From: an uncultured Chloroflexia bacterium
GTDB taxonomy: Bacteria; Chloroflexota; UBA6077; JACCZL01
Assembly (NCBI GenBank): GCA_963765765.1
Contig: CAVXYC010000018.1
Coordinates: 111,250 to 175,249 of the forward strand
Length of the DNA: 64,000 bases
Reading direction: 5' to 3'
Shown: piece after piece, positions 1 to 64,000 of the stretch
Position numbering within the stretch: position 1 is the stretch's first letter
Layout of the letters: the number at the start of each line of letters is the position of its first letter
The notes under the pieces: generated by a model
What the model saw: the letters and a program-made list of their open reading frames with translations, nothing else
Database searches by the model: none
Told to the model about the DNA's origin: nothing
Made by a program: the position numbers and the translations under genes

Positions 1-453
1 AGCAAGCGCGCCGTGCTCCTCGGCCAAGGAGCTACGTAGCTCTCGTAATCGGCCCTCTTCGGGCACTTCGTACTGTGCCAGCTCCTCGGTCGTCATCTTC
101 TCGCCCGTGAGGTAGTCGACCACGTCCGCGAAGAGCTGGTAGTGGCGGAACTCTTCTTCCAGGAATTGGATCTTGTGGAGGAAATCGTGCCGATCAACGC
201 CGTGCTCCAGCATGTCGTAATCATTCTTGAGCTCGTTGATCAGGCGAATGATGATGCCGTTGGGGCGTGGCTGAAGCTCCTTGTACGCTTGCATGCGCAG
301 CCACCGAAGATGCTCGTCCTTGCTGCGTGGCTGACTGAAGAACGTGCGAGTCACTTCCGCTTCCCCCGCCCACCAGCGAGATGCGAATTCGGTGAGCTCA
401 TTGCGGCGCTTTCGGGCTCGGATCTCATCCACTTTGATGCCTCCAGACGTCAT
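1..453 (-). CDS. hypothetical protein, N-terminal part (gene runs off the left edge)
   Basis: Minus-strand frame is open from ATG at 451-453 to position 1 (MTSGGIKVDEIRARKRRNELTEF...FLEEEFRHYQLFADVVDYL). Listed + ORF 142..474 is its antisense shadow. No family recognised. Confidence 0.5.
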   Translation of the reverse strand, partial: MTSGGIKVDEIRARKRRNELTEFASRWWAGEAEVTRTFFSQPRSKDEHLRWLRMQAYKELQPRPNGIIIRLINELKNDYDMLEHGVDRHDFLHKIQFLEEEFRHYQLFADVVDYLTGEKMTTEELAQYEVPEEGRLRELRSSLAEEHGALA

Positions 454-599
454 TGCCAAAGCTTCGGCAATTGATCAATTGCCATGTTGCATCCATAGTA
501 AGCTGGCTCAGTTGTAAGGCGCCACGAGCAAATTCATCATCTATACTGGCCTCAATTCGTGATTCCACGCTGGACGGAACGCTCAACGGAGAACTTCCA

Positions 600-1962
600 A
601 TGTTGACCCGCGACGACAACGAGATCTTGACTCGAGTAGGCCCCGGCACCCCGATGGGAGAGCTCATGCGCCAGCACTGGCAGCCAGTTCTCCTCTCCTC
701 GGAGCTCCCACAACGGGACGGACCGCCATTGCGCGTGCGACATCTCAGCGAAGACCTGGTGGCGTTTCGCGATACTGACGGTCGCGTTGGCCTGGTTGCG
801 GAAAACTGCCCGCATCGCGGCGCTTCGCTCTTTTTCGGTCGCAATGAAGAAGCAGGACTCCGCTGCGTCTACCACGGGTGGAAATTCGACGCTTCCGGCG
901 CATGCGTCGACATGCCCAACGAGCCGTCCGGAGAGCAACTTCAAGCACAAAGTAAAGGTCACCGCCTATCCCTGCCAGGAGCGCGGCGGGGTTATCTGGG
1001 CATATATGGGCCGCGCGGCCGAGCTTCCGTCGCTGCCTGACCTGGAGTGGAACATGGTTCCGGAAAGCCACGTATACCTCAGCAAGCGCGTGGCCCAGAA
1101 CAACTTTATGCAGTCGTTGGAAGGCGAGATCGACTCCAGTCACTCGGGCTTCCTCCACTCACTTATTGAGGAGGAAGCAAACTACGACACGATGAGCCTG
1201 CATCGCCGGCCCAACGCCATGCCCGATAGCAAGGGCATGTACTACAAGATGAAGGATCGGCACCCTCACTTCGAATCGCTACACACCGATTACGGCGTGA
1301 TGATCGGTGCGCGAAGGAAGGCCGAGGAAGATTCCTGGTACTGGCGTATCACCCAGTTCCTGATGCCGTTCTATACGATCATCCCACCGTACGGTCAGGA
1401 TCCGTCATTCAGCGGCCACGCCTGGATTCCGATGGACGACGAACACGTGGTGTGCCTGTGCTTCACCTACCACCCCACCAAGCCGCTGACCGAGAAGCAT
1501 CTGGAGAATCTGCGAAACGGCCGACTCGGGCTCCAGGGCCTACACCCGACCGTGGATGCATTCCTGCCGACAACGAGCCGCCCCGCCGGGGCCTGGTGGC
1601 CGAAGATCAATCGCGACAATGACTTCATGCAGGACTGGGATCGCCAGAAGCACGTCGCCTTCTCAGGCCTGCCCGGCACGTGGCCGCAAGATTCCGGCTG
1701 CCAGGAGACGATGGGACCGATCTACGACCGCACCAAAGAACGATTGGGCACGAGCGACACCGGCATCATCCAGGTTCGCCGACGACTCATCCAGGCCGCC
1801 AAGGAGCTGCGCGATACGGGCGAGGAGTCGCGCGAAACTCGCAATCCTCAGTCCTACGCAATCCGCTCCGCGGCTGTAGTGCTGCCACGCAAGGAGCACT
1901 GGGTGGAAGCCGCTGCCGAGTATCTCAGGGTCACGCCTGGTGTGAATTTCGCGGCGGCGTGA
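600..1962 (+). pseudogene. Rieske [2Fe-2S] non-haem-iron oxygenase, large-subunit type; one frame change near 927-931
   Basis: ATG at 600 (MLTRDDNEILTRVGPGTPMG). Rieske motif CPHRGASL..CVYHGWKF lies in the frame of ORF 453..1040. The continuation NFKHKVKVTAYPCQERGGVIWAYMG is in the frame of ORF 787..1962. Colinear with the intact paralog 24676..25887. Confidence 0.85.
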
Positions 1963-1981
1963 CTCGATGGCTGCCACTCTA

Positions 1982-2008
1982 CTGGGACCGCCGACATCCT
2001 GTCGGCCC
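1982..2008. repeat. left REP-like inverted repeat (contains the palindrome gccgacatcctgtcggc)
   Basis: Read directly; 27/27 match to the reverse complement of 2814-2840. Confidence 0.9.
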
Positions 2009-2113
2009 GGCCCCTGAGGGCTGCCTTAGGTTGCCACTACCACGATTGACAGGCGTGTTCGCCGGCGGCCCTTGTGGGCCGGGCCCACAAGATGTCGGGG
2101 CCCCGGTGAGGCG

Positions 2114-2710
2114 ATGACGATTCAATCAACGCCGCACCTGGGCTGGCACAGTCGAGGCTATCTCTCGCATCTCGACGAACCGGGACGCGTGCAAGTGATC
2201 ATCTATCGTCTGGCCGATTCGCTGCCGCGGCGCTTGGTCCATTCTTGGGCAGAGGATCTTCAGAACCTGGCCCCCAGCATGGCGCGCACTGAATTATCAA
2301 CGCGAGTCGCAGATGCGCTTGATCGAGGACTTGGTGCCTGCTGGCTGCGGCAATCAGAAATCGCGGAGATCGTCGAACAGTCCCTCCTGCACTTCGACGG
2401 CCAACGTTATCGGCTAGTAGCTTGGTGCATCATGCCGAACCATGTGCATGCAATGATCTGGCCAATAGATGGATTCTCCCTGGACAGAATTGTTCAGTCC
2501 TGGAAATCATTTTCAGCCGTGCAATGCAACAAATGATTGCGACGATCAGGCACTTTCTGGGCACGTGACTATTACGACCGATTCATTCGGAATGACGTGC
2601 ATCTCGAACGAGCCGTGGATTACATCGAAAACAACCCTGTGAAGGCAGGACTAGTTGACTCGCCTGAAAATTGGCCATGGTCAAGCGCCCGTCGTCGACG
2701 GGCCCCGTAG
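2114..2710 (+). pseudogene. REP-associated tyrosine transposase (IS200/IS605-like HUH Y1 transposase), in-frame TGA at 2534-2536
   Basis: WHSRGYLSHLDEPG N-terminus and HUH motif MPNHVHAM. After the TGA the same frame continues LRRSGTFWARDYYDRFIRN..ENNPVKAGLV..WPWSS (catalytic Tyr region). RBS ggtgagg lies before ATG 2114. Confidence 0.85.
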
Positions 2711-2813
2711 GCCGGGACGGCCGACATCTTGGCCACCCAGCACCCGAAGAGCCGCCTCGCGAAATCATTCCCGCCGGTGGCCGTGGAGGCCGGGACGGCC
2801 CTGCGAAGGGCCG

Positions 2814-2840
2814 GGGCCGACAGGATGTCGGCGGTCCCAG
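2814..2840. repeat. right REP-like inverted repeat
   Basis: gggccgacaggatgtcggcggtcccag, reverse complement of 1982-2008. Confidence 0.9.
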
Positions 2841-2846
2841 TGCGGC

Positions 2847-3540
2847 TTAGCTTCGCTTCATCCGATACAGCTTGATCGTCTGCCCGTGCTGCTGTGTCGG
2901 TAGGAGCTCGGGCTCGGCAACGATCAGCTTGGCCTGGCGTGCGAGCAGCGGGAAGCGCTCCGCGGCGCCGCGGCCTGGGTCGGCGATCCAGGCTTCACCT
3001 TCTGGATTGAGGTGACGCGGGTAGGAATCTCGCGACGGCGGGGGCGTTGCGCCACTCGTAGAGCACGTCCGCCCCGAGAATAAGGTCGAAGCGACCGCAG
3101 GGTGGCGGCTTTCGCCAATCTCCTACGATCATCCCGGTGGGCTCAGGTAGCCAGTCGTTAGCCAATACGCTAAGCGCGACGATCTCTAGCGCCCGCGGCT
3201 CCCAGTCGAAAAACGTCACTCTGGCGCCGCGACGAGCAGCCGCGAAGCCGCATGGACCCAGTCCACAGCCCAGGTCGAGAACGGTGAGATCGTCCAGTCG
3301 CGGTCCCGATAGTACGTGCGCAACGAGTGACTCCGCGGAAGCCCAGATCGTCCCGAAGTACGGCATGCGCTCATCGCCGTCGTCGAACTCCTGCTGCGTC
3401 ATAGCGTCAAGCGGCGCATCGGGATCTTGAAGCACCCACATGCCGAATGAACGATCCGGTTCGGTAGAGGTTGGGGCGCTGAATTCGCGCCAGATGAGCT
3501 GGAACCCGGCTGCTACGGGTCCAAGCTCACCCGCAAGCAT
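2847..3540 (-). pseudogene. class I SAM-dependent methyltransferase (lysine-methyltransferase-like); frame change near 3016-3024
   Basis: SAM motif I VLDLGCGLGPCG in ORF 2995..3540. The C-terminus RHLNPEGEAWIADPGRGAAERFPLLARQ..LYRMKRS continues in another frame to the stop at 2847-2849. Confidence 0.75.
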
Positions 3541-5205
3541 CTAAACCTGCGCGGAGACGGACTGTTCGTACTTGTGGCCGAGTGCCTCTTCCCATCGGAG
3601 GTACTGAACCATGTCGGCGTAGCTACGCTCGGTTCCGGCCGGCACCACGTCGTTTGGTGCTTCCATGATGCCGGTCAACCCTTGCTCAACAGCCAGTCCG
3701 GCGGCCCGCCATGCGCGAATTCCGCCAGCAAGCACACCAACCCGCCGATAGCCCGATACGGGCCATGGTGAGCGCGGCGAGGAGTGCATTCTGTCCATTG
3801 ACATCGCTCACCAACACTGGGGCATCGAGATCCGGAGCCGACGTCGGCCACGTTCAGCTCCAGCCAGCTACGCGACACCCATTGCGATCCGGGGATATGG
3901 CCGGCCGCGAAGTCCCGGCTCGTGTCCACAAAGATGATGCCGAGATCGGGGTTCGTTGCCAGCGCATTGCCGAGAGATATCGGGTCGATTGATGGCACCA
4001 TCCGCTCAGCTTCGTCAAGACCGAACGGCCGCGGGTCTGCGCCGCCCGTCTCCAGATCTTGCCCCGCGGCTAGCCATGCCGTTGTACCACCGTCCACGGC
4101 GTAAACCCGACGGAAACCCATCTGTCGGTACCACGATGCGGTCACGAATGAGCGCGTGACGCCATCGTCGCAGAACACCACATGCGCGGAGCGCACGGCC
4201 ACAGTATCATCGACACGTTGCACAGCCTGTCCACCCGGGACCCAGACGAATCCGGGGATATGGCCGGCCTCGAACTCTTCACGCGATCGGACGTCGATGA
4301 AGTACATGACGCGGTCTGTCTTGGCCATCATGTCACGCAGAGCGTCGATCGAGAGCGCACGCACGCCATCTTCCCTGGCTACTCGACGCGCGAATTCCTC
4401 TGCCCTGGCCTGCCCTTCGGCGGAGACGTCTGGCTGGCTCACGCGGTCTGCGTCGCGCTCGAGCGCGAGGCCCGCCAGCGACCAGCCAGATGTGCCGTTT
4501 CGTAGTCCAACGACGTTCTGCAGCCCCATGCGCTGAAGCGTGCGCGTGCCAATGATGCTCCGAGTCCGCCCCGCGCAGTTCACCACTACACGCGCATCTG
4601 GACGCTCGGCCACAATGTCGGCGATTCGGAAAGGGAAGCTCTGCTCCGGGCACGCTTCTGCCACCGGGAATGCAGCCTCGCTGGAACTCCTCGGGCGTAC
4701 GCGTATCCAGGATGACGACGTCATCACCCCGATCAAGCTGCTCCTTGAGCTCTGTCGCGCTGATCGAGGGCACATGGTGCTCCACCTCGATCTTCTCGCC
4801 GAAGTCCTTGCTGGGGACGTTCATGCCCCACTCCGTAGGAAACCCTTCGCTTGCCCAGCGATTGATCCCGCCGGTGAGGACGTCAAGAAACCCGTAGCCC
4901 ATGGCGGAGACGGTCTCGGCTGCCAACATCGCACGGCGACCATCGTCGTCGTACAGCACCACGGGTATATGCGGAGTCGGAACGAGGCGGCTGAGCGTGT
5001 ACTCGATCAATCTGCGAGGAACAGAGCTGGCGCCCGGAATGTGCGCCGCGTTGTACTCGCCCTGCTCTCGTACATCGATCAGCGCCATCGGGGTACCGGC
5101 CTCGATGCGCTTCTGAAGCTCAGCCGGTGTGAGCGTTGGCTCCGTAGGCGGACCGTGCATGGAACATGCGTCGGCTCCGAATTCTTCCATGCCCTCGACC
5201 GTCAC
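3541..5205 (-). pseudogene. multi-domain rhodanese (sulfurtransferase) protein, four rhodanese repeats; about three frame changes
   Basis: Repeats IDVREQGEYNAAHIPGA, ILDTRTPEEFQRGCIPGG, FIDVRSREEFEAGHIPGF and FVDTSRDFAAGHIPGS are spread over ORFs 4333..5205, 3675..4775, 3541..3804 and one unlisted frame. Shifts lie near 4630, 3832 and 3752. Confidence 0.8.
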
Positions 5206-5215
5206 GCTCGCCTCC

Positions 5216-5797
5216 TCAACAGTTGTCGAACTTGCCGCTTGCCCAGCGTTTCACGGCGCCGGTATTCAGATCATACGAGTAACGCGGCAGACCGACGAGA
5301 TCATCGCCGTACACATGGATCTCCACGGTGAGCTGATCGCTCGGATTGCGCATCTCGTGGATATCGTCCTCAACGGGGATCAGAAGTGAGATCTGACCCG
5401 GCTTCACGACGCTCGGGCCGATCTTCTCCAGCTGTGCGAAATCTTCTCGCGAGCGGTCATCCAGGCGTCGAAAGCGCGTCTCATGGATCTCATTGCTGAT
5501 AACGCCGATCATGCCCCACGTCTGGTGATCGTGGGGCGCGGCGTAGTCACCGGGCCCCCACACGACGGAGCTGACGAAGAGACCCGGCGAGCGATGAAGG
5601 GCATAGCTGCCGTGATTCGGCCGATTGCCCTTCCCCGACGGTACACGGTATTGCTCCGGTACCGCCGAGGGATCCTGGATCAGCCGCTCGAGCAGTGACG
5701 AGCCACGATCGTAGAGCACGTCGGGCGCGGGCTTCTCTCTCACCAATGCCGACATATCGGCAACGAATTGGTCTAGCGAATACCGCGTCATGGTCAT
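5216..5797 (-). CDS. cysteine dioxygenase type I-like cupin (thiol dioxygenase family)
   Basis: Cupin His pattern VVWGPGDYAAPHDHQTWGMIGV..HEMRNP; the size (193 aa) fits. Adjacent to the rhodanese gene. Confidence 0.65.
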   Translation of the reverse strand: MTMTRYSLDQFVADMSALVREKPAPDVLYDRGSSLLERLIQDPSAVPEQYRVPSGKGNRPNHGSYALHRSPGLFVSSVVWGPGDYAAPHDHQTWGMIGVISNEIHETRFRRLDDRSREDFAQLEKIGPSVVKPGQISLLIPVEDDIHEMRNPSDQLTVEIHVYGDDLVGLPRYSYDLNTGAVKRWASGKFDNC

Positions 5798-5828
5798 GCT
5801 GTTACTCCGATGGTGCTGCGTCCACTCT

Positions 5829-6983
5829 TTATCCTACCGCCTTCTTGAGCGCCTCCTCGTACGTTCTCATGGCATCGTAAGACTTGAGCTTGAGGTCCTG
5901 GAACTCTTTGCCGGGCAGAGGCAGCAGATCCGCTTCAACACCGGCGCCCTTGGCCCAAGCAAGGAACTCAGGGTCATGGATCGCGTTCAGGACCGCCGAC
6001 TCCAACACTGCCTGTCGATCGGCAGGAGTATTGGGCATAGTGGTGATGCCATAGATGAACGTCGCGAGCGCTGACTCCATTTGAGCCGCGTTGGGCACGT
6101 TCATTTCACGTGCCGTGGGCGTATTCGGGATCAGCGGGTTTCGCTGATCTTCCAGAACGAAGATCGGCCGAAGATCGCCCGACTCAATGAACCGCAGCCA
6201 CGATGTAATGGGCGAGGCAAACACGAGATCGGTGTCTCCGCGAATGACGGACGGGGCAATGTCGGCGCTGCCCTGGAAACCGCCGACGTGAACCGCGTTC
6301 TTGAGTCCGAGCGCCTCAACCAGCACGACGTGCTGGAGCAGGTGCCCACCAATACCCTCATTTCCGAATCGAAGACGTTGTCCGGCCGTGTCGGCGGCAA
6401 TGATCTCATCCACCGTATTGAACGGCGAATCCTTCCGGGTGAGCAGCGCGAACGGCGACTTGCGCACGCCCGCGACTGATGTCCAGGAACGGAGGTCAAA
6501 TCCTTCGGCACTCTCCACAAACGTACTCACATAAAGTGGGGGCTCGCTGAAATATCCGAGGGTATAGCCATCAGGTGGCAAACTCTGGAACTGCCGCGCG
6601 GCGAGCCGCTGTCCACCGCCCGGCACGTTCTTTACTACTACCGGCTGTCCAAGCAGCTTTTGCATAGGAATTGCAAGCTGCCGCGCCACAGTGTCGAAGC
6701 CACCGCCAGGCCCAAACGGCACGATGATCTCGAGCGGCTTTGTGGGGAAATCAGCGAGCTTGGCCACCGGCTTGGGCGCGGGACCAAGCCCCGGGGGCGC
6801 GGATGCTTGCGCGGCTGGCGATGCCGCCGGTGAAGCCGCTGGCTTCGCTGCGGCGGGAGAGGCTGCAGGCGCGCCTGGCGATGCTGGGGCGCTCGTGGCC
6901 GCTGCCTTCGCGGGAGCCGAGGTGGGGCTGGAGGCTGCTGGCGCACATCCGCTTAGCAACAGCACGCCGGCAAGGATACTCAT
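5829..6983 (-). CDS. tripartite tricarboxylate transporter substrate-binding protein (Bug/TctC family), lipoprotein
   Basis: LLLSGC lipobox, Ala/Pro/Ser linker, then PLEIIVPFGPGGGFDTVAR..VVVKNVPGGGG-like core. Start placed at MSILAGV (6981-6983) rather than the ORF-track start 7058. Confidence 0.8.
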   Translation of the reverse strand: MSILAGVLLLSGCAPAASSPTSAPAKAAATSAPASPGAPAASPAAAKPAASPAASPAAQASAPPGLGPAPKPVAKLADFPTKPLEIIVPFGPGGGFDTVARQLAIPMQKLLGQPVVVKNVPGGGQRLAARQFQSLPPDGYTLGYFSEPPLYVSTFVESAEGFDLRSWTSVAGVRKSPFALLTRKDSPFNTVDEIIAADTAGQRLRFGNEGIGGHLLQHVVLVEALGLKNAVHVGGFQGSADIAPSVIRGDTDLVFASPITSWLRFIESGDLRPIFVLEDQRNPLIPNTPTAREMNVPNAAQMESALATFIYGITTMPNTPADRQAVLESAVLNAIHDPEFLAWAKGAGVEADLLPLPGKEFQDLKLKSYDAMRTYEEALKKAVG

Positions 6984-7394
6984 GAATCCCTGGCGGAGTC
7001 GACTCGAGCCAGGTTGAAATAGGGTCGGGGGGCACAGCATGCGACAGCCTCCTAGCAATGCGAGCCGAACGATAGCATCCGGACCTGGCGCGCTGCATAA
7101 GATTGAGATTGAGACACGGTTGTGATCTCCAACGACATTGCAGCGGAAGGCATCGAGAAGCCCGGCCAGGTGGAGCGATTGCGCTCCATGGGGTGGGATA
7201 AGGGCCAGGCTACCTCTTCGGAAAGCCGCTCACCGCGGACGAGCTCACCACCCGACTCACTAACCTCCCGCCCAGCCTGGCTCGCCGCGTTAGCTTCAGC
7301 AACGCGGCGTAAACCGCCCGGGGCTCGCCTGCGATCATCGTTGAGCGGGCTATCGAGTTGCGGTTTCCGGTGGTTGGCCGAATAATCCCACTCC

Positions 7395-8624
7395 ATGCAG
7401 ACGCGAACAAGACGCATGTCGCTCGGCGCCGCGGTAGGGCTGGACGGACTTAGCAAGGACACCCAGCGCGGTTTAGCCGTCGCATTTGCCACGAGCATCG
7501 CGGTGGTAATGGGTGTGCAGATGATCTACCCCGTCCTACCCGCGCTGATGTTTCAGCTCGGGGTGGACGACAAGGCGATTGGCCTGGTCGTGGCCGTGTA
7601 CACGGCGCCGGCAATCTTTCTGGCGCCGGTCTTCGGCATTCTGACGGACCGCCATGGTCGCCGACCCATCCTGCTCGGCGGCCTGCTGCTCTTCGGATTG
7701 GCCGGTGGCGCCATTGCTCTGGCGCCCACATTCGAATGGGTCGTAGCGTTGCGCTTCATTCAAGGCGTAGGTGCCACGGCGTTGAGCCCCCTCACGATTG
7801 TCCTACTGAGCGACCTCCTCGAGGACGAGAGCCAGGAGAGCTCAGCACAAGGTTTCAAAGTTGTTCTCGATCGCGTGAGCACGATCTTCGTACCGGTGGT
7901 CGCGGGGCTGCTGGCCGCCATCACATGGTCGCTCCCCTTCTATATGTTCGCGCTCACAATCCCTCTGGCGTGGCTCGCCTGGCGCTGGCTTCCTGAGACG
8001 CAAACGCAATCGAAAGTCACGATGGGCGCGTACCTGCGTGGCTACGGGCACATAGCTCGGCATCCACTCCTACTCATGGCGTTCTTCGCGGGATTCCTGC
8101 GCTTCTTTCTGGATTACGCCTTCTTTACGTATCTGCCGATCTATCTCGCGCTGAATCGAGGCACATCAACCGCTGTCATTGGCCTCATCTTTGGCTGCTT
8201 CGCCGTGGGCGCGATTATCACCGCGAGTCAGGCCGGACGCATCATCCGCCTGGGCGACCTCACGAAGCTGGTTTTAGTGGGATTCGTGCTGGACGGCGTA
8301 TCGCTGATTGCCGTGCCGTTTCTACCCTTTGAACCGCTGATCGGCCTGGCCATGCTCGTCTACGGACTGGGCAACGGCATGATCTCACCGCTCCAAAAGA
8401 GCTTGCTGACCCGCAATGCTCCGGTGGATCTGCGCGTAGGCGTGGTGTCACTGGACCGGTTGATTCAGCAGATCGGTAAAACCGCCGCTCCTGGCGTGGT
8501 CGGCATGGCCCTTGTGATCGGTGAGCTGGGAATGGTGTTCTGGATTCTAGGCGCACTCTCCATTATCAGCGTCGTGGCCGTAACACGAGTGATGAGTTCG
8601 TCGCGAGTAGCGAGTAGCGAGTAG
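7395..8624 (+). CDS. MFS transporter
   Basis: 409-aa ORF with about 12 hydrophobic segments and the loop 2-3 motif GILTDRHGRRP. Exact start uncertain. Confidence 0.8.
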   Translation: MQTRTRRMSLGAAVGLDGLSKDTQRGLAVAFATSIAVVMGVQMIYPVLPALMFQLGVDDKAIGLVVAVYTAPAIFLAPVFGILTDRHGRRPILLGGLLLFGLAGGAIALAPTFEWVVALRFIQGVGATALSPLTIVLLSDLLEDESQESSAQGFKVVLDRVSTIFVPVVAGLLAAITWSLPFYMFALTIPLAWLAWRWLPETQTQSKVTMGAYLRGYGHIARHPLLLMAFFAGFLRFFLDYAFFTYLPIYLALNRGTSTAVIGLIFGCFAVGAIITASQAGRIIRLGDLTKLVLVGFVLDGVSLIAVPFLPFEPLIGLAMLVYGLGNGMISPLQKSLLTRNAPVDLRVGVVSLDRLIQQIGKTAAPGVVGMALVIGELGMVFWILGALSIISVVAVTRVMSSSRVASSE

Positions 8625-8701
8625 CGAGTAGCGAGTACGGATCTTCCCGCTCGCGCTTCCCTGTTGTCACTGAGTACTCGCTACTGGTTACTCGCTACTC
8701 G
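8603..8701. repeat. heptamer-tandem hairpin H1: (gcgagta)x5, loop, (tactcgc)x4
   Basis: Read directly. The first arm overlaps the last codons and stop of the MFS gene. The element fills the gap between convergent genes, so it could also act as a bidirectional terminator. Confidence 0.85.
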
Positions 8702-8705
8702 TTGG

Positions 8706-9089
8706 TTAGTCGATGACTGCGATGCCTTCGATCTCGAGCATGTAGTCGGGGTTGGCAAGGCCCGCGGCCACGATGAATGTGCTGGCAGGCAGTGGAGCCT
8801 TGAGGTACTTGGCGCGCACGGCAGCCACCTGCTCGCGGTAACGTGCGTCGCATACGAAGACGGTGATCTTCACCAGATTGCTGAAATCGCCACCAGCTGA
8901 CGCCAACGCTTTGCCAAGATTGCTGAAAATCTGCTCAGTCTGCGCCGTCACGTCGCCTTTACCGACAATCTCGCCCTGCTCGTTCTGGGACGTTTGACCG
9001 GCGATGTAAATGGTGTTACCCGCGCGCACCACGTGGCTGTACGTTGGCGGGGTGGGCAAACCCTCTGGCTGAATATGCTCAACTGGCAT
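8706..9089 (-). CDS. RidA/YjgF family reactive-intermediate deaminase
   Basis: MPVEHIQPEGLPTPPTYSHVVRAGNTIYIAGQ..ITVFV..LEIEGIAV. RBS ggagg lies before the ATG at 9087-9089; the upstream extension in the ORF track is discarded. Confidence 0.85.
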   Translation of the reverse strand: MPVEHIQPEGLPTPPTYSHVVRAGNTIYIAGQTSQNEQGEIVGKGDVTAQTEQIFSNLGKALASAGGDFSNLVKITVFVCDARYREQVAAVRAKYLKAPLPASTFIVAAGLANPDYMLEIEGIAVID

Positions 9090-9365
9090 GAGGAACCTCC
9101 GGTGCTGATCTAGATCGAGAGCATACCGGAGATGAACGGTAGTGAGACTTCTCCATGCGTGGCCGGCCAGTGAGACCATAGTTCGTCACTCGCCTAGCTC
9201 AGTATGTCTTCGCCTATGCAACATGGCGCCCTGGCGGGTCCTACAAAGGCTTGGACACCCTTCTGACGAATTTCTAACACTGTTCTGACGCGACTCCGAC
9301 CATGTCATTTCTATCCTCGTACTGGAAGCTGTTGAGCTAGCGAGTAAGGGTCAGGAGGTCGCACC

Positions 9366-9866
9366 ATGCTTCGACCATGGGGTTACCCACTGTTGCCGGT
9401 AGCACGCCGCTTCGTTGCGCGGGCGGCCTACCGCGTTGTTCGTGACACCACCACGGTGCTACTAGTCACTGTTCTGATGGCAGCCTGGATCCTAGGGGGA
9501 CCGTTCGTAAGCTCCCTCGGCGGGACATCAGGAGCGGCGATAGCTGATCAATCGGCAGACCAGTACATGCGCGCGCTACGAGACAGAGATAGCGCCGAGT
9601 TGTTTCGTAGTCTCTCTCCCGAGATGCGTGGACGGCTGGAGAGGCAAGCCGGGCTGGGAGGGCCAGCCGCGGCGACCTGGTTGTTCAATGAGGGTGAGCG
9701 GCGCGGGGAGCGAATCGTTGATTACCGAATGGTCGGGTCCGATCGGACAATCCAGGGGGACAAACTGTATTTCTATGTCGTACGCGCGGAGCGAGGCAGT
9801 GACCGGCGCGACATCCCGTACACGCTGACCGTCTCGTCGGATGGCAAGGTAACTGGCGTCGAGTAG
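9366..9866 (+). CDS. hypothetical membrane-anchored protein
   Basis: Strong RBS (caggagg) 6 nt before the ATG, and one N-terminal hydrophobic helix. No family recognised. Confidence 0.55.
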   Translation: MLRPWGYPLLPVARRFVARAAYRVVRDTTTVLLVTVLMAAWILGGPFVSSLGGTSGAAIADQSADQYMRALRDRDSAELFRSLSPEMRGRLERQAGLGGPAAATWLFNEGERRGERIVDYRMVGSDRTIQGDKLYFYVVRAERGSDRRDIPYTLTVSSDGKVTGVE

Positions 9867-9958
9867 GTCGTTTACGTCGGAAACACGAATTGGGGCACCG
9901 GAATCTGTCATGCTCCATCGCCAAGCCTGACGGACTCCGGTGCCCATCAACCTTCGAG

Positions 9959-11587
9959 CTATGCGGTCAACGACCAAGCGCCTTCCATGCCAGGGATCTC
10001 GCGCGCCGCGGACAACACAGCCGGCGTAATGGGGTCGTCCACGACCATGACCATCAGGGCATCGCCGCCCGGATGGAAGCGTCCAACCTGGAGGCCCGAG
10101 ATGTTGACGTGGCTCCTTCCGAGAAGCGTCCCCACGGCACCCACAACGCCCGGCACGTCACTGTGATGTGTGAGCAAGAGGTGCCCGCCGTTGAGCGGCA
10201 GGTCCACGGGGAAGCCGAGAATTCGGCGGATCCTCAGCTCGTTGTCCTTGGCCTCGATCTCGACATCGGCCTCACCATGATCGGTACGAACCGACACGCG
10301 CACGCCGGCTTCGTCCGTTGGGGAACGGCGCTCCACTGGCCTCAGCCCGCGCTGCTCCGCAATCTCCTGCGCGTTGATCCAGGAGATTGGCTCGTCGCTG
10401 ATTCGACTCAGCAGTCCTGCTAGCGCGGCAGCGCTGAAGGCATTGGTCGTGACGTCGGCCGGCGAGCCATTAATGCTGATCTCTACCGACTTGAGCTGGC
10501 CTTCAGCAAGCTGGATGGCTAGGCCGCCAGCTTTGTCGGCCGCGTCAAGCCATGGATGAAGCGACGGGTCCTCGGGCCAGCGTGGCCCATTGAGCGCCCC
10601 AATCGGTGGTCCTCCCGACAGCATGCTGAGCATCTGCTCCGCGATGCGCACCGCCACCGACTCCAGCGCCTCGGTCGTCGACCCCGCGAGATGCGGTGTA
10701 GCCAGCACTTTGGGATGCATGGCCAGCGGATGCGCCGGAGCGGGCTCCTCGGGATACACATCGATTCCCGCGCCGGCGATGACGCCATTATCGAGTGCTT
10801 CGAGCAGCGCATCCGTATCGACGACTTCACCGCGCGCGCAGTTGATGATGTACGCCGTGGGCTTCATCGCCGCGAGCGTCTCACGATTGATCATGTTTCG
10901 AGTTTCGGATGTGGCCGGCACGTGGAGACTGATGAAGTCGGCTTCTCGCAGAAGCTGATCCAGGCCAACGATCTGCACCCCAAGACGCTCAGCCCTCTCC
11001 GCGGGAATGTATGGGTCCACAGCAAGGACCGACATTCCTAGAGCCCGGGCACGTGTTACGAGCTCACTGCCCACCGGGCCTAGTCCTACGGTTCCGAGGG
11101 TTCGGCCGGCCAGCTCGATGCCGGTGAACTTCGAGCGGTCCCATTTCCCTTCTCGTAGTGACTTGTTGGCCGGAACAAAGTGTCGGGCCAGTGCAATCAT
11201 GAGCCCCAGCGCATGCTCAGCCACTGCTACGGAGTTGCCGCCGGCGGCGTTGATGACCGCCACACCGCGCGCGGTGCAAGCTTCCACGTCGATGTTGTCC
11301 ACGCCCACCCCTGCACGGGCCACTACGCGGAGATTGGGGCCATGCTCTAGCAGCTCGCGGGTGACCTGCGTGCCGCTGCGGACAACCAATCCATCGCAGT
11401 CAGCCAGCATGGTGCGTAGCTCATCGGGCGAGGACGGTCGAAGGACCTGTGCACGCTCCTGGAGAAGCTGGAGTCCAGCGTCGCCAAACGGCTCCGCAAC
11501 TAGGATGCGCGCGGACGACGCGCCAATCAAGCGAAGCTGACGCGTGGCGTCGTCGGAGGAACTATTGATCGTGTCTGGCTGAGTCAC
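9959..11587 (-). CDS. serA: D-3-phosphoglycerate dehydrogenase, long form with C-terminal ACT domain
   Basis: NAD motif GTVGLGPVGSEL, catalytic region INCARGEVVD..ATPHLAGST, and an ACT-like C-terminus. Start set at a GTG preceded by ggag; the track start 11695 is probably too long. Confidence 0.85.
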   Translation of the reverse strand: MTQPDTINSSSDDATRQLRLIGASSARILVAEPFGDAGLQLLQERAQVLRPSSPDELRTMLADCDGLVVRSGTQVTRELLEHGPNLRVVARAGVGVDNIDVEACTARGVAVINAAGGNSVAVAEHALGLMIALARHFVPANKSLREGKWDRSKFTGIELAGRTLGTVGLGPVGSELVTRARALGMSVLAVDPYIPAERAERLGVQIVGLDQLLREADFISLHVPATSETRNMINRETLAAMKPTAYIINCARGEVVDTDALLEALDNGVIAGAGIDVYPEEPAPAHPLAMHPKVLATPHLAGSTTEALESVAVRIAEQMLSMLSGGPPIGALNGPRWPEDPSLHPWLDAADKAGGLAIQLAEGQLKSVEISINGSPADVTTNAFSAAALAGLLSRISDEPISWINAQEIAEQRGLRPVERRSPTDEAGVRVSVRTDHGEADVEIEAKDNELRIRRILGFPVDLPLNGGHLLLTHHSDVPGVVGAVGTLLGRSHVNISGLQVGRFHPGGDALMVMVVDDPITPAVLSAAREIPGMEGAWSLTA

Positions 11588-11722
11588 CGCAACTCCACGT
11601 ATAAGGTAAGCGTAAGGGCCCTCTCCGTTCGGGAGGGTAACATACGGCCGGCGCATGGTGCCGGAAGGCTTCCGCCCCCCGGGCACGCAGTACAATTATC
11701 GAACGATTCCGTGGAGGACTCA

Positions 11723-12340
11723 ATGACGGTTGATCGTGAAAAGCTCGCAGCCGTATCAGACCCGCGCCGGTCCGCCCTGGTCGTGGTGGACATGCAGAAT
11801 GATTTCTGCAATCCCGCGGACTATCCGGAGTCTGTGCCGATGCTGCCACGCCTCCAGCGACTCATCAATGAGTCGCGCCGCGCCGGCGTACAGGTGATCT
11901 TCACGCAGGTCAACCACGATGCGACGAACGACTCGACAGTCTGGTTGAGCCGCCGCGCCCCGGGACGTAAGGACATCGTCAAGGCCGGCACCTCTGGCGC
12001 TGAGTATCACCCCGATTTCCAGCCCCAGCCGGGCGATATCGACATTGTGAAACACCGCTACAGCGCGTTCATCGGGACGCCGCTGGAGATGAATCTGCGT
12101 ACGCTCGGTATCGAGACACTCTTCATGACCGGGATCTCCACGAACGTGTGCGTGGAGAGCACATTGCGGGACGCGTTTCAGCGAGATTTCCACGTCGTTC
12201 TGGTGGAGGACTGCTGCGCCTCGGGCACACGGGCGCTCCATGACGGCACGGTGGAGAACACCCGTCGTCACTTTGGGGGGCTCGTTGCTACGTCCGATGA
12301 AGTCGTGGAGGCCTGGAGCGAAGTCGCCGCGCGCGTGTAG
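11723..12340 (+). CDS. isochorismatase-family cysteine hydrolase
   Basis: SALVVVDMQNDF.., ..HRYSAF.., ..GISTNVCVEST catalytic Cys context. RBS ggagga lies before ATG 11723. Confidence 0.8.
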   Translation: MTVDREKLAAVSDPRRSALVVVDMQNDFCNPADYPESVPMLPRLQRLINESRRAGVQVIFTQVNHDATNDSTVWLSRRAPGRKDIVKAGTSGAEYHPDFQPQPGDIDIVKHRYSAFIGTPLEMNLRTLGIETLFMTGISTNVCVESTLRDAFQRDFHVVLVEDCCASGTRALHDGTVENTRRHFGGLVATSDEVVEAWSEVAARV

Positions 12341-12441
12341 CGCCAAATCCATCACCGCGGGCCGCGCAGGCGCCAACCGTCCCGTGCTGCATTCAGTCGA
12401 GGCGTCACCTTCATCAGCATTCGAAACTCGAGGAGGAGTCC

Positions 12442-13761
12442 ATGCTTAGTAAGGAAGACAATGTCACGCTGACTCAGGTAGGCCCCGGAACGCCCGGCGG
12501 CAACCTGATGAGGATGTACTGGCAGCCCGTAGCGGCAGCCAAGGAGCTTGACGATTCGCCGTTCCGCACCAAGGAAGTGCGTGTGCTCGGCGAAGATCTC
12601 GTGCTCTTCCGTGATCGGCAGGGAAAGCTCGGGCTGATCGAGCGTTTCTGCTCCCACCGTCGCGTCAACCTCGCCATCGGCGTCGTCGAAGACGACGGTC
12701 TGCGCTGTCAGTATCACGGCTGGAAGTTCAACGCCCAGGGCCAGTGCATCGAGCAGCCGTTCGAAGACACGATGCATCCTGAAGACAGCGTTCCGTTCGA
12801 AGTGCGGCATCACTGGGTATCCGGTACGCGAGATGGCCGGACTCGTGTTCGCCTACATGGGCCCGACCCCGGCTCCGGAGTTCCCTGTGTGGGAGCCATA
12901 CGCCTGGAACAACGTGGTGCGCGACATCGCCATCATTGAGCTGCACTGCAACTGGCTTCAGTGCCAGGAGAACTCGCTCGATCCGGTTCACAACGAGTGG
13001 CTGCACGGCTACTACGGAAACTACGTACACAGCCTGATGGAGCTCGACACCAATCGAGGTGTGGGCAATCGCTCACTAAGAAGCACCTGAAGATCGGCTT
13101 CGATGCGTTCGAATACGGCATCGTCAAGCGACGGGTGCAAGAAGGCGGGACTGAGGAGGACGATGACTGGAAAGTCGGCCACCCGGTGATGTTCCCGAAC
13201 ATCCTCCTGGTCGGCAGCCAGTTCTCAGCCACGATGCAGTTCCGCGTGCCCGTGGACGACACCAAGACGCTGCACATCTCGCTCTACTCGTTCCGTGCGG
13301 CGCCAGGTGCCAAAGCTCCCCAGCAGGACTCGGTGCCCTACCGCTATGTGAACCTTCACAAGGGCGATGGCAACTGGATCCTGAACTACATCTTCAACCA
13401 GGACTACAGCGCGTGGGTGACGCAGGGACCGGTAGCCAAGCGCCACCTGGAGAAGCTGGGCGAGTCTGACCGCGGCATCATCATGTTCCGCCAGCAGCTC
13501 AAAGACCAGATCGCCATCGTGGAAGCCGGCAACGATCCGATGTGCGTCTTCCGCGAGCCTGAGCAGGCCCAGTTCGTGGAGCTGCCACTGGAGAAGGACA
13601 AATTCGGCGCCAACCGACGGCCACCGAAATATGTGCCCGGCGAAGAAGGCTACAGCGCCGACGCGAAGCTTATTGAGCAGACGCTGGCCACCTGGGACGC
13701 GCTGCCGGAGCACGCGGCGGTGCCGGTTCCGGCCAGCCCGAGTCCAGCACCAGTCCGTTAG
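12442..13761 (+). pseudogene. Rieske non-haem-iron oxygenase paralog; two frame changes (near 12790 and 13070)
   Basis: CSHRRVNL..CQYHGWKF in ORF 12442..12939, FRSKCGITGYPVREMAGLVFAYMG..NWLQCQENSLDPVHNEWLHGYYGNY in ORF 12833..13090, and the remainder in ORF 12961..13761. Colinear with 24676..25887. Confidence 0.85.
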
Positions 13762-13783
13762 TTCCTAGGGCATAAAGGGCGGC

Positions 13784-13823
13784 AAGGACATAAGAGACGG
13801 CCTTTGCCGTCCCTTATGTCCTT
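13784..13823 (+). terminator. hairpin after the Rieske gene (18-bp stem, 1 mismatch, 4-nt loop), T-rich tail
   Basis: aaggacataagagacggc cttt gccgtcccttatgtcctt followed by ttgtcgtt. Confidence 0.5.
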
Positions 13824-13845
13824 TTGTCGTTAAGAGAGGGAGTTT

Positions 13846-15060
13846 ATGACTGAGCCAACGCTTCGTATTGGCCTGGTGGGCCTTGGCCGGGCCGCCACCG
13901 GCACGTTGCCATCCATGCAGAGGCATCCGAATATCACGGTAACCGGCGCGGCCGATATACGGCCGGAGGTCATCGAGCAATTCCGCGCGGACGCGGGGGT
14001 GGACGGCTTCACCAGTGTCGAAGCGCTGTGCGACAGCGGCACCGTGGACGCGGTCTACATCGCGACACCCACGCACCTCCACACGGAGCACGTGATCGCG
14101 GTGGCGGAGCGCGGCAAGCATGTGATGGTGGAAAAACCGATGGCGATCACCCTGGATGACGCCGAGAAGATGATCGACGTCACCACGAAAAACGGCGTGC
14201 AATTTCAGGTGGGGCACTCACAGAGCTACGAGCCACCGGCCAGAAAGATCCGCGAGATCGTCCAGAGCGGCATCCTCGGCAACCTGACCATGATGCACAA
14301 CTGGTACTACAACGACTGGCTGTATCGACCCCGCCTACCCGATGAGCTGAATACCGCGCGTGGCGGAGGCATCGTCTTCCGCCAGGGCGCCCACCAGTTC
14401 GACATCATGCGTCTGATCGCCGGTGGATTTGTGAACACCGTGCGAGCGTATACAGGTCGATGGGATCCTGATCGGCCGACAGAGGGTGCTCAGACCGCTT
14501 ATCTGGAATTCGACGGCGGGGTCGTGGCCACGGCGGTATACAGCGCCTACGACCGCTTCTATACAACCGAATTCACCAAGATAAACGAAGGCGGCCAGGA
14601 AGCCAAGCCCGGAGAGTACGCACAGGCCCGAATGGCCATTCGTAACGCCGGGGCCGGTGGCGAGGAAGCGCTCAAGTCCCAAGGCCGCTACGGCGGCGCA
14701 CGTCAGCAGGCGGGAGCATCTCCGCAGGCGCGACACCAGTCATTTTTTGGCCTGAGCATTATTAGCTGCGAGAAGGGCGATATCCGCCAATCGCCCGACG
14801 GCTTACTGATCTATGGCGAGGATCGCATGTGGGAAGAGCCGCTCACGCCGGGCATTGTGGGCCGCGACCTCATGGTGGACGAGTTCTACCGCGCCATTCG
14901 CTCGGGCACTCCCCCAAACAACGATGGACGCTGGGCCATGGGCACACTGGAAGTGACTCTAGCCGTCCTGGAATCGTCCCGCGAGCATCGGGAGGTGTCA
15001 CTCTCGCACCAGGTTGCCACGCGCGATGAGGCTCTCTCACTGAAGCCGAGCTGGATGTAG
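13846..15060 (+). CDS. Gfo/Idh/MocA family NAD(P)-dependent oxidoreductase
   Basis: N-terminal Rossmann LRIGLVGLGRAA and EKPMA motif (VMVEKPMAITLDDAEKM). RBS agagggag. Confidence 0.8.
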   Translation: MTEPTLRIGLVGLGRAATGTLPSMQRHPNITVTGAADIRPEVIEQFRADAGVDGFTSVEALCDSGTVDAVYIATPTHLHTEHVIAVAERGKHVMVEKPMAITLDDAEKMIDVTTKNGVQFQVGHSQSYEPPARKIREIVQSGILGNLTMMHNWYYNDWLYRPRLPDELNTARGGGIVFRQGAHQFDIMRLIAGGFVNTVRAYTGRWDPDRPTEGAQTAYLEFDGGVVATAVYSAYDRFYTTEFTKINEGGQEAKPGEYAQARMAIRNAGAGGEEALKSQGRYGGARQQAGASPQARHQSFFGLSIISCEKGDIRQSPDGLLIYGEDRMWEEPLTPGIVGRDLMVDEFYRAIRSGTPPNNDGRWAMGTLEVTLAVLESSREHREVSLSHQVATRDEALSLKPSWM

Positions 15061-15106
15061 GCGGGCGAATTAGACCGAACTGCCGGTACGATAAGAGCAG
15101 GTATCA

Positions 15107-15206
15107 CCCGTAGTGGCGTCCTCTTTGCGGGCGCCACCTTGAACTCCCTGTAGCAATCGCGGGAATAGCGATTTAGGTGGCGCCCGCAAGAGGACGCCAC
15201 TACGGG
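15107..15206. repeat. long GTAG-type palindromic element R2 (32-33-bp arms, about 35-nt loop)
   Basis: cccgtagtggcgtcctctttgcgggcgccacct ... aggtggcgcccgcaagaggacgccactacggg; one 1-nt indel between arms. Confidence 0.85.
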
Positions 15207-15248
15207 TTGTCATCTCGGGCCGGCCAATGGCTTACTGGAGAAGGAATC

Positions 15249-15995
15249 ATGGCACGATTAACTGACCGCGTAGCAGTCGTCTCCGGCGCGGCGATGGGCA
15301 TGGGTCAAGCCGCGGCGATTCGACTGGCCACCGAGGGCGCCACAATCGCGATCATCGACCGCGCTGATGCCAGCGAGACGATCGAACAGGTGAAGGAAGC
15401 GGGCTCCACTTCCGAAGGCTTCGTCTGCGATGTCACCGATGAGAATCAGGTCAACGACACCGCAAAGAAAATCAACGACCGGTTCGGTAGGATCGACATC
15501 CTGGTGAACAACGCGGGCAAGATCTCACCGCGGATTCCCTGGAACGAGCACACCAAGGCCCAGGTAGAAGAGTTCATCAACATCAACTACGTCGGCTATT
15601 TTCTGGTGACCAAAGCCGTCTATCCGTTCCTCAAGCAGAGCGCAACACCGCGCGTCATCAACGTGGCGTCGCGAACCTTCTTCCTGGCCGGTCCGGGGCA
15701 GATGGGGTACGTAGCCAGTAAAGGCGCCGTGGTCGGCATGACTCGCGTGCTGGCGCGAGAGATGGGCGAAGATGGGATCACGGTAAACGCCGTCATGCCG
15801 GGTCAGATCGCCACACCGGGCACGCGCCAGTACAACGAAGAAGAAGTCTTCAATCGCACCATGGCGAATCAGGCGATCAAGAAGCGCGGCATGCCGGAGC
15901 ATCTGGCGGCGCTGATCGCGTTCCTCGCCTCCGATGACGCTGAGATCATTACCGGCCAGACGATCATCTGCGACGGTGGCGGGTTCATGCACTAA
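15249..15995 (+). CDS. SDR family oxidoreductase
   Basis: VVSGAAMGMGQA cofactor motif, NNAG, and a YVASKGAV catalytic Tyr-x3-Lys. ATG 15249 follows ggagaagg. Confidence 0.85.
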   Translation: MARLTDRVAVVSGAAMGMGQAAAIRLATEGATIAIIDRADASETIEQVKEAGSTSEGFVCDVTDENQVNDTAKKINDRFGRIDILVNNAGKISPRIPWNEHTKAQVEEFININYVGYFLVTKAVYPFLKQSATPRVINVASRTFFLAGPGQMGYVASKGAVVGMTRVLAREMGEDGITVNAVMPGQIATPGTRQYNEEEVFNRTMANQAIKKRGMPEHLAALIAFLASDDAEIITGQTIICDGGGFMH

Positions 15996-16023
15996 CCTCG
16001 AATGGACGACTATGCCGACTCCG

Positions 16024-16146
16024 TAGCGCGGTGGTCTTGTGCCTCGCGCCTCGAGGAACCTCAGGCCGTGAAACGTGCATGGACGAGGTGATTTCTCGAG
16101 GCGCGGGGCACAAGACCACCGCGCTACGGAGTCGGCTCGCATTCGA
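16024..16146. repeat. long GTAG-type palindromic element R1 (42-bp arms, 1 mismatch)
   Basis: gccgactccgtagcgcggtggtcttgtgcctcgcgcctcgag ... ctcgaggcgcggggcacaagaccaccgcgctacggagtcggc. Confidence 0.9.
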
Positions 16147-16201
16147 CTGGCGGCCGGTGTTTAATGCGCCCGACTCAGTAGGCTTCCTTAGAGCCCTCAT
16201 C

Positions 16202-17809
16202 ATGTGCAGCGCGGCAATCATCTTGCGCGGTTTTCTGTTCTTCGCCGTGAGCTTAGTGCTCGTCTTCGGGCAAGCGGCGGTCGCGCGCGCCGTTGATGAC
16301 AGCACACTCCAGGTGAAGATCCAGGCGATCAACGACCTTCATGGCGGGATCGACTCGAGCAGGCGCGTGGGAAATCGACCCACGGCTGGCGCCCAGTATC
16401 TGGCCGCGATCATGAATCAGAAAGCTGCCGGCCATCCTCACGTGCTGCGCGTGGGCGCCGGAGACATGGTGGGTGCGAGCCCGTCCGTCTCCGCCCTGCT
16501 CCAGGACGAGCCCACCATCCGCGTGCTCAATTCACTTGGGCTGATCGTCAACACACCGGGCAATCACGAGTTCGATGAGGGCATTGGGGAGTTCTTCCGA
16601 CTTTCGATCGGGGGCTGTCACCCGGCGACGGGTTGTTTCGAGGGCGCCAGTTTTCAGCAGATCTCAGCCAATATCGTCGTTGATGCCACCGGCGAGCCGC
16701 TTCTTGCGCCGTACCGCGTGGAAATCGTCGATGGCATACCGATCGGGTTCATCGGCGCCACCCACACCGACGTGCCGCGCAGCGTCGTGGCCGGCGCGGT
16801 GGACGGGCTCAGTTTTACCGATCCCGCCACAGCGATTAATCGTTACGTCAATGAGCTCCAGGGGCTTGGCGTGCGTGCGTACATCGTTCTGATACACAGT
16901 GGCGCTGAGCTCCGACTCAACGATGGGAGACCAGGCGGGCCTTTCCTTCAGACTGTCGAGGCGCTGGACCCCGACATTGACGTTGTGATCAGTGCGCACA
17001 CGCACCACGGCTACACCACACGAATCGCAGGCAAGCTGGTGACGCAGGCGCACTCCTACGGTTCGGCCTTCGCTGATATCGATCTCACCATCGATAGGCA
17101 ATCAGGAGATGTCGTTTCGTCCTGGGCTGAGATTGTCAGCGCCACCACATCCGGCGTGACCCCTGACGGGAACGTCGCGGCGATCGTAGCAGACGCCCAG
17201 GCACGCGTTGGCCCACTGGTGACACGCGAGGTGACCTCCTTTGCGCGCTCTCTTAGCGCCGATCAAGGCCGCACCGGCGAGTCTGGCCTGGGCAATTTGA
17301 TCGCCGACGCGCAGCGCTGGAAGACCGGCTCACAGATCGCGATGGCGAATCCCGGCGGCATTCGCGCGGGAATCCCGACCGGCACCGTCACCTGGGGGCA
17401 ACTCTTCGCCGTTCAGCCATTTGGCAATGAGCTGGTCACCATGGATCTGTCCGGATACCAACTTCATTCGTTGTTCGAGCTGCAATGGTCAACGCAATCG
17501 GATGGGAGCATTCGGTACCGACCTCTCCAAGTTTCGGGAATACGGGTAGTGTGGGACGGATCACTGCCGCTGCGTGAGCGTATCGTGGAGCTGACCTTGG
17601 ATGATGGCGCGCGAATCCAGCCGGATACGATTTACCGAGTTACGGTGAACAGCTTTATGGCCAGCGGCGGTGATGGGTTCTGGATCTTCAATGACGGCCT
17701 CCGTCGCGAGTTTGGTGCGGCGGATATCGACGCTCTCGTGGAGTACGTCGAGCAGCTTCCGCAGCCTGTCGATGTACGTGTCGAAGACAGGATCTCGAGG
17801 CGTGACTGA
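16202..17809 (+). CDS. secreted bifunctional metallophosphatase / 5'-nucleotidase
   Basis: Signal-like MCSAAIILRGFLFFAVSLVLVFGQAAVARA, metallophosphoesterase motifs NDLHG, GDMVGASP, GNHEFD, and a 5'-nucleotidase C-terminal region (GESGLGNLIADA). The upstream part of the track ORF lies in repeat R1. Confidence 0.8.
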   Translation: MCSAAIILRGFLFFAVSLVLVFGQAAVARAVDDSTLQVKIQAINDLHGGIDSSRRVGNRPTAGAQYLAAIMNQKAAGHPHVLRVGAGDMVGASPSVSALLQDEPTIRVLNSLGLIVNTPGNHEFDEGIGEFFRLSIGGCHPATGCFEGASFQQISANIVVDATGEPLLAPYRVEIVDGIPIGFIGATHTDVPRSVVAGAVDGLSFTDPATAINRYVNELQGLGVRAYIVLIHSGAELRLNDGRPGGPFLQTVEALDPDIDVVISAHTHHGYTTRIAGKLVTQAHSYGSAFADIDLTIDRQSGDVVSSWAEIVSATTSGVTPDGNVAAIVADAQARVGPLVTREVTSFARSLSADQGRTGESGLGNLIADAQRWKTGSQIAMANPGGIRAGIPTGTVTWGQLFAVQPFGNELVTMDLSGYQLHSLFELQWSTQSDGSIRYRPLQVSGIRVVWDGSLPLRERIVELTLDDGARIQPDTIYRVTVNSFMASGGDGFWIFNDGLRREFGAADIDALVEYVEQLPQPVDVRVEDRISRRD

Positions 17810-18079
17810 GCGTTCGGCCAGCGGTGACAAAAGTTGAGCTCAAGATGCACGAGTCGAGCACGCTTCCACTCGGCAACGCCGTACTGAGCAGACCCCGACC
17901 ATTGTCAGTTCCGCCGGACATCACGATCCCGAATTGCTTTCCTGTTCGTGGCGGCCCCCGCGGCAAACGACTATCCTAGGCACCGGGTTTCGGTGTAGCG
18001 GGCGATCACCAACTCGGCCAGTGACGGTGGATGCCCCACCCGGAAACCCGTCCCCCTGTTTAATCCGAGGAGAGACTCC

Positions 18080-19255
18080 ATGGCGAGTTCCACGGCGGCG
18101 ACGACGCTTCTAGAATCGGCTCGCCAGCTTCGACCGCTCATCCTGGCGCAGCGCGATCAGATTGAGGCCGGGCGCCGGCTGCCCGAGGAGCTAGCGCGCG
18201 AGCTCACCGGCATCGGGTTATTCCGAGCCTCCCTGCCTGAAGCGTACGGCGGCTACGACCTCGGACCGCTCGAGACGATGGAGATCTACGAGGAGCTGGC
18301 GCGAGCGGACGCATCGGTAGCGTGGTGCGTGTGGAATGCCAACACCAACTGGACCACGGCCCGCATCCCGACCGAGGCGGCACACGCGGTCTTCGACGAT
18401 CCGAATCACATGCTCGCCAACAGCACCCAACCGTCGGGGCAGGCCGTCATCGTCGAGGGCGGCTATCGCGTCAACGGGCGATGGGCTCTGGTAAGCGGCT
18501 GCCAGGTCAGCACGTGGCTGATCCTGCTGTGCGTAGTGCACGCGGATGGGGCGCCGCGCCACACGTCGGACGGCGCACCAGAGGTCCGTTTCATGCTGCT
18601 CCCAACGGCCAACAGCGAGATCGTCGATACGTGGACCGCGGGCGGCTTACGGGGCACGGGCAGCCACGACGTGATCGTGCGGGACCAATTGGTGCCGGCC
18701 ACGTTCGCGTCCTACCATACCGATCAGTTGGTGCTGCCCGAGCCGCGCTACCGCTGCCCGCTGGTCGCGCGCATCACCTCCGGCCTGGCCGTGATGGCTC
18801 TTGGCGTCGCCCGAGGCGCGATCGAGGCGCTGATCGACCTGGCGGCCCAGAAGCGGAGCCCGGGAGCGAGGTCCACGTTGCAGCAGGACCGGGGCGCGCA
18901 AACACAACTTGCGCAGGCGGAGGCCCAGGTCCGCTCCGCCCGGCTGTACCTTTTTGACGCCGTCAGCCGCGTATGGGACGATGTCTTGCTGAGCCGCGAG
19001 CCTTCGCTCGAGGCGCGAGCCCAGGTGCGCCTCGCGGCCTGGCATGCCGTGACCAGCGCCGCGCGTGCAGTGGACCTGGTTTACCTGACGGGCGGCGCGA
19101 CTTCCCTGTATGCGACCTGTCCGATCGAGCGCGCCTTCCGGGATGTGCACGCCTTTACACAACACTACGCCGTTCATCCAAGCGGCCTGGAGCCGATCGG
19201 CCAGGTACTCTACGGCCTGGAGCCGGAGTTCGCACCAGGCAGGACGCGATTCTAG
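18080..19255 (+). CDS. acyl-CoA dehydrogenase family protein (possibly a flavin-dependent monooxygenase)
   Basis: 391-aa ORF with ACAD-like middle and C-terminal layout (GYRVNGRWALVSG.., FRDVHAFTQH). RBS gaggagag. Confidence 0.65.
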   Translation: MASSTAATTLLESARQLRPLILAQRDQIEAGRRLPEELARELTGIGLFRASLPEAYGGYDLGPLETMEIYEELARADASVAWCVWNANTNWTTARIPTEAAHAVFDDPNHMLANSTQPSGQAVIVEGGYRVNGRWALVSGCQVSTWLILLCVVHADGAPRHTSDGAPEVRFMLLPTANSEIVDTWTAGGLRGTGSHDVIVRDQLVPATFASYHTDQLVLPEPRYRCPLVARITSGLAVMALGVARGAIEALIDLAAQKRSPGARSTLQQDRGAQTQLAQAEAQVRSARLYLFDAVSRVWDDVLLSREPSLEARAQVRLAAWHAVTSAARAVDLVYLTGGATSLYATCPIERAFRDVHAFTQHYAVHPSGLEPIGQVLYGLEPEFAPGRTRF

Positions 19256-19403
19256 TGCGGCCGCCTGGGGGAGCAGGCCTCTCCAGATTGAGAGATCTCC
19301 AGTCGCGCGGCGCACACGATCGGCTCGTTTCGAGCTGTCGCCCCCGTTGACAGTATGTATCGTCGGGTCTAGGATCCCCACGAAGCAGCAATGGAGGACC
19401 CTC

Positions 19404-20432
19404 ATGGCGATCATCGATGCAGATGCGCATGTGGTCGAAAGCGAGAAAACCTGGACGTACATGGCCGGCGCCGATGCCAAATTTCGGCCGCAAACGGTCA
19501 TGATTACCGGCCCGGACGGTGGCGTGCGCGAGCATTGGGCCATTGACGGCCGGCTCATTAGCAAGGGACCGATCTCCGTCGACGAGATGACCCGGGCCGA
19601 GCGCGAGATGGACGACTTACCCGGTCGCCTGCGACACATGGACGAGCTCGGCACCGATATCCAGGTGCTCTATCCAACGATTTTCCTGGGGCCGGTGACG
19701 CAGAAGCCTGAAGTCGAAGCAGCCCTCTATCGCGGCTACAACCGCTGGCTGGCCGATATCTGGCAACAGACTAACAACCGTATGCGCTGGGCGGTGATGC
19801 TACCCTTCATGTCGCTGGACGTCGCGATGGACGAGCTGCGATTCGGGCTCGACAATGGTGCGTGCGGTGTGTTCATCCGCGGAATCGATGCCGAGAGACA
19901 ACCATCCGATCCGTACTTTTTCCCGATCTACTCAGCCGCACAGGAAGCCAATATTCCGGTCTGCGTGCATGCCGCTACCGGTAGCTTCGCGGTACATGAC
20001 TTCTTTGGCGAAGACCCTGGCATCTGGCGTTTCAAGGTGCCCGGCATCAACGCGTTCCATTCGCTGCTCATGCAGGAAGTGCCGAGTAAGTTCCCGACGC
20101 TTCGCTGGTGTTTCGTGGAGCTGGCCGCACAATGGGTACCCTACGCGGTACATGACATGGTGCGTCGCAAGGAGAAGCGCGGCAAGCCGCTGGACAAGCA
20201 CACCGTCGTGGCCGACAACCGCTTCTACGTCGCCTGTCAGACCGATGACGATATTCCTTACGTCTGCTCCTACACCGGGTCAAACAACATCATCATGGGC
20301 ACAGACTACGGCCACTCCGATACATCGAGCGAGCTGGAAGCGCTCATTCGTCTTAAGGAGATGCCCGAAGTCGGCCCGGATCTGGCGGCCAAGATTCTGG
20401 ACGCCAATGCGAAGGCGGCGTACGGGTTCTAG
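19404..20432 (+). CDS. amidohydrolase-2 (ACMSD/decarboxylase-like) family metal-dependent hydrolase
   Basis: MAIIDADAHVVE start with the His-x-His metal motif, ..VCVHA.., ..IMGTDYGHSD. RBS ggagga before ATG 19404. Confidence 0.8.
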   Translation: MAIIDADAHVVESEKTWTYMAGADAKFRPQTVMITGPDGGVREHWAIDGRLISKGPISVDEMTRAEREMDDLPGRLRHMDELGTDIQVLYPTIFLGPVTQKPEVEAALYRGYNRWLADIWQQTNNRMRWAVMLPFMSLDVAMDELRFGLDNGACGVFIRGIDAERQPSDPYFFPIYSAAQEANIPVCVHAATGSFAVHDFFGEDPGIWRFKVPGINAFHSLLMQEVPSKFPTLRWCFVELAAQWVPYAVHDMVRRKEKRGKPLDKHTVVADNRFYVACQTDDDIPYVCSYTGSNNIIMGTDYGHSDTSSELEALIRLKEMPEVGPDLAAKILDANAKAAYGF

Positions 20433-20525
20433 CGGGTCTAGGGACGAGCGCTCTTGGGGAGCGTGCACGGAACACCGCTTTCTCGAGTGGGACAATCTCC
20501 GGTCGTACTCATAACCACCGAAGCC

Positions 20526-20613
20526 TTGTCATCCTGAGCTACAGCGAAGGATCTTCCCCACCGGAATCCGTCACACCCGCGGGGAAGATCTTCCCTGTGG
20601 CTCAGGATGACAA
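20526..20613. repeat. palindromic element S1 (gtcatcctgagc...gaaggatc family)
   Basis: ttgtcatcctgagctacagcgaaggatcttcccc ... ggggaagatcttccctgtggctcaggatgacaa. Same family as 33630-33728. Confidence 0.85.
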
Positions 20614-20709
20614 TGAGCTCGGGTGTTGGCATCGTCAAACTGTTGTGCGGAGGTCAATAAAGCGGCTCTTGCGCACTCACTCCAAAGCGCTTCGCGCAAG
20701 TTGCTCCCG

Positions 20710-21540
20710 TTACGCCGAACCTGGCGTATCCTCCACACCTAAATCCACGATCTGCCGCCAGATTCGGTCACGCAAGCGGCCGAACGTCTCAGTGGCCATG
20801 GCGTCGTAGGTGCGTGGACGCGGCAGATCAACCGCGACGCGGTCGAGCACGGTGGCCGGGCGCGTTCCGAGTACCACGACCTGGTCTGAGAGAAATACGG
20901 CCTCGGTGAGGTTGTGAGTCACGAAGATAATCGTCTTGTGGGTCGCTTCCCAGATGCGCAGCACCTCGGCGCCCATGCGCATGCGCGTCTGTTCATCCAA
21001 CGCGGCAAACGGCTCATCCATGAGAAGCACACGCGGATCCTGAATGAGCCCGCGGGCGATGGCCACGCGCTGCTTCATTCCACCGGACAGCTCGCTGGGA
21101 TAGGCCTGCCTAAAGTCGGACAAGCGCACGAGGTCCAAGAACGCCGCGGCTCGATCGTAGCGCTCCTTTTTGGAAACCCCGCGCAGCTCCAATGGAAATG
21201 CCACGTTGTCCATCACCGAGCGCCAGGGCAGCAGGTTTGCTTCTTGAAAGATGACGCCTAACTGCTCCGGAGCGGGACCCGTGATGGGCTGACCATCCAC
21301 GCGCACCTCGCCAGCGGTTGGCTCGAGAAGCCCGGCAAGACACAGCAGCAACGTTGTCTTACCGCAGCCGCTGGGCCCGACGACCGCGACGAACGATCCC
21401 GGCGCTACGTCCAGTGATAGTCGATCAAAGACCGACAAAGGTCCATTGCGCGTCTGGTAAATCTTGCTGAGGTCGACAATCTGAACGCCAGCAGCGCCTG
21501 AACGGCCAGCATGCACAGGCGCTGACACCTCAGCCGTCAC
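20710..21540 (-). CDS. ABC transporter ATP-binding protein (nitrate/sulfonate/taurine NitT/TauT type)
   Basis: Walker A GPSGCGKTT, signature LSGGMKQR, Walker B LLMDEPF. Confidence 0.9.
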   Translation of the reverse strand: MTAEVSAPVHAGRSGAAGVQIVDLSKIYQTRNGPLSVFDRLSLDVAPGSFVAVVGPSGCGKTTLLLCLAGLLEPTAGEVRVDGQPITGPAPEQLGVIFQEANLLPWRSVMDNVAFPLELRGVSKKERYDRAAAFLDLVRLSDFRQAYPSELSGGMKQRVAIARGLIQDPRVLLMDEPFAALDEQTRMRMGAEVLRIWEATHKTIIFVTHNLTEAVFLSDQVVVLGTRPATVLDRVAVDLPRPRTYDAMATETFGRLRDRIWRQIVDLGVEDTPGSA

Positions 21541-22289
21541 GTCGCCCCCGCTCCACGCCAGCGCCCCACCCGGCCTTCGCAGAAGCGCAGTGCGCTATTC
21601 ACCGCGATAGCACCCACGGCGGCCAGCATCGCTCCGGCCAGCATCTTGGGCAGATCGTAGCTGGCTCCCCAGATGTTGATCATGCGCCCGAGGCCTCCGC
21701 GCGCCGCGTACATCTCGGCGAACAGAATGCCCCCGGCAGCGTAGATCACGCCGACGCGGACGCCCTGCAGAATCACGGGCAGCATGTATGGCAGATAGAT
21801 CTTGAGGTACATCTGACCGCGGCTGGCGCGTAGCGCTTTGCCTACCAGGGTAAGCCCCGAAGGAACGCCCTGCACCGCGACCAGCGTGGACACCGCCACG
21901 ACGAAGAACGCCTGGACCACGCCAAACACCACCTTTTGATTCATCCCAATGCCCAGTACGAGGATGAATAGCGGCAGGAACAGCGATTTCGGAACGGCCG
22001 TCCCCACGTACAACAGAGGCGCAAGCACTCGCCGCGCGGCGGGACTCTCGCCCACCAGAAATCCCAGGAGCACGCCAGTGGGCACGGCAAACAGCGTGGC
22101 CAGTACCAGCTCCTGCGTAGTGATCCAGATGCCATCCTGGACCCGCGGATCAGCCAGCACCACGGCCATCGCGGCAAACGCCTCGCTTGGCGCCGCCAGG
22201 ACCCGATTAGAGACGAGACCTGTGCGTACGACAAGCTCCCACAGACCGATGGCGAGCAGGATCGAGCCGAGCTGGGCGAGGCGAATCAT
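21537..22289 (-). CDS. ABC transporter permease (NitT/TauT type)
   Basis: Six hydrophobic segments and an EAA-like loop (ALRASRGQMYLKIYLPYMLP). 4-nt overlap with the ATPase gene. Confidence 0.85.
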   Translation of the reverse strand: MIRLAQLGSILLAIGLWELVVRTGLVSNRVLAAPSEAFAAMAVVLADPRVQDGIWITTQELVLATLFAVPTGVLLGFLVGESPAARRVLAPLLYVGTAVPKSLFLPLFILVLGIGMNQKVVFGVVQAFFVVAVSTLVAVQGVPSGLTLVGKALRASRGQMYLKIYLPYMLPVILQGVRVGVIYAAGGILFAEMYAARGGLGRMINIWGASYDLPKMLAGAMLAAVGAIAVNSALRFCEGRVGRWRGAGAT

Positions 22290-22383
22290 CGGGCTTCGCC
22301 GATGACGGACGACAGACGAGGGACGATCCCAACCACCAGGGGACCCAGTCCTCCGTCGTCCGTAATCCGTCGTTCAAACGGCA

Positions 22384-23470
22384 TCAGTCCAGCTTCACAG
22401 GCGTGAACTTGTCGGTAAAGAACTCAGCGGTTGGAGGTATATCGGAAAGCCCGCCCAGCTTTGCCAGGCTCAGCGAGTTCTCCAGCCACTCAGGCTGAAT
22501 CTTGCCGTCGTCCGTGAACCCGGGGAAGCACAGAAGTGCAGACCTTCGTCGCGATTCCGGCGTCCTGATTCGTGTGCTTGGCCACGAATGAGGTGCAATA
22601 GTCGGCGTTCTGCTTCATGTAGCGCAGTGACTCGAACACCGATTTCAGATACCGATTCACTGCCTCGGGGTTGTCATTGATGATCTTGTCCGAGGCAGCA
22701 ATGATGCTGGGCAGGTTCGGCGGCATGTCAGCCCCAAAGTGGAACACGGAGCGCACCTCGCCCTTTTCCAGGCCAGTAAATACCAGCGGAGGAGTCACGA
22801 CCCCGGAGTCGATCTGTCCGGCGATCACCGAGGGGTACAGAGCCGCGCTCCCGATGGGCACGATCTCCAGTTTGATGTCCTTGGTCTGTGCCAGCCACAA
22901 CGCGAAGAAGTCGGTGGTGCTGCCTTTGGCGGTCACGCCGACCTTCTTGCCGTTCAAGTCCTCGACCTTCTGAACGGGCGAGTTGGCCGCAACACCGATA
23001 TGCCATTCACTGGGACGGAATTGGTCAGTAGCGATGATCTTCTGCTTCACTCCCTTGCTCACGGCCGTGGCAATGCCGGGCGGGAAGTAATGAATGATGT
23101 CCGCCTCGCCAGCAGCCAGCGCCTCCTGGGCTGCTGAACCGCTGTTGTGGTCCGTGATGTCAGGCTTCAGACCGTTCTTGGCAAAGAAGCCGCGGTCCAC
23201 GGCGCCGTACACGTACGAGTAGTTCGCGCTACCGACGCCGATGAGTCCGACCTTGATCGGAATCTCAGTGGCCGGCTTGATCTCGGTCTTGGCCGCCTCC
23301 ACGGGCTTGGCCGCTTCCGCTGGCTTCGCCACTTCGGCTGGTTTGGCTGGCTCGCTCGGCTTGGCAGTGCTCGCTGGTCCGCTGGACGGCGCGCACGCCG
23401 TAAGAAAGCTCAATCCCGCGGCCAGCACGACCGCTCCGACGGAGTTGCGTGAACGAGACTGACGCTGCAT
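22384..23470 (-). pseudogene. ABC substrate-binding protein (NMT1/SsuA-like lipoprotein); frame change near 22527-22532
   Basis: LTAC lipobox and PAKPAEVAKPAEAAKP linker in ORF 22490..23470. The C-terminus FPGFTDDGKIQPEWLENSLSLAKLGG..PVKLD continues in another frame to 22384. Confidence 0.75.
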
Positions 23471-23495
23471 GATCCCCCCTTTGTTCGACGACCGA

Positions 23496-24302
23496 TTACG
23501 CCTGCCAGCCGGAAACGCGCCGCTCGAGCCAGCTCATACCTGCGTTTGTACCGATGGCGAGGCCGAGCCCCAAGAGGATGCCGAAGTACACCCGCGGGGC
23601 ATCGAGCGTCTCACGTGCGTGGCTAATGAGATAGCCGATCCCGCCAAACGAGCTGAGCATCTCGCCGATGATGATGCCGATGACGACCAGACCGAGTCCC
23701 ACACGCAATCCGGCGATGATCTGCGGCAACGCAAACGGGAAGAGCACCTTGAAATACATCTGTCGCCGCGATGCGCCCAAAGCGCGAGCCAGGAGGACGT
23801 AGCGTTGATCGACGATCGAGACGGCCGCCGCGGTGGCCAGCAGGATCGGAAAGATCGCGTGCACGCCGGCAAACAAGATCTTGGATGGCGACCCGATGCC
23901 GAACCACACCACGGAGAGTGGGTAGAAGACTACCCAGGGAAGCGCAAAGGTCGAGTCCAGCAGTGGCGTCAATACACGCATCGTCGTCTTCGAGCTGCCA
24001 ACGAGCACGCCGAATCCAACCCCGAAGACAACGGCAATGGCAGATCCCGCCAGAATCTCAACTGCGGTAACCTGAAGCCCGTTGGCAAATGAGCCGAAGT
24101 CCGTGATACCAGCGACCAGGACCGCCGACGGCGCCGGCAGGATGATGCTGTGCACCAGGTCGAGCGCCGCGATCAGTTCCCAGATGCCGACAAATGCGAC
24201 GATCGCCAAGACTCGGCCACTGAGTCCCAAACGCGTGAGACGCCCAAGGCCGGACGGTAAGCCAGCCTCAATCCAGGGTGTCGCCCGAGATGCCATGACC
24301 AC
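23496..24302 (-). CDS. ABC transporter permease (NitT/TauT type), second copy
   Basis: 268-aa hydrophobic ORF with the EAA-like loop ARALGASRRQMYFKVLFPFALP. Confidence 0.85.
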   Translation of the reverse strand: MVMASRATPWIEAGLPSGLGRLTRLGLSGRVLAIVAFVGIWELIAALDLVHSIILPAPSAVLVAGITDFGSFANGLQVTAVEILAGSAIAVVFGVGFGVLVGSSKTTMRVLTPLLDSTFALPWVVFYPLSVVWFGIGSPSKILFAGVHAIFPILLATAAAVSIVDQRYVLLARALGASRRQMYFKVLFPFALPQIIAGLRVGLGLVVIGIIIGEMLSSFGGIGYLISHARETLDAPRVYFGILLGLGLAIGTNAGMSWLERRVSGWQA

Positions 24303-24404
24303 GCTCCATTGCGCCTCTGCCCGTACTCGCCGGGCAACCGCGGCACAGTGAATTAGCCTAGCACCTAGCAGTGCGAGTGTCTACGAATTCGCAATAGCGC
24401 CGGT

Positions 24405-24595
24405 GTGGGACCAAAGGGACGTCAGGGATACAAAGCACATTGAGCCGAACAGATCTTCAAGAATCCGGCTCGCTCCCTGCCGCAGCGAGAATGCCGGGTT
24501 ACCCAATCAGGGATCGGTCTCCTTGCCGAATCGTTCCAGGAGAGGAGGGCCGTGACGCAACATGCTTCATTGACCTTTGTGTCCCTTTGGTCTCA
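24405..24595. repeat. about 190-bp element with imperfect terminal inverted repeats (MITE-like)
   Basis: gtgggaccaaagggac..gggatacaaagcacattgag at the left end versus cttcattgacctttgtgtccctttggtctcac at the right. Lies in the divergent promoter region between the ABC operon and the Rieske gene. Confidence 0.5.
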
Positions 24596-24675
24596 CACCA
24601 CGTGACTTCGTTGACTTGGCCACCGCGTCAACCTATGATCCAGACACTTGAAGGCATGCGCCGGAGGTTTCTTGG

Positions 24676-25887
24676 ATGCTGACTAAAGAGGCGAATGAAC
24701 GTTTGACGCGAGTTGGGCCGGGAACGCCCATGGGCAACCTTCTGCGCCGCTACTGGCACCCCATCACCACAGTGATCGAGCTCGAGAAGGAGCCAGTGCT
24801 GGCGGTCAAGCTACTGGGGGAGAACCTGGCGCTGTACCGATCGCCCGATGGCGCGCTGGGACTCGTGGCCGAACGCTGCCCGCACCGCGGCGCCAGCATG
24901 GTCTACGGCATTCCCGAGGACGGCGGCTTGCGTTGTCCGTACCACGGTTGGAAATTCAGCGATGAGGGCGTTTGCCTGGAGCAGCCCGCCGAGCCGGCCG
25001 AGAGCACCTTCAGGCATCGCGTACGCATCCCCGCGTATCCCGTCCAGGAGCTGGGTGGACTGATCTGGGCATACCTCGGGCCAGCCCCCGCCCCGCTGCT
25101 CCCACGCTGGGACATCCTTGTGCGCGACGATCTGAACCGCCGCGTCGGCATCAGTCACGTTCCGTGCAATTGGCTGCAGTGCATGGAGAACTCGATGGAC
25201 CCGATCCACTTCGAGTGGCTCCATGCTTACTATGGGAACTACGTCCAGCGGAAGCAGGGCAAGCCGGAGGCTATGACCGTGCGCCGGCATCTCCGCATCG
25301 CGTTCGACGTCTACAAATATGGGATCTCCAAGCGGCGACTGCTCGAGGGCGACACGGAGGAGTCGGATGATTGGACGGTCGGCCACCCGATTCTGATTCC
25401 GAACATCCTGGCGGTCGGCGATAGCCATGGGCCGGGATTCCAGATTCGCGTGCCGGTGGACGACACGCACACGCTGCACTACTGGTACCAGACTCGTCCG
25501 CACGGTCCAGAGAATGAGCCGCGGGCCAACATGATTTACGACTATCCCTGCATCCACCCGGACGGAAAGATCGTCGTCGAGAGCGTGGGCGCCCAGGACA
25601 TGATGGCATGGATTACCCAGGGCCCCATCTCACTACGCGAGGCCGAACGGTTGGGCACGTCCGATAAGGGCGTCATCCTTTATCGCAGCGTGCTGATGGA
25701 GCAGATGGAGAAGGTGGCCCGAGGCGAAGATCCGATGGGCGTCATCCGCGATCCCGCCGAGAACGATCCCATGATCGTGATTCCGCGCGAGGGACAGACG
25801 CTACGTGCCTTCGAGATACGTCGCGACCTGACCGAACAGAACATGAAGCACATGATCGATCAAGGGGTCACCGCTACGGAGAGTTAA
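24676..25887 (+). CDS. Rieske [2Fe-2S] non-haem-iron oxygenase (intact paralog)
   Basis: CPHRGASM..CPYHGWKF Rieske motif and mononuclear-iron region NWLQCMENSMDPIHFEWLHAYY. RBS ggagg. Confidence 0.9.
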   Translation: MLTKEANERLTRVGPGTPMGNLLRRYWHPITTVIELEKEPVLAVKLLGENLALYRSPDGALGLVAERCPHRGASMVYGIPEDGGLRCPYHGWKFSDEGVCLEQPAEPAESTFRHRVRIPAYPVQELGGLIWAYLGPAPAPLLPRWDILVRDDLNRRVGISHVPCNWLQCMENSMDPIHFEWLHAYYGNYVQRKQGKPEAMTVRRHLRIAFDVYKYGISKRRLLEGDTEESDDWTVGHPILIPNILAVGDSHGPGFQIRVPVDDTHTLHYWYQTRPHGPENEPRANMIYDYPCIHPDGKIVVESVGAQDMMAWITQGPISLREAERLGTSDKGVILYRSVLMEQMEKVARGEDPMGVIRDPAENDPMIVIPREGQTLRAFEIRRDLTEQNMKHMIDQGVTATES

Positions 25888-25909
25888 GTTAGTTCAACCG
25901 TACTGACAT

Positions 25910-25944
25910 AAGGCCGCGAGCACCGCCTTGCGGCCTTTGTTGTT
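25910..25944 (+). terminator. rho-independent-type terminator
   Basis: aaggccgc ... gcggcctt stem followed by tgttgtt, 23 nt after the stop. Confidence 0.6.
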
Positions 25945-26104
25945 GCGCCCTTAGGGCGCAAGTGTGGCTTGGTTTCTCAACGCCCGTAGCAGTCGGCACA
26001 CCGCGCAATTCAATGGCGTGGGTCAGGACCTACTGAGCGCCATCGCCGTGCAGGAGGCTCACAACCGTGTGTTGACACATCATGAGGCTCGTAGTGAGCG
26101 CTTC

Positions 26105-26269
26105 ATAGGACTCCGTTAAGTCGTAATTTCCGAGTCATGGTGCCCGGAAAGTGTCCACATTCATGCTGATTTGGCGTCACCGGTCCAACGTTTTCAGCGA
26201 ATCTGCCGGCCTTGTTGGGCGGAATGACCCATTGGGGTCGCAGCATCCTTACGGTTAACGGAGTCCTAT
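26105..26269. mobile_element. 165-bp element with perfect 15-bp terminal inverted repeats (MITE candidate)
   Basis: ataggactccgttaa (26105-26119) versus ttaacggagtcctat (26255-26269). The interior is visibly lower in GC than the flanks. Only a non-convincing ORF (26103..26387) overlaps it. Confidence 0.55.
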
Positions 26270-26454
26270 TCAGCGCCTTTTCGTCGATAGGTACAAGCAA
26301 GCGCAGCAATGCGACGAGCGACATCGGAGGCCAACCGTCCGTACCAGCTATCGGCAGCCGCATCGCTGCACTTGCTTTCGACATCACGAAAAAGCGCTGA
26401 AGCGACCACTACAAGCCTGGGTGTGAGCCATGCGTTAACCGGATTGGATTGCTT

Positions 26455-28209
26455 CTATGCCGCGCCGCTCGAGAGCTCGGTGCGCGTTAGCTTTCGGGTG
26501 AGCAAGACGCAGCCCATGATGATCGCCGTCATGATGATGGCTACCACGCTCGCCCGCTCAACCGCTCCGTTCTGCCAGAGGCTGAAAAGCAGAGTCGAGT
26601 ACACGACCGACTTCGGACCGGTCAGGAACGCAACGAGGGCAAGCTCGCCGAACGAATACACGAACCCAATGATCCAGCCCGCCACGAAGCCGTTCTTGAC
26701 CAGAGGCAAAATGATCTGTCGGAACGCCTGCGACCAGGAGGCACCGAGAACTCTGGCCGACTCTTCCAGCTCCTTATCGAGCTGAATGATGGTCGAGCTC
26801 ATGATCCGCGTCTTGACCGGCATACTTCGGATTACGTGCGCGATGACCAGGATCGCCAGCGATCCGTAGAGGATTGACATGGGCGAGAAGAGCACTGCCC
26901 ACAGCATGCCCAGGCCCAGAATCAGTGATGGCATGCCCCAGGGAATCCAGGCCGCGATCTCGAGTGCCTTACGTCCTCGAAACCGCGTGCGCGTGACGAC
27001 GTAGCCAACCAATGAAGCCACAGTCATGCCGATCGTGGATGATGCCACGCACAATATGAGGGTGTTCATCAACGCGGTCTGCGGCAATTTGAGGTTGAGA
27101 ATCGCATTCCAGTTATCCATCGTGTAGCCAATACTGGAGAAGAGGTTGACGCCAGCGGTGCGCATGAAGCTGCTCTGAACGAGCACAATGGCTGGCAGAA
27201 CAAGGCCAACGAAGAGAAAGGTTGCCACAAGCGCAAATGCTGGCCAGCGCAGTATGCCAAGCTGGATGGTGCGTGCCGAATAGCTACGCCCACCCACGGT
27301 TGCGTAGCTGCGATTTCCAACCACTCGCCAGTTCATGACCACCAGCAGTAGGGCCATCACCAGCATCAGAAATGCTAGTGTGAACGCGGAAGGGTAGTCG
27401 GCCGGCACCGTCTCATTCAGCAGCTGGTAGATCCGATTCGTGAATACGAAGATGCCGGCTTGCGTACCCAGAAATACCTCAGTCTCAAACGACGACAGCA
27501 TGAGCAGGAGCGCCAGGACAAAAGCGCTCATGATGGCCGGGCGCATCAACGGAAACGTAATTGATCCCAGAACCTTGCGCGGCGCAGCGCCGCAGACCTG
27601 CGCGGATTCTTCGAGCGAGGCGTCCATCGCGCGGAATGCGGGTAGCATGAACACGGTCAGGAAGGGAGCGATTCCAATGACCGAGGCGAATATGACTCCT
27701 GCGTAGGAATAGATATCGAGCGGCCCCCGGTCCACGTTTATGAACGGAAGCAGTCTCAGGAGCTGATTGAGGTATCCCGTCTGCGGACTGGCGAGAATTG
27801 TCCAGGTGAGAAGCTTTCCGAGTCCCGGGAAGAAGAAGCTGAGGACAACCAGGAACTCGAGCTGGCGCCGGAAGGGGCAATTCGTGCGGGCAAGGATCCA
27901 CGATAGTGTGACGGCTGTGCCCAGAGCGAACACAACTCGTACAATCGCAAGCCATAGCGTGGTCCAGGCGATGTTCCAGGTGGACGGATCATTCACCGCC
28001 GTGGCCAGCCCCTGAAGGGTCCAGGTCCCTTCACGACCGGGCGAATTGTCCCGCACGGCCGAGATGACGATGACCGCCGCCGGCGTGATGGTCAGCACGG
28101 CAATGATCACGAGGAGCAGCCACATCAGGGCTGTCCCCATGTCAAATTGCCGTACGGGCTTTAAGGCGACCGGCCTCTCGGCCGGTGAAGCACTAACCGC
28201 TGAGCTCAC
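26455..28209 (-). CDS. ABC transporter permease, fused two-domain iron(III)/thiamine-type
   Basis: 584-aa ORF with about 12 TM segments and two EAA-like loops (SLEESAQVCGAAPRKVLGSITFPLMRP; LEESARVLGASWSQAFRQIILPLVK). Confidence 0.85.
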   Translation of the reverse strand: MSSAVSASPAERPVALKPVRQFDMGTALMWLLLVIIAVLTITPAAVIVISAVRDNSPGREGTWTLQGLATAVNDPSTWNIAWTTLWLAIVRVVFALGTAVTLSWILARTNCPFRRQLEFLVVLSFFFPGLGKLLTWTILASPQTGYLNQLLRLLPFINVDRGPLDIYSYAGVIFASVIGIAPFLTVFMLPAFRAMDASLEESAQVCGAAPRKVLGSITFPLMRPAIMSAFVLALLLMLSSFETEVFLGTQAGIFVFTNRIYQLLNETVPADYPSAFTLAFLMLVMALLLVVMNWRVVGNRSYATVGGRSYSARTIQLGILRWPAFALVATFLFVGLVLPAIVLVQSSFMRTAGVNLFSSIGYTMDNWNAILNLKLPQTALMNTLILCVASSTIGMTVASLVGYVVTRTRFRGRKALEIAAWIPWGMPSLILGLGMLWAVLFSPMSILYGSLAILVIAHVIRSMPVKTRIMSSTIIQLDKELEESARVLGASWSQAFRQIILPLVKNGFVAGWIIGFVYSFGELALVAFLTGPKSVVYSTLLFSLWQNGAVERASVVAIIMTAIIMGCVLLTRKLTRTELSSGAA

Positions 28210-28254
28210 GGGCGGAGACGCCGGTATATTGTCAAACGCTCAACGGAGCGCATT

Positions 28255-29415
28255 CTAATAATCGAAGAGCTTGCCATCCGTGATCCATTTGATGTTTTCA
28301 CGGGTGGGCAGCTCGTGCTGGTCGTCATACCAGAACATCTGCGGGTGCGTTTCGGGCGCAACGCTCGGGTGGATCGGCACGTCCTTGCGCGCGACCGCTT
28401 CGCCATTCTGAGCGAGAAACTCCTGGGCGGGCTTGGTCAACCAGAACTCAGCCCACACCTTTGCCGCGTTGGTATTCGGTCCGCCCTTCACCGTGACCGG
28501 AATGGTCTGCGTGATGGTGCATCCCGGCAGCGGGCAATGCGTGATGACCGGGTCCTTGTTCTCCGTGTTCTTGAACGTCGGACCCACACCGATGACCGCG
28601 TGAAATTCGCCGCGGAGCACCGGGTCCATCGTGGCCACATTGACGATTCTTGGCTTGTACGAGGCCAGCGTACGCACCCACTCATCACCATATTCAGCCT
28701 GGTTCAAGATCCGCAAGCCGTAGGAGAGGATGTGTCCGTGTCCGCCACTCAGTCGCGGATCATAGAGCGCCACGAGGTTGCGCTTGAACAGGTCGACCCA
28801 GAACGGGTCCCTCAAGACATCCCACCACGTTTTGGGCAGCTTGTCCTCAGGCACGAGGCTCGTGTTCACACCAAGCCCGGTAGGGCTAGCCTGCCAGACA
28901 GTCAGCTTGGTTTGACTGAGAACGATCGGGAAGTGATATTCCACCGACGGGTCCAGCGCTGACGGCGGGACAAACGACTCCGAGACGCCACGTCCGGCGA
29001 GGTTGCGCGCAGAAGTGCCGCCGCAGAGGAAGCTGTCAGCCTGAATTTTACCGGCGGCGGCTTCCGCGGCGATCTTCTCCACCTGGGCGTTGCCGGGTCC
29101 GTAAATATAGTTGACGGTGATGTCTGGGTACGTCTTCTGGAAGAAGTTCACCATAGGCTCGCCCTCATCCGCCTGGCGACAGGTGTACCAATTCATCTCC
29201 CCTTCCTTTTTCGCGGCGGGGACGATGACGGTGTCGAACTCGGCGCGGGCCTGCTGGTAGGCTGCCTGAGCCGGAGTGAGGTTGGCCACCTGCTGCGGTG
29301 AGAGCGTGGGCGCAGCGGTGGGAGCCGCGGCCGTTTGACTCTGGCACGCCGAGAGCACCAATGATCCAACGACGGCCAGCGCTCCAAGCGCTTGACCTAA
29401 TTGCAATCTCTTCAC
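28255..29415 (-). CDS. ABC transporter substrate-binding lipoprotein (family 1, Fe3+-type)
   Basis: Signal plus LSAC lipobox; located directly upstream of the fused permease. Confidence 0.75.
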   Translation of the reverse strand: MKRLQLGQALGALAVVGSLVLSACQSQTAAAPTAAPTLSPQQVANLTPAQAAYQQARAEFDTVIVPAAKKEGEMNWYTCRQADEGEPMVNFFQKTYPDITVNYIYGPGNAQVEKIAAEAAAGKIQADSFLCGGTSARNLAGRGVSESFVPPSALDPSVEYHFPIVLSQTKLTVWQASPTGLGVNTSLVPEDKLPKTWWDVLRDPFWVDLFKRNLVALYDPRLSGGHGHILSYGLRILNQAEYGDEWVRTLASYKPRIVNVATMDPVLRGEFHAVIGVGPTFKNTENKDPVITHCPLPGCTITQTIPVTVKGGPNTNAAKVWAEFWLTKPAQEFLAQNGEAVARKDVPIHPSVAPETHPQMFWYDDQHELPTRENIKWITDGKLFDY

Positions 29416-29521
29416 AGACGTTCTCCTTGCATCATTGCGTGAGGGCCGAGGCAGGCTTCGATTCTATGCCCGGGCCGACAAGCGCACAAGGATTTGAAGG
29501 TGCAGCAGGCCAGACCGTTCG

Positions 29522-29613
29522 GACCGCGGCGGTCTTCGCTGCTTTCCCGCCGGCTGGAAGCCGATGGCGGACGCGCTCCGCGCTCGTAGAAAGCGGCGAA
29601 GACGGCCGCAGTC
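29522..29613. repeat. palindromic element T1 (gcggcggtcttcgc family)
   Basis: gaccgcggcggtcttcgctgctttc ... gaaagcggcgaagacggccgcagtc. Same family as 43350-43455. Confidence 0.8.
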
Positions 29614-29687
29614 AAAAGCCGTTCATCAAGAAGAGCGGGACTGATCGAAATCAGTCCCGCTCTTCAGTTCTGGCTATCTTCGTAGAT

Positions 29688-30900
29688 CTAGCGGAAGAAC
29701 GCCTTGTCGAAGATGTCGATGAACTCGTTGTTGCGGGAAACCTGGTCGTCCGTCCGCTTGGAAGGGTTCACCTCCTCGAGCGGCGGCTGTCCGGCCGGTG
29801 GCGGGTAGCCCGGCAGGACGGAGTAAACATTGCGCTTGTCCACGACGACCTTCTGCCCTCGGGAGAAAGGATCCAGGAATGAACATCTTCGCAGCGTCCT
29901 GACCGGGCGCACCCTTGACGACGCCGATGGTGCTCTCCTGGATCGTCGTTCCGCCATCCTTCATGTAGAACACCTTGACCGGGGCCGCCTGCTGGAGATC
30001 CAACAGCTCCGAGGTGACCGACGCTGGATAGAACAGCGAGTATTCACCCCGCGCGACCTGGCTTGGCGCATTGTCGCGGTCACGTGTAAAGGTCGGCTCC
30101 TGGGCCTTGAGGTCTGCCAGCCACTGGTCGCCGAGCTGGACGTAGTTCACCGTGCCAACGTCCAGGCCGGGGCCATTGCCTCGAGGATCCTCGAGGAGCA
30201 GCTTGCCCTTGCCCTTGAAGAAGGGAGTCAGGAGGTCCGTGCGCTTTGTCGGGATCCTATCCGCGGGAACGAGCTCGGTGTTGACGATTCCGGAAAAGAG
30301 GCTGAAGCTGTGCGACCAGCGCGTCTTTCCCTCGGTCAAGCCGGCCGGCGGAATGTACGGCGCGGTGGGCGGCCCTTCCCACTCCGTCAGGTCACCCTGC
30401 TTGTCAAAGGTTGACATGGTCGTCTGCCCATGCGTCACCAGGTTAGCGATCAGCTTACCGCTGGCCTTCTCGGCCGCGAGGCGCTGGAGCATCCCGGGCC
30501 CAAGAAGGTTGACCTTCTCCATGGAGATATCAGGGTACTTCTTGCGGAACTCGGAGATGACATCGTTCCAATCCTCAGCGAGTCCACCATAGATGACCAG
30601 GTTGGTCTCACCCGAGGCCTTGGCCTTCTGGTAATAGCCATTGATAACGGCGTCATTGTCGGCCTGCGAAGGGAGCGGACCGCCCCTCGCCGGCGGAGGA
30701 ATGTTCGGCAGAGCCCCGCCAGAGGTCCCTGCTGCCGCTGCCGGCGAAGCCGCGGCGCCTGGTGAAGCCGCCGCGGCTGGCGATGCAGCGGCCGCGGGGG
30801 CAGACGTCGGCTTGGCCGGCGCGGCGGTTGGACTCGCGGGCGCCGGCGAGCTGCAGGCTACGGCAAGCAGCGACGCGAGCAAAAGGACAATTGCGCGCAT
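29688..30900 (-). pseudogene. ABC substrate-binding lipoprotein (family 1); two closely spaced frame changes near 29850-29885
   Basis: LAVAC lipobox and Ala/Pro linker. ...AAKMFI (ORF 29674..31113), then SWILSPEG in an unlisted frame, then QKVVVDKRNVY..DKAFFR (frame of ORF 29688..29957). Confidence 0.75.
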
Positions 30901-31105
30901 TCCTGAGATACCCTCCATCGGGGTCCGGGTCAAATTGCTTTTGCAATCAGCCAGTGGACTTTTGAACCTCTTATAGTAGCGTGAGCGAGGAGAAAAGACG
31001 CAATAAATTCCGATCGCTTGCCAAAGCGCTGGGCGAGTTCCGAGGTGCTCCGCGCCTGAGCTACACTCATTTCCGCCTGAAACCATCAGAAAGACGGAGA
31101 AATCT

Positions 31106-32274
31106 ATGACCACATCGCAGACGCCCGCGTGGCATCGCGTAGACCAGATCGGCAGCTTGATTCAGACCCGCCGGGCTGGTAGAAGCCTTTAAGAAGTTTG
31201 ATCTGGGTGAGCTGGACGAGGCTTCCCTGCGGGCACAGCAGGATCAGGCCATCCGCGATATCCTCGCGCGACAGGAGGCTATGAAGTTCCCCGTCGCCGT
31301 CGATGGCGAGTTTCGGCGAGAGGGATTTCAGGACAGCTTTGGCCAGGCGGTCAGCGGCTTTGTGGGCGGCGATGAGAACCCCAGTCAAGAAGGGGCAGCT
31401 CGCCCCGGCCGAGTTGAATCCGGCCTGGAAGCTCTGGGACGCCCTGTCAGCACTCGGCAGCCGGCGGTTGCCCGATTGAAGCTAACGAACAATGTGCCCC
31501 TGGATGAATACCTATGGGCCAGCGCCGCGACCTCACTGCCTGTCAAGGTAGCCATCATTGGACCCGACCGTGTGGCGCAACGCTTTCGATGGGAAGAATC
31601 GCTTTCTGTCTATGACGGTCTCGACGATTTCGTGAACGACGTCGTGTCGATCGAACGGGAGATGATCTCAGGCCTGGCCGAGGCGGGCTGCCCATACGTT
31701 CAGATTGACGCCCCTGGATACACCGCCTACGTGGATGCGCCGTCTATGGAGCGCATGCGGAAGCGCGGGGAGGACCCGCAAAGAAACCTGGCACGATCTA
31801 TTGCAGCGGACAACGCGCTCATCGATGCCTTTCCGAATGTCGAGTTCGGCATCCACATCTGCAAGGGCAACTCGCGGATGATCGATCCGACCTCCGGAAA
31901 GGTCGTTGCACGATGGCATCGCGAAGGGTTTTACGATGCCATCGCGGAGCAGCTCTTCAGCGAGCTGAATCACAAGCGCTTCCTGCTCGAGTACGACGAT
32001 GAGCGATCGGGCTCATTTGAGCCCTTGCGGTTCGTTCCTAAAGACCGCATTGCGGTAGCTGGGCCTGGTGTCCACCAAGCGATCGGACGTGGAGACAGTG
32101 GACGAGCTCAAGCGGCGAATCGAGGATGCATCGAAGTATCTTCCCGTCGAGCAGCTTTCCATCAGCCCACAGTGCGGCTTTGCATCAGGAATCGGCGGCA
32201 TCACCGTGGGCGAGGACGCGCAGTGGCGCAAGCTGGAGAACCTCCTGGAGACGGCTCGGCAGGTCTGGGGCTAA
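31106..32274 (+). pseudogene. cobalamin-independent methionine synthase (MetE C-terminal domain) family protein; frame changes near 31165 and 32056
   Basis: MTTSQTPAWHRVDQIGSLI, then PAGLVEAFKKF..AVDGEFRREGF.. (ORF 31281 frame), then LGLVSTKRSDVETVDELKRRIE..SISPQCGFAS (ORF 32068..32274). Confidence 0.75.
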
Positions 32275-32286
32275 GCAGGCCATGGT

Positions 32287-32318
32287 CTGACACGCGGGAT
32301 ACGTATCCCGCGTGTCAG
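32287..32318. terminator. perfect 14-bp stem / 4-nt loop palindrome between two genes
   Basis: ctgacacgcgggat acgt atcccgcgtgtcag. No T tail, so it may be a REP-like hairpin rather than an intrinsic terminator. Confidence 0.4.
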
Positions 32319-32329
32319 AGTGGGAAGCC

Positions 32330-32890
32330 ATGCAACGCGTCTGTGTTATCGGCGTCACGGGATCAGGCAAAACCACGCTGGCCAAGCGTCTCGCTGGCCA
32401 GCTCCGTTTGGATTACGTCGAGATGGACTCGCTGTACTGGAATCCGCACTGGACTCCTATAGATCCTGAGATTTTCCGCTCACGCATCGCGGGCGTGGCG
32501 GAGGGCGATGCCTGGGTCACCGATGGAAACTACTCGCGAGCGCGCGACATCCTCTGGCCGAGAGCCGACACGTTTGTGTGGCTGGACTTGCCTTTCCACG
32601 TGACGTTTATGCGTCTGGTGCATCGGACGTTCAGGCGATGGCTCCAAAAAGCCGAGCTCTGGAACGGCAATCGAGAGAGTCTTCGAGAGCATTTCTTCTC
32701 GAGAGACTCGATTTTTCTGTGGGCCATCAACACTCACCCGCGTTACCGTCGGGAGTTTCCGCCGCTGCTCGCGGAACAGCGGGCGCTTGGAAAGGCGGTC
32801 TACCGGCTGCGGTCCGTACAGGCTGTTGAGCGCTGGACCCACACTGCCTGCCGACAAAGCGGACCGCGGCGCGCAGAGTCGGCTCGTTAA
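32330..32890 (+). CDS. P-loop NTPase, adenylate-kinase/topology-modulation-protein-like
   Basis: MQRVCVIGVTGSGKTTLAKRLA Walker A at the N-terminus; about 187 aa. Confidence 0.65.
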   Translation: MQRVCVIGVTGSGKTTLAKRLAGQLRLDYVEMDSLYWNPHWTPIDPEIFRSRIAGVAEGDAWVTDGNYSRARDILWPRADTFVWLDLPFHVTFMRLVHRTFRRWLQKAELWNGNRESLREHFFSRDSIFLWAINTHPRYRREFPPLLAEQRALGKAVYRLRSVQAVERWTHTACRQSGPRRAESAR

Positions 32891-32984
32891 TGCAGGCGTC
32901 ATTAGCGCATTGCGACACGTCTTAATGTAAGTATATGCTTACGCAATCCCGTGACGTAGCGACTCAGCGGGTGGAGGTCTATCT

Positions 32985-33548
32985 GTGAGCTCGATTGACG
33001 ATCTAGAGCGAGTGCTCGACATGGCGGAAGCGGTGATGCTCAAAGTCACTTCAGACGATCTGGCAAAGCCAACGCCGTGTAGCGAATGGGATGTGCGCGC
33101 GTTGGCGAATCACATGACTGGCGTCTGCCTTATGTTCGGCCGCGCGGCGCAGGGAGAAGCCATCGAAGGTCGGCCGACTTTCACTGACTTGATCGGGGAT
33201 GACCCCGGAGCAGCCTACATCCGAGCCGCGGAGGCGAACAGGGAAGGCTGGAACTCGCCCGGCGCCCTGGAGAGGACGCTCACCGTCCCCGCCGGCCAGC
33301 TCCCCGGCAATGTCGCCATAGCGATCAATACGGCAGACCAGCTTCTTCACACCTGCGATCTAGCACGCGCCCTCGGCCACGACGTCGCCTTGCCCGAAGA
33401 TCTGGCCGAAACCGGTCTGAAGTACCTGCAAATGCTCATGAGTCCCGAGCGCCGAGGCCCAGGCAAGCCCTTTGGCGAAGAAGTCCCCGTGCCCGACGAC
33501 ACCCCGATCCAGCAACGATTACTCGCGTTCTCGGGGCGACAGCCTTAG
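32985..33548 (+). CDS. DinB/maleylpyruvate-isomerase-like (TIGR03086-type) protein
   Basis: PTPCSEWDVRALANHM..LLHTCDLARALG pattern typical of the mycothiol-type MDMPI N-terminal domain family. GTG start. Confidence 0.65.
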   Translation: MSSIDDLERVLDMAEAVMLKVTSDDLAKPTPCSEWDVRALANHMTGVCLMFGRAAQGEAIEGRPTFTDLIGDDPGAAYIRAAEANREGWNSPGALERTLTVPAGQLPGNVAIAINTADQLLHTCDLARALGHDVALPEDLAETGLKYLQMLMSPERRGPGKPFGEEVPVPDDTPIQQRLLAFSGRQP

Positions 33549-33629
33549 TCCGGCGCCGAGCGCTTTGAATACGGCGAGATCGTCGCTTTCTGGCGTGGCT
33601 AGCCGCTGGACACCACTCACAACCGCGGC

Positions 33630-33728
33630 GGCCTTGTCATCCTGAGCATTTAGCGAAGGATCTATCCCAACTGCCTCAAGGAATCCAGCCGGGAAGATCC
33701 TTCGCTAGTCGCTCAGGATGACAGGGCC
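33630..33728. repeat. palindromic element S2 (gtcatcctgagc...gaaggatc family)
   Basis: ggccttgtcatcctgagcatttagcgaaggatct ... agatccttcgctagtcgctcaggatgacagggcc. Confidence 0.85.
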
Positions 33729-33838
33729 ATGAATCAAGCGTTGCGCCAATTCCGAACCAGGAGTCTTACAAAGTCCATCCTCTGTGATACTCCAAGACGC
33801 ACCTGCCCGGACTCTCCGGGCCGGCCCGTCAGGTACAC

Positions 33839-35389
33839 TTGCCTCCTGCATTCCACGCACGAGGCTCCCAGACGCTCTCCGACCAAACCTCCGCTCCTAC
33901 TTCCCAGGCTCGACCGGGCTTCTTTTACGGCTGGGTCATAGTTGCCGTCGCTTTTCTTTGTGAGCTCGTAGCATTCGGCACTGGCAATGCAGCCTTCTCT
34001 GTCTTCCTCAAACCCATGAGCGATGACCTGGGCTGGAATCGCATGGTGCTTAGTGGCGCTGTCACGCTTCAGGCTGTGGGCAATATCGCGGTCTCGCCCG
34101 TGGCCGGATGGGTGCTGGATCGACACGGCCCGAAGATGATCATGGTCTTTGGCGCCACCGTCGCCACAATCTGCTTTCTTTTAATGGGCTCGGTGACGGA
34201 ACCCTGGCAGTTTTATTTGCTCTATACCGCCGCGACGGTGCTGGGCCTCAATGAAATGGGCAGCCTTGTCACCTCTACCACGGTGGCGAAGTGGTTTGTG
34301 CGCAGGCGGGGCCGAGCTATGTCTCTGGCTAGCATCGGACTCAACGTCGGCGGCGCCGTGCTGGCCCCACTCATCGCGCTCATCATCACAGTCGTCGGCT
34401 GGCGACAGACCTGGAGTGTGCTCGGCATCATCGTGGCGTGCACCGTCCTGCCCGCGGCGATTCTCTTCTTCAAACGGTCTCCCGAAGACATGGGACTGTT
34501 ACCTGATGGGGACGCTGCTGGAAGCACTCCCACGCGTCCCGGCGAGCGAACCGCGTCATCAGAGCAACAATGGAAGCTGGGTGACGCGCTGCGCAATCCA
34601 ACCACCTGGGTCATCGTGGCTGCGTTCAATCTCATTCTCGTAGCCGCGTCAGCCATGTCGCAGCATTCCGTTGCCTATCTCGAGGACACTGGAATGTCTC
34701 TGGTAGAAGCGAGCGCCATGTTCGGCGCTTCGCACCTAGTCACTATCGGCGCCAAGCTGACCTGGGGCGCCATATCTGACCGGTTTCCGGTGCGCTACTG
34801 CTTGATCATCAGCAGCTTCGCGCGCATCGTCGGCCTGCTGAGTCTCATGTTCGCTACTGGCCCATCCAGAATGGCAGGATTCGTGATCGGTCAGGGCATC
34901 GGGCAGGGGATGGGCCTGCTGGGCCCCAAGCTCTGGGCCGACTACTACGGCCGTACCTTCCTGGGCACCATTCGCGGAGTGCTGCAGCCCTTCAGCGTCG
35001 TCGCCAGTCTCGTTGGACCTCTCTTCGCGGCGTACGTTTACGATACCTCCGGCAGTTACAACATGGCCTTCTGGGTCATCATCGTGTGCCTACTGCTGTC
35101 GGTGGTACTTCTCTGGCTAGCACGGCCGCCGAGGAAGCGTCAGCGCTCGTTGCGGACTAGAGCGGTACCGCGGCATCACAGGCTCGGAAGTCAGGCGGCC
35201 ACCGCAAATGAGCGAATGACTCAACCCCATACCACTCATCACTCCACCACCCGATCCGAGCCCTCGACAAACCCCGGCCCATTCATCACGACGTACGTCA
35301 TGTGCCCCTCGAACACGTACGGGACGCCCATCGGAATGAAGACGACGTCACCGGCGCCAACGCGGTCAGGCGAATCGTCGCCGACTTGA
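33839..35389 (+). CDS. MFS transporter (oxalate/formate-antiporter-like)
   Basis: About 12 TM segments and the motif GWVLDRHGPK. TTG start is uncertain. The last 150 nt or so overlap the convergent cupin gene and look non-coding-like, so the true stop may be earlier. Confidence 0.7.
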   Translation: MPPAFHARGSQTLSDQTSAPTSQARPGFFYGWVIVAVAFLCELVAFGTGNAAFSVFLKPMSDDLGWNRMVLSGAVTLQAVGNIAVSPVAGWVLDRHGPKMIMVFGATVATICFLLMGSVTEPWQFYLLYTAATVLGLNEMGSLVTSTTVAKWFVRRRGRAMSLASIGLNVGGAVLAPLIALIITVVGWRQTWSVLGIIVACTVLPAAILFFKRSPEDMGLLPDGDAAGSTPTRPGERTASSEQQWKLGDALRNPTTWVIVAAFNLILVAASAMSQHSVAYLEDTGMSLVEASAMFGASHLVTIGAKLTWGAISDRFPVRYCLIISSFARIVGLLSLMFATGPSRMAGFVIGQGIGQGMGLLGPKLWADYYGRTFLGTIRGVLQPFSVVASLVGPLFAAYVYDTSGSYNMAFWVIIVCLLLSVVLLWLARPPRKRQRSLRTRAVPRHHRLGSQAATANERMTQPHTTHHSTTRSEPSTNPGPFITTYVMCPSNTYGTPIGMKTTSPAPTRSGESSPT

Positions 35390-35580
35390 AACTCGGCCGA
35401 GCCGTTGATGATGTAGTAGACGCGGTCGCTTCGGTCGCAGACGACTTTCTCATGCCGACCCCAGATGTTCACCCAGGTCAGGCTGATGTGCTCGCTCAGT
35501 GATTGATTGATGACCTTCTTCATTCGCAGCGGCCGGGGCGGCTGAAGAAGATCGGGAACGTCGTTCAGGTGGATGATCAT
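35239..35580 (-). CDS. cupin domain protein
   Basis: MIIHLNDVP...GDVVFIPMGVPYVFEG; 113 aa. The upstream extension in the ORF track is rejected. Confidence 0.65.
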   Translation of the reverse strand: MIIHLNDVPDLLQPPRPLRMKKVINQSLSEHISLTWVNIWGRHEKVVCDRSDRVYYIINGSAEFQVGDDSPDRVGAGDVVFIPMGVPYVFEGHMTYVVMNGPGFVEGSDRVVE

Positions 35581-35596
35581 GATGTCTTCGCGCCGC

Positions 35597-36379
35597 TCAA
35601 TTTGCCCGACGCTCCCGTGGCAGCCAGTCAAGCCCTTCAAGCGTGCCGTTGGCGGGGCGATACTCGAGCGAGACGTAGCCTGAGTAACCAGCAGCGTCGA
35701 TGGCCGACAGCAGATTGGGATAGTTGATCTCGCCGGTGCCGGGCTCGTGTCGGCCGGGCACGTCGGAGATCTGGATGTGACCAATCTTGTCCAGGTTGCC
35801 CGTCACGGTGGCGGTCAAATTCCCCTCCATGATCTGCATGTGATAGGCGTCGTAGAGGAACTTGACCGACGGGCTCGCCACGGTATCCACGATCTCGAAA
35901 CCGACGCTGGACCTATCGATCAGATAGGTGGGGTTATCGATGGTATTCAAGCCTTCGATGCACAGCGTAACGCCGGCGGATTCGGCCTGTGGGGCGATGC
36001 GTCGCAAGTTCTCGATGGCGACAGACTTCGCCGTATCAACCGCTACGCCATCTGGGACGAGCCCTGCCAGCGGATTGATCAAGTGCGCACCGAGCCGCTC
36101 GGCCACTCGTAGCGCGTCCTCCATCCCAGCCTTGAAACGAGCCTCCTGACCGGGGTGACACATGTAGCCGCGCTCGCCTCGAGCAAAGTCTCCACGGTCT
36201 GAATCGAATAGGATCATCTCGACGCCGCTGTCCTTGACCGTCCGCTCCAGCTCATCGAGATCGTGCTCCTCGGGGAAGAGGAACTCCACGTGGGTGAATC
36301 CCGCATCGGCCGCGCGTTTGAATCGCTCGAGCGCTGGCCACTCACTGAACATGAATGAGATATTCGCGGCGAACTTCAT
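35597..36379 (-). CDS. hydroxypyruvate isomerase-like sugar-phosphate isomerase/epimerase (xylose-isomerase-like TIM barrel)
   Basis: MKFAANISFMFSEWPALERFKRAADAGFTHVEF.. and ..GHIQISDVPGRHEPGTGEINY are typical of the Hyi family. Confidence 0.8.
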   Translation of the reverse strand: MKFAANISFMFSEWPALERFKRAADAGFTHVEFLFPEEHDLDELERTVKDSGVEMILFDSDRGDFARGERGYMCHPGQEARFKAGMEDALRVAERLGAHLINPLAGLVPDGVAVDTAKSVAIENLRRIAPQAESAGVTLCIEGLNTIDNPTYLIDRSSVGFEIVDTVASPSVKFLYDAYHMQIMEGNLTATVTGNLDKIGHIQISDVPGRHEPGTGEINYPNLLSAIDAAGYSGYVSLEYRPANGTLEGLDWLPRERRAN

Positions 36380-36568
36380 GGCCTACGCTCCCGGACTTGT
36401 GGATAGCGAGCTCCGAAGTACATATCGGAGGTGTTAGATCGGCTGAAGACTACCACGATTCCGGACGCTATTCTCTTCACCGCTGGTACCATTGACAGCG
36501 GATGCCGCCCTTACCGCCGCTCGAGTGATATCGGCGTCTGGCTCGCACGACCACGAGAGGAGCAGCCT

Positions 36569-36883
36569 ATGGCAGTGCACAGCGCGACCAGCCCCCTGAC
36601 CCAGCGAGAGCTCATCGAACAGCACTTCGTGGAGCATCGAACGATGGTGCTTGACATCGCGGCCTTCCTCGATCGTCTGGATCGCGCCCGTGAGATCGAC
36701 GCTTCGGACGACTTCCGGCTCATCGCCTTCCGCAAGGCGCTCGAGGTGCTCTGCTCGGATGATCCTTCTCGGATTCACACAATCCAGATGGTCCTGAGCG
36801 ATCCGCGCTCCGAGCTCCTACCCGAGCTGGACCGCAAGAGCGCCTTCGGTGCCTACCCAACGCAGGAAACGGAGACCCGCTGA
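36569..36883 (+). CDS. hypothetical protein (sits where eboA sits in ebo operons; identity not established)
   Basis: ATG 36569 after gagagg. Its stop overlaps the next start (TGATG), implying translational coupling. Confidence 0.5.
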
Positions 36884-37713
36884 TGGAATATATCGACATC
36901 CATTCACACATGGGCTCCCGCACCACCGACGATTACGAGCAGATGGCGCTCACCGGCTGCGTGGCATTGACGGAGCCTGCCTTCTGGGCAGGCTATGACC
37001 GAGGCTCCTCCCAGGCATTTCGCGCCTACTTCGAGCAGCTCACCGATTTCGAGCCGAAGCGCGCCGCGAAATACGGCATCAAGCACTTCACCTGGCTGTG
37101 CTTCAATCCGAAAGAGGCGGACGATCGCGCGCTTGCCGCGGACGTGCTACCGCTCATCCCGGAGTACCTGGACCGGCCGAACGTCATAGGCATCGGTGAA
37201 ATCGGGCTCAATCGCGTGACGCGCAATGAGCTGGCGACCATGGTGGATCACATCGACCTGGCCATGCAGTACGACCAGATCATCCTGGTGCACACACCAC
37301 ACCTCGAAGACAAGTACAAGGGTACGAAGGTGATCGTCGACACCATGGCCGCGGACCGGAGGATCAGTCCGACCCGCGTGTTGATCGATCACGCAGAAGA
37401 GCACACCATGCCGATGATCCAGGAAGCCGGCTTCTGGGCGGGCATCACGCTCTACCCACAAACCAAAGTCTCGCCCGGGCGCGCGGTCGACATGATCGAG
37501 ATGTTCGGGAGCGACAAGATTTGCGTTGCTTCTGCCTGTGATTGGGGGCCGTCCGTTCCCACCGCCATGGCTCACTTCGTCCTGGAAATGCGCCGACGGG
37601 GCCATCCCGATCGGCTGATTCGGAAGATCGTCTACGAGAACCCGATCGAGTTCCTGAGTCAATCACCCAAGTTCGAGCTTCCGCGCCTGGAAGCAGCGGC
37701 AATTGCGCGTTGA
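36883..37713 (+). CDS. eboB: TatD-family metal-dependent hydrolase, EboB-like
   Basis: [55 protein letters not shown]. Gene context includes UbiA and an alkaline-phosphatase-family gene. Confidence 0.6.
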
Positions 37714-37727
37714 TGAATGACAGAGTC

Positions 37728-37929
37728 GCATCCCGTGAAGGTGCGGCTCCTCTCGTGATGTTCGCTGAATCGGTCAGAGCCGCGACCGTGAGGAAGCGGT
37801 TCCTTCACGACCGGTCGGACGGCGATCTCGCGAGGAACCGCTTACTTACGTGCGCGGCTCGAAGGCTGGCTAGGGAGTGTCATCCGGGACGGAAGTGTTC
37901 GTGAGAGGGTCCGCACCCTTACGGGATGC
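37728..37929. repeat. about 200-nt nested imperfect palindrome between the TatD-like and UbiA genes
   Basis: The outer arm gcatcccgtgaaggtgcggctcctctcgtgatg pairs with gttcgtgagagggtccgcacccttacgggatgc. The inner arm gagccgcgaccgtgaggaagcggttcc pairs with ggaaccgcttacttacgtgcgcggctc. Confidence 0.7.
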
Positions 37930-37951
37930 GGCTCTGTTGGTGAGAGTGACC

Positions 37952-38842
37952 ATGTCTCCTGAAGCCCTTCCTTCCAGGGTGACTCACCGGAAGCGAATCC
38001 TTGGCTGGCTCACGTCAATGCGCCTGTCCAATAGCCCCACGGTCGTAAGTAACGTGTTAGTGGGGGCGGCGCTGGCTGGCATTCTCCAGCCAGATCATCC
38101 GTCTGTGGTGATGCTGGCCGTAGCAATGGTGCTCTATTACACAGCCGGCATGATTCTGAATGACGTGTGTGACTTCGCCTGGGACACGGTGCACCGCCCC
38201 AGCCGTCCCATGCCCGCCGGAGTCGTCTCGCGTGGGGCCGGCGCGGTGGCTGTCGTCGTGCTTTTCGCCGTCGGTACAGTGCTGCTCTGGTACGCCGGCG
38301 GCATCAACAGCGTCATCAGCGGCGTCATCCTCATCGGAGTCATCGCCCTGTACGACTTCTGGCACAAATCCAACCCAGCAAGCCCCCTGGTGATGGCATT
38401 GTGCCGTGTGCTGGTATACGTCACCGCGTTTGTTGCATTCGCATGGCCACTCACGGCATCACTCGGGATCGCGTCGCTCTTGCTTGTGCTTTACATGACG
38501 GGACTCACGGCGATCGCAAAGAGCGAAGTGCGCCCAAGCATGGTGGGTTATTGGCCCGCGGCGATTCTGTTCATGGGGCCATTCTTTTATGGAGTTCGCG
38601 GTGGATCGTTCCAGGCGGCCATCCTGGCAACCATGCTGGCAGGATGGATTCTGTACAGTCTTCACACGGTGTATCGAGAGGAAAGCAGAAACGTCGGTCT
38701 AGCCATTGGTCGCCTCATCGCCGGAATCTCGATGTTCGACGCGCTTGTGCTGGCTTCAGCGGGCGCCACGCAATCCATCATGGTGGCGCTGGTCGCCTTT
38801 GGTACAACGCTCGTCTTCCAGCGATACGTCGAGGGCACCTAG
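37952..38842 (+). CDS. eboC: UbiA-family aromatic prenyltransferase, EboC-like
   Basis: Asp-rich motif NDVCDFAWD, about 8 TM segments. ATG 37952 follows ggtgagag. Confidence 0.7.
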   Translation: MSPEALPSRVTHRKRILGWLTSMRLSNSPTVVSNVLVGAALAGILQPDHPSVVMLAVAMVLYYTAGMILNDVCDFAWDTVHRPSRPMPAGVVSRGAGAVAVVVLFAVGTVLLWYAGGINSVISGVILIGVIALYDFWHKSNPASPLVMALCRVLVYVTAFVAFAWPLTASLGIASLLLVLYMTGLTAIAKSEVRPSMVGYWPAAILFMGPFFYGVRGGSFQAAILATMLAGWILYSLHTVYREESRNVGLAIGRLIAGISMFDALVLASAGATQSIMVALVAFGTTLVFQRYVEGT

Positions 38843-38844
38843 AT

Positions 38845-40246
38845 ATGCAGAAGACCGCTGTCATTGACGTCGTCGGGCTGACACCCGATCTCATTGGGCC
38901 GCACACCCCCCGCCTGCAAGCGTTTCAGGCCGCCGGTAAAACAGCGAGCATTCAACCGGTCCTCCCCGCGGTAACGTGCGCCGCTCAGGCCACGTATCTC
39001 ACCGGCACCCTGCCCACTGAGCACGGCGTCGTTGGAAACGGCTGGTATTTCCGCGACGAGTGCGAGATCAAGTTCTGGCGACAATCGAATCGACTCGTGC
39101 AGCGTCCCAAGATTTGGGAACAGGCTCGCGAAGCTCGACCCCGCCTTCACCTGCGCCAACATGTTCTGGTGGTTCAACATGTACTCGTCCGTGGACGCCG
39201 CCGTCACTCCACGTCCGATGTATCCAGCCGATGGACGCAAGCTACCAGACGTCTGGGCCTCACCGGAGCATCTTCGAGGAAGGCTCCAGGCGGAGCTCGG
39301 GCAGTTCCCGCTCTTTCAGTTCTGGGGTCCCGGAAGCTCCATTGCCTCCAGCCAGTGGATTGCAGACGCCGCTCGCCTGGTGGATCAGTGGAACGATCCA
39401 ACCTTGAACCTGATCTATCTACCGCACCTGGATTACAGCCTGCAGAAGTACGGTCCTGACCACCAGCGCATCTCACAGGAACTGAAGGCCATCGACAAAG
39501 TCTGCGGTGACCTCATCGACCATTTTCAGGCTCGAGACTCCAGTATCGTCATGCTGTCTGAGTACGGCATCCGAGCCGTTAACCGCCCCGTCGATCTCAA
39601 TCGTCTTCTTCGGCAGCGGAGCCTCCTGGCCGTTCGCGAGGAGATGGGCCTCGAGCTGCTTGATGCGGGGGTGAGCCGAGCATTCGCCGTGGCCGATCAT
39701 CAGATCGCACACGTATACGTGAATGATCCCGAGTGCATGAACGAGGTCCGCTCGCTACTGGAGCAGACGGACGGCGTGGCGGAGATCCTGGACGACGAAG
39801 GTAAGCGCGCGCGGGGTCTGGATCATGAGCGCGCGGGCGACCTCATCGCTGTTGCAGAGCCAGACGCATGGTTCACGTATTACTACTGGCTGGATGACGC
39901 GCGAGCACCGGACTATGCGCGCACAGTGGAGATTCACCGAAAACCGGGCTACGACCCGGTAGAGCTGTTCCTGGATCCGGCAATCTCACTACCGAAACTG
40001 CGCATCGGTTCCATTCTGCTGAAGCGGAAGATCGGTTTTCGGTCACTCCTGGACGTCATCCCGCTCGACGCCTCGCTGGTCCGAGGATCGCACGGGCGCG
40101 TGACAACCGATCCCGGGCAATCACCCGTACTCTTGACTAACCGACCGTCGCTTCTCGAAAGCGAGGTCCTTCAGGCAACCGATGTCTACGGTGTGCTTCT
40201 CTCGCATCTACAGGATGCTGTCCGCGCTCTGAGCCCATCACGTTAG
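38845..40246 (+). pseudogene. eboF: alkaline-phosphatase-superfamily nucleotide pyrophosphatase/phosphodiesterase, EboF-like; frame change near 39128-39131
   Basis: MQKTAVIDVVGLTPDLIG..PAVTCAAQATYLTG..HGVVGNGWYF (frame of ORF 38401..39459), then KLDPAFTCANMFWWFNMYS...YLPHLDY... (ORF 39032..40246). Confidence 0.65.
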
Positions 40247-40250
40247 ACGT

Positions 40251-40267
40251 GCGGCGATGATCGCCGC
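40251..40267 (+). terminator. short palindrome gcggcgatgatcgccgc just after the operon
   Basis: Begins 5 nt after the stop. No T tract. Confidence 0.3.
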
Positions 40268-40657
40268 TGTGCGCATTGTCCTCACCCGAGTCGGGAGATC
40301 GAGAAGGCGGCAGTTCTCTGCGCACTCCAAGGATCCTCGCGCCGGCTACGCACTTTCCAGAAGCGTCTAACCCTCGCGTCGAAAGCCCCACCCGGCTAAC
40401 ACGTCCTCGCGGCTCCGCGGGAAATCACAGCGGCTATCCCAGCCGAATTGGGTTGCAAGCACTGCCAGCATGACGAGTGCCCCCAGCGTAATAATTAGGT
40501 CCACAGCACAGTCCCCCTATCCAGGAGTCCAATCCAACACGCACGAATGACGACTGAATTGGTACTATTTGCAAATCGAGATCGGTCCACTTGCTCTATG
40601 CAACCAGAATAGACCGACAATAGACGAGGTAAAGTGGTCCAATTTGACATTATTGGT

Positions 40658-42136
40658 ATGAATTCAAGCACACCTGATGTCGCGACTGCTCTAGGGGCAT
40701 GGATCCAGGCGCCCGGCCCGATGTACCGCCGTCTGGCACGGGCCATGACCCGCGCGATAGAGAACGGCTCTATCGCGGCGAGCTCACTCTTGCCACCGGA
40801 GCGATCGCTTGCTGAGCAGCTCGCAATAAGCCGGAGTACGGTGATCGCGGCCTACGATGTACTCCGGGCCGATGGCCTGGTGGAGAGCCGGCGCGGGAGC
40901 GGAACTCGGGTCTGTCCAAGGCCAAGCCACATCCTTGCCAGCGGCAACAGTGGTCCCGTTGAGGCGGTGGGTGGCGCCCAGCTCCCCGGTGTGTTGGCCG
41001 GTGCGACACACGTTACAGACAGCGTCGATCTAACAGCCGCCGCGCCAGCCGCGCTCTCCCAACTGCTCGCGGACCAGCTTGTTGCGTCGGCCGAAGAGAT
41101 TGCTCCACTTCTCAAACAGCACGGATACGCCCCCGCTGGACTGCCCGCGCTTCGTTACGCCGTAGCCGATTACTTCACGCGTCAGGGCGTGACCACACAT
41201 CCCGACCAGATTCTGATCACCAATGGCGCCCAGCAGGGCATCTCATTGCTCAGCACCATTCACCTTCGCGAAGGGGACGCCGTGCTTGTTGAGAACCCAT
41301 CGTATTTCGGCGCGCTTGACGCATTCCGACTCCTGGGCGCGCGAGTGATCGGTGTGCCGATGGATCACGACGGGATTCGACCAGAGGTACTGCGTGAGAA
41401 GATCGAGGCGGCTCGTCCCCGGCTCATCTATCTCATCCCGACCTATCAGAACCCAACCGGCTCGGTGCTGCCTGAGTCTCGGCGCCGGCAGATCGCGGAC
41501 ATGATCGAGGCGCTTGGCATTCCACTCATCGAAGATCTGAGTCTGGCGGACATCGTGCTCCACGGGCACCCGCCCGCACCAATCGCACAACACACGTCGT
41601 CAGCAGCACTTTACACACTTGGGTCATTGAGCAAGTTATGCTGGCCCGGTCTTCGCATCGGCTGGATTCGTGGCACGCCTGAAGCCATTGGGGAGCTCGC
41701 CCGAGCCAAGGCTGTGGCGGACCTTGGATCCCCATTGATGGATCAGGTGGTGGCTGCCAGGCTTATGTCTCGCATCGATCAGATGATCGATTGGCGCGCA
41801 AAGGAGCTGACTCCACGCTACGAAGCCCTCGCCCACCATCTCGCGCGAGAGCTTCCCGAATGGCATTGGCGGCGTCCCAACGGCGGTCTCTATCTCTGGA
41901 TCAAGATCCCACGTGGCGACACACGAACACTCGCACAACGGGCGTTACGCCAGGGTGTGCGGATCATTCCCGGTTCGGTCATGTCTGTGGACGACAGCCA
42001 GAGTCAATGCTTCCGATTTCCGTTTGTGGAAACACCGGAAGTTCTAGCCGAGGCGGTCGGAAAGCTCAAACAGGCCTGGCTTGAGATGGAATCCCGCCCC
42101 GTTCTGCATGTCACAAGCTCGCAGGTGCTGGTGTAA
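40658..42136 (+). CDS. MocR/PdxR-type transcriptional regulator (GntR HTH fused to an aminotransferase class I/II fold)
   Basis: LPPERSLAEQLAISRSTVIAAYDVLRADGLVESRRGSGTRV HTH, followed by an aminotransferase-like domain (..SLSKLCWPGLRIGW.. PLP-Lys context). Confidence 0.85.
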   Translation: MNSSTPDVATALGAWIQAPGPMYRRLARAMTRAIENGSIAASSLLPPERSLAEQLAISRSTVIAAYDVLRADGLVESRRGSGTRVCPRPSHILASGNSGPVEAVGGAQLPGVLAGATHVTDSVDLTAAAPAALSQLLADQLVASAEEIAPLLKQHGYAPAGLPALRYAVADYFTRQGVTTHPDQILITNGAQQGISLLSTIHLREGDAVLVENPSYFGALDAFRLLGARVIGVPMDHDGIRPEVLREKIEAARPRLIYLIPTYQNPTGSVLPESRRRQIADMIEALGIPLIEDLSLADIVLHGHPPAPIAQHTSSAALYTLGSLSKLCWPGLRIGWIRGTPEAIGELARAKAVADLGSPLMDQVVAARLMSRIDQMIDWRAKELTPRYEALAHHLARELPEWHWRRPNGGLYLWIKIPRGDTRTLAQRALRQGVRIIPGSVMSVDDSQSQCFRFPFVETPEVLAEAVGKLKQAWLEMESRPVLHVTSSQVLV

Positions 42137-42271
42137 ATTCCCGGTAATCACTAAGCCTTGTGAGTGCGCCGCTGGATCCCGGTGGCGCGCGCCAGGCCAC
42201 CCTAAGCATCAGCAACATTCTTGCTTCCGGACGGCGAGTATGAGTCCTAAGCCCCTACTGGGAGCGAGCCT

Positions 42272-43272
42272 TCAAGGTCCGATCCAGTCTGGGATAAACA
42301 TGGCGCGCATTCCCTCGAACACCTTATGACGATCCCCATCGGTGAGGAAGTCCAGCTTGTCTAGATAGAGCTTCGTATCATCGAAGTACGTGTCCGTCTT
42401 GGGGTCCTTACCCCGCACCGCTCCGATCATCTCCGATGCAAAGATGATGTTCTCCATTGGTACGGACTTGAACAATGTCTCAATGCCTGGCTGGTGATAG
42501 ACACAGGTATCGAAGTAGATATTGTCCATGAGGAATTCGTTCAACTCGGGCCTGCCCATGCCAGCGCGATGCCACGGTATCGTCCCCAGTGATAGGGAAC
42601 CGCGCCGCCGCCATGAGGGAGCACAAACTTCAGCGTTGGGAAATCCTTGAAGATCTGCGGCTCCTGAATGCACTGCATGAAGACCGTCAGGTCACCGTTA
42701 AGATAGTGTGCCCCAGTGCCGTGGAAGTTTGGATTGCAGCTTCCGCTCACGTGGATCATCGCCGGTACTTCCAGCTCCACCATCTTCTCGTAAAGCGGGT
42801 ACCAGTGCTTGTCCGTCATAGGCGGATCGATCCAGTAGCCGTCAGACGGGTCCGGATTGAGGTTGCAGGCGACGAAGCCGAGCTCGTTGACGCAACGCTC
42901 CAGCTCCTCGATGCAGTTTGACGCGGGCACGCGAGGCGATTGAGGCAGCTGGCAGACGGGGATGAAGTTCTCTGGAAACAGCGTGCAAACGCGATGGACC
43001 AGGTCATTGACCGTCTCGGTCCAGTAGCGGCTAACGCGAGCGTCACCAATGTGGTGTGACATGCCGCCGGCCGTCGGAGAGAAAAGGGCAAGATCGGTCC
43101 CGCGATCGTTCTGCATCTTGAGCTGGCCCTTGACGATGGACTCACGAATCTCATCGTCAGTGACGTTGAGCGAGCCCTTCGTTGGGTTGTGCAGGTTCTG
43201 CTGCTGCCATGCGCGGTAATCGCGCAGGCCCTGTGGCGCCGTGGTGTAGTGCCCGTGTACGTCGATGATCAC
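42272..43272 (-). pseudogene. amidohydrolase-2 family (aromatic-acid decarboxylase/ACMSD-like); frame change near 42560
   Basis: IIDVHGHY..MIHVSGS..LPHGGGAVPYHWGRYRGIALA (ORF 42541..43383), then MGRPELNEFLMDNIYFDTCVYH.. (ORF 42272..42673). Start set at the GTG at 43270-43272. Confidence 0.75.
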
Positions 43273-43349
43273 CAGTACATCCCCCCGTATTTCCTCGCGG
43301 GACTTAGGATACAGGGATTGAGCGGATTCCGACGAGGAGGTCCCACGCG

Positions 43350-43455
43350 CTTTAGACCGCGGCGGTCTTCGCCACTTTGGCAACAGAGCGGAGAGACACG
43401 GAAGGGCGGCTTCTAGCTTGAGTGAGAATGCGGCGAAGACCGCCGCAGTCCAAAG
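43350..43455. repeat. palindromic element T2 (gcggcggtcttcgcc family)
   Basis: ctttagaccgcggcggtcttcgccactttgg ... gaatgcggcgaagaccgccgcagtccaaag. Confidence 0.8.
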
Positions 43456-43467
43456 TTCTGACGGAGA

Positions 43468-43764
43468 CTAGCTGGCGGGCGTGACCACAACCACCCCGAT
43501 CATCGTGGGGTGCAGCGGGCAGTAGTACGGGTACTCGCCAGGCTCGGCGAACGTGTAGCTAAAGCCGTCTCCGGGCATGATGAATGGCGACTCGAAAAGC
43601 TGTCCCGTCATTCTCGCTATCCACGACTTCGGAGGCGACGTTGTGCGGGCATAAGATCCTCGGTGTTGGCTCCAGAGCACTGAGTCACCCTGCGAAACGG
43701 TGATTGAGGAATGGGCTGAATGCGAGGTCCCGAATCTGAATTGATGGAATCGGTCGGGGCCCAC
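43468..43764 (-). pseudogene. small cupredoxin (plastocyanin/amicyanin-like) copper protein; at least three frame changes
   Basis: C-terminus GEYPYYCPLHPTMIGVVVV (Cys-x2-His-x2-Met copper ligands). Upstream pieces IQIRDLAFSP, ITVSQGDSVLW and PHNVASEVVDSENDG lie in different frames. Confidence 0.6.
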
Positions 43765-43828
43765 GGGCGGCTGAGAAGCTATTGCGAATTATTCCTGCAC
43801 TGTCTCTGCTCTGATGTCGACTAAGAGC

Positions 43829-45221
43829 TCAGCGTTGAACTCCGGCGATCCCTGCATCAACGAGAGCCCGAATGCTCTCGGCGTCATCGATGCGCTGGCA
43901 CACGCCGATGAGCGTTTCCACCTGCTCCGAGCCTCCAGGAATCTCCGGAATGAGCGCCCGTACGATCTCCGTGTCCGCTGCGAAATCGAGCTTGAACTCA
44001 TTCCCCGTGGCCTGCGCCCGATACGTTGTTCCATCCTTCAGCTTGATCGATACGAGTGGACTGAGCGGTGCGGTGTCGGCGGAGCCAACGACCTCAACCC
44101 GCTCGGCCAGCGCCTGGGAAGCCTGATGTGTAGGTAACCGGTCGATGCCCTCGATGGGCGATGACCAGCCGTCGGGACGATCCGCCGGCAGCGCAAATCC
44201 GCGATTCACGCATGCCGCCGCAACGACGAACGCGGTGGTGCCCAGCCCCCTGCGTCGCCCGTATGCGCTGGCGAACTTGGCGCCAGGATAGCTCGTCTCG
44301 AAATCGTTCATTTCGACGCGAGCCGACTCGATTTGATCGGGGTGAATATCGTGACCCCGCGTAAGATCGAGCATCATCTGCGTGGGTGGCTGGTTGAACA
44401 TCGATGTCGGGTAGCGCTTGAGGGTCACCTCGAGGATCTCCCAACGCTGTCCGAGATGGTCCGCTATGTGATCGAGGCCATCATTGGAGCCTGTGAACGA
44501 GTAGTAGAAGCCAATCGGGCCTTCAAGTGATGTATCCGACGCACGAGCGCCCTGAGCCGCAAGCTGGGCGGCCAGTAGACCACTTCGTGGTGCTTGTGAC
44601 ACCTGCAGCACCATGACGTCGGTCCCATCACCACCCTCGAAGGTTCCCGCGGAGAAGGTAGCCGCGAAGCCGATTGCGTGGGTCATCTGCTCTTCGTTCA
44701 ACCCAAGCAGCTTTCCCACCGCCACGGCCGCGCCAAAGGTGCCATAAATTGGGCTAGACCGGAAGCCTTGCTCATTGCTGCGGGGAATGAAGTCGGCAGT
44801 AATCGCTGTCTCCACCTCATAGCCTGCCACCAGCGCGGTCAGTAGATCCCGACCATTCGAGCCCAGAGTCTCGGCCGCGGCAAGCGCCGCGGGGATGATC
44901 ATCACTCCGGGGTGACTGCCCGTGTGATAGGCATCTTCTTGAAGCTTGCGCGTGCATCAAGGCGCTGTTGACGAATGCCGCCGCGCCCGGCGTGGCGCGT
45001 TCTCCGGTGACCAGGATCGTGGCGCCACCGTCTTGCACCGATTCATCCATCAGGACCGCCGCTTTCGCTCTGTGCGCGGCACCGCTACCATGGCCCGCGA
45101 GACCAACGCCTATGTTGTGAAGCAAGCAGGCTCGGGCTTTATCCAGTACCTGTGGCGGAAGGTCCTCGCAGTTCAGACCACTGGCAAAACGGGCAAGTCG
45201 ACGCGCGAGTGTATCGGACAT
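43829..45221 (-). pseudogene. MmgE/PrpD family protein; frame change near 44948-44951
   Basis: MSDTLARRLARFASGL..LHNIGVGLAG.. (ORF 44817..45221), then LQEDAYHTGSHPGVMIIPAALAAAE... (ORF 43829..44905). Confidence 0.8.
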
Positions 45222-45326
45222 CCATTGATCCTCTCAGACGCATGGGGGACGAGATCCAGTTGGTGGCATTATCCATGGGGAGGAAACAGCGTCAGCAATC
45301 TCGGGCTGGATCAGTCCCTTCGCCAA

Positions 45327-46440
45327 CTACCCTCCGGAAACCTGCGACGGGAATTCCACTCCGCACTCCTCGGCTAGCTCTGTGAGATCCCGCACTAACA
45401 CATCGTGCAGCGGCACGCCGTTGGCACGACGGTCATCGGTGTTGCGGAATTCGATCTCACCAGGAATCAGCACCCGCTTTGCTGGATCGAGTGGCGGGGT
45501 TGCGCGCAGGTCGCGAATCATTCGGTCCATGTTGATTTTGAACTCCTCGGACTCCACGAAGCCATCGATCCGCCACGCGCCAAACCACTGGCCCACGCCC
45601 TCAACGTCGTTCAGCATGACGGACGAGCCCATGCCTGTCAGCATGCCCGAAAGCACATCCACGAAGGCGCCCAGCCCGTAGCCCTTGTAGCTGCTGGTGT
45701 CCGGCCGACCACCTAGTGGCAATAACCAACCACCTTCAACTGGCGCAAAGGGATCATCGCTGTACTGACCGTCCGCATCTTGGGACCAGCCCACTGGGAC
45801 CTTCTTGCCCGTGCGACGCGCGAGGAGAAACTTACCGGACGCGACGACGCTGGTGGCCATGTCAAGGACAAACGGTCGCTCTTCGTTGGCCGGCACGGCT
45901 ACGGCGATTGGATTCGTACCGATCATCGGGCGCGCCCCAAACGTCGGCGCCACCCACGGACGGCTATTGCACACGCTGATGCCGATCATGTCATGAGGCA
46001 GCGCCATCATCGGATAATGTGCGGCCATCCCGTAATGGCGACCATCCCGTAGTCCTACGAATCCGCTACCCGCGTCTCGCGCCTTGGAGATCGCCAGCTC
46101 CATCGCCTCTGTGGCGGAGGCCGCGCCGAGACCGCCATCGTTGTCCATGAGCGCCGTGCTGGGCGTCTCCCGCACGATGCGCCGATTGGGTCGCGTGTTG
46201 ACCGTGCCGTCTTTGAGTCCCGGCACGTACGCGCGGTTATGCGTAAACATGTTGATGCCATGCGAGTCCACGCCTCGCAGGTCGGCGTGGTTCAGCGCAG
46301 ATGCGGTTGCGTTGGCATCCGGTTCGCTGGCGCCGAGGCGGACCATGAGCGTTGACCATGAACGCTCGGAGCGCATCGGCGGGGTAACGGTGAACGCCGC
46401 CCGCGACTGACTCAGGATCCGGCCTCGCTTCACCGCGCAT
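45327..46440 (-). pseudogene. Ldh_2 (malate/L-lactate/ureidoglycolate dehydrogenase) family oxidoreductase; frame change near 46350
   Basis: ADLRGVDSHGI.., ..RHYGMAAHY.., ..GYGLGAFVDVLSG in ORF 45327..46520. The N-terminus MRGEARP..YPADALRAFMVN is in ORF 46237..46440. Confidence 0.75.
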
Positions 46441-46459
46441 GTCTCACATTCTCCCAAGC

Positions 46460-47713
46460 TCACTCGTTCACCGTCACGGCGTTCTTTATCGGCTGTCCGC
46501 CATTGTTCTTGACTTCCCAATCGGCGATGAATGCTTTTACCTTCGATTCGAATTCGGCCTGGGAGATGCCCTTGGGAAGCTGCTGGACGATATCCGCCGC
46601 ATGGAGAGCGTTGCCTAACCGAGACTGGTCAACGCTGAGCAGCGTGATCGGGCCCTTCTTGCCTCCACCCACGACCTGTCCCTTCAAGAGATCTGGCAGG
46701 TAACTCGGGACGTCGCGTCGAATGCCATCATCGTTGCGCTTCATTTTCTTGATGAAGTCCTGGCCCTCTTTACTCATCGTCCAGTTCATGAAGACGAGGG
46801 CGGCATTGGGGTTCTGGGCCGTTTTGGTGACGCCCATCATGGCCGGCTGGCTTACCAGCGGCCGCTCCGGGAATGCCATGATTCTTACGGGTGCCTCTGC
46901 CTCGGCCAGGCTGAGAATGCGATCGCTGCCCAACCCCAGTCCCAATGCAATCTCGCCTCGACCGACCGCCGCTTCCTGGTCGCCCGAGCGCGCAAGTGTC
47001 ATCACTTCCTGCACTCGGTACATCGACCAGATTTCGGCTAGCGTGATGTTGTCGGTGGCATAGCTGTGCTGCATCAGGAACGACGTCACCGCGGCACTCG
47101 CGCTGGGATCCAGCCAGGCGATCTTGCCCTTGAAGCGCGGATCGGTGGCGAGCTCATTAAACGTCTTTGGTTCCTCACCGGAGGCGACCATGCGCGTGTT
47201 GAGGATGTAGTGGCCCTCCATCTTGCCCAGGCGGCTCACCGTCACGTCCATCGCGTCGCCAAAGAAGGTTGGCGCTGTGAGCCAGACGCTTGCCGGTTCG
47301 GCAAGAACAGGCAGCGGCTTATCCCGCAATGGGAGGAACGCGCCTTCGGTTCGCAGGGCCGTGAGCGTGGTGGGTGATCCTTCCATGAGGTCCGCCGAGG
47401 GCTGCCCAGCCTTCGACTCCTGCTGGTAGCGCGGAACGAGCTGCGCGCCGGTGGCACTGATGATGTCCACGGTGATGCCGGCGATCCGTTGCAGCTCAGT
47501 ATTGATGAGCGTACCTTCCTGGCCGGTGAACCGCTCCGCGTAAATCAGGAGCTTCCCCTCACGCCGAGCCGCGTCAAGGACTTGCTGCCACTCGGCCGAG
47601 ACGGGGGCGTTAGTGGACGGAGCCGAGCCGCTGGGCGCGGGCGACGCACTCGGCGAACAGGCAGCCAGCGTGAGTAACGCCGCTACGAGGAGTGCGCGGT
47701 GCATATGAGACAC
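46460..47713 (-). CDS. ABC substrate-binding lipoprotein (family 1), no cognate permease or ATPase adjacent
   Basis: LTLAAC lipobox and Ser/Pro linker. 417-aa intact ORF. Confidence 0.75.
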   Translation of the reverse strand: MSHMHRALLVAALLTLAACSPSASPAPSGSAPSTNAPVSAEWQQVLDAARREGKLLIYAERFTGQEGTLINTELQRIAGITVDIISATGAQLVPRYQQESKAGQPSADLMEGSPTTLTALRTEGAFLPLRDKPLPVLAEPASVWLTAPTFFGDAMDVTVSRLGKMEGHYILNTRMVASGEEPKTFNELATDPRFKGKIAWLDPSASAAVTSFLMQHSYATDNITLAEIWSMYRVQEVMTLARSGDQEAAVGRGEIALGLGLGSDRILSLAEAEAPVRIMAFPERPLVSQPAMMGVTKTAQNPNAALVFMNWTMSKEGQDFIKKMKRNDDGIRRDVPSYLPDLLKGQVVGGGKKGPITLLSVDQSRLGNALHAADIVQQLPKGISQAEFESKVKAFIADWEVKNNGGQPIKNAVTVNE

Positions 47714-47870
47714 GGTGAATCACCTCCAGGGCTCAACTCCCGGCGCGGAGCGCTTTAGCCTGCGTGCGAGCATCGCCGCTTTTCAGACTTCACGACTAAG
47801 GCTGGGATATCAAGAAAGCGGCGATCTCTCGCCGCACTCTAAACTGCTTCGCGCCAAGTGGTCCAGCCGC

Positions 47871-48331
47871 TCAATCGCCGAAGAACTGGCCTTCCAGGAT
47901 CTTCGCATCGATCTTCTCGCGCAGCGGCGGACCGAGTCGCTCGAGGCCGCCCGGCTCATTCTGCCCCATTGCGCCGATACGGACGTAGACCAGTGTCTCA
48001 TCCGACGCGCTTTCAAACCAGTAGCGCCCCATGCGAGGCACCAGGATTCCCTGGTAGCGGCCGATAGTGGCCACCTCGCGATCTTCATCCGTATAGAAGG
48101 TTGCCTGCCCCTGCAACACCAGGAAGATCTGGTCCTCCCCGGGTGATAGTGGAAGATCGTCTCACCACCCGGCTTGCCTACGGACACCTGCGCCGTTATC
48201 AGGTCCGTGGCCGCAAGCGTGGTCGTCATCTTGCCTTGTTCGAGCAGCGGCGGACGCACATCGAACTTCTTGAACGAACTTACTGGCGACTCGTCATCAA
48301 CGCGTGCACCCATGCTCGGCTCAACTGCCAT
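47871..48331 (-). pseudogene. cupin domain protein; 1-nt frame change near 48135-48142
   Basis: ..GGETIFHYHPG (ORF 47810..48331), then EDQIFLVLQGQATFYTDEDRE.. (ORF 47871..48119). The shift sits in a G/C run. Confidence 0.7.
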
Positions 48332-48385
48332 ATCCCGCTCTCCCGTCGATCTCGCTCAAAGTCTACTCCTAGCAGAATCCGCCTT

Positions 48386-49952
48386 TCAGCCTAAGGACTG
48401 GCCCCTCCCGTTAGTGAAGAAATTCACGTCGTCAGGGTTGATGAGGTCGGGCACGGTCCAGCCGTTAGTGTCGTACTCCGCCATGCACTTCTCCGCGAAG
48501 GCCTTGAATGCGGCCGTCTGTCCACTCTGGGTCGCGCCCATCAAGGCAGCCAGGCGCGTGTCCTCGTGGCTACCGGCGTAGTTCATCTCGTACAGCTCAT
48601 GGCGACCGCCGAACTCCGTGCCGACCGCGTCCCAGAGCAAGCGCATGAGCTTGATGCGGTCGATGGCCTCGATGCCGTTGCTGCCGCGCAGGTACTTATC
48701 CAGATAGGGCCGTAGCTCCTCGACGCCCCAGTCCTGGACATGCGAGTTCTGATAGATGAGTCCGCTGGCCACCACCTGATAGATGATGTGCTTAATCTTG
48801 GCGTAGATCTCCGGCCCGTAGACGCGGACCGTGGAGCCGTACTCCTGGTTGGGCAGCAAGTAGCCATCGCCCCAAGGAGTGGCCGCCTGGATCTGCGCGT
48901 CACTGAGCGCCCAACAGATGTTGCGCCAGACCACCACCTCGCCGATCTGGGCTTGCACGCCGCGAAACTCGTTTGTGCCGGCGATCTCCGTCGCCTTGAG
49001 CAGCAGGCCCAGAATGAAATCCAGCTTGACCGCCAGGCGCGTGATGGCCTGAAAGGTGAAGCGACCCAGAAAGCCTGAGTGGTGATAGAAGGAGTTGGCC
49101 TTCTCGAGGTCGCCGTAAACGAACACGTTCTCCCACGGAACCAGCACGTTGTCGAACACCATGATGGCGTCGTTCTCATCCATGCGGCTGGACAGCGGAT
49201 AGTCGAACGGGCTGCCGATGACTGAAGCTTGGAGCTCATACGACGGTCGGCAAATGAGCTTGCAGCCCGGCGAGTCCATATCTGCCAGGAAGACGAGCGC
49301 GAACTCCTTCTTCTTGAGCGGTATTCCTCGGTGCGCGATGAAGTTCAGATGCGTGAGGGCGGAGCCGGTCGCCACTACCTTGGCACCGCTCACAATCAGC
49401 CCTGCGTCCGTTTCCTTTTCCACGTGCACATACACGTCAGCCACTTCATCAGGCGGGCGATTGCGATCTACCGGAGGGATGAACGATGGCGTGGTTCATG
49501 AATGGCATCTGCTCCTGCGAGATGCGATACCAGCGCCGCGCGTTCTCCTCGTACGGGGCATAGAAATCGGCGATACCACCGAGCGTGGCCATAAAGGAGG
49601 CTTTGTAGTCGGGAGTGCGGCCCATCCAGCCGAAACCGATTCGCTGCCATGCGGCAATCGCGTCACGCGAGGCCACGAGGTCCTCGCGTGTCCTCGGGGC
49701 CTTGAAGAACGGATGGGTGAAACCACCGTTGCCCGTATCGGTCTCGGTGGTGAGCACGGATTGCTGAGCAGGGTCGTGGAGGGCGTCATAGAGCCGAGCG
49801 ATCATGCGTGCTGAGTTCCTGAAGGCGGGGTGCGTTGTGACGTCCTTCACCTTCTCACCGTAGATCCAGATCTCGCGCCCGTCCCTGAGGCTCTCGAGAT
49901 ACTCGTCGCCGGTGAATGGTCGCGTCACCGTTCGCGTGGTATCCAGGGCCAC
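48386..49952 (-). pseudogene. 4-hydroxyphenylacetate 3-monooxygenase oxygenase-component (HpaB) family flavin monooxygenase; frame change near 49474-49478
   Basis: [34 protein letters not shown].. (ORF 49449..49952), then [33 protein letters not shown].. (ORF 48386..49444). Confidence 0.85.
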
Positions 49953-50114
49953 GTTGCCTCACCTCCCGGTTGCCCGCTGGGCATTAGAGCGCCATGCGTC
50001 TGCACCGAGGTTATACAGAGCCGCTCACTCTCCAGGACGCACATCAGGCGCCGGCACAGTTTGTGTCTATGTCTCCATCCAATATCGACCGGATCGGACG
50101 GTGCGGAGGATTAG

Positions 50115-50462
50115 ATGACACAACCAGGCGCCTCAGATCTCAATAAGCTCCAGAAGGGAGCGCTGGTACTGGGAACAGATCTGGAGATCGGAGCGCTGGA
50201 GGAAGTGAAGCCGGCCGAAGGATCACAAGGCGCGCGATTAATCGTGCGTCACGGCTATGCCGATTACCTTCTCGCAATTCCCGCTGAGTCTATCAAGGAC
50301 GCCGAGCCGACGCGTATTCATCTCAATCTTCGGCGTGAAGACGCCGAACGGCTGGTCTACGAGCAGGACGGGGACGCTGGGCCCGCAAATGCGAGCCCGG
50401 ACAACAGCACCGTCATCGGCGCCCCGGAGCCAGAGCTGCCCGGCGGGCCGAGTACAGGTTAG
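50115..50462 (+). CDS. hypothetical protein
   Basis: RBS ggagga before ATG 50115. 115 aa. No family recognised with confidence. Confidence 0.5.
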   Translation: MTQPGASDLNKLQKGALVLGTDLEIGALEEVKPAEGSQGARLIVRHGYADYLLAIPAESIKDAEPTRIHLNLRREDAERLVYEQDGDAGPANASPDNSTVIGAPEPELPGGPSTG

Positions 50463-50520
50463 AGCACTTTCACCGTTGCTGCGTCCCGGGCAGAACCTCA
50501 TCGGGCGCGGCAACACCCGC

Positions 50521-51771
50521 TTACGGCGACGTGACTTTGTAGATTCCGCCGGCAAGTGACAGCAGATACACTTCGCCGGCTTCGTCCTCGCCAAACGAGC
50601 TGATCTGATGGTCAGTATCCGCAAGCAGTCCGGACGTCCACTGGCCCGAGTTGTCACGACGGAGCATCCAGAACCGACCAGAGCAAAAATCTCCGAACAG
50701 ATATGTGCCCTGGAGCGCAGGAGACTGGGCTCCCCGATACACGTAGCCGCCAGTTACCGAGCAATCTCCATCGGCGTGTGAATACTCCGCGATTGGGAGA
50801 ATGAAGCCATCCGTTGAACAGCTTGCGTTCGCCGGATAGCAGTGCGAGCCCTCTGTGACGTTCCAACCGTAGTTCTCGCCGCCGGTGCTCGTGGCCGGTT
50901 GGAGATCGATCTCCTCATAGTCTCCCTGACCAACGTCCGCGATGTAGATCTCGTGCGTCAAGCGATCGAAGCTGAATCGCCACGGGTTACGCAGACCGTA
51001 TGCCCACACCTGGCCGCCCTCCCCGCCGCGATCCGCGAACGGATTGCCTGGCGGGATCGCGTACGGGAGCCCTGGATCCGCACCGTTCACGTCGATGCGC
51101 AGTATTTTTGCGAGCATGGCCTGGGTCTTCTGCCCGTTACGATCTGGGTCTCCGGCGGCGCCGCCGTCTCCAGTACCGATATACAGGTATCCATCAGGCC
51201 CAAACGCAAGCATGCCGCCATTGTGGTTGTCGCGCGTGTCTGGAATCGCAAACAGTATCGAACCGCTGTTGGGGTCAGCCACATTGGGGTCAGCGGACAT
51301 GATGTATCGCGCTACAGTGTTGGCCTTATCGGTCGCCGTGTAATAGATGAAGAACTGGCCGTTGTTTGCGAAATTCGGGTGGAATGCAAGTCCCAACAAA
51401 CCCTGTTCCGGTCCGGACGTTGTGATCAGCCCACGAACGTCAAGAAATGGCGTTGCCAACGTCTCTCCGTCCTGGACGATGCGGATTGTGCCGCCCCGTT
51501 CCACGACAAACACCCGGCCGCTGCCATCCCCAGCGTGCGTGAGGTAAACGGGCTGACGAAAGCCTCGCCCGAGCTCAACCAGGGATGTCTGAACCCCGGC
51601 AGAGGCGGCACCTCTTCCAGTTGGAACACTGATCGTGCTGGTCTGAGCCGAAGGCCGAGCTCCCGCACGACCGGGAATGACTCCGCAAGCCATGATGACA
51701 ACGGCGATCATTGAAATGAGGGCGAGGATCCGCGTTGCCTGCCGCCGACTCTCTGGAGCTAACCGATTCAT
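50521..51771 (-). CDS. PQQ-dependent sugar (glucose/sorbosone) dehydrogenase, secreted
   Basis: GLLGLAFHPNFANNGQFFIYYT, HNGGMLAFGPDGYLYIGTGDGG, GLRNPWRFSFD. N-terminal membrane/signal segment. Confidence 0.85.
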   Translation of the reverse strand: MNRLAPESRRQATRILALISMIAVVIMACGVIPGRAGARPSAQTSTISVPTGRGAASAGVQTSLVELGRGFRQPVYLTHAGDGSGRVFVVERGGTIRIVQDGETLATPFLDVRGLITTSGPEQGLLGLAFHPNFANNGQFFIYYTATDKANTVARYIMSADPNVADPNSGSILFAIPDTRDNHNGGMLAFGPDGYLYIGTGDGGAAGDPDRNGQKTQAMLAKILRIDVNGADPGLPYAIPPGNPFADRGGEGGQVWAYGLRNPWRFSFDRLTHEIYIADVGQGDYEEIDLQPATSTGGENYGWNVTEGSHCYPANASCSTDGFILPIAEYSHADGDCSVTGGYVYRGAQSPALQGTYLFGDFCSGRFWMLRRDNSGQWTSGLLADTDHQISSFGEDEAGEVYLLSLAGGIYKVTSP

Positions 51772-52073
51772 GGAGTACTTACAGCATATACAGGTCGGGC
51801 TCAGCTCCAGCTAGAACGAGCCCGCGCCGCCACCCACGAATGACGGCCACGTCCCGCATGCATCCGTCACCGTGAACCGCACCGTCGTCGCCACTCCCCG
51901 GAGGAAAACAGCGATTCCGACCCGGCACCATTGCTTTGACGCATGCGCGTTGCACCTTCCAGCAGCGTGTTCGGTTCGGGGGCGAGCGTAGGGTTCACAA
52001 GGCCCCTGAGCTGAGTCCGACGCCGCTGGCTGATATATCCTGGCTTTGCATTCGCACGAGGACTGTTGCCCCA

Positions 52074-52449
52074 ATGGAACGAATTTTCTTCATAATTGGA
52101 TCCCTTCTGGCGTTCCTGGGCGTGGCGGCCGGTGCGTTTGGCGCACACGGCTTACGTGGACGTGTCTCGCCTGAGCTGATCGACGTATTCGAGACGGCCG
52201 CGCGCTACCATATCTATCACGCGCTGGGGCTCCTAGCCGTGGCTTGGGCAGTCTCGCGCTGGCCCGGCACGGCAACCACGGCCGCTGGATGGCTGTTCTT
52301 CAGCCGGCGTGGTGCTCTTCTCCGGCAGCCTCTATTTGATGACCTTCACCGGAATGCGCTGGCTCGGCGCGATCACCCCGCTCGGCGGAGTAGCCTTTCT
52401 GGCTGGTTGGGCCGCGTTGGCCTGGGCCGCCTGGCGCGGAACTGCATAG
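52074..52449 (+). pseudogene. DUF423 (YgdD/TMEM256-like) small membrane protein; frame change near 52300
   Basis: MERIFFIIGSLLAFLGVAAGAFGAHGL..ARYHIYHALGLL, then [29 protein letters not shown] in another frame. Confidence 0.7.
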
Positions 52450-53054
52450 GTACTCCACTAATTCGTCCTTTGCGTCCCTGCGGTCCCTTTAATCTCACCG
52501 GAAACTCTTCGCCGGCGGGATGGCGGGCAGGCGAGCTTTGGCCGCTTCTTCTCGGGGATCGTTACCTGGGCGGTCGCGTGACTCCAATGTCGGCAAGTCG
52601 CCCTCGCGTAGCGCTTCTATGTCGTCCACCAGGATGTTGATATTGCCGTCGCGGCACTGAAGGCGGCCGCGGACGATGACCATGGTCTCGCCACGAATGA
52701 TCGGTCGCTTGCGCTCATAGAGCGGCGGACGAATGATCGCGTTGGCCATACCCGTCTCGTCCTCCACCAGCAAGAACGTGAACCCCTGAGCGGTGCCCGG
52801 TCGCTGGCGGCACACCACCAGCCCGGCCACGCGCACCGGCCAGCCATCCGGTAACGCCTCCAGCTCCTCCGCTGAGACAATGTCGGACGGCAGCCGTGCC
52901 CGCATGAGCCCCAGAGGATGGAGTGACGGCGAGAGCCCCAGCGTGTGGTAATCCGCCACCATGCGCTCCCACGCGGTCATCTCTGGCCGCTCGATCATGT
53001 CCTGTTCCGTGCCGAAACCGAGAGGGAGGTTGCGGGGCGTGCCTGGGGAAGCTT

Positions 53055-53144
53055 CCTCGCCCCCTGGGAGAGGGTTGGGGTGAGAGAAGCTCGATTGCTT
53101 CTTTCGCGAGGCCCTCACCCCAGCCCTCTCCCAGGGGGCGAGGG
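53055..53144. repeat. GC-rich palindromic element P1 inside dnaE2 (translated in frame as ..LAPWERAGVRA...HPNPLPGGEE..)
   Basis: cctcgccccctgggagagggttggggtgag ... ccctcaccccagccctctcccagggggcgaggg. Confidence 0.9.
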
Positions 53145-53426
53145 AGCTCTTCCGACTTGGCTGCGGCTTCTTTTCCCGCCTCGATTGCTCCAGCAGCCCG
53201 TACTGCCACAACAGCTCACGACGGTTGAGCTGGAACGAGGGAAACGCGCCCAGCAGAATGAGGTTCTCCATGGCCGGGCGCTTGATGTCATACGCCGCGG
53301 TACGGTGAACGAAATCCTCGAGATCTCTGAACGGCCCGTTCCGCTCCCGTTCCGCTACGATCAACGCACTCATCTCTGAATTCAGGCTCCGCACCCGATC
53401 CAGCCCCAGGCGAACCGCGGACAACG

Positions 53427-53499
53427 TCGAGTGATGAGTCATGAGTGATGAGTCATGAGTACGGTCATCTTTACTCATCACCCATGACTCATCACTCGA
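53427..53499. repeat. heptamer-tandem hairpin H2 inside dnaE2 (read through in frame)
   Basis: tcgagtgatgagtcatgagtgatgagtcatgagta, loop, actcatcacccatgactcatcactcga. Translated as VSSDESWVMSKDDRTHDSSLMTHHS between conserved segments. Confidence 0.9.
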
Positions 53500-55195
53500 C
53501 ACCTGGTATGTCACCGTGCACTTCACGCCGCTCCGATTGATGTCCACCGGCAGCACGTGCACGCCGTGGCGGCGGCCGTCACCCACCAGCACGTGCGGCG
53601 CGTAGAAACCCATGGGCTGGTTGTTGAACAGGGCGCAGAGATACTCCGCTGGGTAGTGGTAGCGCAGCCAGGCGGATTGGAACGCCAGGATGGCAAAGGC
53701 CGCCGCGTGGCTTTTGGGGAAGCCAAATTCGGAGAAGCCCACCAGCTTGTCGAACACCTTGGTGGCGGTGGCTTCGTCCACATCGCGCTGTATGGCACCG
53801 TTCAGGAACTCCTCACGGAACGCCTGCATCGCTTCGGCAGAGCGCCGTCGGCTCATCGCTCTACGCAGGCCATCCGCTTGCCCTGAGCTGAAACCGGCCA
53901 ACTCCTCGGCCACCTGCATCACTTGGTCCTGGAAGAGCACCACGCCCAGGGTGTCGCGCAGCACCTCCTTTAGAGAAGGGTGGTCCACCTCGTAATCCGT
54001 GGCGCCCTGCCGCTGCCGCTCACGCTGGCGGACGTAGGGATTTACCGCGCCCCCCACGATGGGCCCGGGCCGAACGATGGCCACCTCGATAGCCAGGTCA
54101 TCCAGGTTGCGCGGCTGGGTGCGCGGCAGCATCTGAATCTGCGCACGACTCTCTATCTGAAACAGCCCCACGGTATCGCCCGCGCAGATCTGGTCATAGA
54201 TCTTGGGGTCGTCGTAATCGATCCGAGTGAGATCCTCCACTCGTCCCGTGTGTTGCCAGATGAGCTCCAGGCATTCCTCCACCAGTGAGAGCATGCCCAG
54301 CGCCAGGAAGTCCACCTTGATGAAACGCGCGTCATCGCACGAATCTTTGTCCCACTGGCAGATGTAGCGACCCTCCATGGCCGCCGGCTGCACGGGCACC
54401 AGCTCGATAATCGGGCGCGATGAGATGATCATCCCGCCCACGTGCTGACTCATGTGGCGCGGAAAGCCGGCAATCTGCCGGGCCAGCTCAATGAGGTGAC
54501 GCCAGATGGGTACGTGCACCAGGTCCTTGAGATCCGGCAGCCGCTCCATCTCCTGCTCCACGGTAGCCGCGGAGCCCCACTCGCTCAGCTTGGCCAGCTT
54601 GTCCAACGTGGGCGCCGGCAAGCCCAGCACCTTGCCCAGATCCCGCACGGCGCTGCGAATGTGATACGTGGCAAAGCTGCACACCAGCGCCGCGTGGTCC
54701 TTACCGTAGTGCTCGTACACCCGCAGGATGAGCTGCTCCCGAATGTCTCGCGCAAAGTCGAGATCGATATCCGGGACGGAGTGCATCGCATCGTTGAGAA
54801 AACGCCCTAGAAACAGATTGTTCTTGACCGGATCCACCTGAGAGAGGCCAATCAGGTAACAGACGATGGAGCTCACCGAAGAGCCGCGTCCCCGCCCGCA
54901 AGGCAGATTTGATTTGCCGCGCGCGGTATTGGATCCACCGCGGACGTCATTGGCCACTTCTCTGGCCATCTGCAGCAGATCGCGATACACGAGGAAAAAC
55001 CCGGACAGCCCGTGGCGCTCAATAAGCCCCAGCTCCTCACGCAGCCGCCCCACCGCGTCAACTCGTCCCGATGATCCTTCCGGATATTTCTCCTCCAGCG
55101 CCGCCCAGCAGTACTCACTCAACACCGCGTCTGCATCCGTGGCCATATCCTGCAGCGCGCCGATATTGGTGCCCGGAGCTTCATCAGAGGAGGCG

Positions 55196-55290
55196 CTCCC
55201 TCGCCCTTTGGGAGAGGGTTGGGGTGAGGGCCCTACGGTGGGGGATATCGAGCTTCCCTCACCCCAACCCTCTCCCAGGGGGCGAGGGAG
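55196..55290. repeat. GC-rich palindromic element P2 inside dnaE2
   Basis: ctccctcgccctttgggagagggttggggtgaggg ... ccctcaccccaaccctctcccagggggcgagggag. Confidence 0.9.
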
Positions 55291-55301
55291 ACGCCTCCCC
55301 A

Positions 55302-55422
55302 CCCCAGCCCTCCCCGTGCGCGGGGAGGGGGCCGGATTCTCCAGATTTCTCTGTCACAGCCCCCTCCCGGAGCAAATTTTCTCCATATCCGGCCCCCTCC
55401 CCGCGCACGGGGAGGGCTGGGG
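55302..55422. repeat. compound palindrome Q1 (36-bp perfect arms, each itself containing cctccccg-gcgc-ggggagg) inside dnaE2
   Basis: ccccagccctccccgtgcgcggggagggggccggat is the exact reverse complement of 55387-55422. The ORF break between 55302 and 55354 falls inside it. Confidence 0.9.
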
Positions 55423-56018
55423 TGGGGTCGTCCCCTCCGTCGCATCAGTCCCCTGAGTCCCAGAGGCCCCATACACCCCGCCCGGCCGCACATCCCTCCG
55501 AAACTCCGGAAACCGATACCCGAGATCCTCAGTCAGATCAAACTCGCTGCAACGCTCGGCAATCTCGCGGGTAGATTGAATGGCCTGAGGCAAATCGTGG
55601 AACCGTGCCGCCATCTCCGCCGGGGTCTGCAGAAAGAACTCACTGTTTGGTCGACGGAGCTGATGGGAGCCTTCCAATGTAGAGCGATGCTTGATGGCCA
55701 CCATGGCGTCCTGCAGCCGGTGTCGGGCGCGCTCGTGATAGTGCACGTTGCCCGTGGCCACGATGTCCACATTCAGTCGCTCAGCCAGCTCCACCAGGCG
55801 CAGCACGCGACGCTCATCGCCCTTCACCAGATGACGCTGCAGCTCCAGATACAGCGCGTGCCCGCCAAACAGATCGCGCAGCCAGCGACCGGCCGCTTCC
55901 GCCTCCGTCAGCCGCCCTTCATCGATAAGCTGGCACAGTAGCCCGTGTCGACAGCCAGACAGCGCGATCAATCCGCGCGTGCGCCCCTCCAGCGCCGCCG
56001 CCGGCAGACACGGCGCCT

Positions 56019-56105
56019 TCGCCCCTGGGAGAGGGTTGGTGAGGGCTCTTTCCACCGAACGAGGCTGATTGCTCTTCCCTCACGCCAACCCGCTCCCAGG
56101 GCGAG
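56019..56105. repeat. GC-rich palindromic element P3 inside dnaE2 (arms differ by a 1-nt indel; the frame changes here)
   Basis: tcgcccctgggagagggttggtgaggg ... ccctcacgccaacccgctcccagggcgag. Confidence 0.85.
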
Positions 56106-56428
56106 CATGGAGCCTGACACATTGCGACGCTCCGGGTCGCACGCATCCGTCAGCAGCCGACACAGGTTGGCGTAGCCCTCGGGATTCTCGGCCAGCAGCG
56201 TCAGGTGGCAGCGTCGACCGGATACGTCAAGCGTCAGCTCCGCCCCGGTGATCGGCTGGATCTCCACAATCTTTGCGTACTGGGCAAAGGCCATGGCGCC
56301 GGCAAGGTTGTCATGGTCGGTAATCGCCAGCGCCCGGTAGTCGAATTCGCAGGCGCTATTCATCAGCTCCTCGATCTGCGACGCGCCGTCCAGAAACGAG
56401 TACGCCGTGTGGAGATGCAGCTCTACAT

Positions 56429-56524
56429 AGTGATGAGTAGTGAGTGATGAGTGATGAGTCACCATCGGCAAGGATCTCTACTCATTACTCATGACTCATT
56501 ACTCATGACCCATTACTCATCACT
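56429..56524. repeat. heptamer-tandem hairpin H3 spanning the imuB stop / dnaE2 start junction
   Basis: agtgatgagtagtgagtgatgagtgatgagtcac, loop, tactcattactcatgactcattactcatgacccattactcatcact. One arm encodes the THHSSLTTHH at the dnaE2 N-terminus. Confidence 0.9.
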
Positions 56525-57091
56525 GCGTCTTTAGCGCTGGGCGTACCACTGGCCGTCCACCAGGTCTTTGTAGATCTCCAGGCGCTTTCCGCCTTCCAGC
56601 AGCACGCCAAAATACAGCCGGCTCACCGGCCGATTTCGCCACCACTCGTCATCAATGCGCCAGCGCTCCAGCACTTCAGCCACTCGGCGCCGGCTTCGCT
56701 GCCAGGTCACCGTTATCGGCGCGCCATCCTGATGCTCCACGCGAATTGCGTTCGGCTCGTTCAGAAATTGCAGTCGACCAGTGCCCAGCGACGCTCGGGA
56801 AAGCGTGACCACGGCTCCACCTCCATGATTCGATACAGTTGTCCGGCCGGGGCATCGCCAAAGCGCATGCGTAGCTGGCGCGCGGCCTCGGCCACACCCG
56901 TAAGCTGCCGGCGACGACCGCTCCACAGCTCCTCCTGCATCACGCTGGCGCCCTGCTTCAGCACCAGCGTTACTCCTAGCTCTGCCACCGCGCCCTCCGG
57001 ATGCGCATTGCCCAGCCGCCCACGCAGATGCTTCAGCGCCGTAGCAGCGCTGGCCACCGGCTCGCGCAGCGTGAAGGTGCGTTCCCAGGAC

Positions 57092-57189
57092 GAGTGAGCA
57101 GAGGTGAGAGGTCGGAGGTCAGAGGTCAGGAATCGTCTCCGATCACCTCGCTCATCACTGACCTCTGACCTCTGACCTCTGACCTCTCG
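57092..57189. repeat. heptamer-tandem hairpin H4 inside imuB
   Basis: gagtgagcagaggtgagaggtcggaggtcagaggtcagg, loop, (tgacctc-type units)x4. Read through as EVRGQRSEVSDERGDRRRFLTSDLRPLTS. Confidence 0.9.
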
Positions 57190-57702
57190 TCCTTCGCCCC
57201 ACGCCCGCAATGTGATCTGCTCCACAGAACGGCCTCGCGTCACCGGCAGACTGAAGGCGCGCACCAGCACACGCTCTAGCCCGGCCAGCAGCCCTTGAGA
57301 GCTCGCCACGGCGGATGGAAAGCGCAGCCGCGCCTCGGCCTTCAGCGCGCGAGCTCGGGGCTGGAACGGACGATCGTCCTGCCCGCACGCCAGCCTCCAG
57401 GCACGGCCGCCGGCCAGCGCCAAACTGTGCCTGTACCGGCCCCAGCGGCAACCCTGAGAGGGCGCCCAGCGTATGGAGCCCCTGCTGCTGAAAGCTGCGC
57501 GCAAGGTCCGGCGTGACCGGCAGCAGCACCGCCGGCAACGGCGCCAGAAACGACTTCTCCGCCCTCGCGGGCACAATGCTCACCTGCCCCGGGCTGTGCC
57601 TGCCGCGCCGCCGCCTCCGCCACAAACTTCCCCCGTGCCACCCCCAGCCGCGCCCGGAACATCGAGGGCACGGAGCGGAGGATGATCTGGAGATCGCTTT
57701 GC

Positions 57703-57786
57703 GAAGTGAAGAGTGAAGAGTGAAGAGTGAAAGACGGCAGTGTGGGTGGCTCATTCTCCACTCTTAACGCTTCACTCTTCACTTCC
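57703..57786. repeat. heptamer-tandem hairpin H5 inside imuB
   Basis: gaagtgaagagtgaagagtgaagagtgaaag, loop, tccactcttaacgcttcactcttcacttcc. Read through as KEVKSEALRVENEPPTLPSFTLHSSLFTS. Span as drawn is 84 nt. Confidence 0.9.
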
Positions 57787-58173
57787 TTCCCCAGCGCCTC
57801 CACATCACAGAACACCACCCCCAGCCCGGCCGGCTCCACCGGGCCAATGACCTTCTCCAGGTCATCCAGCACCTGCTCAAACCGCTGGGCGTAGAGCACC
57901 GGATCAGGCGGCACCATCACCAGCTCACGACACAGCGCCAGCGCCTCCCGAGCCGGCATGCCCGGGCGCACACCCACGGCCGCGGCCTCAGGAGAGCACT
58001 CCAGAATCTCGGGCCGTTGCCCCACGCCGGAGGTGAGCGCCAACGGCGCGCCGTCCTGCGCGGCATTACGCATCGTCTCCACACGCAGCGCAAAATGCGG
58101 CAGCAGGAGGCAGCCGATCATTTGCCTGGCCATCACTCGTCCCCTCCAGCCGGGCCCTGGGGCCGCGGGCGTC

Positions 58174-58686
58174 CTACCCGTCCCCGGCTTTCCGGTGGGA
58201 CGGGCGTCCCTGCCCGTCGCGGCCTGGAGGGCCGCCCCTCGAACACAGCGAGCGGTGACGGGGAGTACTGGAGGCGGGCTCGACGCCCGCGACGGGCAGG
58301 GACGCCCATCCCACCGGTGGAAAAGGAACGCTCCCCGGCCCTGCGGTACAGCCGTCCATCACTCGTCTCCCCGGAGCGTTCGTCCCGGCCGCCATGGACC
58401 CGCGCGAAGACCGCACCCGCACGCCGGCGGCAGAACGCCGCCCCGCGCTGAGCTGGGTGTCCACCGCGGCGTACAGTCCGCTGGCAGAAAGCCCCAGCGC
58501 CAGGCCGCGCATCACCGCGCCGGCCATCGTGATGCCGTCATCCGCCGCGATGAGGCTGAGCGCCAGGCCCAATGCCAGCGCCATCGGAGCCGCCCACCGC
58601 GCGCTCAGCCCCGTACCCTTGGCCACCTCCACCAGCCCAATGATCACCGGTACCACCAGCACACCGAAGAATTCCGTTGTATCCAC
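58174..58686 (-). CDS. phage holin, A118/Hol118-like (3' part of the ORF runs through a repeat and is probably not genuine)
   Basis: MDTTEFFGVLVVPVIIGLVEVAKGTGLSARWAAPMALALGLALSLIAADDG..GLALGLSASGLYAAV matches the Hol118 layout (TM, K-T-x-L, W, TM, DG, TM, GL). The C-terminal 100 aa overlap element U1. Confidence 0.6.
   Translation of the reverse strand: MDTTEFFGVLVVPVIIGLVEVAKGTGLSARWAAPMALALGLALSLIAADDGITMAGAVMRGLALGLSASGLYAAVDTQLSAGRRSAAGVRVRSSRGSMAAGTNAPGRRVMDGCTAGPGSVPFPPVGWASLPVAGVEPASSTPRHRSLCSRGGPPGRDGQGRPSHRKAGDG
58192..58317. repeat. palindromic element U1 (gggacgggcgtccctgcccgtc family)
   Basis: ccggtgggacgggcgtccctgcccgtcgcgg ... ccgcgacgggcagggacgcccatcccaccgg. A degenerate half copy lies at 58161-58187. 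Confidence 0.85.
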
Positions 58687-58703
58687 AACCGTCCCCCTGA
58701 CGG

Positions 58704-58802
58704 GAGTTAAGAGTGAAAAGTTAAGAGTGAAATTGAGATTGTCGAAATCAAATCAGCTTCCCCAGTGCCATTCTTAACTCTTAACTTTTTCACTCTTAAC
58801 TC
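58704..58802. repeat. heptamer-tandem hairpin H6 (intergenic, tail-like gene to holin)
   Basis: gagttaagagtgaaaagttaagagtgaaattgagatt, loop, tcttaactcttaactttttcactcttaactc. Confidence 0.9.
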
Positions 58803-58809
58803 AACCTCC

Positions 58810-60630
58810 TCACGCCTCCAACAACCTCAAGCTGCCTCTCAACTGCGTTCCCATCCGTTGGCTCATCTTGGCCCCCTTCTCCTCGTAGTCCAGCAGCCAC
58901 ACATTCCGACTCACCCCGTCCAGATCCACATACGTCAGCGGCCCCGCCTGACCGGCAATGCCCCACAACGCCGTGCTGAGCTGCGCGCTTGTCTGCGAGC
59001 TATTGCTCCCATCCAGCAGCACCATCGGCATCTGCCCGCTCCCCTCGATGAGGCAATCGAACTCCCACACGCGCTTGACGCCCGGCGCCGGCCGACAGCG
59101 CATCTCGAGCGAGAAGAACCGCAGCGGCGTGGCCCCGCCAGCAGGGCCCGTCAGGATCACTCGGAACGCGATGAGCTTGCCCGCCACCGCCGCGCCAAAC
59201 GTGAACGTCGCCGTGGTGCTACTCGTCGTGCTGTTCGTGCCCAGGCTCGTCCACGCGCCGGTGTCCTCCAGGCGGTACTGCACCTGCACGCTCTGACCCG
59301 CCAGCAGCGCCGCGTGGTTGATCGTGACGCTCCGAAACACTTTCGTCACGCCCGGCAGCCGCGCATCGATCAGCCCCGTCTCCAGCGTCGCCGCCGCCTG
59401 ATGGAGGTCGCTCCGAACCCTGAGCATGAACCAGTTGGTCGTACTGAGCTGGGCAATCACGTAGAGATCGCCACCAAACCACGCCAGGCTCTGCGCGCGA
59501 CCATTGCCGGCCATCGCGGCCACGGCCACCGGCTCGCTCCATCCGACTGATCCGCCTGAGGCGGAGGCCGCTCCGTCGTAGCGCTTCAGGCCCACGCCGG
59601 CCCCGTCCGAGAACGCCATCCAGAAGCCCCCGCGACCGCTTGCCGTGGCGCCCAGCGCTCCGCCCGCGTACGGGATCGTCAGTGGATGCGGGATGGGCTC
59701 AACGTCGCCATTCCGCCAGCGGTACACCACCGGGTAGGCCGATGAGCCGCGCTGGCCCACCAGGTAGCTGGCATCTCCCAGCACGCTCCCACCCAGCAGG
59801 CTCACGCCATCGATCGTCGTCGTAAACGCCCATTGCTCGGAGGCCGCGTTGTCCTTCAGGGTGTACACGCCCGTCCGCGCGCCGCTGCCCATCTGTGTCC
59901 CGCAGAACACCGCCGTTGTCCCAATCACCTGCGGCTGCACGCGACAGCTCGGCTCGTTGAGCTGGTAGCGCAAGGCGGAGAGCGTTGCCCCGTCCGTGTA
60001 ATAGACTCGGCACCCGTCCGGCGCCTCACCCACCAGGTACAGGTAGGCCACCGAGCCCCGATAGAACACGCCCATGCTGTAACACGCGGTGACCGGCGGC
60101 GGCAGCGTCACAAAGACGTCGGTGTAGGTCGCTCCATCCCATCTGGCAATGCTGCCGTTGCCCGTTTTGCCAACGTAGAGCTTGCCCTGATACTCGGCAA
60201 AGCTCGCCGCTCGACCGCCCGTGGCCAGCGTAAACGGCGCCCCCAGCGACGCCCCATCCCAGCTCACCACCGCGCCGCCGTTGGCCCCGTGGTAGTACTT
60301 GCCGAGTGCCGCGATGGATGGTCCGGGCGAGAGGTCATTGACGCCGGCGTTCACCTGGGCGGCATGCGGCCCCTGCCGAGCCGCGCCGGGCTCGGTCCAT
60401 GGATCCAGGCCCGGACCAAACCGGTATCGCCCGGGCTCGTCCTCATCGTGCCGGGTGAAGCCCTCACCGCCGCTCCAATCGTCGATGAGCACAGCCATTT
60501 CGTTCCGCAGGTCCCCGTAGCCGCGATCCCCCGAAGACGTCTTCGGCGCAAACGGGTCGGCCAACGTCCGCCGATAGCTCTGCACATCCAGCAGCAGCCC
60601 CTGCCCGGCCAGCATCACGTGATAAGTCAT
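58810..60630 (-). CDS. phage tail/adsorption-like protein: N-terminal beta-propeller-like repeats plus a C-terminal phage-type domain
   Basis: Start set at MTYHVMLAGQGLLLD. About seven repeats of the type G.LYVG..G.I.RWDG. The C-terminal about 200 aa resemble phage tail/tubular proteins (my recollection, not a search). The upstream 18 codons of the track ORF lie in repeat H7. Confidence 0.5.
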   Translation of the reverse strand: MTYHVMLAGQGLLLDVQSYRRTLADPFAPKTSSGDRGYGDLRNEMAVLIDDWSGGEGFTRHDEDEPGRYRFGPGLDPWTEPGAARQGPHAAQVNAGVNDLSPGPSIAALGKYYHGANGGAVVSWDGASLGAPFTLATGGRAASFAEYQGKLYVGKTGNGSIARWDGATYTDVFVTLPPPVTACYSMGVFYRGSVAYLYLVGEAPDGCRVYYTDGATLSALRYQLNEPSCRVQPQVIGTTAVFCGTQMGSGARTGVYTLKDNAASEQWAFTTTIDGVSLLGGSVLGDASYLVGQRGSSAYPVVYRWRNGDVEPIPHPLTIPYAGGALGATASGRGGFWMAFSDGAGVGLKRYDGAASASGGSVGWSEPVAVAAMAGNGRAQSLAWFGGDLYVIAQLSTTNWFMLRVRSDLHQAAATLETGLIDARLPGVTKVFRSVTINHAALLAGQSVQVQYRLEDTGAWTSLGTNSTTSSTTATFTFGAAVAGKLIAFRVILTGPAGGATPLRFFSLEMRCRPAPGVKRVWEFDCLIEGSGQMPMVLLDGSNSSQTSAQLSTALWGIAGQAGPLTYVDLDGVSRNVWLLDYEEKGAKMSQRMGTQLRGSLRLLEA

Positions 60631-60635
60631 AGCGA

Positions 60636-60697
60636 GAGTGATGAGTAATGAGTCATGGTGACGAGTAGATGAGTGATGAGTCATAAGTAATGAGTGG
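60636..60697. repeat. tandem heptamer array H7 (gtgatga/gtaatga/gtcatga units, one orientation only)
   Basis: gtgatgagtaatgagtcatggtgacgagtagatgagtgatgagtcataagtaatgagtgggg. Spans the stop of the hydrolase gene and the 5' end of the tail-like ORF. Confidence 0.8.
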
Positions 60698-61517
60698 GGA
60701 GGGATGCGTCCGCGTCCCGCTGCTGACTACTCATTCCTTTCTGGGCATTTCCGAAGGCCGCCATCAGGCCGGGGTCGCGCAGGAGACTGAACTGCCAGAA
60801 CGCCTCGTCCGGGCTATCCAGGATGAAGTACACCGCGCCTTCCAGGCCGGGCGTCTCCGCCAGATCGCGGCATACGCGATCGAACGGCACGCGGTTGAAC
60901 TCGGTCACCAGCAGCGGCCGCTGGATGCCCGCCATCTCCAGCATCTCTCGGCAGCGTCGGTGCAGCCCCCAGCCATCCGCGTAGGCGTGCACGTCCACCA
61001 CGTCATAGAGCGGAATCACCGGCTCCAGCTCACGCCAGTACTGGATGGCGCGCTCGCTGTTCTCGCCCGTCCAGCCGCTCCACGGAGCCGGCAGATGCAG
61101 GCGATCCTGCGGTCGCAGCGCGCGATAGACCTCCGCAAACGCGCTGAGCCAGGTGCGATGACGAGCGTAATCGTCGTGCCCGTTCTCCGCCGCGCCCGGC
61201 CAGTTCATCTCATTGGCCGGGATCACCTCACCGGTGCTGGACTCAAAGAACACCGTGGCGCGGCGAGCACATTCCACCGCCCAGGCAGCCGGGTCGCGTT
61301 GCGGAATATCGCGCGCGTAGCAGCGCAGCAGTGGCACGCTGCCGCGCGCTCGAAGTCGGGCCGCCAGCGTGCTGTGCTGGCCCAGCCCCTCCCACTCCTG
61401 TATGTCATGCGCCAGAAACAGCGTGTGCCGCGGCCGCAGCCGCGCCAACGCCCCCAGCGTCGGCCGATCATACGCCCCGGCCACATTAGGGGTTTGAATA
61501 CCTAAGAGATGCTGCAT
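60681..61517 (-). CDS. TIM-barrel glycoside-hydrolase-like protein (possible phage lysin or depolymerase)
   Basis: Clan GH-A-like pair of acidic motifs: ..IPANEMNWPG.. and ..RPLLVTEFNRV.. . Start set at MQHLLGIQ. Weak, motif-level call. Confidence 0.45.
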   Translation of the reverse strand: MQHLLGIQTPNVAGAYDRPTLGALARLRPRHTLFLAHDIQEWEGLGQHSTLAARLRARGSVPLLRCYARDIPQRDPAAWAVECARRATVFFESSTGEVIPANEMNWPGAAENGHDDYARHRTWLSAFAEVYRALRPQDRLHLPAPWSGWTGENSERAIQYWRELEPVIPLYDVVDVHAYADGWGLHRRCREMLEMAGIQRPLLVTEFNRVPFDRVCRDLAETPGLEGAVYFILDSPDEAFWQFSLLRDPGLMAAFGNAQKGMSSQQRDADASLPTHYL

Positions 61518-61532
61518 AAATCCCTTCCAGAC

Positions 61533-61628
61533 GGCCCCCTCCCCGCGCACGGGGAGGCATGGGTGGGGTCGTCCCTCGCTCGCTTATAGCTAGGAGACCC
61601 CCTCAGTCCCCCCATGCGCGGGGGGAAG
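61533..61628. repeat. palindromic element Q2 (same family as the right half of Q1)
   Basis: ggccccctccccgcgcacggggagg..gggtggggtcgtccc..cctcagtcccc..tccccccatgcgcgggggga. Shares strings with 55391-55470. Confidence 0.8.
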
Positions 61629-61642
61629 GCGGTTATTGAGCG

Positions 61643-62531
61643 CTAGGCGTTATTGATTCCTTTGATTCGGGCCAGGGCGGAGTCGCGCAGGATGGCGATG
61701 CTCACGTACCAGCGGATGCGCACGCGGGTGGCGTCCTTGGTCTGGAGCTGGCCCACGTCCAGCACCTCCAGGCCGCCGTTCTGCAGACCCACCACGCCGT
61801 CACCTTCATCGAAGTGGATGGCGTAGATGCTGGAGGTGGCGTTGTCCGTGCCCTGCGTCTCCGCATCAGGCTGGAAATCGCTAATCTCCACGGGCACGCC
61901 GTCGTACAGCATGACCTGTCGACCAAACGCGTTCTCACCGCGCTCCACGTAGTGCGCGCTGGCCTGCAGCAAGCTCTTCAGCTTGCGACGCGTCCGTCGA
62001 CTCATCAACAGCAGCGTGGGCTTGCCGCCCAGAATCAGGTCCATCACCTGATCCAGCAGCGCCAGCGTCAGCGGCCCGCCGTTGGTCGCCACGCTGATCG
62101 TCTGACCCGCGGCCACCTGCTTGCGAATGCCGTCGAACGCGTTCGCATCCACGCCGGTATCGCCGGTGATGAACGTGTCCTCAAACTTGCGGGCCACGCT
62201 CTTGGCCTTGAGCTGAGTCTGGATAGCCTGCTGATTCTGGAGACTGGAGCGCGTGCGCTGGATGAAGTTATCCACGTCCGCGTCGCCACCCAGAATCGCC
62301 AGACTGGCCGTCTTGTTGGAGAACGTGCTGGTGGCCTCCGTCCAGGTGCCATCCACCGCGTAGAACGCCGCGCCACCCAGCACATTCTCCTGGTTGTATT
62401 TGTAAAACTGGACACAATGTGCTCGTCCTGACGTGGACCGACCGAAACGAGGCGGCCTCGAAGGGGGTCTGAGAGGCCTTGGGACAGCCTCAACGCTCTG
62501 GCAAATCACTCCGACTCCTCACACTCTTCAT
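61643..62531 (-). pseudogene. phage major capsid protein (HK97-fold type), 5' end degraded (in-frame TGA and a frame change in the first 40 codons or so)
   Basis: ..ILGGDADVDNFIQ.., ..KPTLLLMSRRTRRKLKSLL.., ..SSIYAIHFDEGDGVVGLQNGGLEVLDVGQL..RVRIRWYVSIAI are typical capsid-family strings. ATG at 62529-62531 gives MKSVRSRSDLPER, then TGA, then the main ORF 61643..62509 in another frame. Confidence 0.6.
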
Positions 62532-62536
62532 CACTT

Positions 62537-62554
62537 ATAGAACTTATGTTCTAT
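62537..62554. promoter_or_regulatory. candidate LexA (Cheo-type) box ATAGAAC-TTAT-GTTCTAT
   Basis: Perfect 7-bp inverted arms around GAAC-N4-GTTC in an AT-rich patch, 6 nt upstream (minus strand) of the first ATG of the capsid-like gene. Confidence 0.55.
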
Positions 62555-62587
62555 TTCTAGAGTAGTCCTTAGTGGTCCCTTGATGCG

Positions 62588-62872
62588 TCATGAGGCGCAC
62601 CAATCCGGGCATTCTGGCGACGGAAATAACCCCTGTCGCAGATCGGAAGTTATGGGTAGTGAGGCGGGTGGCTGGCGCCGCGACGCTAGCGCCGGTTCTC
62701 GAGGAAGCTCGATCAAGCCGCGACGAAGAGCGACCGCGAGGGCCGCTTGCGCCGTGTGGCAACCCAGTCGCTTCATTGCGGAGCGGACGTGCGTCCGAAC
62801 CGTGTGCTCGCTCAGGACGAGCTGGTCAGCGATCGCCCGTCGCGACTTGCCAAGAGCCAGGAGGCTGAGCAC
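62588..62872 (-). CDS. LuxR/GerE-type helix-turn-helix domain protein (no canonical start upstream of the HTH; possibly the C-terminus of the preceding gene)
   Basis: (LRPRERE)VLSLLALGKSRRAIADQLVLSEHTVRTHVRSAMKRLG. The frame is open upstream to about 62990, but ATG/GTG/TTG are absent before the GTG at 62872, which lies inside the domain. Confidence 0.7.
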   Translation of the reverse strand: MLSLLALGKSRRAIADQLVLSEHTVRTHVRSAMKRLGCHTAQAALAVALRRGLIELPREPALASRRQPPASLPITSDLRQGLFPSPECPDWCAS

Positions 62873-62939
62873 TTCTCGCTCACGTGGCCGCAGGTACGGC
62901 TCGTTGTTACCGGCTCGACCCAGAATGATTCCAGGTTCC

Positions 62940-63722
62940 TCAGGGCAACTCGAGGACGGGCTGGAAGTGCTTTTGCTCGCACCACGAGCTGCCTAAGAGC
63001 TGAGAGGTCCGCTCGTGCAGAATCTCTTCGTGAGCCCCTGCTGGCATGATGCAGAAAAGCCTGCGTGAGCCGCGACAAAACTGGACAGCCCAGACTCGAT
63101 TGACATTCAGTCGTTCACGGATCTCCGCAATCCGACGGCGAGCTTGCACCTCGGCCGATGCCCTCCGGTCGACATGCTGATACACCACGAGACTTTGGCC
63201 ACGCTGCAGGAACGGCAGTAGCTCATCGAAGAACGCGTATTTAGGCCCGCGCGCGCGGAACGGCCCCGTGGAACCGACCTGGAGCCCGTTATCGGGATCG
63301 ACGAACACAAGCTCACACCCCTGAGTGGCCGCCATAGCGTCCTGGACCCACGTGTGCCTATAAATCCGGCGCTCGCCAGGCACCATATCCCGAAATGAGA
63401 GTTGTTCGGCGAAGTATCGAGTCGAGCTCGGGAAGAGATTAAGCTCGTGGATCGCAGAGACACGACGCTCTCCTCGCGTAATCAGTGTCGCGAGTCGCTC
63501 GTACAAGTCAGGGTCGCAACTCCTGAACCGAGCATTTAAGAGATTCTCACCGAGCAGGTAGGAAACATGCTTCCCGTCATCATTGTGGGACTCGTCGGGC
63601 ACCAAGTACCAAACGATCCCCAAATCGAGAAAGGGCTCCGCTCGCGGCTCGACCCCGCAGAGCCACCGAAGAAGTCCGAACTTTCCGAAGTCGCCCACGT
63701 CACCCGCGTATCGGTCCTGCAC
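62940..63722 (-). CDS. uncharacterised conserved-looking protein (260 aa)
   Basis: MQDRYAGDVGDFGKFGLLRWL.., ..CELVFVDPDNGL.., ..QSLVVYQHVDR.. . The motif order recalls RlmJ-like Rossmann proteins (HAGNxxDxxKH ... DPPY), but the DPPY equivalent reads DPDN. No family assigned. Confidence 0.55.
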   Translation of the reverse strand: MQDRYAGDVGDFGKFGLLRWLCGVEPRAEPFLDLGIVWYLVPDESHNDDGKHVSYLLGENLLNARFRSCDPDLYERLATLITRGERRVSAIHELNLFPSSTRYFAEQLSFRDMVPGERRIYRHTWVQDAMAATQGCELVFVDPDNGLQVGSTGPFRARGPKYAFFDELLPFLQRGQSLVVYQHVDRRASAEVQARRRIAEIRERLNVNRVWAVQFCRGSRRLFCIMPAGAHEEILHERTSQLLGSSWCEQKHFQPVLELP

Positions 63723-63871
63723 GAATGTTTACTCCACAACCCATCCGGCGTTTCACAAGGATCGCCCTGACTTCAGGCCGATCAGAGGTGCCGCGAGCAG
63801 CGAGCCGATTTGCTCCTGCAATGCACTTGAGGACGTAATGACGACCACGTTGTCAGACGATGGCTACAGAA

Positions 63872-63949
63872 CACCGTCCGCAGCGTCCAGAGCGTCCAGG
63901 CCACAATCCCCAGACTGGGCGCTGTGGACGGTGTGGACGCTGTGCGGGG
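63872..63949. repeat. heptamer-type hairpin H8 (gcgtcca units)
   Basis: caccgtccgcagcgtccagagcgtccagg, loop, ctgtggacggtgtggacgctgtgcgggg. Confidence 0.75.
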
Positions 63950-64000
63950 CCCCTGTTTGGAGGACGAGTCGAAATTGTTCGCGATGGGCCTGGCGCGTTC

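Follow-up and report, generated by a model that had tools for sequence, protein, structure and literature searches.

A probable reduced eboG-type ebo cluster without eboD and eboE in an uncultured soil Chloroflexota family

Few bacterial biosynthetic gene sets of long-unknown function are as widespread as the ebo genes, and thallusin, with which these have been connected, is an algal signal. EboD is a ring-forming sugar-phosphate cyclase (DEI synthase) and EboE a TIM barrel of about 400 amino acids with the xylose isomerase fold. The window analyzed here, a stretch of 64,000 nucleotides from the genome of an uncultured Chloroflexia bacterium, holds four genes that resemble ebo genes but neither of these two. 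Does this set represent an ebo cluster, have eboD and eboE been lost from the genome, and what could the remaining enzymes do?

Gene content and relationship to complete operons

Four genes on the plus strand and a divergent gene for a Hyi-like protein of 260 amino acids had been described by the sequence-only reading, and their coordinates were found as first noted. The first gene, eboG (36569–36883), encodes a small helical protein of 104 amino acids which was identified by its orthology to EboG of full operons. It is followed by eboB (36883–37713), encoding a metal hydrolase of 276 amino acids with the TatD/amidohydrolase fold, by eboC (37952–38842) for a UbiA-type membrane prenyltransferase of 296 amino acids belonging to the eboG-type clade, and by eboF (38845–40246) for a phosphodiesterase/pyrophosphatase of the AP superfamily. 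The divergent gene on the minus strand (35597–36379) encodes a Hyi/OtnI-like TIM barrel of the xylose isomerase fold and is probably unrelated to ebo. A GAGGAG Shine-Dalgarno sequence precedes the ATG of eboG. The scan for promoters and terminators revealed nothing above the shuffled expectation, and none of the RNA runs holds the locus. Translational coupling had been proposed throughout. It stands for eboG and eboB, whose stop and start overlap in a TGATG at 36881–36885, and for eboC and eboF, where only 2 nt separate the TAG stop (38840–38842) from the ATG at 38845, but not for eboB and eboC, between which lies a palindromic spacer of 238 nt.

The locus was compared with D-G-B-E-C-F operons from Chloroflexota, Trueperaceae and Thermithiobacillus, complete ones being present in related MAG contigs. 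In the reference operon L022 EboE scored 465 bits on NF035939 and EboD 585 bits on NF004852. Thus, the complete operons are genuine references. Overall, the four window genes are 55–72% identical to genes of such operons. EboB exhibited 71–72% identity to EboB of full operons and 91% to that of the relative G001. In the EboB tree it was placed in an eboG-type clade with 99% support, together with full operons of Trueperaceae, Thermithiobacillus, Acidobacteriota and Chloroflexota, and the concatenated tree agrees. The metal-ligand columns, which are invariant in the alignment, are kept (HxH, E106, H137/H140, D169-H170 and D220), as are all 63 columns with at least 97% conservation among 125 homologues. 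On the Pfam TatD model PF01026 EboB reached 25.2 bits (cut-off 27). The nearest solved structure is 3guw, AF_1765, an uncharacterised protein and not a proven DNase. Family relatives also possess an EboB-like paralogue of 42% identity, which adjoins a gene resembling those of GT2 polyprenyl-phosphate glycosyltransferases.

EboC scored 50.6 bits on Pfam UbiA and remained below the curated cut-offs of NF035940 (94.8 bits, cut-off 250) and of NF045897, the SCO3242 family (93 bits, cut-off 260). The low NF035940 score is typical of the clade, since EboC of the complete operon L022 (101.7 bits) and of Trueperaceae (88 bits) score alike. EboC of T. tepidarius reaches 350.7 bits and was inferred to be a replacement from the ABCDEF-type group (Yurchenko et al., PMC5133447). 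The window EboC is 55–56% identical to the L022 and L023 proteins, and retains the NDxxDxxxD motif and 48 of 48 highly conserved columns.

Scores below the cut-offs of NF035940 and PF01026, and the position of the EboB-like paralogue, might indicate that TatD-like, UbiA and AP-family enzymes are reused in a non-ebo pathway, for example in polyprenyl-phosphate sugar or lipid chemistry. This explanation is disfavoured and scarcely credible, given the identity to genes of complete operons with bona fide EboE and EboD, the nesting of the proteins in those clades, and the equally low NF035940 scores of EboC from complete operons.

The composition had been read as a match to eboA/B/C/F, with the remark that the small protein is unlike a typical EboA. 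Genes B, C and F are indeed orthologous to those of full operons. The small protein is EboG and not EboA, because it is orthologous to genes of D-G-B-E-C-F operons: it is 59–64% identical to the short reading frame that separates eboD from eboB in L022 and L023, and homologous to the ORF 5' of eboB both in Trueperaceae (L030) and in Thermithiobacillus tepidarius (L031), taxa for which the eboG type has been published (Yurchenko 2016, PMC5133447). The EboA model NF035938 gave no match to it at E ≤ 0.01 and none in the whole genome, in a search run without a positive control. The AlphaFold model of EboG consists of three helices (pLDDT 81), and a fold search of the PDB with this model gave no match (best E 1.6). 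A Cys-to-Ser exchange in the 'CPLTQ' motif of EboG was considered as a sign of decay and rejected; Ser or other residues are found there in full operons, too.

The gene for the AP-family protein had been taken as a single open frame, which did not hold. The reading frame of 38845 covers about the first 96 codons, and the one ending at 40246 covers all others. Correspondingly, positions 2–98 and 102–342 of Pfam PF01663 match separate pieces, and tblastn with an intact EboF homologue produced two HSPs in different frames. The break is caused by one extra base near 39133. Both pieces are 66–68% identical to L022 EboF, and in the protein read through the break none of the 90 columns with a conservation of 97% or more among 63 homologues has changed, the region of the nucleophile Thr44 being among them. 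In G001, G005 and the metagenome contig L105 eboF is unbroken, and a 92%-identical contig from soil run X3 does not have the extra base. The same kind of split affects further conserved genes of the assembly, one for a PrpD-like protein and the one for inositol-3-phosphate synthase (MIPS), so that the frame break is most likely an indel of the assembly. No public run was found with reads from the source sample; the best ones contain no more than 18% of the words and represent related strains only.

A second TGATG ends eboB (37711–37715). It opens only a 63-codon ORF (37713–37904) without a family match in profile searches, and eboC starts at the ATG at 37952, a start common to the nearest relative L105. 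The spacer between both genes (37714–37951) contains nested REP-like palindromes with outer arms at 37726–37746 and 37911–37931 and an RNA MFE of −141 kcal/mol. Over 20 contigs of the genome carry partial copies of this repeat; the corresponding gap of L105 contains only a hairpin of about 30 nt. In full eboG-type operons eboE is located between eboB and eboC, exactly the site that the palindrome occupies in the window.

The published eboG-type operon (Herpetosiphon, Deinococcus/Truepera, Thermithiobacillus; PMC5133447) shares with the window the orthologues of G, B, C and F, their relative order and the EboB clade. In both, EboG lies directly 5' of EboB and overlaps it, and EboC directly precedes EboF. 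EboG is likely a partner of EboB. Unlike this operon, the window genome has neither eboD nor eboE. From canonical eboABCDEF the locus differs by the missing EboA match and by an EboC under the NF035940 cut-off. The TatD-like and AP-family proteins both fall inside the EboB and EboF clades of complete operons. On these sequence comparisons, the locus is very probably a reduced eboG-type ebo cluster, eboG-eboB-eboC-eboF. The early proposal of a partial ebo operon with a reduced or variant pathway is supported by this orthology, by the absence of D and E and by the conservation in relatives.

Absence of EboD and EboE

The assembly which contains the window (G000) comprises 6.49 Mb and is 92% complete with 6.9% contamination. 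Two relatives, G001 (92% complete) and G005 (97% complete in 6 contigs), were included. In these three genomes neither the HMM NF035939 nor tblastn detected a match to EboE. All positive controls of this search scored, namely L022 (465 bits), G004, G028 and six genomes of genus g75. EboD was likewise not found in the three genomes. The sole DHQS-like gene of the window genome encodes AroB (361 bits on TIGR01357), which is 33–39% identical to EboD, as in every genome of the family. Only one family member, G004, has both eboD and eboE. That an EboD cyclase and an EboE of about 400 amino acids are missing, as first noticed around the four genes, was borne out both in the window and across all 6.49 Mb of the assembly. 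The cluster very probably goes back to the six-gene D-G-B-E-C-F operon, from which eboD and eboE were lost.

Could both genes reside in the unassembled 8% or so of the genome, scattered as in Planctomycetota? The completeness and contamination values of the assembly would permit this, scattered ebo genes are known (bioRxiv 10.64898/2026.05.21.724671), and one MAG of Gemmatimonadales combines a G-B-C-F block with an EboE on a separate contig. However, G000, G001 (92%) and G005 (97%, 6 contigs), assembled independently and all with the reduced block, have neither D nor E, and both were readily detected in G004, whose operon is complete. We consider hidden copies extremely improbable.

Alternatively, the function might be complete, with non-homologous host enzymes such as inositol-3-phosphate synthase and small TIM-barrel isomerases or dehydratases in place of EboD and EboE and a thallusin-type product. 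Actinomycetota without eboD carry ino1-3 instead (bioRxiv 10.64898/2026.05.21.724671), G000, G001 and G005 all encode an inositol-3-phosphate synthase, and the Hyi-like TIM barrel is located beside eboG in genus g1. Nevertheless, MIPS was rejected as a clustered replacement of EboD. It also occurs in G004, a genome with the full operon; it is unlinked to ebo, and in the window genome its gene is on another contig with no ebo gene found nearby. The Hyi-like protein scored 285 bits on TIGR03234 (cut-off 353), 274 bits on NF043033 (cut-off 325) and 151 bits on PF01261. Its gene adjoins eboG in genus g1 only; 8 of the 10 family genomes, with or without ebo, possess orthologues of 56–62% identity, and the one of G005 is on a different contig from the ebo genes. 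It was rejected as an EboE stand-in on these grounds. Inositol catabolism (IolE) as the source of the ring gave no match to cut-off in the family and none at all in G000 and G001. The flanks of the reduced loci share no conserved extra gene, replacement enzyme, transporter or precursor source. The Actinomycetota-type locus (Saccharomonospora) likewise has no eboD, and the window UbiA protein scores equally on NF045897 and NF035940 (93 and 94.8 bits). That type, however, keeps eboE and is flanked by clustered ino1-3 (same preprint), whereas in the window genome eboE is missing, MIPS is unlinked and neither NCBIfam cut-off is reached. A complete pathway with substitute enzymes is therefore unlikely.

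Conservation of the four-gene unit

The order G-B-C-F was found with different flanks in G001, G005 and the metagenome contigs L105, L106 and L132, so that the four genes are kept as a unit in relatives. All four are intact in G001, G005 and L105, and dN/dS against G001 and L105 was 0.017–0.12 for all of them. Purifying selection in at least two genera shows that the remnant is a maintained working module of one uncultured soil Chloroflexota family and not debris. The pairs G-B and C-F stay together even in genomes with scattered ebo genes.

A decaying relic on its way to loss, without current function, would be in line with the eboF frame break, the REP-like insertion between eboB and eboC and the two pathway genes already lost. 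Moreover, F diverges about three times as fast as B in genus g1, above the 95th percentile of full-operon pairs (2.45), although this ratio rests on very small B distances; the C/B ratios lie inside the full-operon range. Such a relic is nevertheless very unlikely. The dN/dS values of 0.02–0.12 were obtained across genomes all in the reduced state, the genes are intact in G001, G005 and L105, the highly conserved residues are all kept, and the eboF break resembles those in the PrpD-like gene and MIPS of the same assembly, a pattern that suggests assembly indels. Residues specific for the reduced type amount to a few conservative changes, for example E80D in EboB, and are indistinguishable from shared ancestry.

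Within a well-supported subclade, loci with adjacent B and C occupy two or more distinct positions, and a constraint of all six to one clade was rejected (p-AU 0.0009). One of them, L036 from Gemmatimonadales, was dismissed as an independent case without EboE, its genome having EboE on another contig. D and E may have been lost just once, before genera g1 and g5 diverged. Recurrence consequently rests partly on metagenome contigs without checkable genomes.

Other partial sets have been described before, namely ABCEF without eboD in Leeuwenhoekiella, planctomycetes without eboD and Nostoc PCC 7524 with eboD only (PMC5133447). These sets show that ebo genes can be lost singly. None of these published sets is without both D and E while keeping G-B-C-F, and they were treated as recent losses or gaps in draft assemblies. 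In contrast, G-B-C-F is conserved across genera under selection.

Possible function of the remaining enzymes

A 2026 preprint named eboB, C, E and F as the essential thallusin core (bioRxiv 10.64898/2026.05.21.724671). The window has three of these four, all conserved, with eboE missing, and such a set cannot run the published thallusin route unaided. In Stieleria maiorica deletion of eboE alone abolished thallusin (same preprint). Accordingly, a set without EboE has no demonstrated route to this compound, and the cell presumably cannot form the cyclitol-derived ring by the canonical route. The cluster definition of the preprint, at least 4 of 9 Maribacter/Saccharomonospora queries, would probably miss the window locus.

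G-B-C-F could be a downstream prenylation and tailoring module which draws its precursor from outside or makes a different product, a reading to which we give slightly less than even credence. EboC would most likely prenylate a hydroxylated aromatic or cyclitol-derived acceptor; canonical and planctomycete EboC enzymes farnesylate hydroxyquinoline carboxylates (PMC9235831; bioRxiv 10.64898/2026.05.21.724671). This acceptor would come from outside the cluster, by uptake from neighbours or from other metabolism. As in the full pathway, EboB with its putative small partner EboG may carry out the hydrolytic steps, and EboF, a Thr-nucleophile phosphodiesterase/pyrophosphatase, may remove phosphate. 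Salvage might yield a product of the same meroterpenoid class; otherwise, the prenylated compound would be a different one. More tentatively, the four genes could form a self-sufficient late-stage or salvage module which, in some soil Chloroflexota, dropped its costly ring-forming EboD/EboE front end and obtains its precursor from ebo-complete neighbours or uses another hydroxy-aromatic, yielding a cross-fed or novel meroterpenoid. Taken jointly, the identity of G-B-C-F and a mechanism based on salvage or another acceptor are probably the best explanation of the locus.

If the salvage reading is correct, EboE belongs with EboD to the cyclitol-forming front end and lies outside a universal core. 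With four genes and no EboE, kept by purifying selection in more than one genus, the cluster amounts to a deletion experiment done by nature. This suggests a division of the pathway into a front end (D and E) and a back end (G-B and C-F), and predicts that EboE works with EboD on the cyclitol. A back end fed by imported precursors would mean that soil bacteria cross-feed, or cheat, on a signalling molecule. The intact G-B-C-F genes of G005 offer a compact construct for finding the roles of EboB, EboG and EboF. The EboB family also includes Stieleria, the genus of the published deletions.

Gene organization and identity of the locus

The four genes are located on the forward strand of the window and encode a 104-aa protein (eboG, 36569-36883, with GAGGAG ahead of the ATG), a 276-aa TatD-like hydrolase (eboB, 36883-37713), a 296-aa prenyltransferase of the UbiA family (eboC, 37952-38842) and a PF01663 alkaline-phosphatase-superfamily enzyme (eboF, 38845-40246). 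The translational coupling proposed in the sequence-only reading holds for eboG and eboB, since the eboB start overlaps the eboG stop in TGATG, and for eboF, which begins 2 bases past the stop of the UbiA gene. It does not hold for eboB and eboC, which are 238 nt apart; the TGATG that closes eboB leads into nothing more than an ORF of 63 codons, for which no family match was obtained. A 260-aa Hyi/OtnI-like TIM barrel (35597-36379) is encoded divergently from the four genes. The other flanking genes, coding for an MFS transporter, a cupin and a MocR-type regulator, showed no pathway link to them.

The eboB-eboC spacer (37714-37951, 238 nt) is a nested palindrome of two repeat units with an RNA minimum free energy of -141 kcal/mol. 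Complete or partial copies of the units are spread over more than 20 contigs of the genome. In the closest relative (L105) this position is occupied only by a hairpin of approximately 30 nt. The spacer is apparently a REP-type element, located where full operons carry eboE.

In a large protein collection 297 relatives of the UbiA protein were found, the named ones all from Chloroflexota MAGs. On longer contigs, relatives with 55% identity are part of complete six-gene operons of the order DHQ-synthase-like gene, small ORF, TatD-like gene, TIM barrel of approximately 400 aa, UbiA and PF01663. In one of these operons (L022) the barrel scored 465 bits on the NCBIfam model TIM_EboE (cut-off 250) and the cyclase 585 bits on NF004852. 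The window proteins share 59% (EboG), 71% (EboB), 55% (EboC) and 66-68% (EboF) identity with this operon, and in phylogenetic trees both EboB and the concatenated EboB, EboC and EboF nested within the eboG-type clade. The ebo-like composition initially recognized from the genes alone was thus borne out, and an unrelated pathway is excluded by this orthology.

The first gene had been described as not resembling a typical eboA, and indeed no EboA-domain match was obtained for the 104-aa protein. When species-representative genomes were searched with an EboB alignment, the same EboB family was found in Thermithiobacillus tepidarius and in one Trueperaceae genome, in each case immediately preceded by the same small ORF. 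Both belong to the taxa for which the eboG variant of the operon was defined (Yurchenko et al., PMC5133447). Consequently, the small protein is assigned as EboG. The EboB family was also found in Stieleria, the genus of the thallusin knock-outs. On the EboC model the window UbiA scored 94.8 bits (cut-off 250), compared with 101.7 for the complete L022 operon, 88 for Trueperaceae and 350.7 for T. tepidarius, whose EboC was inferred to have been replaced by a homologue of the ABCDEF-type group (Yurchenko et al., PMC5133447). The low score is typical of the clade.

The sequence-only reading treated the alkaline-phosphatase-family gene as a single gene and overlooked a break. Positions 2-98 and 102-342 of PF01663 were matched in separate pieces in two frames, and alignment with an intact homologue gave two HSPs with a frame switch near 39122-39135. 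The break is caused by one extra base near 39133, outside any homopolymer, which is absent from a 92%-identical contig of a rhizosphere run. The gene is intact in two family members, G001 of the same genus and G005, and in L105. Similar single breaks split two further genes of the assembly into two frames: a PrpD/MmgE-like gene (window approximately 43829-45221, reverse strand) and the inositol-3-phosphate synthase (MIPS) gene (contig C19 of the same genome, approximately 235.6-236.9 kb). Together, the three split genes point to assembly indels or to widespread gene breakage. Since the relatives are intact and similar breaks occur elsewhere in the assembly, the eboF break is probably an assembly indel.

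Absence of EboD and EboE

The absence of an EboD cyclase and of an EboE protein of approximately 400 aa, first noticed near the four genes, extends to the whole 6.49-Mb assembly. Neither an HMM search nor tblastn searches with two EboE proteins of Chloroflexota detected any EboE there, and the only DHQS-like gene was the housekeeping aroB (361 bits on TIGR01357), with no EboD. Among ten family genomes EboD and EboE were present in G004 only; both were absent from G001 and from G005 (97% complete, 6 contigs). That the two genes were simply missed by assembly is unlikely, because three assemblies agree. In a sample of 401 genomes of the phylum eboG-type EboB occurred in 11 genomes, accompanied by EboE in those of genus g75 and in G004. 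One further genome (G028), from a sample of 40 relatives, also has EboE.

Conservation and history of the reduced gene set

The order eboG-eboB-eboC-eboF, with eboC directly after eboB, was found in G001, in G005 and in the metagenome contigs L105, L106 and L132 as far as each contig reaches; the set is thus a conserved unit in relatives, as its first description had supposed. Since the set has other flanking regions in G005 than in the window, the four genes move together. Values of dN/dS against G001 and L105 were 0.017-0.12 for all four genes, both eboF pieces included. As the compared genomes share the reduced state, this selection postdates the loss. All columns with a conservation of 97% or more are kept in the window proteins (63 in EboB, 48 in EboC and 90 in EboF), and metal-ligand and Asp-rich motifs are also retained. 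A decay of the four genes is contradicted by the dN/dS values and the intact relatives.

In a careful concatenated tree the loci with adjacent eboB and eboC required four state changes, and the starred branches forced at least three. A one-clade constraint on the six Chloroflexota-type loci of this kind was rejected (p-AU 0.0009); one common loss in genera g1 and g5 was not rejected. In a Gemmatimonadales MAG (L036, G415) a block like that of the window occurs together with an EboE (418 bits) on another contig, so adjacency of eboB and eboC alone is no proof of eboE loss. Secure are one loss verified at genome level (g1 and g5) and at least one further eboB-eboC junction of unverified genomic background.

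A Verrucomicrobiae MAG (L085, G416) carries an eboG-eboB-eboC block with no EboE match in its 5.3-Mb genome and may represent another EboE-less lineage in a different phylum. The eboC-eboF pair also occurs on its own: three soil metagenome contigs (L133, L145, L153) carry it without eboG, eboB, eboE or eboD within 3-5 kb upstream. A fourth such contig (L173) has eboC alone, as it ends inside this gene, and likewise lacks the other genes in the same upstream region.

Proposed function and related loci

EboC of the canonical type farnesylates quinoline carboxylates (PMC9235831). According to a 2026 preprint, the ring of thallusin and saccharoquinoline is formed from a cyclitol plus aspartate, 6,7,8-trihydroxyquinaldate is farnesylated by EboC, and Stieleria maiorica requires each of eboB, eboC, eboE and eboF (bioRxiv 10.64898/2026.05.21.724671). 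Because EboD and EboE are absent, the canonical route would be closed in this genome. The pairs eboG-eboB and eboC-eboF stay together even in genomes with scattered ebo genes, and from the gene anatomy we infer two persistent modules in the pathway. EboD and EboE, which were lost together, would form a front end supplying a modified cyclitol. Its replacement by the non-homologous MIPS and small barrels has found little support. The remnant is best read as the back end of the pathway. EboC would prenylate an acceptor from elsewhere, either imported, or made via unlinked genes, or a different compound, and EboB/EboG and EboF would carry out their usual hydrolytic and phosphate-removing steps. 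The structural model of EboG is a confident three-helix protein with no structural relatives; this fold and the invariable position ahead of eboB suggest a partner subunit, not an enzyme.

The locus probably works like the eboG-type operon from which it descends, but lacks its defining features EboD and EboE and, without eboE, falls short of the four-gene core of the preprint (bioRxiv 10.64898/2026.05.21.724671). Single eboD losses and one eboD-only genome have been listed (PMC5133447); a conserved eboG-eboB-eboC-eboF set is described in neither publication. The reduced set overturns nothing, but it dissects by natural means a pathway in which the intermediate steps still await assignment.

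In many genomes of Planctomycetota, Verrucomicrobiota and allied phyla an EboG homologue is encoded directly upstream of EboB (L062-L067, L087, L095-L101). For these phyla the preprint reports the absence of eboA only and does not mention eboG (bioRxiv 10.64898/2026.05.21.724671). A further EboB-like gene, highly divergent at 42% identity and placed on a long branch of its own, is present in three relatives of the same family. Its neighbours are a UbiA and an AP-family enzyme in G009 (L019, 8674-13541), a small TIM barrel, a UbiA and an EEP-family phosphatase in G007 (L020, 7248-11275), and a GT2 polyprenyl-phosphate glycosyltransferase-like gene in G002 (L021, 8622-10414). These loci represent a different kind of ebo-like system.

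Follow-up and report, generated by a model that had tools for sequence, protein, structure and literature searches.

The minus strand of the 64-kb window, by which we mean the whole stretch of DNA that was analysed, carries a gene for an error-prone DNA polymerase III alpha subunit (dnaE2, ImuC-type) together with the Y-family gene imuB and a small DUF6504 ORF (Table 1). The dnaE2 product contains the Pfam domains PHP, DNA_pol3_alpha, finger, HHH_6 and OB. Its nearest solved structures are Pol III alpha subunits, and the named ones among its 8000 homologues are called "error-prone DNA polymerase" and come from Chloroflexota. The domain architecture and the adjoining imuB place the gene in the DnaE2/ImuC group. 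As in known imuA-imuB-dnaE2 cassettes, imuB and a downstream DUF6504 ORF lie directly upstream of dnaE2 on the same strand. Unlike in those cassettes, no imuA was recognised here, a phage-type holin lies immediately upstream, and both imuB and dnaE2 are interrupted in this assembly. The DUF6504 ORF is not one of these lesions, as it is a separate ORF in the relatives L123 and L124 too. Carriage of the cassette as prophage cargo was considered and rejected, since related viral contigs carry the capsid, a 624-aa protein and the holin but neither imuB nor dnaE2.

Table 1 Features of the imuB-dnaE2 locus and related elements in the window. Predicted RNA folds (kcal/mol, with z where available) cover hairpins only, not triplexes.
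Feature	Coordinates	Strand	Description	Predicted fold
dnaE2 (error-prone Pol III alpha, ImuC-type)	52495..56465	-	Pfam domains and homologues	
A1	53050..53148	.	inverted BoxC/PIT/TM pair; 35-nt arms, 94% complementary	-83.9, z -8.7
C1	53426..53500	.	heptamer-repeat hairpin, GAGTGAT/GAGTCAT units; in frame in HHH_6 region (site iii)	-53, z -9.3
A2	55196..55290	.	inverted TM pair; 35-nt arms, 94% complementary	-88.4, z -10.9
B	55297..55427	.	TM-type palindrome CCCCTCCCC-GCGCAC-GGGGAGGG-CT-GGGGTGGGG	-121.5, z -14.5
in-frame TGA	55354..55356	-	context UGA-C; B loop; codon 242	
A3	56012..56111	.	decayed inverted TM pair; PHP-domain linker (site i)	-57.2, z -3.4
C2	56429..56524	.	heptamer-repeat hairpin across DUF6504 ORF/dnaE2 spacer and dnaE2 start	-46.9
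DUF6504 ORF	56531..56812	-	Pfam E 0.003, below curated cut-off; overlaps imuB 3' end	
imuB (Y-family IMS fold)	56764..58133	-	Pfam IMS match	
D	57088..57199	.	heptamer-repeat hairpin, GAGGTCA units; in frame in imuB	-71.1
E	57703..57785	.	heptamer-repeat hairpin, GAAGAGT units; in frame in imuB IMS domain	-44.5
B2	61531..61633	.	degenerate second B-type TM palindrome; flanked by phage-like genes	

Palindromes in the operon and their identity

An earlier note on this DNA had described three copies of one palindrome, all inside dnaE2 and found nowhere else in the window, and the arm search bears this out. The 21-nt arm GGGAGAGGGTTGGGGTGAGGG, allowing up to three mismatches, matches the window at 53066-53086(+), 53112-53132(-), 55210-55230(+), 55256-55276(-) and 56077-56097(-) and at no other position, and dinucleotide shuffles gave 0 matches (chance expectation 0). 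A repeat finder returned the palindromes A1 and A2 plus the degenerate third, A3, whose predicted fold is also the weakest of the three. The repeat is thus real, as that note had held; its identity and the presence of five further hairpins in the operon had gone unrecognised. These are the TM-type palindrome B, which like the three A copies lies inside minus-strand dnaE2, and four heptamer-repeat hairpins, two in dnaE2 (C1, C2) and two in imuB (D, E). B lies 6 nt from A2, and its arms match perfectly over 41/41 positions (100% complementary) around a loop of 49 nt. The dnaE2 ATG (56465-56463) is buried in C2, whose 3' arm translates as MVTHHSSLTTHHY. The cassette holds 6 of the 19 hairpins of the window (P 0.003), the remaining ones being intergenic. 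In codon-usage frame tracking, a method in which frameshifts are inseparable from the gene boundaries of the operon, the inserts appear as islands without coding signal. An Rfam scan of 52-62 kb returned sub-threshold miRNA-precursor look-alikes (generic hairpins) only and matched no RNA family.

Judged by their sequence, the A arms are BoxC/PIT/TM intrastrand-triplex motifs, and the palindromes are inverted pairs of them. In one TM unit, the C-block CCCTCGCCCC is joined by a short loop to a G-block GGGAGAGGG, and 2-3 nt further on stands a second G-block GGGGTGAGGG. Arms of the form CCCTCGCCCCC-T-GGGAGAGGG-TT-GGGGTGAGGG occur at 55256-55288(-), 55198-55230(+) and 53112-53144(-), and show the three blocks of ~9-10 nt and loops of 1-6 nt that characterise the motif. 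Set beside E. coli no. 5, CCCTCGCCCCCTTGGGGAGAGGGTTAGGGTGAGGGG (Holder et al. 2015, PMC4666352), the A arms agree almost base for base with the E. coli TMECO type "A mm". They share with the family the three-block sequence including the "mismatch" variant of the C-block, equal loop sizes, multi-copy occurrence and the arrangement in inverted pairs, of which E. coli K-12 has five; no transposase is known for the family. They differ in the second loop (TTG here vs TTA or CCG), in the host phylum, which is Chloroflexota, and in that three pairs and a variant pair occupy one coding sequence, two of them being translated in frame.

BoxC/PIT/TM motifs occur in E. coli and >260 other bacterial genomes, the copies of E. 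coli K-12 being reported as "always" intergenic (Holder et al. 2015, PMC4666352, where the earlier BoxC and PIT papers by Maher's group are cited). The A copies and B, inside dnaE2, do not share this intergenic location, a feature that has been reported for the E. coli copies and is no structural criterion; the element is known, and its location is unusual. CD and NMR work on the E. coli sequence, and on that alone, has shown a purine-motif triplex of the single strand. The C-block and first G-block would form a hairpin on one strand, with the third block able to lie in its groove as a purine-motif triplex; two opposed units make up a palindrome of ~100 nt. A full-text literature search with the arm sequence found no papers.

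Conservation across distant bacteria is high: at least 120 stretches, spread over Pseudomonadota, Cyanobacteria, Planctomycetota, Chloroflexota, Myxococcota and other phyla, contain the exact 21-mer, as do at least 120 viral contigs. E. coli genomes carry it at a median of 4 places each, and the window holds three A pairs and two B pairs in 64 kb of this genome. Matches elsewhere lie in long open frames in 23 of 129 cases, with real genes in 7 of the 10 tested; TMs are in frame in mfd, priA, cheA, vgrG and other genes. A peptide search with the A2 translation for host protein families gave no candidates. BoxC/PIT/TM motifs are among the most conserved bacterial repeats, and their function and spreading mechanism are not known. 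The filled and empty sites described below offer dated insertion events for studying how the motif moves.

Insertion into variable linkers

Copy 1 had been read as an in-frame segment in a linker of the 935-aa ORF, and both translation and comparison with homologues confirm this: A1 lies between the HhH and OB domains (site iv). It sits within an in-frame insertion of 126 nt (42 codons, ~53038-53163) that is cleanly absent from L001, a relative at 84% DNA identity, and comparison of the filled with the empty site revealed no target-site duplication or common target motif. A2 lies in the linker from PHP to palm (site ii); its in-frame translation, …PRPLGEGWGEG…PSPQPSPKGRG…, forms the N-terminus of the 935-aa ORF. 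C1 is also present and alignable in L001, and the HHH_6 match in its region spans 118 aa vs a 90-position profile. D represents a 31-aa insertion compared with the ImuB of L123 and L124. Five of the seven intragenic elements (A1, A2, C1, D and E) are therefore in frame and free of stops (P ~0.02-0.05 against a null of 1/3), the two exceptions being B, which contains a TGA, and A3, which contains a frameshift.

The positions of the dnaE2 elements follow the variability of the protein. Across 120 homologues, the four inter-anchor distances (medians 37, 57, 59 and 40 aa) vary little in the majority, and a minority carry long inserts. The window DnaE2 is expanded at all four of these length-variable sites, and the dnaE2 elements sit only there. 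A structural model, of low overall quality (mean pLDDT 63.6), gives the segments encoded by the inserts pLDDT values <50 and no secondary structure; in the 935-aa ORF this region of low confidence covers residues 715-779, including the A1-coded segment. Against L001, dnaE2 has a dN/dS of 0.12 (881 codons), from which we conclude that the gene evolved under purifying selection with the elements inside it.

Translated hairpins of the TM or heptamer type also occur at the same sites in other DnaE2 proteins from Chloroflexota. Translated TMs are found in P0007 and P0031, heptamer hairpins in L123 and L126, and the intact protein P0032 (1477 aa) has three TM-like copies (up to three mismatches; two near-exact) in a 320-aa insert at site i. 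In L001, the A2 linker holds a TM pair with arms identical to those in the window and an entirely unrelated loop, a difference that a simple model of a single old orthologous insertion leaves unaccounted for. Templating of the loops from flanking sequence was also considered. The A1 loop shares a 10-mer with its flank, at a level reached in 10 of 300 null cases with 15 elements tested, and is thus not significant; the other elements gave no sign of loop-to-flank copying.

Given the empty site of A1, the five of seven elements in frame, the low dN/dS and the restriction to variable linkers, we think it reasonably likely that the insertions were tolerated at permissive linkers and filtered for frame, and that the operon was recently inactivated thereafter. 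Non-autonomous TM repeats and a family of heptamer hairpins would have landed repeatedly in the imuB-dnaE2 operon and persisted only where harmless, that is, in four DnaE2 linkers and two ImuB loops, in frame and without stops, where they are probably translated as disordered filler. Selection on a rarely used, non-essential polymerase may filter such insertions rather than exclude them.

The earlier note had left open that insertion was tolerated or targeted, and it is tolerance that the data favour. Targeting would mean that the repeats, or the process that copies them, prefer imuB-dnaE2, through linker sequence or structure or through the replication or repair state of the operon, and that the clustering reflects a bias of insertion and not of survival. 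The local clustering is strong: four of the five TM pairs lie within 6% of the window (P 7e-5, an enrichment judged from 64 kb only), which is more than simple tolerance would lead one to expect and, with hits to this cassette in several lineages, makes a genuine preference of insertion conceivable. At the same four sites, TM or heptamer hairpins occur in several divergent DnaE2 genes of Chloroflexota and are almost absent from the flanks of these genes, and the common A2 arms with unrelated loops in the window and L001 suggest repeated hits or replacement. However, the A1 empty site shows neither a duplication nor a common target motif, the motif stands in frame in unrelated genes of other phyla, and a set of 240 loci that bear the motif in other genomes and in viral contigs (2 Mb) contains neither dnaE2 nor imuB. 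The counts outside the window are small (4 hairpins inside vs 2 outside), and survival bias alone predicts the restriction to length-variable linkers. Targeting thus has no direct support here, and we consider it improbable.

Frame breaks and probable recent inactivation

In the assembly dnaE2 is split into three ORFs (55968-56471, 55354-56055 and 52495-55302), and tblastn with full-length homologues aligns it in frame -3 over 56429-56058 and in frame -2 over 56016-55495 and 55140-52504. Copies 2 and 3 had been placed at the two breaks of the reading frame. This is correct for copy 3, as the change from frame -3 to -2 falls within A3, both frames being open over 55971-56079. It does not hold for copy 2: A2 is itself in frame, the second and third ORFs share a common frame, and they are parted by a single TGA in the loop of B. 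Translated without a break from 56079 to 52495, this frame contains no internal stop but the TGA. The arms of A3, said to be set apart by a single-base indel, in fact show two indels, of 1 nt and 2 nt, and a substitution. Compared with single-ORF orthologues, dnaE2 in this assembly therefore carries one frameshift and one in-frame TGA. imuB has frameshifts at ~57590 (in a CCCGGGG run) and ~57416 (in a GCGC repeat), neither of them in a hairpin, and two intact ImuB relatives align by tblastn in frames -3 (58118-57603), -1 (57577-57419) and -2 (57414-56764). The suggested loss of function is accordingly plausible, but it would follow from lesions other than those first described, namely the TGA in neighbouring B, the frameshift in the decayed A3 and the two hairpin-unrelated frameshifts of imuB.

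Errors of consensus or assembly might account for any of these four lesions, most of all for those in or near repeats. If they accounted for all, imuB and dnaE2 would be intact, with every element in frame. Two of the four fall within repeats of strong structure, a setting prone to assembler and polisher errors, one imuB shift falls in the CCCGGGG run, the dN/dS of 0.12 shows that the gene was functional until very recently, and the protein is found on one contig only. A metagenome scan for close N-terminal relatives that bear on A3 and B returned a best match of 64% aa identity. However, A3 has a unique sequence that has visibly decayed through substitutions in addition to indels, which makes mis-assembly between the copies improbable at this site; the second imuB shift, outside any homopolymer, has the appearance of a 2-nt change, and a substitution to TGA is atypical of assembly errors. 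Since the rest of the window contains many long uninterrupted ORFs, including many of 350-620 aa, the lesions are local to dnaE2 and imuB. Wholly artefactual frame breaks thus seem rather unlikely to us, and we infer that the lesions are real.

With recent inactivation after tolerated insertion as the preferred reading, a tentative order of events can be proposed. B appears to be the youngest insertion and would have brought in the TGA, the oldest element, A3, would have gained its frame-shifting indels, and imuB would have acquired two ordinary frameshifts.

Alternatively, the elements could be functional, as mRNA hairpins or DNA triplexes that throttle or switch expression of the mutagenic polymerase, an idea to which we attach very little weight. 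In its favour, folding predicts highly stable hairpins (-44 to -121 kcal/mol), one of which encloses the start codon of dnaE2, and PIT elements block DNA polymerase in vitro (PMC4666352). Opposed to this, PIT elements showed neither promoter nor terminator activity in E. coli (PMC4666352), and the elements are evidently dispensable, because A1 is missing in the close relative L001 and most homologues are free of inserts. It would be equally surprising if the TGA of B were overcome by leaky UGA-C read-through, by re-initiation or by ribosome hopping. The stop context is indeed UGA-C, the 3' arm of B contains GGAGG-N6-GTG, that is, an SD-like GGAGG 6 nt before the GTG at 55302, and a CUG precedes the stop with another CUG 12 nt downstream. 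However, a CUG…CUG match of this kind would arise by chance, the A3 frameshift is left without rescue, and the two imuB frameshifts argue for decay. Programmed -1 frameshifting at A3 was rejected on inspection of the sequence, which has no slippery heptamer in the 55971-56079 overlap. Selenocysteine insertion at the TGA was likewise rejected, as no evidence points to a SECIS element and the loop that contains the codon is junk sequence.

Relation to other repeats

Rickettsia palindromic elements (RPEs) are likewise short palindromes that are translated in frame at fold-compatible positions, and both are interpreted as selfish DNA filtered by selection. RPEs are ~150 bp long and AT-rich, encode a conserved peptide and are spread across many unrelated genes, whereas here several families share one operon; it is composition and length, not sequence comparison, that set the window elements apart from RPEs. 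TM motifs translated within real proteins, here and in several other genes, stand in contrast to the intergenic copies of the main study and extend coding-sequence palindromic repeats beyond Rickettsia. MITEs and REP/BIME sequences also are small, non-autonomous, hairpin-forming, multi-copy repeats, intragenic copies of which occasionally fuse in frame with genes or disrupt them. The window elements differ in lacking a target-site duplication at the filled and empty sites of A1, in having no known related transposase, no known partner IS or RAYT and none seen in the window, and in their composite arms of hairpin plus third block instead of simple terminal inverted repeats.

A broader possibility, to which we would give only slight credence, is that the Chloroflexota imuB-dnaE2 operon is a preferred and recurrent sink for structure-forming repeats that purifying selection keeps in frame and that possibly act as brakes or switches too. 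If true, RPE-like selfish DNA would exist in the coding sequence of a free-living phylum, and the braking or switching would work through mRNA hairpins, through the hairpin that encloses the start codon, and through stops or indels that arise in the elements. The stacking of four TM-type pairs and four heptamer hairpins in the operon of an error-prone polymerase is a curiosity in itself, the motif being known to stall polymerases and to mark unstable loci. In practical terms, gene calls in metagenome-assembled genomes are broken up by insertions of this kind, and the protein lengths come out inflated.

Identity of the palindromes and their host gene

Judged by its sequence, the arm of the three palindromes (A1 to A3) is the BoxC/PIT/TM intrastrand-triplex motif (TM); E. 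coli copies (Table 1, Holder et al. 2015, PMC4666352) read, for example, CCCTCGCCCCCTTGGGGAGAGGGTTAGGGTGAGGGG, compared with CCCTCGCCCCCTGGGAGAGGGTTGGGGTGAGGG in the window. The motif occurs in more than 260 genomes; E. coli K-12 has 23 copies, all reported between genes, and five inverted pairs. It is associated with local genomic instability, no association with phages, plasmids or transposons was found, and its triplex is stable in vitro with none detected in vivo (Holder et al. 2015, PMC4666352). PIT elements block polymerase in vitro (earlier work cited in PMC4666352). The exact 21-mer was found in at least 120 stretches from many phyla; IMG/VR viral contigs bear it too, at least 120 of them (loci L162-L281), as do most E. 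coli genomes. In other genomes it mostly has CCCTCTCCC or CCCTCGCCC in front and a 3-5-nt loop. The repeat family is known, and its intragenic, translated setting is unusual; in behaviour the window elements resemble Rickettsia palindromic elements.

The 21-nt arm GGGAGAGGGTTGGGGTGAGGG (up to three mismatches) gave five matches in the window, every one at the three reported sites, and none in shuffled sequence. All three palindromes lie within one minus-strand gene, directly downstream of imuB (IMS fold), with PHP, DNA_pol3_alpha, finger, HHH_6 and OB-fold domains (domain search), whose homologues in Chloroflexota MAGs are named 'error-prone DNA polymerase'. The core observation of the earlier note, three copies all in dnaE2, is therefore correct.

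Positions of the features (A1 to A3 from the repeat finder; L numbers denote loci from other genomes and viral contigs)
Feature	Position	Description
A1	53050-53148	35-nt arms, 94% complementary
A2	55196-55290	35-nt arms, 94% complementary
A3	56012-56111	degenerate copy
B	55297-55427	perfect 41-nt arms; 6 nt from A2
C1	53426-53500	GAGTGAT/GAGTCAT heptamer arms
C2	56429-56524	GAGTGAT/GAGTCAT heptamer arms
D	57088-57199	GAGGTCA heptamers; within imuB
E	57703-57785	GAAGAGT heptamers; within imuB
Other heptamer hairpins	8604-8701, 58698-58790, 60630-60702	
Relatives' heptamer hairpins	L123:12679-12785; L126:5488-5592	
…TTGTCATCCTGAGC…GAAGGATCT… hairpins	20507-20613, 33615-33728	
CCGACATCCTGTCGGCC-type hairpins	1981-2098, 2714-2841	
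DUF6504-like ORF	56531-56812; L123:5124-5417; L124:9281-9469	
Phage-like block	58430-63722	holin (PHROG 1299); major head protein (PHROG 212; Pfam SU10_MCP)
Intragenic TM	L004:3474-3532	mfd
Intragenic TM	L061:2407-2427	priA
Intragenic TM	L064:4656-4676	cheA
Intragenic TM	L074:4193-4213	vgrG
Intragenic TM	L045:1161-1181	radical SAM
Intragenic TM	L012:2010-2030	MmeI-type
Intragenic TM	L033:1522-1542	Mo-hydroxylase

Further hairpins and reading frames of the operon

Five additional strong hairpins, absent from the earlier note, were found in the imuB-dnaE2 operon (B, C1, C2, D, E). Predicted RNA folds of the operon hairpins range from -44 to -121 kcal/mol (z -5.8 to -14.5), with -57 kcal/mol (z -3.4) for the decayed A3. 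B is a second variant of the TM architecture, CCCCTCCCC-GCGCAC-GGGGAGGG-CT-GGGGTGGGG. A second hairpin class has arms of 3-5 tandem heptamers (GAGTGAT/GAGTCAT, GAGTAGC, GAGGTCA, GAAGAGT; GGTCTCA and GTTCCGG in relatives) and lies between genes over most of the window, and in frame within dnaE2/imuB here and in other Chloroflexota. No published description of this class was found, and an Rfam scan of 52-62 kb returned no family for A, B or heptamer elements. The remaining hairpins of the window are intergenic; one family has two intergenic copies 13.1 kb apart, and two related hairpins occupy an 880-bp stretch without a convincing ORF.

Alignment of intact homologues (tblastn) places the dnaE2 N-terminus in frame -3 (56429-56058) and the rest in frame -2 (56016-55495 and 55140-52504). 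From 56079 to 52495 the frame has one internal stop only, a TGA (55354-55356) in the B loop, so the break formerly placed at copy 2 is the stop codon of a different element; A2 itself is translated in frame (…PRPLGEGWGEG…PSPQPSPKGRG…). At copy 3 the proposed frame change is a true frameshift within A3, but more than a single base separates the two arms, which show one substitution and indels of 1 nt and 2 nt. Relatives have imuB as one ORF; here it passes through frames -3, -1 and -2, the changes of frame falling near 57590 and 57416 and neither of them in a hairpin. These four disabling lesions in the assembly (TGA in B, A3 shift, two imuB shifts), set beside many long intact ORFs elsewhere in the window, favour a recent real inactivation; the same intact ORFs speak against an assembly artefact, which we consider possible but rather unlikely. 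Loss of dnaE2 function, suggested earlier, is plausible, through lesions other than those described.

A GGAGG (55313-55309) within the 3' arm of B stands 6 nt upstream of the GTG (55302) at which the 935-aa ORF opens; TM motifs therefore inherently bear a Shine-Dalgarno-plus-start-like string. The small DUF6504-like ORF follows imuB in another frame and is a separate ORF in relatives as well; in the window and L123 the two overlap at the 3' end of imuB, and in L124 they are set apart. The arrangement is conserved and may reflect either a gene of its own or programmed frameshifting. A phage-like block on the strand of imuB lies immediately upstream of that gene; two of the block's proteins, of 624 and 289 aa, gave no matches. 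Its capsid, 624-aa protein and holin are common to IMG/VR contigs; imuB and dnaE2 are not. The 54-62 kb stretch is shifted in both G+C (0.64-0.67) and GC skew (-0.11 to -0.16).

Insertion history, tolerance and targeting

On a JGI contig from a relative (L001), dnaE2 is 84% identical to that of the window at the DNA level and lacks A1, having 9 nt in place of the window's 135, a clean 126-nt (42-codon) gain in the window; C1 is present and alignable there. Its linker matching the A2 site holds a TM pair with identical arms and an unrelated loop (25 nt, wholly different; window 55231-55255 vs L001:17-41), which suggests that this linker underwent replacement, gene conversion or an independent insertion. 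With dN/dS 0.12 against L001 (dS 0.70, 881 codons), dnaE2 has been under purifying selection while bearing elements. Of the seven elements within genes, five (A1, A2, C1, D, E) keep the reading frame and contain no stop (P ~0.02-0.05, 1/3 null), an excess that fits a selection filter. Perfect arms suggest that B is the newest element, and decay that A3 is the oldest.

Local enrichment would favour targeted insertion: four of five TM pairs lie in dnaE2 (6% of the window; P 7e-5) and 6/19 of the window's hairpins in the imuB-dnaE2 cassette (P 0.003). However, 23/129 TM matches in other genomes fall in long open frames, and the real hosts by Pfam (mfd, with a full inverted pair, an MmeI-type enzyme, priA, vgrG, a radical-SAM protein, cheA, a molybdenum hydroxylase) are multi-domain genes of Proteobacteria and other phyla, which contradicts the exclusively intergenic placement described for E. 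coli K-12. Among 240 TM-bearing loci (2 Mb) from other genomes and viral contigs, dnaE2 and imuB were both absent. The general rule therefore seems to be tolerance in large-protein linkers; targeting is improbable. Of the earlier pair 'targeted or tolerated', the latter is retained: with the empty A1 site, the frame filter and the low dN/dS, the best-supported reading is that permissive linkers tolerated insertions, which were filtered by frame. A regulatory role of the elements is very improbable.

Among 120 DnaE2 homologues, anchor-to-anchor distances across four linkers (sites i to iv: PHP-domain, PHP-to-palm, HHH_6 region, HhH-to-OB) are tight (medians 37, 57, 59, 40 aa), with long inserts at each in a minority; the window is expanded at 4/4. 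Insert-coded segments are predicted at pLDDT <50 without secondary structure (weak model, mean pLDDT 63.6). Chloroflexota homologues bear comparable inserts: …SRWERAGVRA… at site iv (P0007), …GPHPNPLPEGEG… in the PHP domain (P0031) and, in the intact 1477-aa P0032, TM-like copies in a 320-aa site-i insert (three with up to three mismatches, two of these near-exact) and a C-type …HDSQLTTHH… at site iv. Heptamer hairpins stand in frame at sites iii and iv in L123 and L126. Such crowding of elements in Chloroflexota dnaE2/imuB is a local excess, for which tolerance may be a full or only a partial explanation. L123 and L124 belong to one Chloroflexota MAG (GCA_040960095.1) with two imuB-dnaE2 loci; both DnaE2 proteins have long low-complexity inserts in the same linkers, and selA lies close to each of the two loci, selB to one of them.

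Follow-up and report, generated by a model that had tools for sequence, protein, structure and literature searches.

Tandem-heptamer hairpins in the genes and gaps of an imuB-dnaE2 block in a Chloroflexia bacterium: candidate REP-like palindromic repeats that turn over in fixed slots

The window (the whole 64-kb stretch of DNA analysed here) contains a conserved block of about 10 kb, encoded on a single strand, which comprises a phage head-like gene, two ORFs, a holin gene, imuB, a small ORF and dnaE2. The features discussed below are as follows.

8603-8701, unstranded: E1, hairpin with (GCGAGTA)5 = (GTAGCGA)n arms; folding z = -6.0
22301-22367, unstranded: weak intergenic hairpin with (GACGGAC)3 arms, absent from the initial annotation
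52495-56471, minus strand: dnaE2 (PHP, polymerase, finger, HhH and OB domains), with E3 at its start and five further palindromic insertions
53050-53148, minus strand: GC-rich palindrome without periodicity ('GEGWGEG' family), read in frame within dnaE2
53426-53500, minus strand: E2, (GAGTGAT/GAGTCAT)-armed hairpin read in frame within dnaE2; z = -8.75
55196-55427, minus strand: two adjoining GC-rich palindromes in dnaE2 (55196-55290 and 55297-55427)
56013-56112, minus strand: GC-rich palindrome within the dnaE2 PHP domain; the reading frame shifts across it
56429-56524, minus strand: E3, hairpin with (AGTGATG) arms, between the small-ORF stop (56531) and dnaE2
56531-56836, minus strand: small conserved ORF, about 100 aa with a WRIDDEWW motif, between imuB and dnaE2
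56764-58136, minus strand: imuB, which needs three frames to be read in this assembly
57088-57199, minus strand: E4, (GAGGTCA)-armed hairpin read in frame within imuB, in a turn between RAWGE and SSWERTF
57703-57785, minus strand: E5, (AGTGAAG)-armed hairpin read in frame within imuB, flanked by DVEALG and DLQIILRSVP
58704-58802, unstranded: E6, (GAGTTAA/GAGTGAA)-armed hairpin that fills the gap between a 624-aa ORF and the holin gene
60636-60697, unstranded: one-armed (GAGTNAT)n array where a 289-aa ORF meets the 624-aa ORF; z = -0.8
63871-63944, unstranded: hairpin of similar architecture with a 9-nt period, arms AGCGTCCAG; z = -5.1

Eleven self-similar tracts of period 7 are present in the window, compared with 0-3 for any other period from 4 to 12, and the period-7 arrays were recovered likewise by Tandem Repeats Finder. 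The arms of six hairpins (E1-E6) are tandem heptamers with 83-100% complementarity; their RNA folding z-scores range from -5.6 to -8.8, with none of 200 shuffles folding equally well, and five of the six lie inside 5.5 kb (scan-statistic P = 0.0014). The initial annotation listed eight elements of one architecture. These six are strong tandem-heptamer hairpins, but 60636-60697 was rejected as a hairpin, its heptamers being one-directional and its folding weak, and 63871-63944 repeats every 9 nt. The units do vary between copies, as that annotation held, but they are not unrelated, since a GAGT core is found in the units of five of the six (GAGTGAT, GAGTCAT, GAGTGAA, GAGTTAA, GAGTAGC), the sixth unit being GAGGTCA. 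That the copies share structure rather than sequence was therefore overstated: the hairpin loops are unrelated in sequence from copy to copy and the units differ, so simple copy-and-paste of a single MITE indeed does not fit, but the units within one genome form families, each of which recurs at several sites there. The supposedly strict heptamer period must also be relaxed, the periodicity across loci being 7 or 8 nt.

All seven intragenic hairpin elements of the window lie inside imuB or dnaE2; the other listed hairpin elements are intergenic in 16 of 17 cases, the exception (16014-16136) lying at the 5′ end of a long ORF. E1 is located at the 3′ end of an MFS transporter gene (7395-8624, plus strand), for which its array provides the TAG stop. 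A relative, L230, retains the whole block with hairpins in the homologous gaps, including one in the gap homologous to that of E6 and a full heptamer hairpin at the place homologous to the one-armed array. The 5′ arm of E3 starts 7 nt past the stop codon of the small ORF, dnaE2 has no possible start codons other than TTG 56471, ATG 56465 and GTG 56462, all in the E3 loop, and the 3′ arm encodes VTHHSSLTTHH, followed by the conserved YVELH. In L230 an intact dnaE2 begins MGKECSVIHHSSPITHHYVELH, with its start codon likewise within a hairpin loop, in agreement with the earlier proposal that one element supplies the first codons of dnaE2. The small ORF is a separate gene in relatives and hence no frameshifted tail of imuB.

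E2 in dnaE2 and E4 and E5 in imuB fall, stop-free, within single-frame tblastn matches to orthologues, which bears out the claim that three elements in these genes are translated without stops. Each of the three is open in one of six frames, that of its host gene; E1, E3 and E6 are closed in all six. The arm mismatches of E2, E4 and E5 are located where a perfect stem would give an in-frame stop codon (in E2, the single in-stem mismatch converts TGA to TGG), and would-be arm stop codons have been removed from the intragenic copies. The 160 loci examined, from consensus assemblies, contain 111 intragenic 7/8-nt arrays, every one of them in frame and open. The intragenic heptamer hairpins are real and translated in frame, with a length that is always a multiple of 3 nt, although, as imuB and dnaE2 are broken in the window assembly, translation in this exact strain assumes that 1-2-nt indels are errors. 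Distant orthologues are empty at the insert sites, and E2, E4 and E5 are insertions relative to orthologues rather than native conserved protein. E2 encodes about 24 residues (SSDESWVMSKDDRTHDSSLMTHHS) in a turn joining two β-strands directly ahead of the helix-hairpin-helix region; its site corresponds to residues 880-886, a 7-residue turn, of a solved homologue (Taq Pol III alpha, 2HPI), and in an AF2 model the segment is a low-confidence loop (pLDDT below 50).

For this organism and its closest kin, the analysis covered the 64-kb window plus contigs of 13 kb and 4.5 kb from two close relatives. E2 is shared with L081, where it is in frame in an intact 839-aa ORF (short-read JGI contig), and E3 is shared with L082, with differing unit number. 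In L082, a GC-rich REP dimer is nested within E2, and E4 carries a symmetric 1-nt indel in both arms. The 53050-53148 palindrome is missing from L081, which has an empty site. At 55196-55427 the insert totals 345 nt and keeps the frame, but contains an in-frame TGA (55354-55356); L230 has only the first of the two palindromes, open and in frame. In imuB, E5 is kept in frame in L227, and GC-rich palindromes occupy its slot in L082 and L230. The E4 slot contains GAGGTCA, GGCGAGA and GAGTAGC hairpins across three relatives, with matching arms in each; the heptamer hairpins that L228 and L229 carry there are in frame and differ from E4, and that of L230 is short. In Gemmatimonadota, 4 loci have nothing in the DnaE2 C-terminal slot and 26 have a hairpin there; these hairpins belong to unrelated families and each is a multiple of 3 nt long. 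Loci that are 92.8% identical carry differing inserts there, and one locus differs from a relative by exactly three heptamers (+21 nt). Judged from these comparisons, the hairpins change sequence fast while their positions ('slots', i.e. the gaps between block genes and a few turns of ImuB and DnaE2) stay fixed. The slots are long-lived, with contents that turn over in unit number, in the unit on both arms together, and through nested or replacing palindromes.

In 141 non-redundant loci of Chloroflexota and Gemmatimonadota from other genomes, period-7 arrays are 4.5-fold denser in the imuB-dnaE2 cassette than in the flanks, which include intergenic DNA (p = 2e-14; the enrichment p-values are nominal, as they ignore shared slot ancestry among related loci and the two locus sets partly overlap). 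The excess is 5.3-fold for period 8 and about 1-fold for periods 6, 9, 11 and 12. The concentration around imuB-dnaE2 that was first noticed in the window is therefore seen in other loci of two phyla, but it spans the whole 10-kb block rather than imuB-dnaE2 alone, and GC-rich non-periodic palindromes are concentrated in the block likewise.

The two likenesses proposed initially hold to different extents, Rickettsia palindromic elements (RPEs) being apt in mechanism and cyanobacterial STRR repeats for the heptamer unit only. RPEs are likewise palindromic and about 100 nt long, and they are translated in frame in functional genes at apparently permissive parts of the protein; they are, however, sequence families with a conserved consensus, found in one genus and without short-unit periodicity, and they are not known to undergo slot-wise replacement by unrelated elements. 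STRR and other heptamer arrays resemble the hairpins in their tandem heptanucleotides, several unit families per genome and frequent positions beside start codons, and a regulatory role has been suspected, once at LexA-controlled repair genes; unlike the hairpins, they are mostly direct, occur in low-GC hosts, have other units and are not described as translated inserts. Among 170 sets of the TAACTGA arrays of Beggiatoaceae there is one inverted case (PMC4679880), and Nostoc heptamers adjoin the start codons of LexA-regulated recF and recO, with a reported effect on expression (bioRxiv 10.1101/2022.06.06.494920).

The nearest precedents are the Xanthomonas pairs of inverted (GGGAATC)n arrays (PMC4692102) and REP/REPIN elements in repair genes, DnaE2 among them. 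Palindromic repeats lying in frame within repair genes have been known since 2013, when Di Nocera et al. described intragenic REPs in such genes and named DnaE2 explicitly (PMC3733652). The hairpins share with REP/REPIN/BIME elements a length of about 70-110 nt, two inverted arms with a variable spacer, sites mainly between same-orientation genes or right after stop codons, the ability to provide a TAG stop (compare E1), and intragenic copies that are in frame, encode 20-30 residues and favour replication and repair genes (PMC3733652). They differ in that their arms are arrays of 7-8-nt units instead of a single 20-40-nt imperfect palindrome, copies within a genome are not near-identical, no GTAG/CGTC tag rule or RAYT transposase is established, and the lineages are Chloroflexota and Gemmatimonadota. 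Rehm et al. (2015) reported 70-75 facing (GGGAATC)n array pairs per Xanthomonas genome, on opposite strands and capable of forming stem-loops; these too are tandem heptamers (typically about 4 units) with strong length and sequence variation at the same intergenic place in close species, but there is one G-rich, quadruplex-prone unit per genome, and the cases studied are intergenic, with no in-frame copies or imuB-dnaE2 link reported (PMC4692102).

We consider it probable (about 0.6) that these are palindromic repeats of the REP/REPIN/RPE kind, non-autonomous and with stems of 7-nt (in some lineages 8-nt) tandem units, which turn over in slots; they would, in short, be REP/REPIN-like repeats with simple-sequence-repeat (SSR) arms. 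Turnover may proceed through slippage of the arrays during replication, through template switching templated by the hairpin itself (quasi-palindrome switching), which would preserve arm complementarity, and through other palindromic families of the genome inserting in a nested fashion. Hairpins may accumulate in the block because it is rarely expressed accessory DNA (low expression being assumed), partly phage-derived, whose proteins tolerate loop insertions and which would offer permissive loops and gaps between cistrons. It is not obvious that tolerance alone accounts for the 4.5-fold excess over flanks that include intergenic DNA. Neither a transposase nor target-site duplications nor identical dispersed copies were found; as the loops are unrelated among copies, mobility of the heptamer hairpins themselves is putative.

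A possible, though rather doubtful, alternative is that selection maintains the hairpins as cis-regulatory structures of an SOS-type operon, functioning as intercistronic mRNA stabilisers or attenuators, or as translational dampers or couplers for the error-prone polymerase. In both the window and L230, nearly every gene junction of the block carries a hairpin and the dnaE2 start lies in the E3 loop; L082 too carries this hairpin there. E3 follows the small-ORF stop by only 7 nt, and some Gemmatimonadota have one arm on either side of the small ORF, with the stretch directly before the dnaE2 start covered, but this long-range arrangement is found in just 8 of 58 cassettes. The conserved slot positions, with arms that remain paired despite sequence turnover, also favour regulation, as does the Nostoc recF/recO report; any palindromic insert has paired arms, however, so covariation alone is no evidence of selection. 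Further, many orthologous cassettes have empty slots, some slots are occupied by one-armed, non-folding arrays, and none of the hairpins qualifies on intrinsic-terminator scoring. If this explanation were correct, the polymerase would be kept low and tied to translation of the upstream genes.

It is improbable that imuB and dnaE2 are dead pseudogenes here and the hairpins junk gathering in neutral DNA. Both are interrupted as ORFs, imuB by two frame changes (near 57592 and 57415, both outside hairpins) and dnaE2 by one plus the in-frame TGA, and there are seven palindromic insertions in about 5.3 kb of coding sequence. The heptamer hairpins, however, contain none of these breaks, and three of them are stop-purged and open only in the gene's own frame. 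Relatives have intact genes with occupied slots (imuB is intact in P0121 and P0123), two further window genes (Phosphodiest and DUF423) are frameshifted too, and over 8 kb the window and L082 are separated by 23 indels, each of 1-2 nt, which point to assembly noise as the probable source of the imuB and dnaE2 breaks.

Quite improbable, in turn, is an origin of the arrays as footprints of DNA synthesis at or near the locus, either by mutasome slippage or fold-back in cis or by break healing, in which reiteration of the same unit onto both 3′ ends would give (unit)n-filler-(reverse-complement unit)n. The polarity is constant, with the same unit orientation in the 5′ arm of the five window hairpins scored and of nearly all paired arrays in relatives, but a repeat family derived from a master copy would show this too. 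Unrelated loops resembling filler, genome-specific units common to several sites, and enrichment limited to periods 7 and 8 and to mutasome genes are also as expected; against this, the same arrays are found far from imuB-dnaE2 and are dense in viral contigs, one-armed arrays occur, and no bacterial enzyme is known that performs such unit addition.

Very unlikely is a role as contingency loci, whereby the addition or removal of a single unit of 7 or 8 nt would shift the frame and switch the mutasome on or off. As in phase-variable loci, the short tandem units have a length that is no multiple of three and lie inside coding sequence, relatives differ in unit number, and the window genes have frame breaks; but these fall outside the arrays, none of the 111 intragenic arrays is out of frame, the length differences seen are multiples of 3 nt (e.g. 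the +21 nt above), and the arrays are short (just 3-5 units) and paired with an inverted copy. That the inserts are native protein-level repeats selected for ImuB or DnaE2 function is hardly credible, despite their translation and long retention at fixed sites, given that the peptides of one slot are unrelated even among close relatives, the period is in nucleotides (7 or 8) and not codons, intergenic DNA carries the same units, and the E2 segment is modelled with such low confidence.

As REP-like palindromic repeats, the intergenic copies probably act as intercistronic mRNA hairpins, among which E3 would mask the dnaE2 start except when the small ORF ahead of it is translated, and the intragenic copies are probably passengers of ImuB and DnaE2.

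The 64-kb window contains 11 lag-7 self-similar tracts, as against 0–3 for each other period from 4 to 12, and Tandem Repeats Finder recovers the same arrays. Six hairpins with tandem-heptamer arms are present, most of them in or beside the cassette formed by imuB, a small ORF and dnaE2, the gene for the error-prone polymerase of the mutasome:

8603–8701: E1, intergenic hairpin, arms (GCGAGTA)5
53426–53500: E2, hairpin in dnaE2, units GAGTGAT/GAGTCAT
56429–56524: E3, hairpin with tandem-heptamer arms at the dnaE2 start
57088–57199: E4, hairpin in imuB, unit GAGGTCA
57703–57785: E5, hairpin in imuB, unit AGTGAAG
58704–58802: E6, intergenic hairpin, units GAGTTAA/GAGTGAA

The arms of E1–E6 are 83–100% complementary, folding z-scores range from −5.6 to −8.8 with none of 200 shuffles folding equally well, and five of the six hairpins lie inside 5.5 kb (scan statistic P = 0.0014). 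The initial annotation had listed eight elements with heptamer arms; this holds for E1–E6, but 60636–60697 is a one-directional array (z = −0.8), and 63871–63944 is a hairpin whose arms have a 9-nt unit (AGCGTCCAG), downstream of a 260-aa ORF (62940–63722) and outside the conserved block of genes to which the cassette belongs. A weak heptamer hairpin at 22301–22367 was absent from that list. The view that the copies have structure but not sequence in common holds only in part, because a GAGT core is common to five of the six heptamers; the loops are unrelated. Rfam covariance models at gathering score gave no match in the whole window, neither the hairpins nor the small ORF matched anything in Pfam, NCBIfam, PHROGs or Rfam, and none of the hairpins is among the seven sites resembling intrinsic terminators in 52000–64000.

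The conserved block (52495–62551) runs from a phage head-like gene through dnaE2, all on the minus strand:

61643–62509, minus strand: head-like gene, major head protein (phrog_212, Pfam SU10_MCP)
minus strand: unassigned 289-aa ORF
minus strand: unassigned 624-aa ORF
58174–58686, minus strand: holin (phrog_1299)
minus strand: imuB (Pfam IMS)
56531–56836, minus strand: small ORF
minus strand: dnaE2 (Pfam PHP, polymerase, finger, HhH and OB domains)

An NCBI MAG contig from a near relative (L230, 1–8765) keeps the whole block with intact ORFs and with heptamer hairpins at homologous gene junctions, and the reported concentration of hairpins around imuB–dnaE2, whilst borne out by the clustering, is therefore a property of the conserved 10-kb block and not of imuB–dnaE2 alone. 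Amino acid identities between this contig and the window are 91% (head protein), 83% (289-aa ORF), 69% (624-aa ORF), 90% (holin), about 72–77% (ImuB), 64% (small ORF) and 75% (DnaE2), the head protein and holin being better conserved than ImuB and DnaE2. In appearance the block is a phage-derived module, domesticated or shared, that has become linked to the mutasome, and it does not resemble a prophage in decay. The sole GAACNNNNGTTC palindrome in the window (AGAACTTATGTTCT, SOS-box-like) is at 62540–62551, some 30 nt upstream of the first gene of the block, the head-like gene; it is expected by chance 0.72 times per window and proves nothing by sequence alone, and its position would fit LexA control of the whole block. 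The small ORF, once taken for a fourth imuB frame, is a separate gene after imuB, conserved in Chloroflexota and Gemmatimonadota; it encodes about 100 aa with the motif WRIDDEWW ... LV.G.W, always lies between imuB and dnaE2 in these cassettes (87 loci; for example, locus L162, 4819–5127), and in some Gemmatimonadota starts with codons made up of a heptamer array.

The window also holds at least 14 GC-rich, non-periodic palindromes of about 100 nt:

1991–2098
2714–2838
15106–15207
16014–16136
20526–20613
33630–33728
36734–36846
37777–37860
43350–43455
53050–53148
55196–55427
56013–56112
58164–58317
61531–61633

These form several families (for example, CTCACCCCAACCCTCTCCCAGGGGGCGAGGG; CCCCAGCCCTCCCCGTGCGCGGGGAGGG dimers; GGGACGGGCGTCCCTGCCCGTC; TTGTCATCCTGAGC), all intergenic save in dnaE2. 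All seven intragenic hairpin elements of the window, three heptamer and four GC-rich, lie in imuB or dnaE2; 16 of the 17 other listed elements are intergenic, the exception (16014–16136) sits at the extreme 5′ end of a long ORF whose true start is probably downstream of the element.

E2, E4 and E5 had been described as read in frame without stops, and this is confirmed. Each lies within one continuous single-frame tblastn match to orthologues and is open in one of six frames, that of its own gene; the three intergenic hairpins are open in none of the six. TGA is present in GAGTGAT and GAGTGAA, and also in TGACCTC, which is GAGGTCA read on the opposite strand; a stop on the coding strand is therefore unavoidable in a perfect hairpin. 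Each of the three carries an in-stem mismatch exactly at the would-be stop (TGA to TGG in E2, TGA to CGA in E4, GAGTGA to GCGTTA in E5), and restoring the perfect stem in any of them creates a stop codon. In independent assemblies, E2 with the same TGG change sits inside an intact 839-aa ORF on a JGI contig of 83% nucleotide identity, E5 is in frame in L227, and hairpins at the E4 position are in frame in L228 and L229 (all near relatives). Across 160 related loci, 111 of 111 period-7/8 arrays inside ImuB or DnaE2 genes are in frame and open, which rules out that the inserts are removed like introns or bypassed by the ribosome, since neither process needs multiples of 3 nt and absence of stops. 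Predicted insert-encoded peptides include THHSSLTTHHYVELH and EVRGQRSEVSDER. The earlier proposal that E3 supplies the dnaE2 start is likewise supported: the dnaE2 frame upstream of the conserved YVELH opens right after a TAG inside E3, the only start codons (TTG 56471, ATG 56465, GTG 56462) are all in the E3 loop, the 3′ arm encodes VTHHSSLTTHH, and the intact dnaE2 of L230 begins MGKECSVIHHSSPITHHYVELH with the same geometry.

The alignment with orthologues that the initial annotation proposed as a check identifies E2, E4 and E5 as insertions, their segments being missing from distant relatives. They occupy slots, that is, fixed sites (gene gaps or protein turns) where hairpins or arrays recur across relatives. 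The E2 site corresponds to a 7-residue turn (residues 880–886) in Taq Pol III alpha (2HPI); an AlphaFold model of protein P0002 places E2 between two strands at pLDDT < 50, which we count as weak support for a loop location because the model is only moderate (mean pLDDT 68). In a general alignment screen of DnaE2 insertions, period 7 was found only at the E2 slot and most lineage-specific insertions were ordinary variable linkers; DnaE2 insertions are therefore not generally hairpin-derived.

Comparison of near relatives reveals turnover within slots. The E4 slot is filled by (GAGGTCA)n arms in both the window and L082, by (GGCGAGA)n arms in L228 and by (GAGTAGC/GAGTACC)n arms in L229, and L230 has a short hairpin there; each 3′ arm complements the 5′ unit of its own genome; slot lengths are multiples of 3 nt, except in the indel-noisy contig L082 (122 nt), which differs from the window by an identical 1-nt insertion in both arms. 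The two arms of E3 carry 6.5 + 4.5 units in the window versus 3.5 + 3.5 in L082. A GC-rich REP dimer is nested inside E2 in L082 (4749–4945 versus window 53419–53505), with heptamer-arm remnants on both sides; GC-rich palindromes fill the E5 slot of both L082 and L230, and the E2 slot of L230 is taken up by a (GACGGAG)n array, over 157 nt long, that continues to the contig end. In other lineages, a slot ahead of the DnaE2 C-terminal motif is empty (63 nt) in four loci and filled by inserts of 42–78 nt in 26, all 26 being multiples of 3 nt and most folding as a clear hairpin. These inserts belong to unrelated families (GCGGAAT, GCGGAAC, GCGGATT, GCGTGCG or GGGGACG heptamers, or non-periodic REP-like palindromes). 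Loci L103 and L128, 92.8% identical overall, have different inserts there, and L120 matches L104 save for exactly three additional heptamers. Where lengths differ between relatives, the difference is a multiple of 3 nt.

A DnaE2-based scan gathered 80 genome loci (Chloroflexota, then Gemmatimonadota, 51–57% identity) and 80 metagenome loci, the latter serving only as a second enrichment set (nearest relative 57%); because the two sets partly overlap, loci were de-duplicated at 95% identity, leaving 141. The cassettes (600 kb) contain 75 period-7 arrays and the flanks (1,247 kb) 35, a 4.5-fold enrichment that upholds the proposed concentration at imuB–dnaE2, although its p-value (2e-14) assumes more independence than the loci have, since related ones share slots by descent. 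Period-8 arrays are enriched 5.3-fold (54 versus 21), whilst periods 6, 9, 11 and 12 are not enriched. The period-8 signal is not a detection artefact, since none of 86 period-8 tracts overlaps a period-7 tract; these are true octamer arrays in the same slots. Octamer arrays such as CCGTCCGA, GGAATGAT and TACCGCCC are seen in other Gemmatimonadota at these same slots, in ImuB and at junctions (for example, L032, 8065–8107; L036, 7972–8052), and locus L061 has nine within 3 kb (5908–8900). Recurrent array sites comprise an ImuB hairpin about 12 residues downstream of the E5 site, both sides of the small ORF, a one-armed array exactly at the DnaE2 E2 slot, and a hairpin ahead of the DnaE2 C-terminal motif. 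Units are genome-specific and common to a genome's slots and flanks.

Heptamer arrays are also found in viral contigs. Scanning IMG/VR for (GAGTNAT)3 gave 64 stretches (L163–L226), several of which (e.g. L178, L219, L221, L171, L208 and L210) are dense in arrays of several unit families, at about one per kb, with low-GC (GAGTTAT, GAATTAT) and high-GC (GAGTGAT, GGGTAAT, GCGGAAT, AGCTATC) units. In 571 kb there are 267 period-7 tracts, 59 of them with an inverted partner less than 130 nt away, versus 9–43 tracts for each of periods 5, 6 and 8–12.

The architecture of two inverted repeat units and a spacer, capable of a single hairpin of about 100 nt, is REP/REPIN-like. A REP/REPIN population has many near-identical copies dispersed around a master sequence; within these 64 kb the six copies share just a GAGT-type core, and unit families recur at several sites of one genome, and in L227 also elsewhere in that genome. 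Intragenic REPs are reported to favour replication and repair genes, DnaE2 included, which are often a genome's only REP-tagged genes, and GTAG REPs often provide a TAG stop codon (Di Nocera et al. 2013, PMC3733652); E1, which can be written (GTAGCGA)n, includes GTAG. The likeness to in-frame Rickettsia palindromic elements drawn earlier stands, the shared trait being a palindrome in frame in a protein-coding gene and missing from orthologues; it is one of architecture, the host here being a Chloroflexota relative. Simple MITE copy-paste is, as suggested, a poor fit: loops are unrelated between copies, and no target-site duplication is evident at the sole empty/filled comparison, a GC-rich palindrome. 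Cyanobacterial STRRs share the tandem heptanucleotides, but differ in host (the closest DnaE2/ImuB relatives here are Chloroflexota MAGs) and in units (GAGTNAN or GAGGTCA here). Heptamer SSRs are generally over-represented in bacteria (cited in Rehm et al. 2015, PMC4692102); Xanthomonas genomes have 70–75 convergent (GGGAATC)n pairs each (the same study), and arrays lie near start codons in Beggiatoaceae (PMC4679880) and of LexA-regulated recF and recO in Nostoc (bioRxiv 10.1101/2022.06.06.494920). Our literature search found no report of SSR-armed hairpins in imuB–dnaE2, cross-phyla slot conservation or period-specific enrichment.

We consider, at a probability of roughly 0.6, that these inserted, translated, stop-purged, slot-bound and enriched elements, which are turning over, are palindromic repeats of a REP/REPIN/RPE-like type, with short-unit SSR arrays as their stems. 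Turnover would proceed by replication slippage, nested insertion and hairpin-templated template switching, the last an established mechanism of quasi-palindrome correction. Accumulation may reflect a block that is rarely expressed and proteins that tolerate loop insertions; junction copies could have a REP-like intercistronic role, with coding copies as passengers.

That the hairpins are instead selected regulatory structures is possible, though unlikely. The dnaE2 start geometry at E3 and the placement at junctions favour it. Empty slots and one-armed arrays weigh against selection, as does the long-range stem around the small ORF, which forms in only 8 of 58 loci and is rejected as a universal coupling device.

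Neither imuB nor dnaE2 is a single ORF in the window, as pseudogene junk would predict: tblastn with orthologues places imuB in three frames, with shifts near 57592 and 57415, and dnaE2 in two, with the shift at the GC-rich palindrome 56013–56112, and a double palindrome in dnaE2 (55150–55494, 345 nt) keeps frame but has an in-frame TGA (55354–55356). No break falls inside a heptamer hairpin. The Phosphodiest and DUF423 genes are likewise frameshifted (disruptions at 38401–40246 and 51936–52640 besides those in imuB and dnaE2), the window differs from L082, 91.5% identical, by 23 indels of 1–2 nt across 8 kb of DNA that is mostly coding, and imuB and dnaE2 are intact in relatives; the breaks are therefore probably assembly noise, not proof of pseudogenes. 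Since both sequences resemble long-read assemblies with indel noise, calling pseudogenes here is unsafe, and we hold the pseudogene reading to be very unlikely. The hairpins themselves are no assembly artefact, the same elements being present in independent assemblies (L081, L082, L227–L230). In the short-read JGI contig L227 (820–1113), the E4-slot array (TCTCGCC)n runs directly into an unrelated gene (MRFTVLGTGTSHGVPMIGCDCPVC...), probably a chimeric join via an identical array elsewhere in that genome, and L081 and L230 also start or stop within repeats. Such arrays thus break short-read assemblies, cause chimeric joins, and lead gene callers to split imuB and dnaE2 or cut them short.

A footprint of locus-directed synthesis is slightly less plausible still. 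Phase variation is remoter again: the uniformly in-frame intragenic arrays argue against frequent phase-off states, and, unlike a phase-variable contingency locus, relatives differ by multiples of 3 nt. Repeats arising at the protein level are hardly to be entertained.

In other bacteria, imuB–dnaE2 drives damage-induced mutation and drug resistance. In-frame palindromic repeats in repair genes have been known since 2013, without numbers or explanation; this case adds a quantified, period-specific enrichment (7-/8-nt arrays about 4.5–5-fold denser in imuB–dnaE2, 141 loci, two phyla), a complete record of translation compatibility (111/111), and slot turnover caught between close relatives, with unit swaps on both arms, three-unit steps and nesting. 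A vague association thus becomes a set of testable alternatives: tolerance, regulation and self-inflicted mutagenesis. A further reading, which we think decidedly improbable, is that the cassette of at least two phyla has slots for 7–8-nt arrays and hairpins that evolution has maintained, and that the structure of the nucleic acid is in itself of importance to the mutasome, whether as an inbuilt fragile or stalling site or as mRNA structure tying polymerase expression to replication stress or upstream translation, or else that the arrays are a cis-acting signature of the mutasome's own slippage and fold-back synthesis. Either version, if true, would account for an observation made long ago and left unexplained, that intragenic palindromic repeats favour genes of replication and repair.

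Follow-up and report, generated by a model that had tools for sequence, protein, structure and literature searches.

We consider it likely that the long palindrome in dnaE2, a gene for an error-prone polymerase, belongs to a REPIN-like repeat family, here called B, one copy of which lies in the short, flexible linker that joins the PHP domain of DnaE2 to its palm domain, and that the imuB-dnaE2 cassette in which it sits has recently been inactivated. A recent pair of pseudogenes is the most likely state of the cassette. From the sequences compared, the lesions appear to be real changes and not consensus errors, and the order of events given below is likewise inferred. The window is a stretch of 64,000 nucleotides (C18:111250-175249) from a draft metagenome-assembled genome of 6.49 Mb in 33 contigs, with 61.2% G+C, an estimated completeness of about 92% and an estimated contamination of 6.9%. 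The relatives of its dnaE2 come from Chloroflexota, Thermomicrobiales and Sphaerobacter metagenome-assembled genomes, and a single genome in the comparison belongs to the same genus (hereafter the congener).

The B element of the window is a compound palindrome of 135 nt (55295-55429), in which a left arm (55297-55337) and a right arm (55387-55427) of 41 nt each are 100% complementary and enclose a copy-specific loop of 49 nt (55338-55386). A sequence-only reading of the window had reported a perfect inverted repeat with 36-bp arms; the repeat is real, and a repeat search extends its arms to 41 nt. Each arm holds one small palindrome with a 9-bp stem and a 4-nt loop, and this 22-nt unit, CCCTCCCCG-YGCR-CGGGGAGGG, is matched three times in the window, the expected number being 0.01. 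The same search upheld the neighboring palindrome P2 (55196-55290), a member of a second repeat family, A, with 35-nt arms (55196-55230 and 55256-55290) that are 94% complementary. When folded as ssDNA, the 301-nt block made up of the A and B elements forms two adjacent long hairpins at -125.9 kcal/mol, compared with -69.2 +/- 3.9 kcal/mol for shuffled sequences (z = -14.6).

A 52-nt stretch (55430-55482) that separates the conserved EFRRDVR codons from the B element had been counted as the tail of the insertion. We reject it as part of the element, as it lies outside the family consensus, both it and the 49-nt loop are unique, with no further copy of either in the source genome, and the likeness to the copy near 61.5 kb stops at GGGGTCGTCCC. 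The latter, previously placed at 61533-61628 as a related copy, does belong to the B family but consists of a solo right arm only (61533-61577, about 45 nt at 93% identity), which is intergenic between phage-like genes.

On the minus strand, the insert separates ..LGYRFPEFRRD from ATDADAVLSEYC.. of DnaE2, and the enlarged linker is made up, in gene direction, of the 52-nt unique stretch, then the B element of 135 nt and, 6 nt further on, P2. The corresponding linker, from Y.FP.F.. to ..AD.VL, has 5 or 8 residues in 31 orthologous loci, 45 residues in the congener and about 115 codons in the window, and a B element is missing from the congener at this position, so that the proposal of an insertion within dnaE2 is borne out relative to the orthologues. 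It had also been proposed that no frame is open across the insert and that the gene is split there. The first statement is literally true, but the interruption amounts to one stop: the minus-strand frame that encodes ..DLGYRFPEFRRDVR runs through the whole insert into ..ATDADAVLSEYCWAALEEKY and meets a single TGA (55354-55356), which lies in the B loop and is the sole in-frame TGA of the DnaE2 frame. Since the same frame is used on both sides, the length of the insert keeps the DnaE2 frame. The gene is thus interrupted here, but not simply split, as the insert is in frame except for one codon and a second break lies near 56019-56105.

The A element beside the B copy has a counterpart at the same place in the congener, where an A-type element is read in frame at the PHP-palm linker (..DVRTEVMPPLPLGEGWGEGPANGNTREPSPHAPSPRGSMGEASADADTVLEEF..). 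P2, which reads ..PRPLGEGWGEG..PSPQPSPKGRGS.. in the DnaE2 frame, shares the site, orientation and frame of that element, while no alignment is obtained between the two over the loop and the right arm. Two contigs from Thermomicrobiales metagenome-assembled genomes (L026, positions 1-80; L027, positions 1-30) begin inside a different palindrome at the same linker. This palindrome, cagcgaaggatctctc...gagagatccttcgctg followed by ..gctcaggatgacagggg, is unrelated to A or B, and its presence indicates that the site is repeatedly permissive. The two contigs suggest both an independent colonization of the linker and assembly breaks at the repeats.

The dnaE2 gene (52495-56471, minus strand) encodes an ImuC-type error-prone Pol III alpha subunit with PHP, DNA_pol3_alpha, finger, HHH_6 and OB domains in that order (Pfam), and it lies downstream of imuB, which has an IMS domain, and of a small DUF6504 frame. 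The protein is 84% identical to its orthologue in the congener and retains the catalytic PDIDLDF motif. In the congener, dnaE2 stays open in one frame over at least 946 aa, whereas the gene of the window is not a single uninterrupted frame and occupies three (56471-55968, 56055-55354 and 55302-52495), owing to one TGA and one frame change. The frame change, from frame 2 to frame 0, falls within or just after a second, degenerate A-family palindrome (56019-56105) in the N-terminal linker of DnaE2, a stretch of variable length, and the position of the change is approximate, the N-terminal linker at this palindrome not aligning with that of the congener, from which the palindrome is absent. A third A-family palindrome (53046-53150) is translated in frame within the 935-aa C-terminal frame. 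No second dnaE2 was found in the assembly; dnaE1, of 1325 aa, is separate from this locus. A scan of metagenome contigs with patterns from the flanking dnaE2 sequence found neither an empty nor a filled copy of the locus, and an exact-protein look-up of encoding contigs for the 935-aa frame gave no match.

The partner gene is damaged as well. Relative to the congener, imuB (Y-family-like, IMS domain; 56764-58133, minus strand) shifts frame by +1 twice, once near 57593 and again near 57416, so that three frames are used. Neither change is at a repeat, and one of the two is not in a homopolymer. The congener imuB is intact at 443 aa and has an A element of its own in frame. The genes directly upstream of imuB, which encode SU10_MCP capsid-like, hydrolase, tail-like and holin-like proteins, occupy 58387-62404 in the window and 93-4291 in the congener locus (L016). 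These four phage-like genes (4.3 kb) give single unbroken alignments to the congener at 68 to 91% amino acid identity. Because this block beside imuB-dnaE2 is collinear in the congener, it is common to the genus and is not a recent prophage. With these four neighbors intact and 29 open frames of at least 1000 aa in the genome, dnaE1 among them, the assembly is not generally frameshifted. The lesions are therefore local, and pseudogenization is the simplest reading of the cassette.

An alternative is that dnaE2 is functional, the A and B block being tolerated and translated in the manner of Rickettsia palindromic elements (RPEs), with the TGA and the three frame changes as consensus or sequencing errors. 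Such a reading would account for an insert that keeps the frame and contains one stop, for the translation of A elements in frame within intact genes of both the source genome and the congener, and for the conserved catalytic motif. It also fits the rate of protein change: over the alignment columns that five outgroups conserve, the DnaE2 of the window shows 27 private changes and that of the congener 20 (chi2 1.0), so that no excess amino acid divergence is seen and accelerated protein evolution as a signature of a pseudogene was rejected. The absence of such an excess means that inactivation is either very recent or not real. Nevertheless, a functional gene would require four independent errors within 5.4 kb, against none in the 4.3 kb of the four neighboring genes, in a genome with many open frames of at least 1000 aa. 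Moreover, the imuB change outside a homopolymer is not readily taken as an error, and the B copies elsewhere in the genome all lie outside long open frames. On this balance, we regard a functional dnaE2 as unlikely.

The sequence-only reading had named a palindromic chimera as the finding that would undo it, and a chimera or a misjoin at a repeat must be weighed for any long perfect inverted repeat in a draft genome that is split into 33 contigs and estimated to be 6.9% contaminated, as chimeric reads and hairpin artefacts can yield such structures. Here, however, the length, termini and inner motifs of the element recur in the 28 further two-armed copies, each at a unique locus, and its loop is unique and not palindromic. 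Furthermore, both flanks are collinear and co-oriented with the congener dnaE2, while a chimera would invert a unique flank. These observations make an assembly artefact very unlikely.

The B family is dispersed over the source genome. With up to three mismatches allowed, its terminal motif GGGGAGGGCTGGGGTGGGGTC has 76 matches, which cluster into about 47 loci, and 29 of these are two-armed. The two-armed copies measure 48 to 140 nt and have common termini (GACCCCACCCCAGCCCTCCCC...GGGGAGGGCTGGGGTGGGGTC) and variable loops; copies contain a small palindrome inside each arm and an inner CCGGAT(T) motif. Two subfamilies differ at the tip of the small palindrome (..CCCCGYGCRCGGGG.. versus ..CCCTGCCGCAGCGGGG..), and minimal forms are present as single hairpins of 48 nt. 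Complementarity tends to continue past the conserved termini over a few variable nucleotides, for a mean of 1.97 nt, versus 0.51 nt in permuted controls. The outer stems are perfect over at least 33 nt in 13 of the 29 two-armed copies, from which it follows that the perfect arms of the dnaE2 copy are a trait of the family. Among the remaining 28 two-armed copies, none lies within an open reading frame that extends for at least 100 aa to each side, the extragenic status of these copies being an ORF-based proxy made without gene calls. The search for target-site duplications that had been advised was carried out, and all 29 two-armed copies lack terminal direct repeats of at least 3 nt. The dnaE2 locus is the only one at which a B copy adjoins an A element, which rules out a targeting of A elements by B.

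The distribution of the two families differs among relatives. At no more than two mismatches, the B terminal motif has 71 matches in the source genome, none in the congener and 0 to 13 in 29 other relatives, where the terminus is mostly different. These counts point to a recent, lineage-specific burst, and we read the B family as a recent expansion in this lineage. The earlier suggestion that the insertion is recent is thus probably correct, but the identity of the arms on which it leaned is not specific evidence, perfect stems being frequent in the family. In two other relatives (G029 and G018), a related repeat ends in a variant terminus, GGGGAGGG(C/T)TGGGGTGGGGG(T/C), with 8 to 13 matches in each genome, and some of these repeats stand in tandem about 95 to 113 nt apart; they hint at sister families of B elsewhere in the order. 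The A motif GGGAGAGGGTTGGGGTGAGGG was detected in 26 of the 31 relatives, the highest count being 275 matches, so the A family appears from its distribution to be old and widespread in the order.

These features liken B to the REPINs, which are doublets of REP sequences mobilized by RAYT transposases (Bertels & Rainey 2011, PMC3116915; PMC3337134). As in REPINs, a 22-nt unit (CCCTCCCCG-NNNN-CGGGGAGGG) occurs in each arm and is repeated genome-wide, two inverted units and a spacer form one long hairpin (29 copies), there are tens of copies per genome without target-site duplication, the other two-armed copies are mostly extragenic by the ORF proxy, and solo arms and minimal forms coexist within a sequence family that is specific to the lineage. 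The differences are that no RAYT flanked by B repeats was found, that the small stem carries no class tag, that the arms, at about 41 to 45 nt, are longer than typical REPs, and that the host belongs to the Chloroflexota and is not a proteobacterium. In the classification of Di Nocera et al. a GTAG or CGTC tetranucleotide at one end of the stem is the tag of a REP class (PMC3733652). Neither adjoins the small stem of B, which is flanked by CCCCAG and GGCCGG; a CGTC about 13 nt away is present only in some outer termini (GGGGTCGTCC). Given that no RAYT is linked and no tag is found at the small stem, the element is REPIN-like and not a proven REPIN.

Three Y1_Tnp (PF01797) genes are present in the source genome, which is about 92% complete, and no A or B motif lies within 3 kb of any of them. 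Each is bracketed by its own unrelated terminal inverted repeats (TIRs) of 25 to 35 nt; some RAYT-like genes have been described as carrying unrelated TIRs ("TIRtrons") (PMC3733652). These HUH transposase genes, which are RAYT- or TIRYT-like, are located at 1981-2841 of the window (L014 1080-1940), at L013 1324-2065 and at L015 1320-1842, and an in-frame TGA interrupts the one that lies in the window. B also resembles bacterial MITEs (PMC10969869) in being dispersed and non-coding, with a size of 90 to 140 nt and long terminal inverted repeats. It differs from them in the lack of target-site duplications in 29 copies and of a parent insertion sequence with matching TIRs among the Y1 genes. An intron, an intein or a known structured RNA was rejected, as the insert amounts to about 115 codons of low-complexity, repeat-encoded sequence and matches no Rfam family above threshold; the Rfam matches were confined to sub-threshold miRNA hairpins (at most 42.5 bits, with gathering scores of 40 to 105).

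From these observations we propose the following course of events. A non-autonomous B family would have amplified recently in this Chloroflexota species, its two inverted REP-like units (9-bp stem, 4-nt loop) and the outer complementary sequence folding into a stem of 41 bp. By analogy with REPINs and RAYTs, the ssDNA hairpin may have been recognized in trans by a tyrosine HUH transposase. One copy would then have landed in the PHP-palm linker of DnaE2, 6 nt from an older A palindrome that had been tolerated in frame. This copy would preserve the frame, with translation of DnaE2 predicted to stop at the TGA in its loop. The TGA, the frame change of dnaE2 at another palindrome and the two shifts in imuB would together have inactivated the cassette.

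The A family recalls the RPEs in being translated in frame, as in DnaE2, the congener ImuB, a GlcE-like oxidase and a membrane glycosyltransferase with a PMT_2 domain, although the two have no sequence relationship and the host of A and B is free-living and of high G+C content. With regard to in-frame read-through, the hallmark shared with RPEs, the A copies at 55196-55290 and 53046-53150 are open, whereas the B copy is closed by its TGA.

The density of repeats in dnaE2 is high: its 3977 nt contain three A elements and one B element, where a total of 107 loci in 6.49 Mb would predict 0.066 (Poisson P = 7e-7), and all A cores of the 64-kb window fall inside this gene. The repeats of imuB-dnaE2 are of several kinds (A palindromes, B elements and hairpins with heptamer arms), and in other orders different palindromes occupy the same linker. 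This crowding, the stability of the fold and the position of a stop inside a hairpin loop, in a frame that is otherwise kept, could together be taken to mean that the hairpins form a device for regulation or recoding, be it by attenuation or termination of transcription in the imuB-dnaE2 operon, by ribosome stalling or bypass that would yield full-length DnaE2 only in certain conditions, or as a reversible switch based on precise excision; for REPs in repair genes, Di Nocera et al. speculate on a modulation of mutability (PMC3733652). A device of this kind, however, would be expected neither to lack conservation of the B insert in every relative nor to coincide with plain imuB frame shifts that no hairpin explains. 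In addition, among about 90 other dnaE2 loci of Chloroflexota and Gemmatimonadota (753 kb), A or B motifs are found only in the congener, apart from one upstream match in L009. We therefore hold a regulatory role to be highly improbable. The same survey rules out an order-wide targeting of dnaE2 by A and B repeats. It is also very unlikely, to judge from the sequences, that imuB-dnaE2 is a preferred site of landing or retention for hairpin repeats with a functional consequence, or that the mutasome is linked to the spread of repeats; were this so, inserts might tune or reversibly silence error-prone synthesis through precise excision or ribosomal bypass.

The sequence-only reading had called so long a palindrome inside a polymerase gene unusual, which does not hold for its kind: Di Nocera et al. 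2013 reported REPs, often as dimers, inside genes of DNA synthesis and repair, DnaE2 among them (PMC3733652). The two cases are alike in that palindromes, often dimeric, stand in linkers of dnaE2 and of partner repair genes, and in that such genes are sometimes the sole decorated ones in their genome region. They differ in sequence family and phylum, and also in effect: the published REPs decorate apparently intact open reading frames without breaking the frame, while the B copy carries a stop and its cassette has further lesions. B is accordingly a new sequence family, and the Chloroflexota are a new phylum, for a phenomenon, REPs inside dnaE2, that is in general already published, and the case opens no new mechanism. 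What it adds is a young, species-specific REPIN-like family in a phylum for which such elements are scarcely described, and an instance in which the probable loss of an SOS mutagenesis cassette goes together with a palindromic repeat, beyond decoration.

The repeats also matter for annotation, as they explain split or oddly extended gene calls, with ..GEGWGEG..PSPQPSP.. peptides, and contig breaks in related metagenome-assembled genomes. A elements with the reading ..PLGEGWGEG..PSPQPSP.. occur in frame elsewhere in the source genome, and those outside the window include palindromes at C23:382247-382319, C30:204588-204660 and C15:461016-461082, which read ..LPLPLGEGWGEG..SPQPSP... One A element lies between the FAD_binding_4 and FAD-oxidase_C domains of the GlcE-like oxidase, another follows the PMT_2 domain of the membrane glycosyltransferase, and a third joins two GT4 glycosyltransferase frames into one open frame of 856 aa.

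Hairpins built of tandem heptamers (ACTCATK and variants) lie at 56429-56524, 53427-53499, 57703-57786 and 57092-57189 of the window. The start of dnaE2, its interior and the interior of imuB each hold such hairpins, and the reading frame passes through them. The congener has other inserts at the corresponding protein positions, namely an A palindrome in its imuB and, in the HhH region of DnaE2, a tandem repeat of the TEDGGRK type, and these alternative inserts are found at about 4643-4727 and 8600-8765 of L016.
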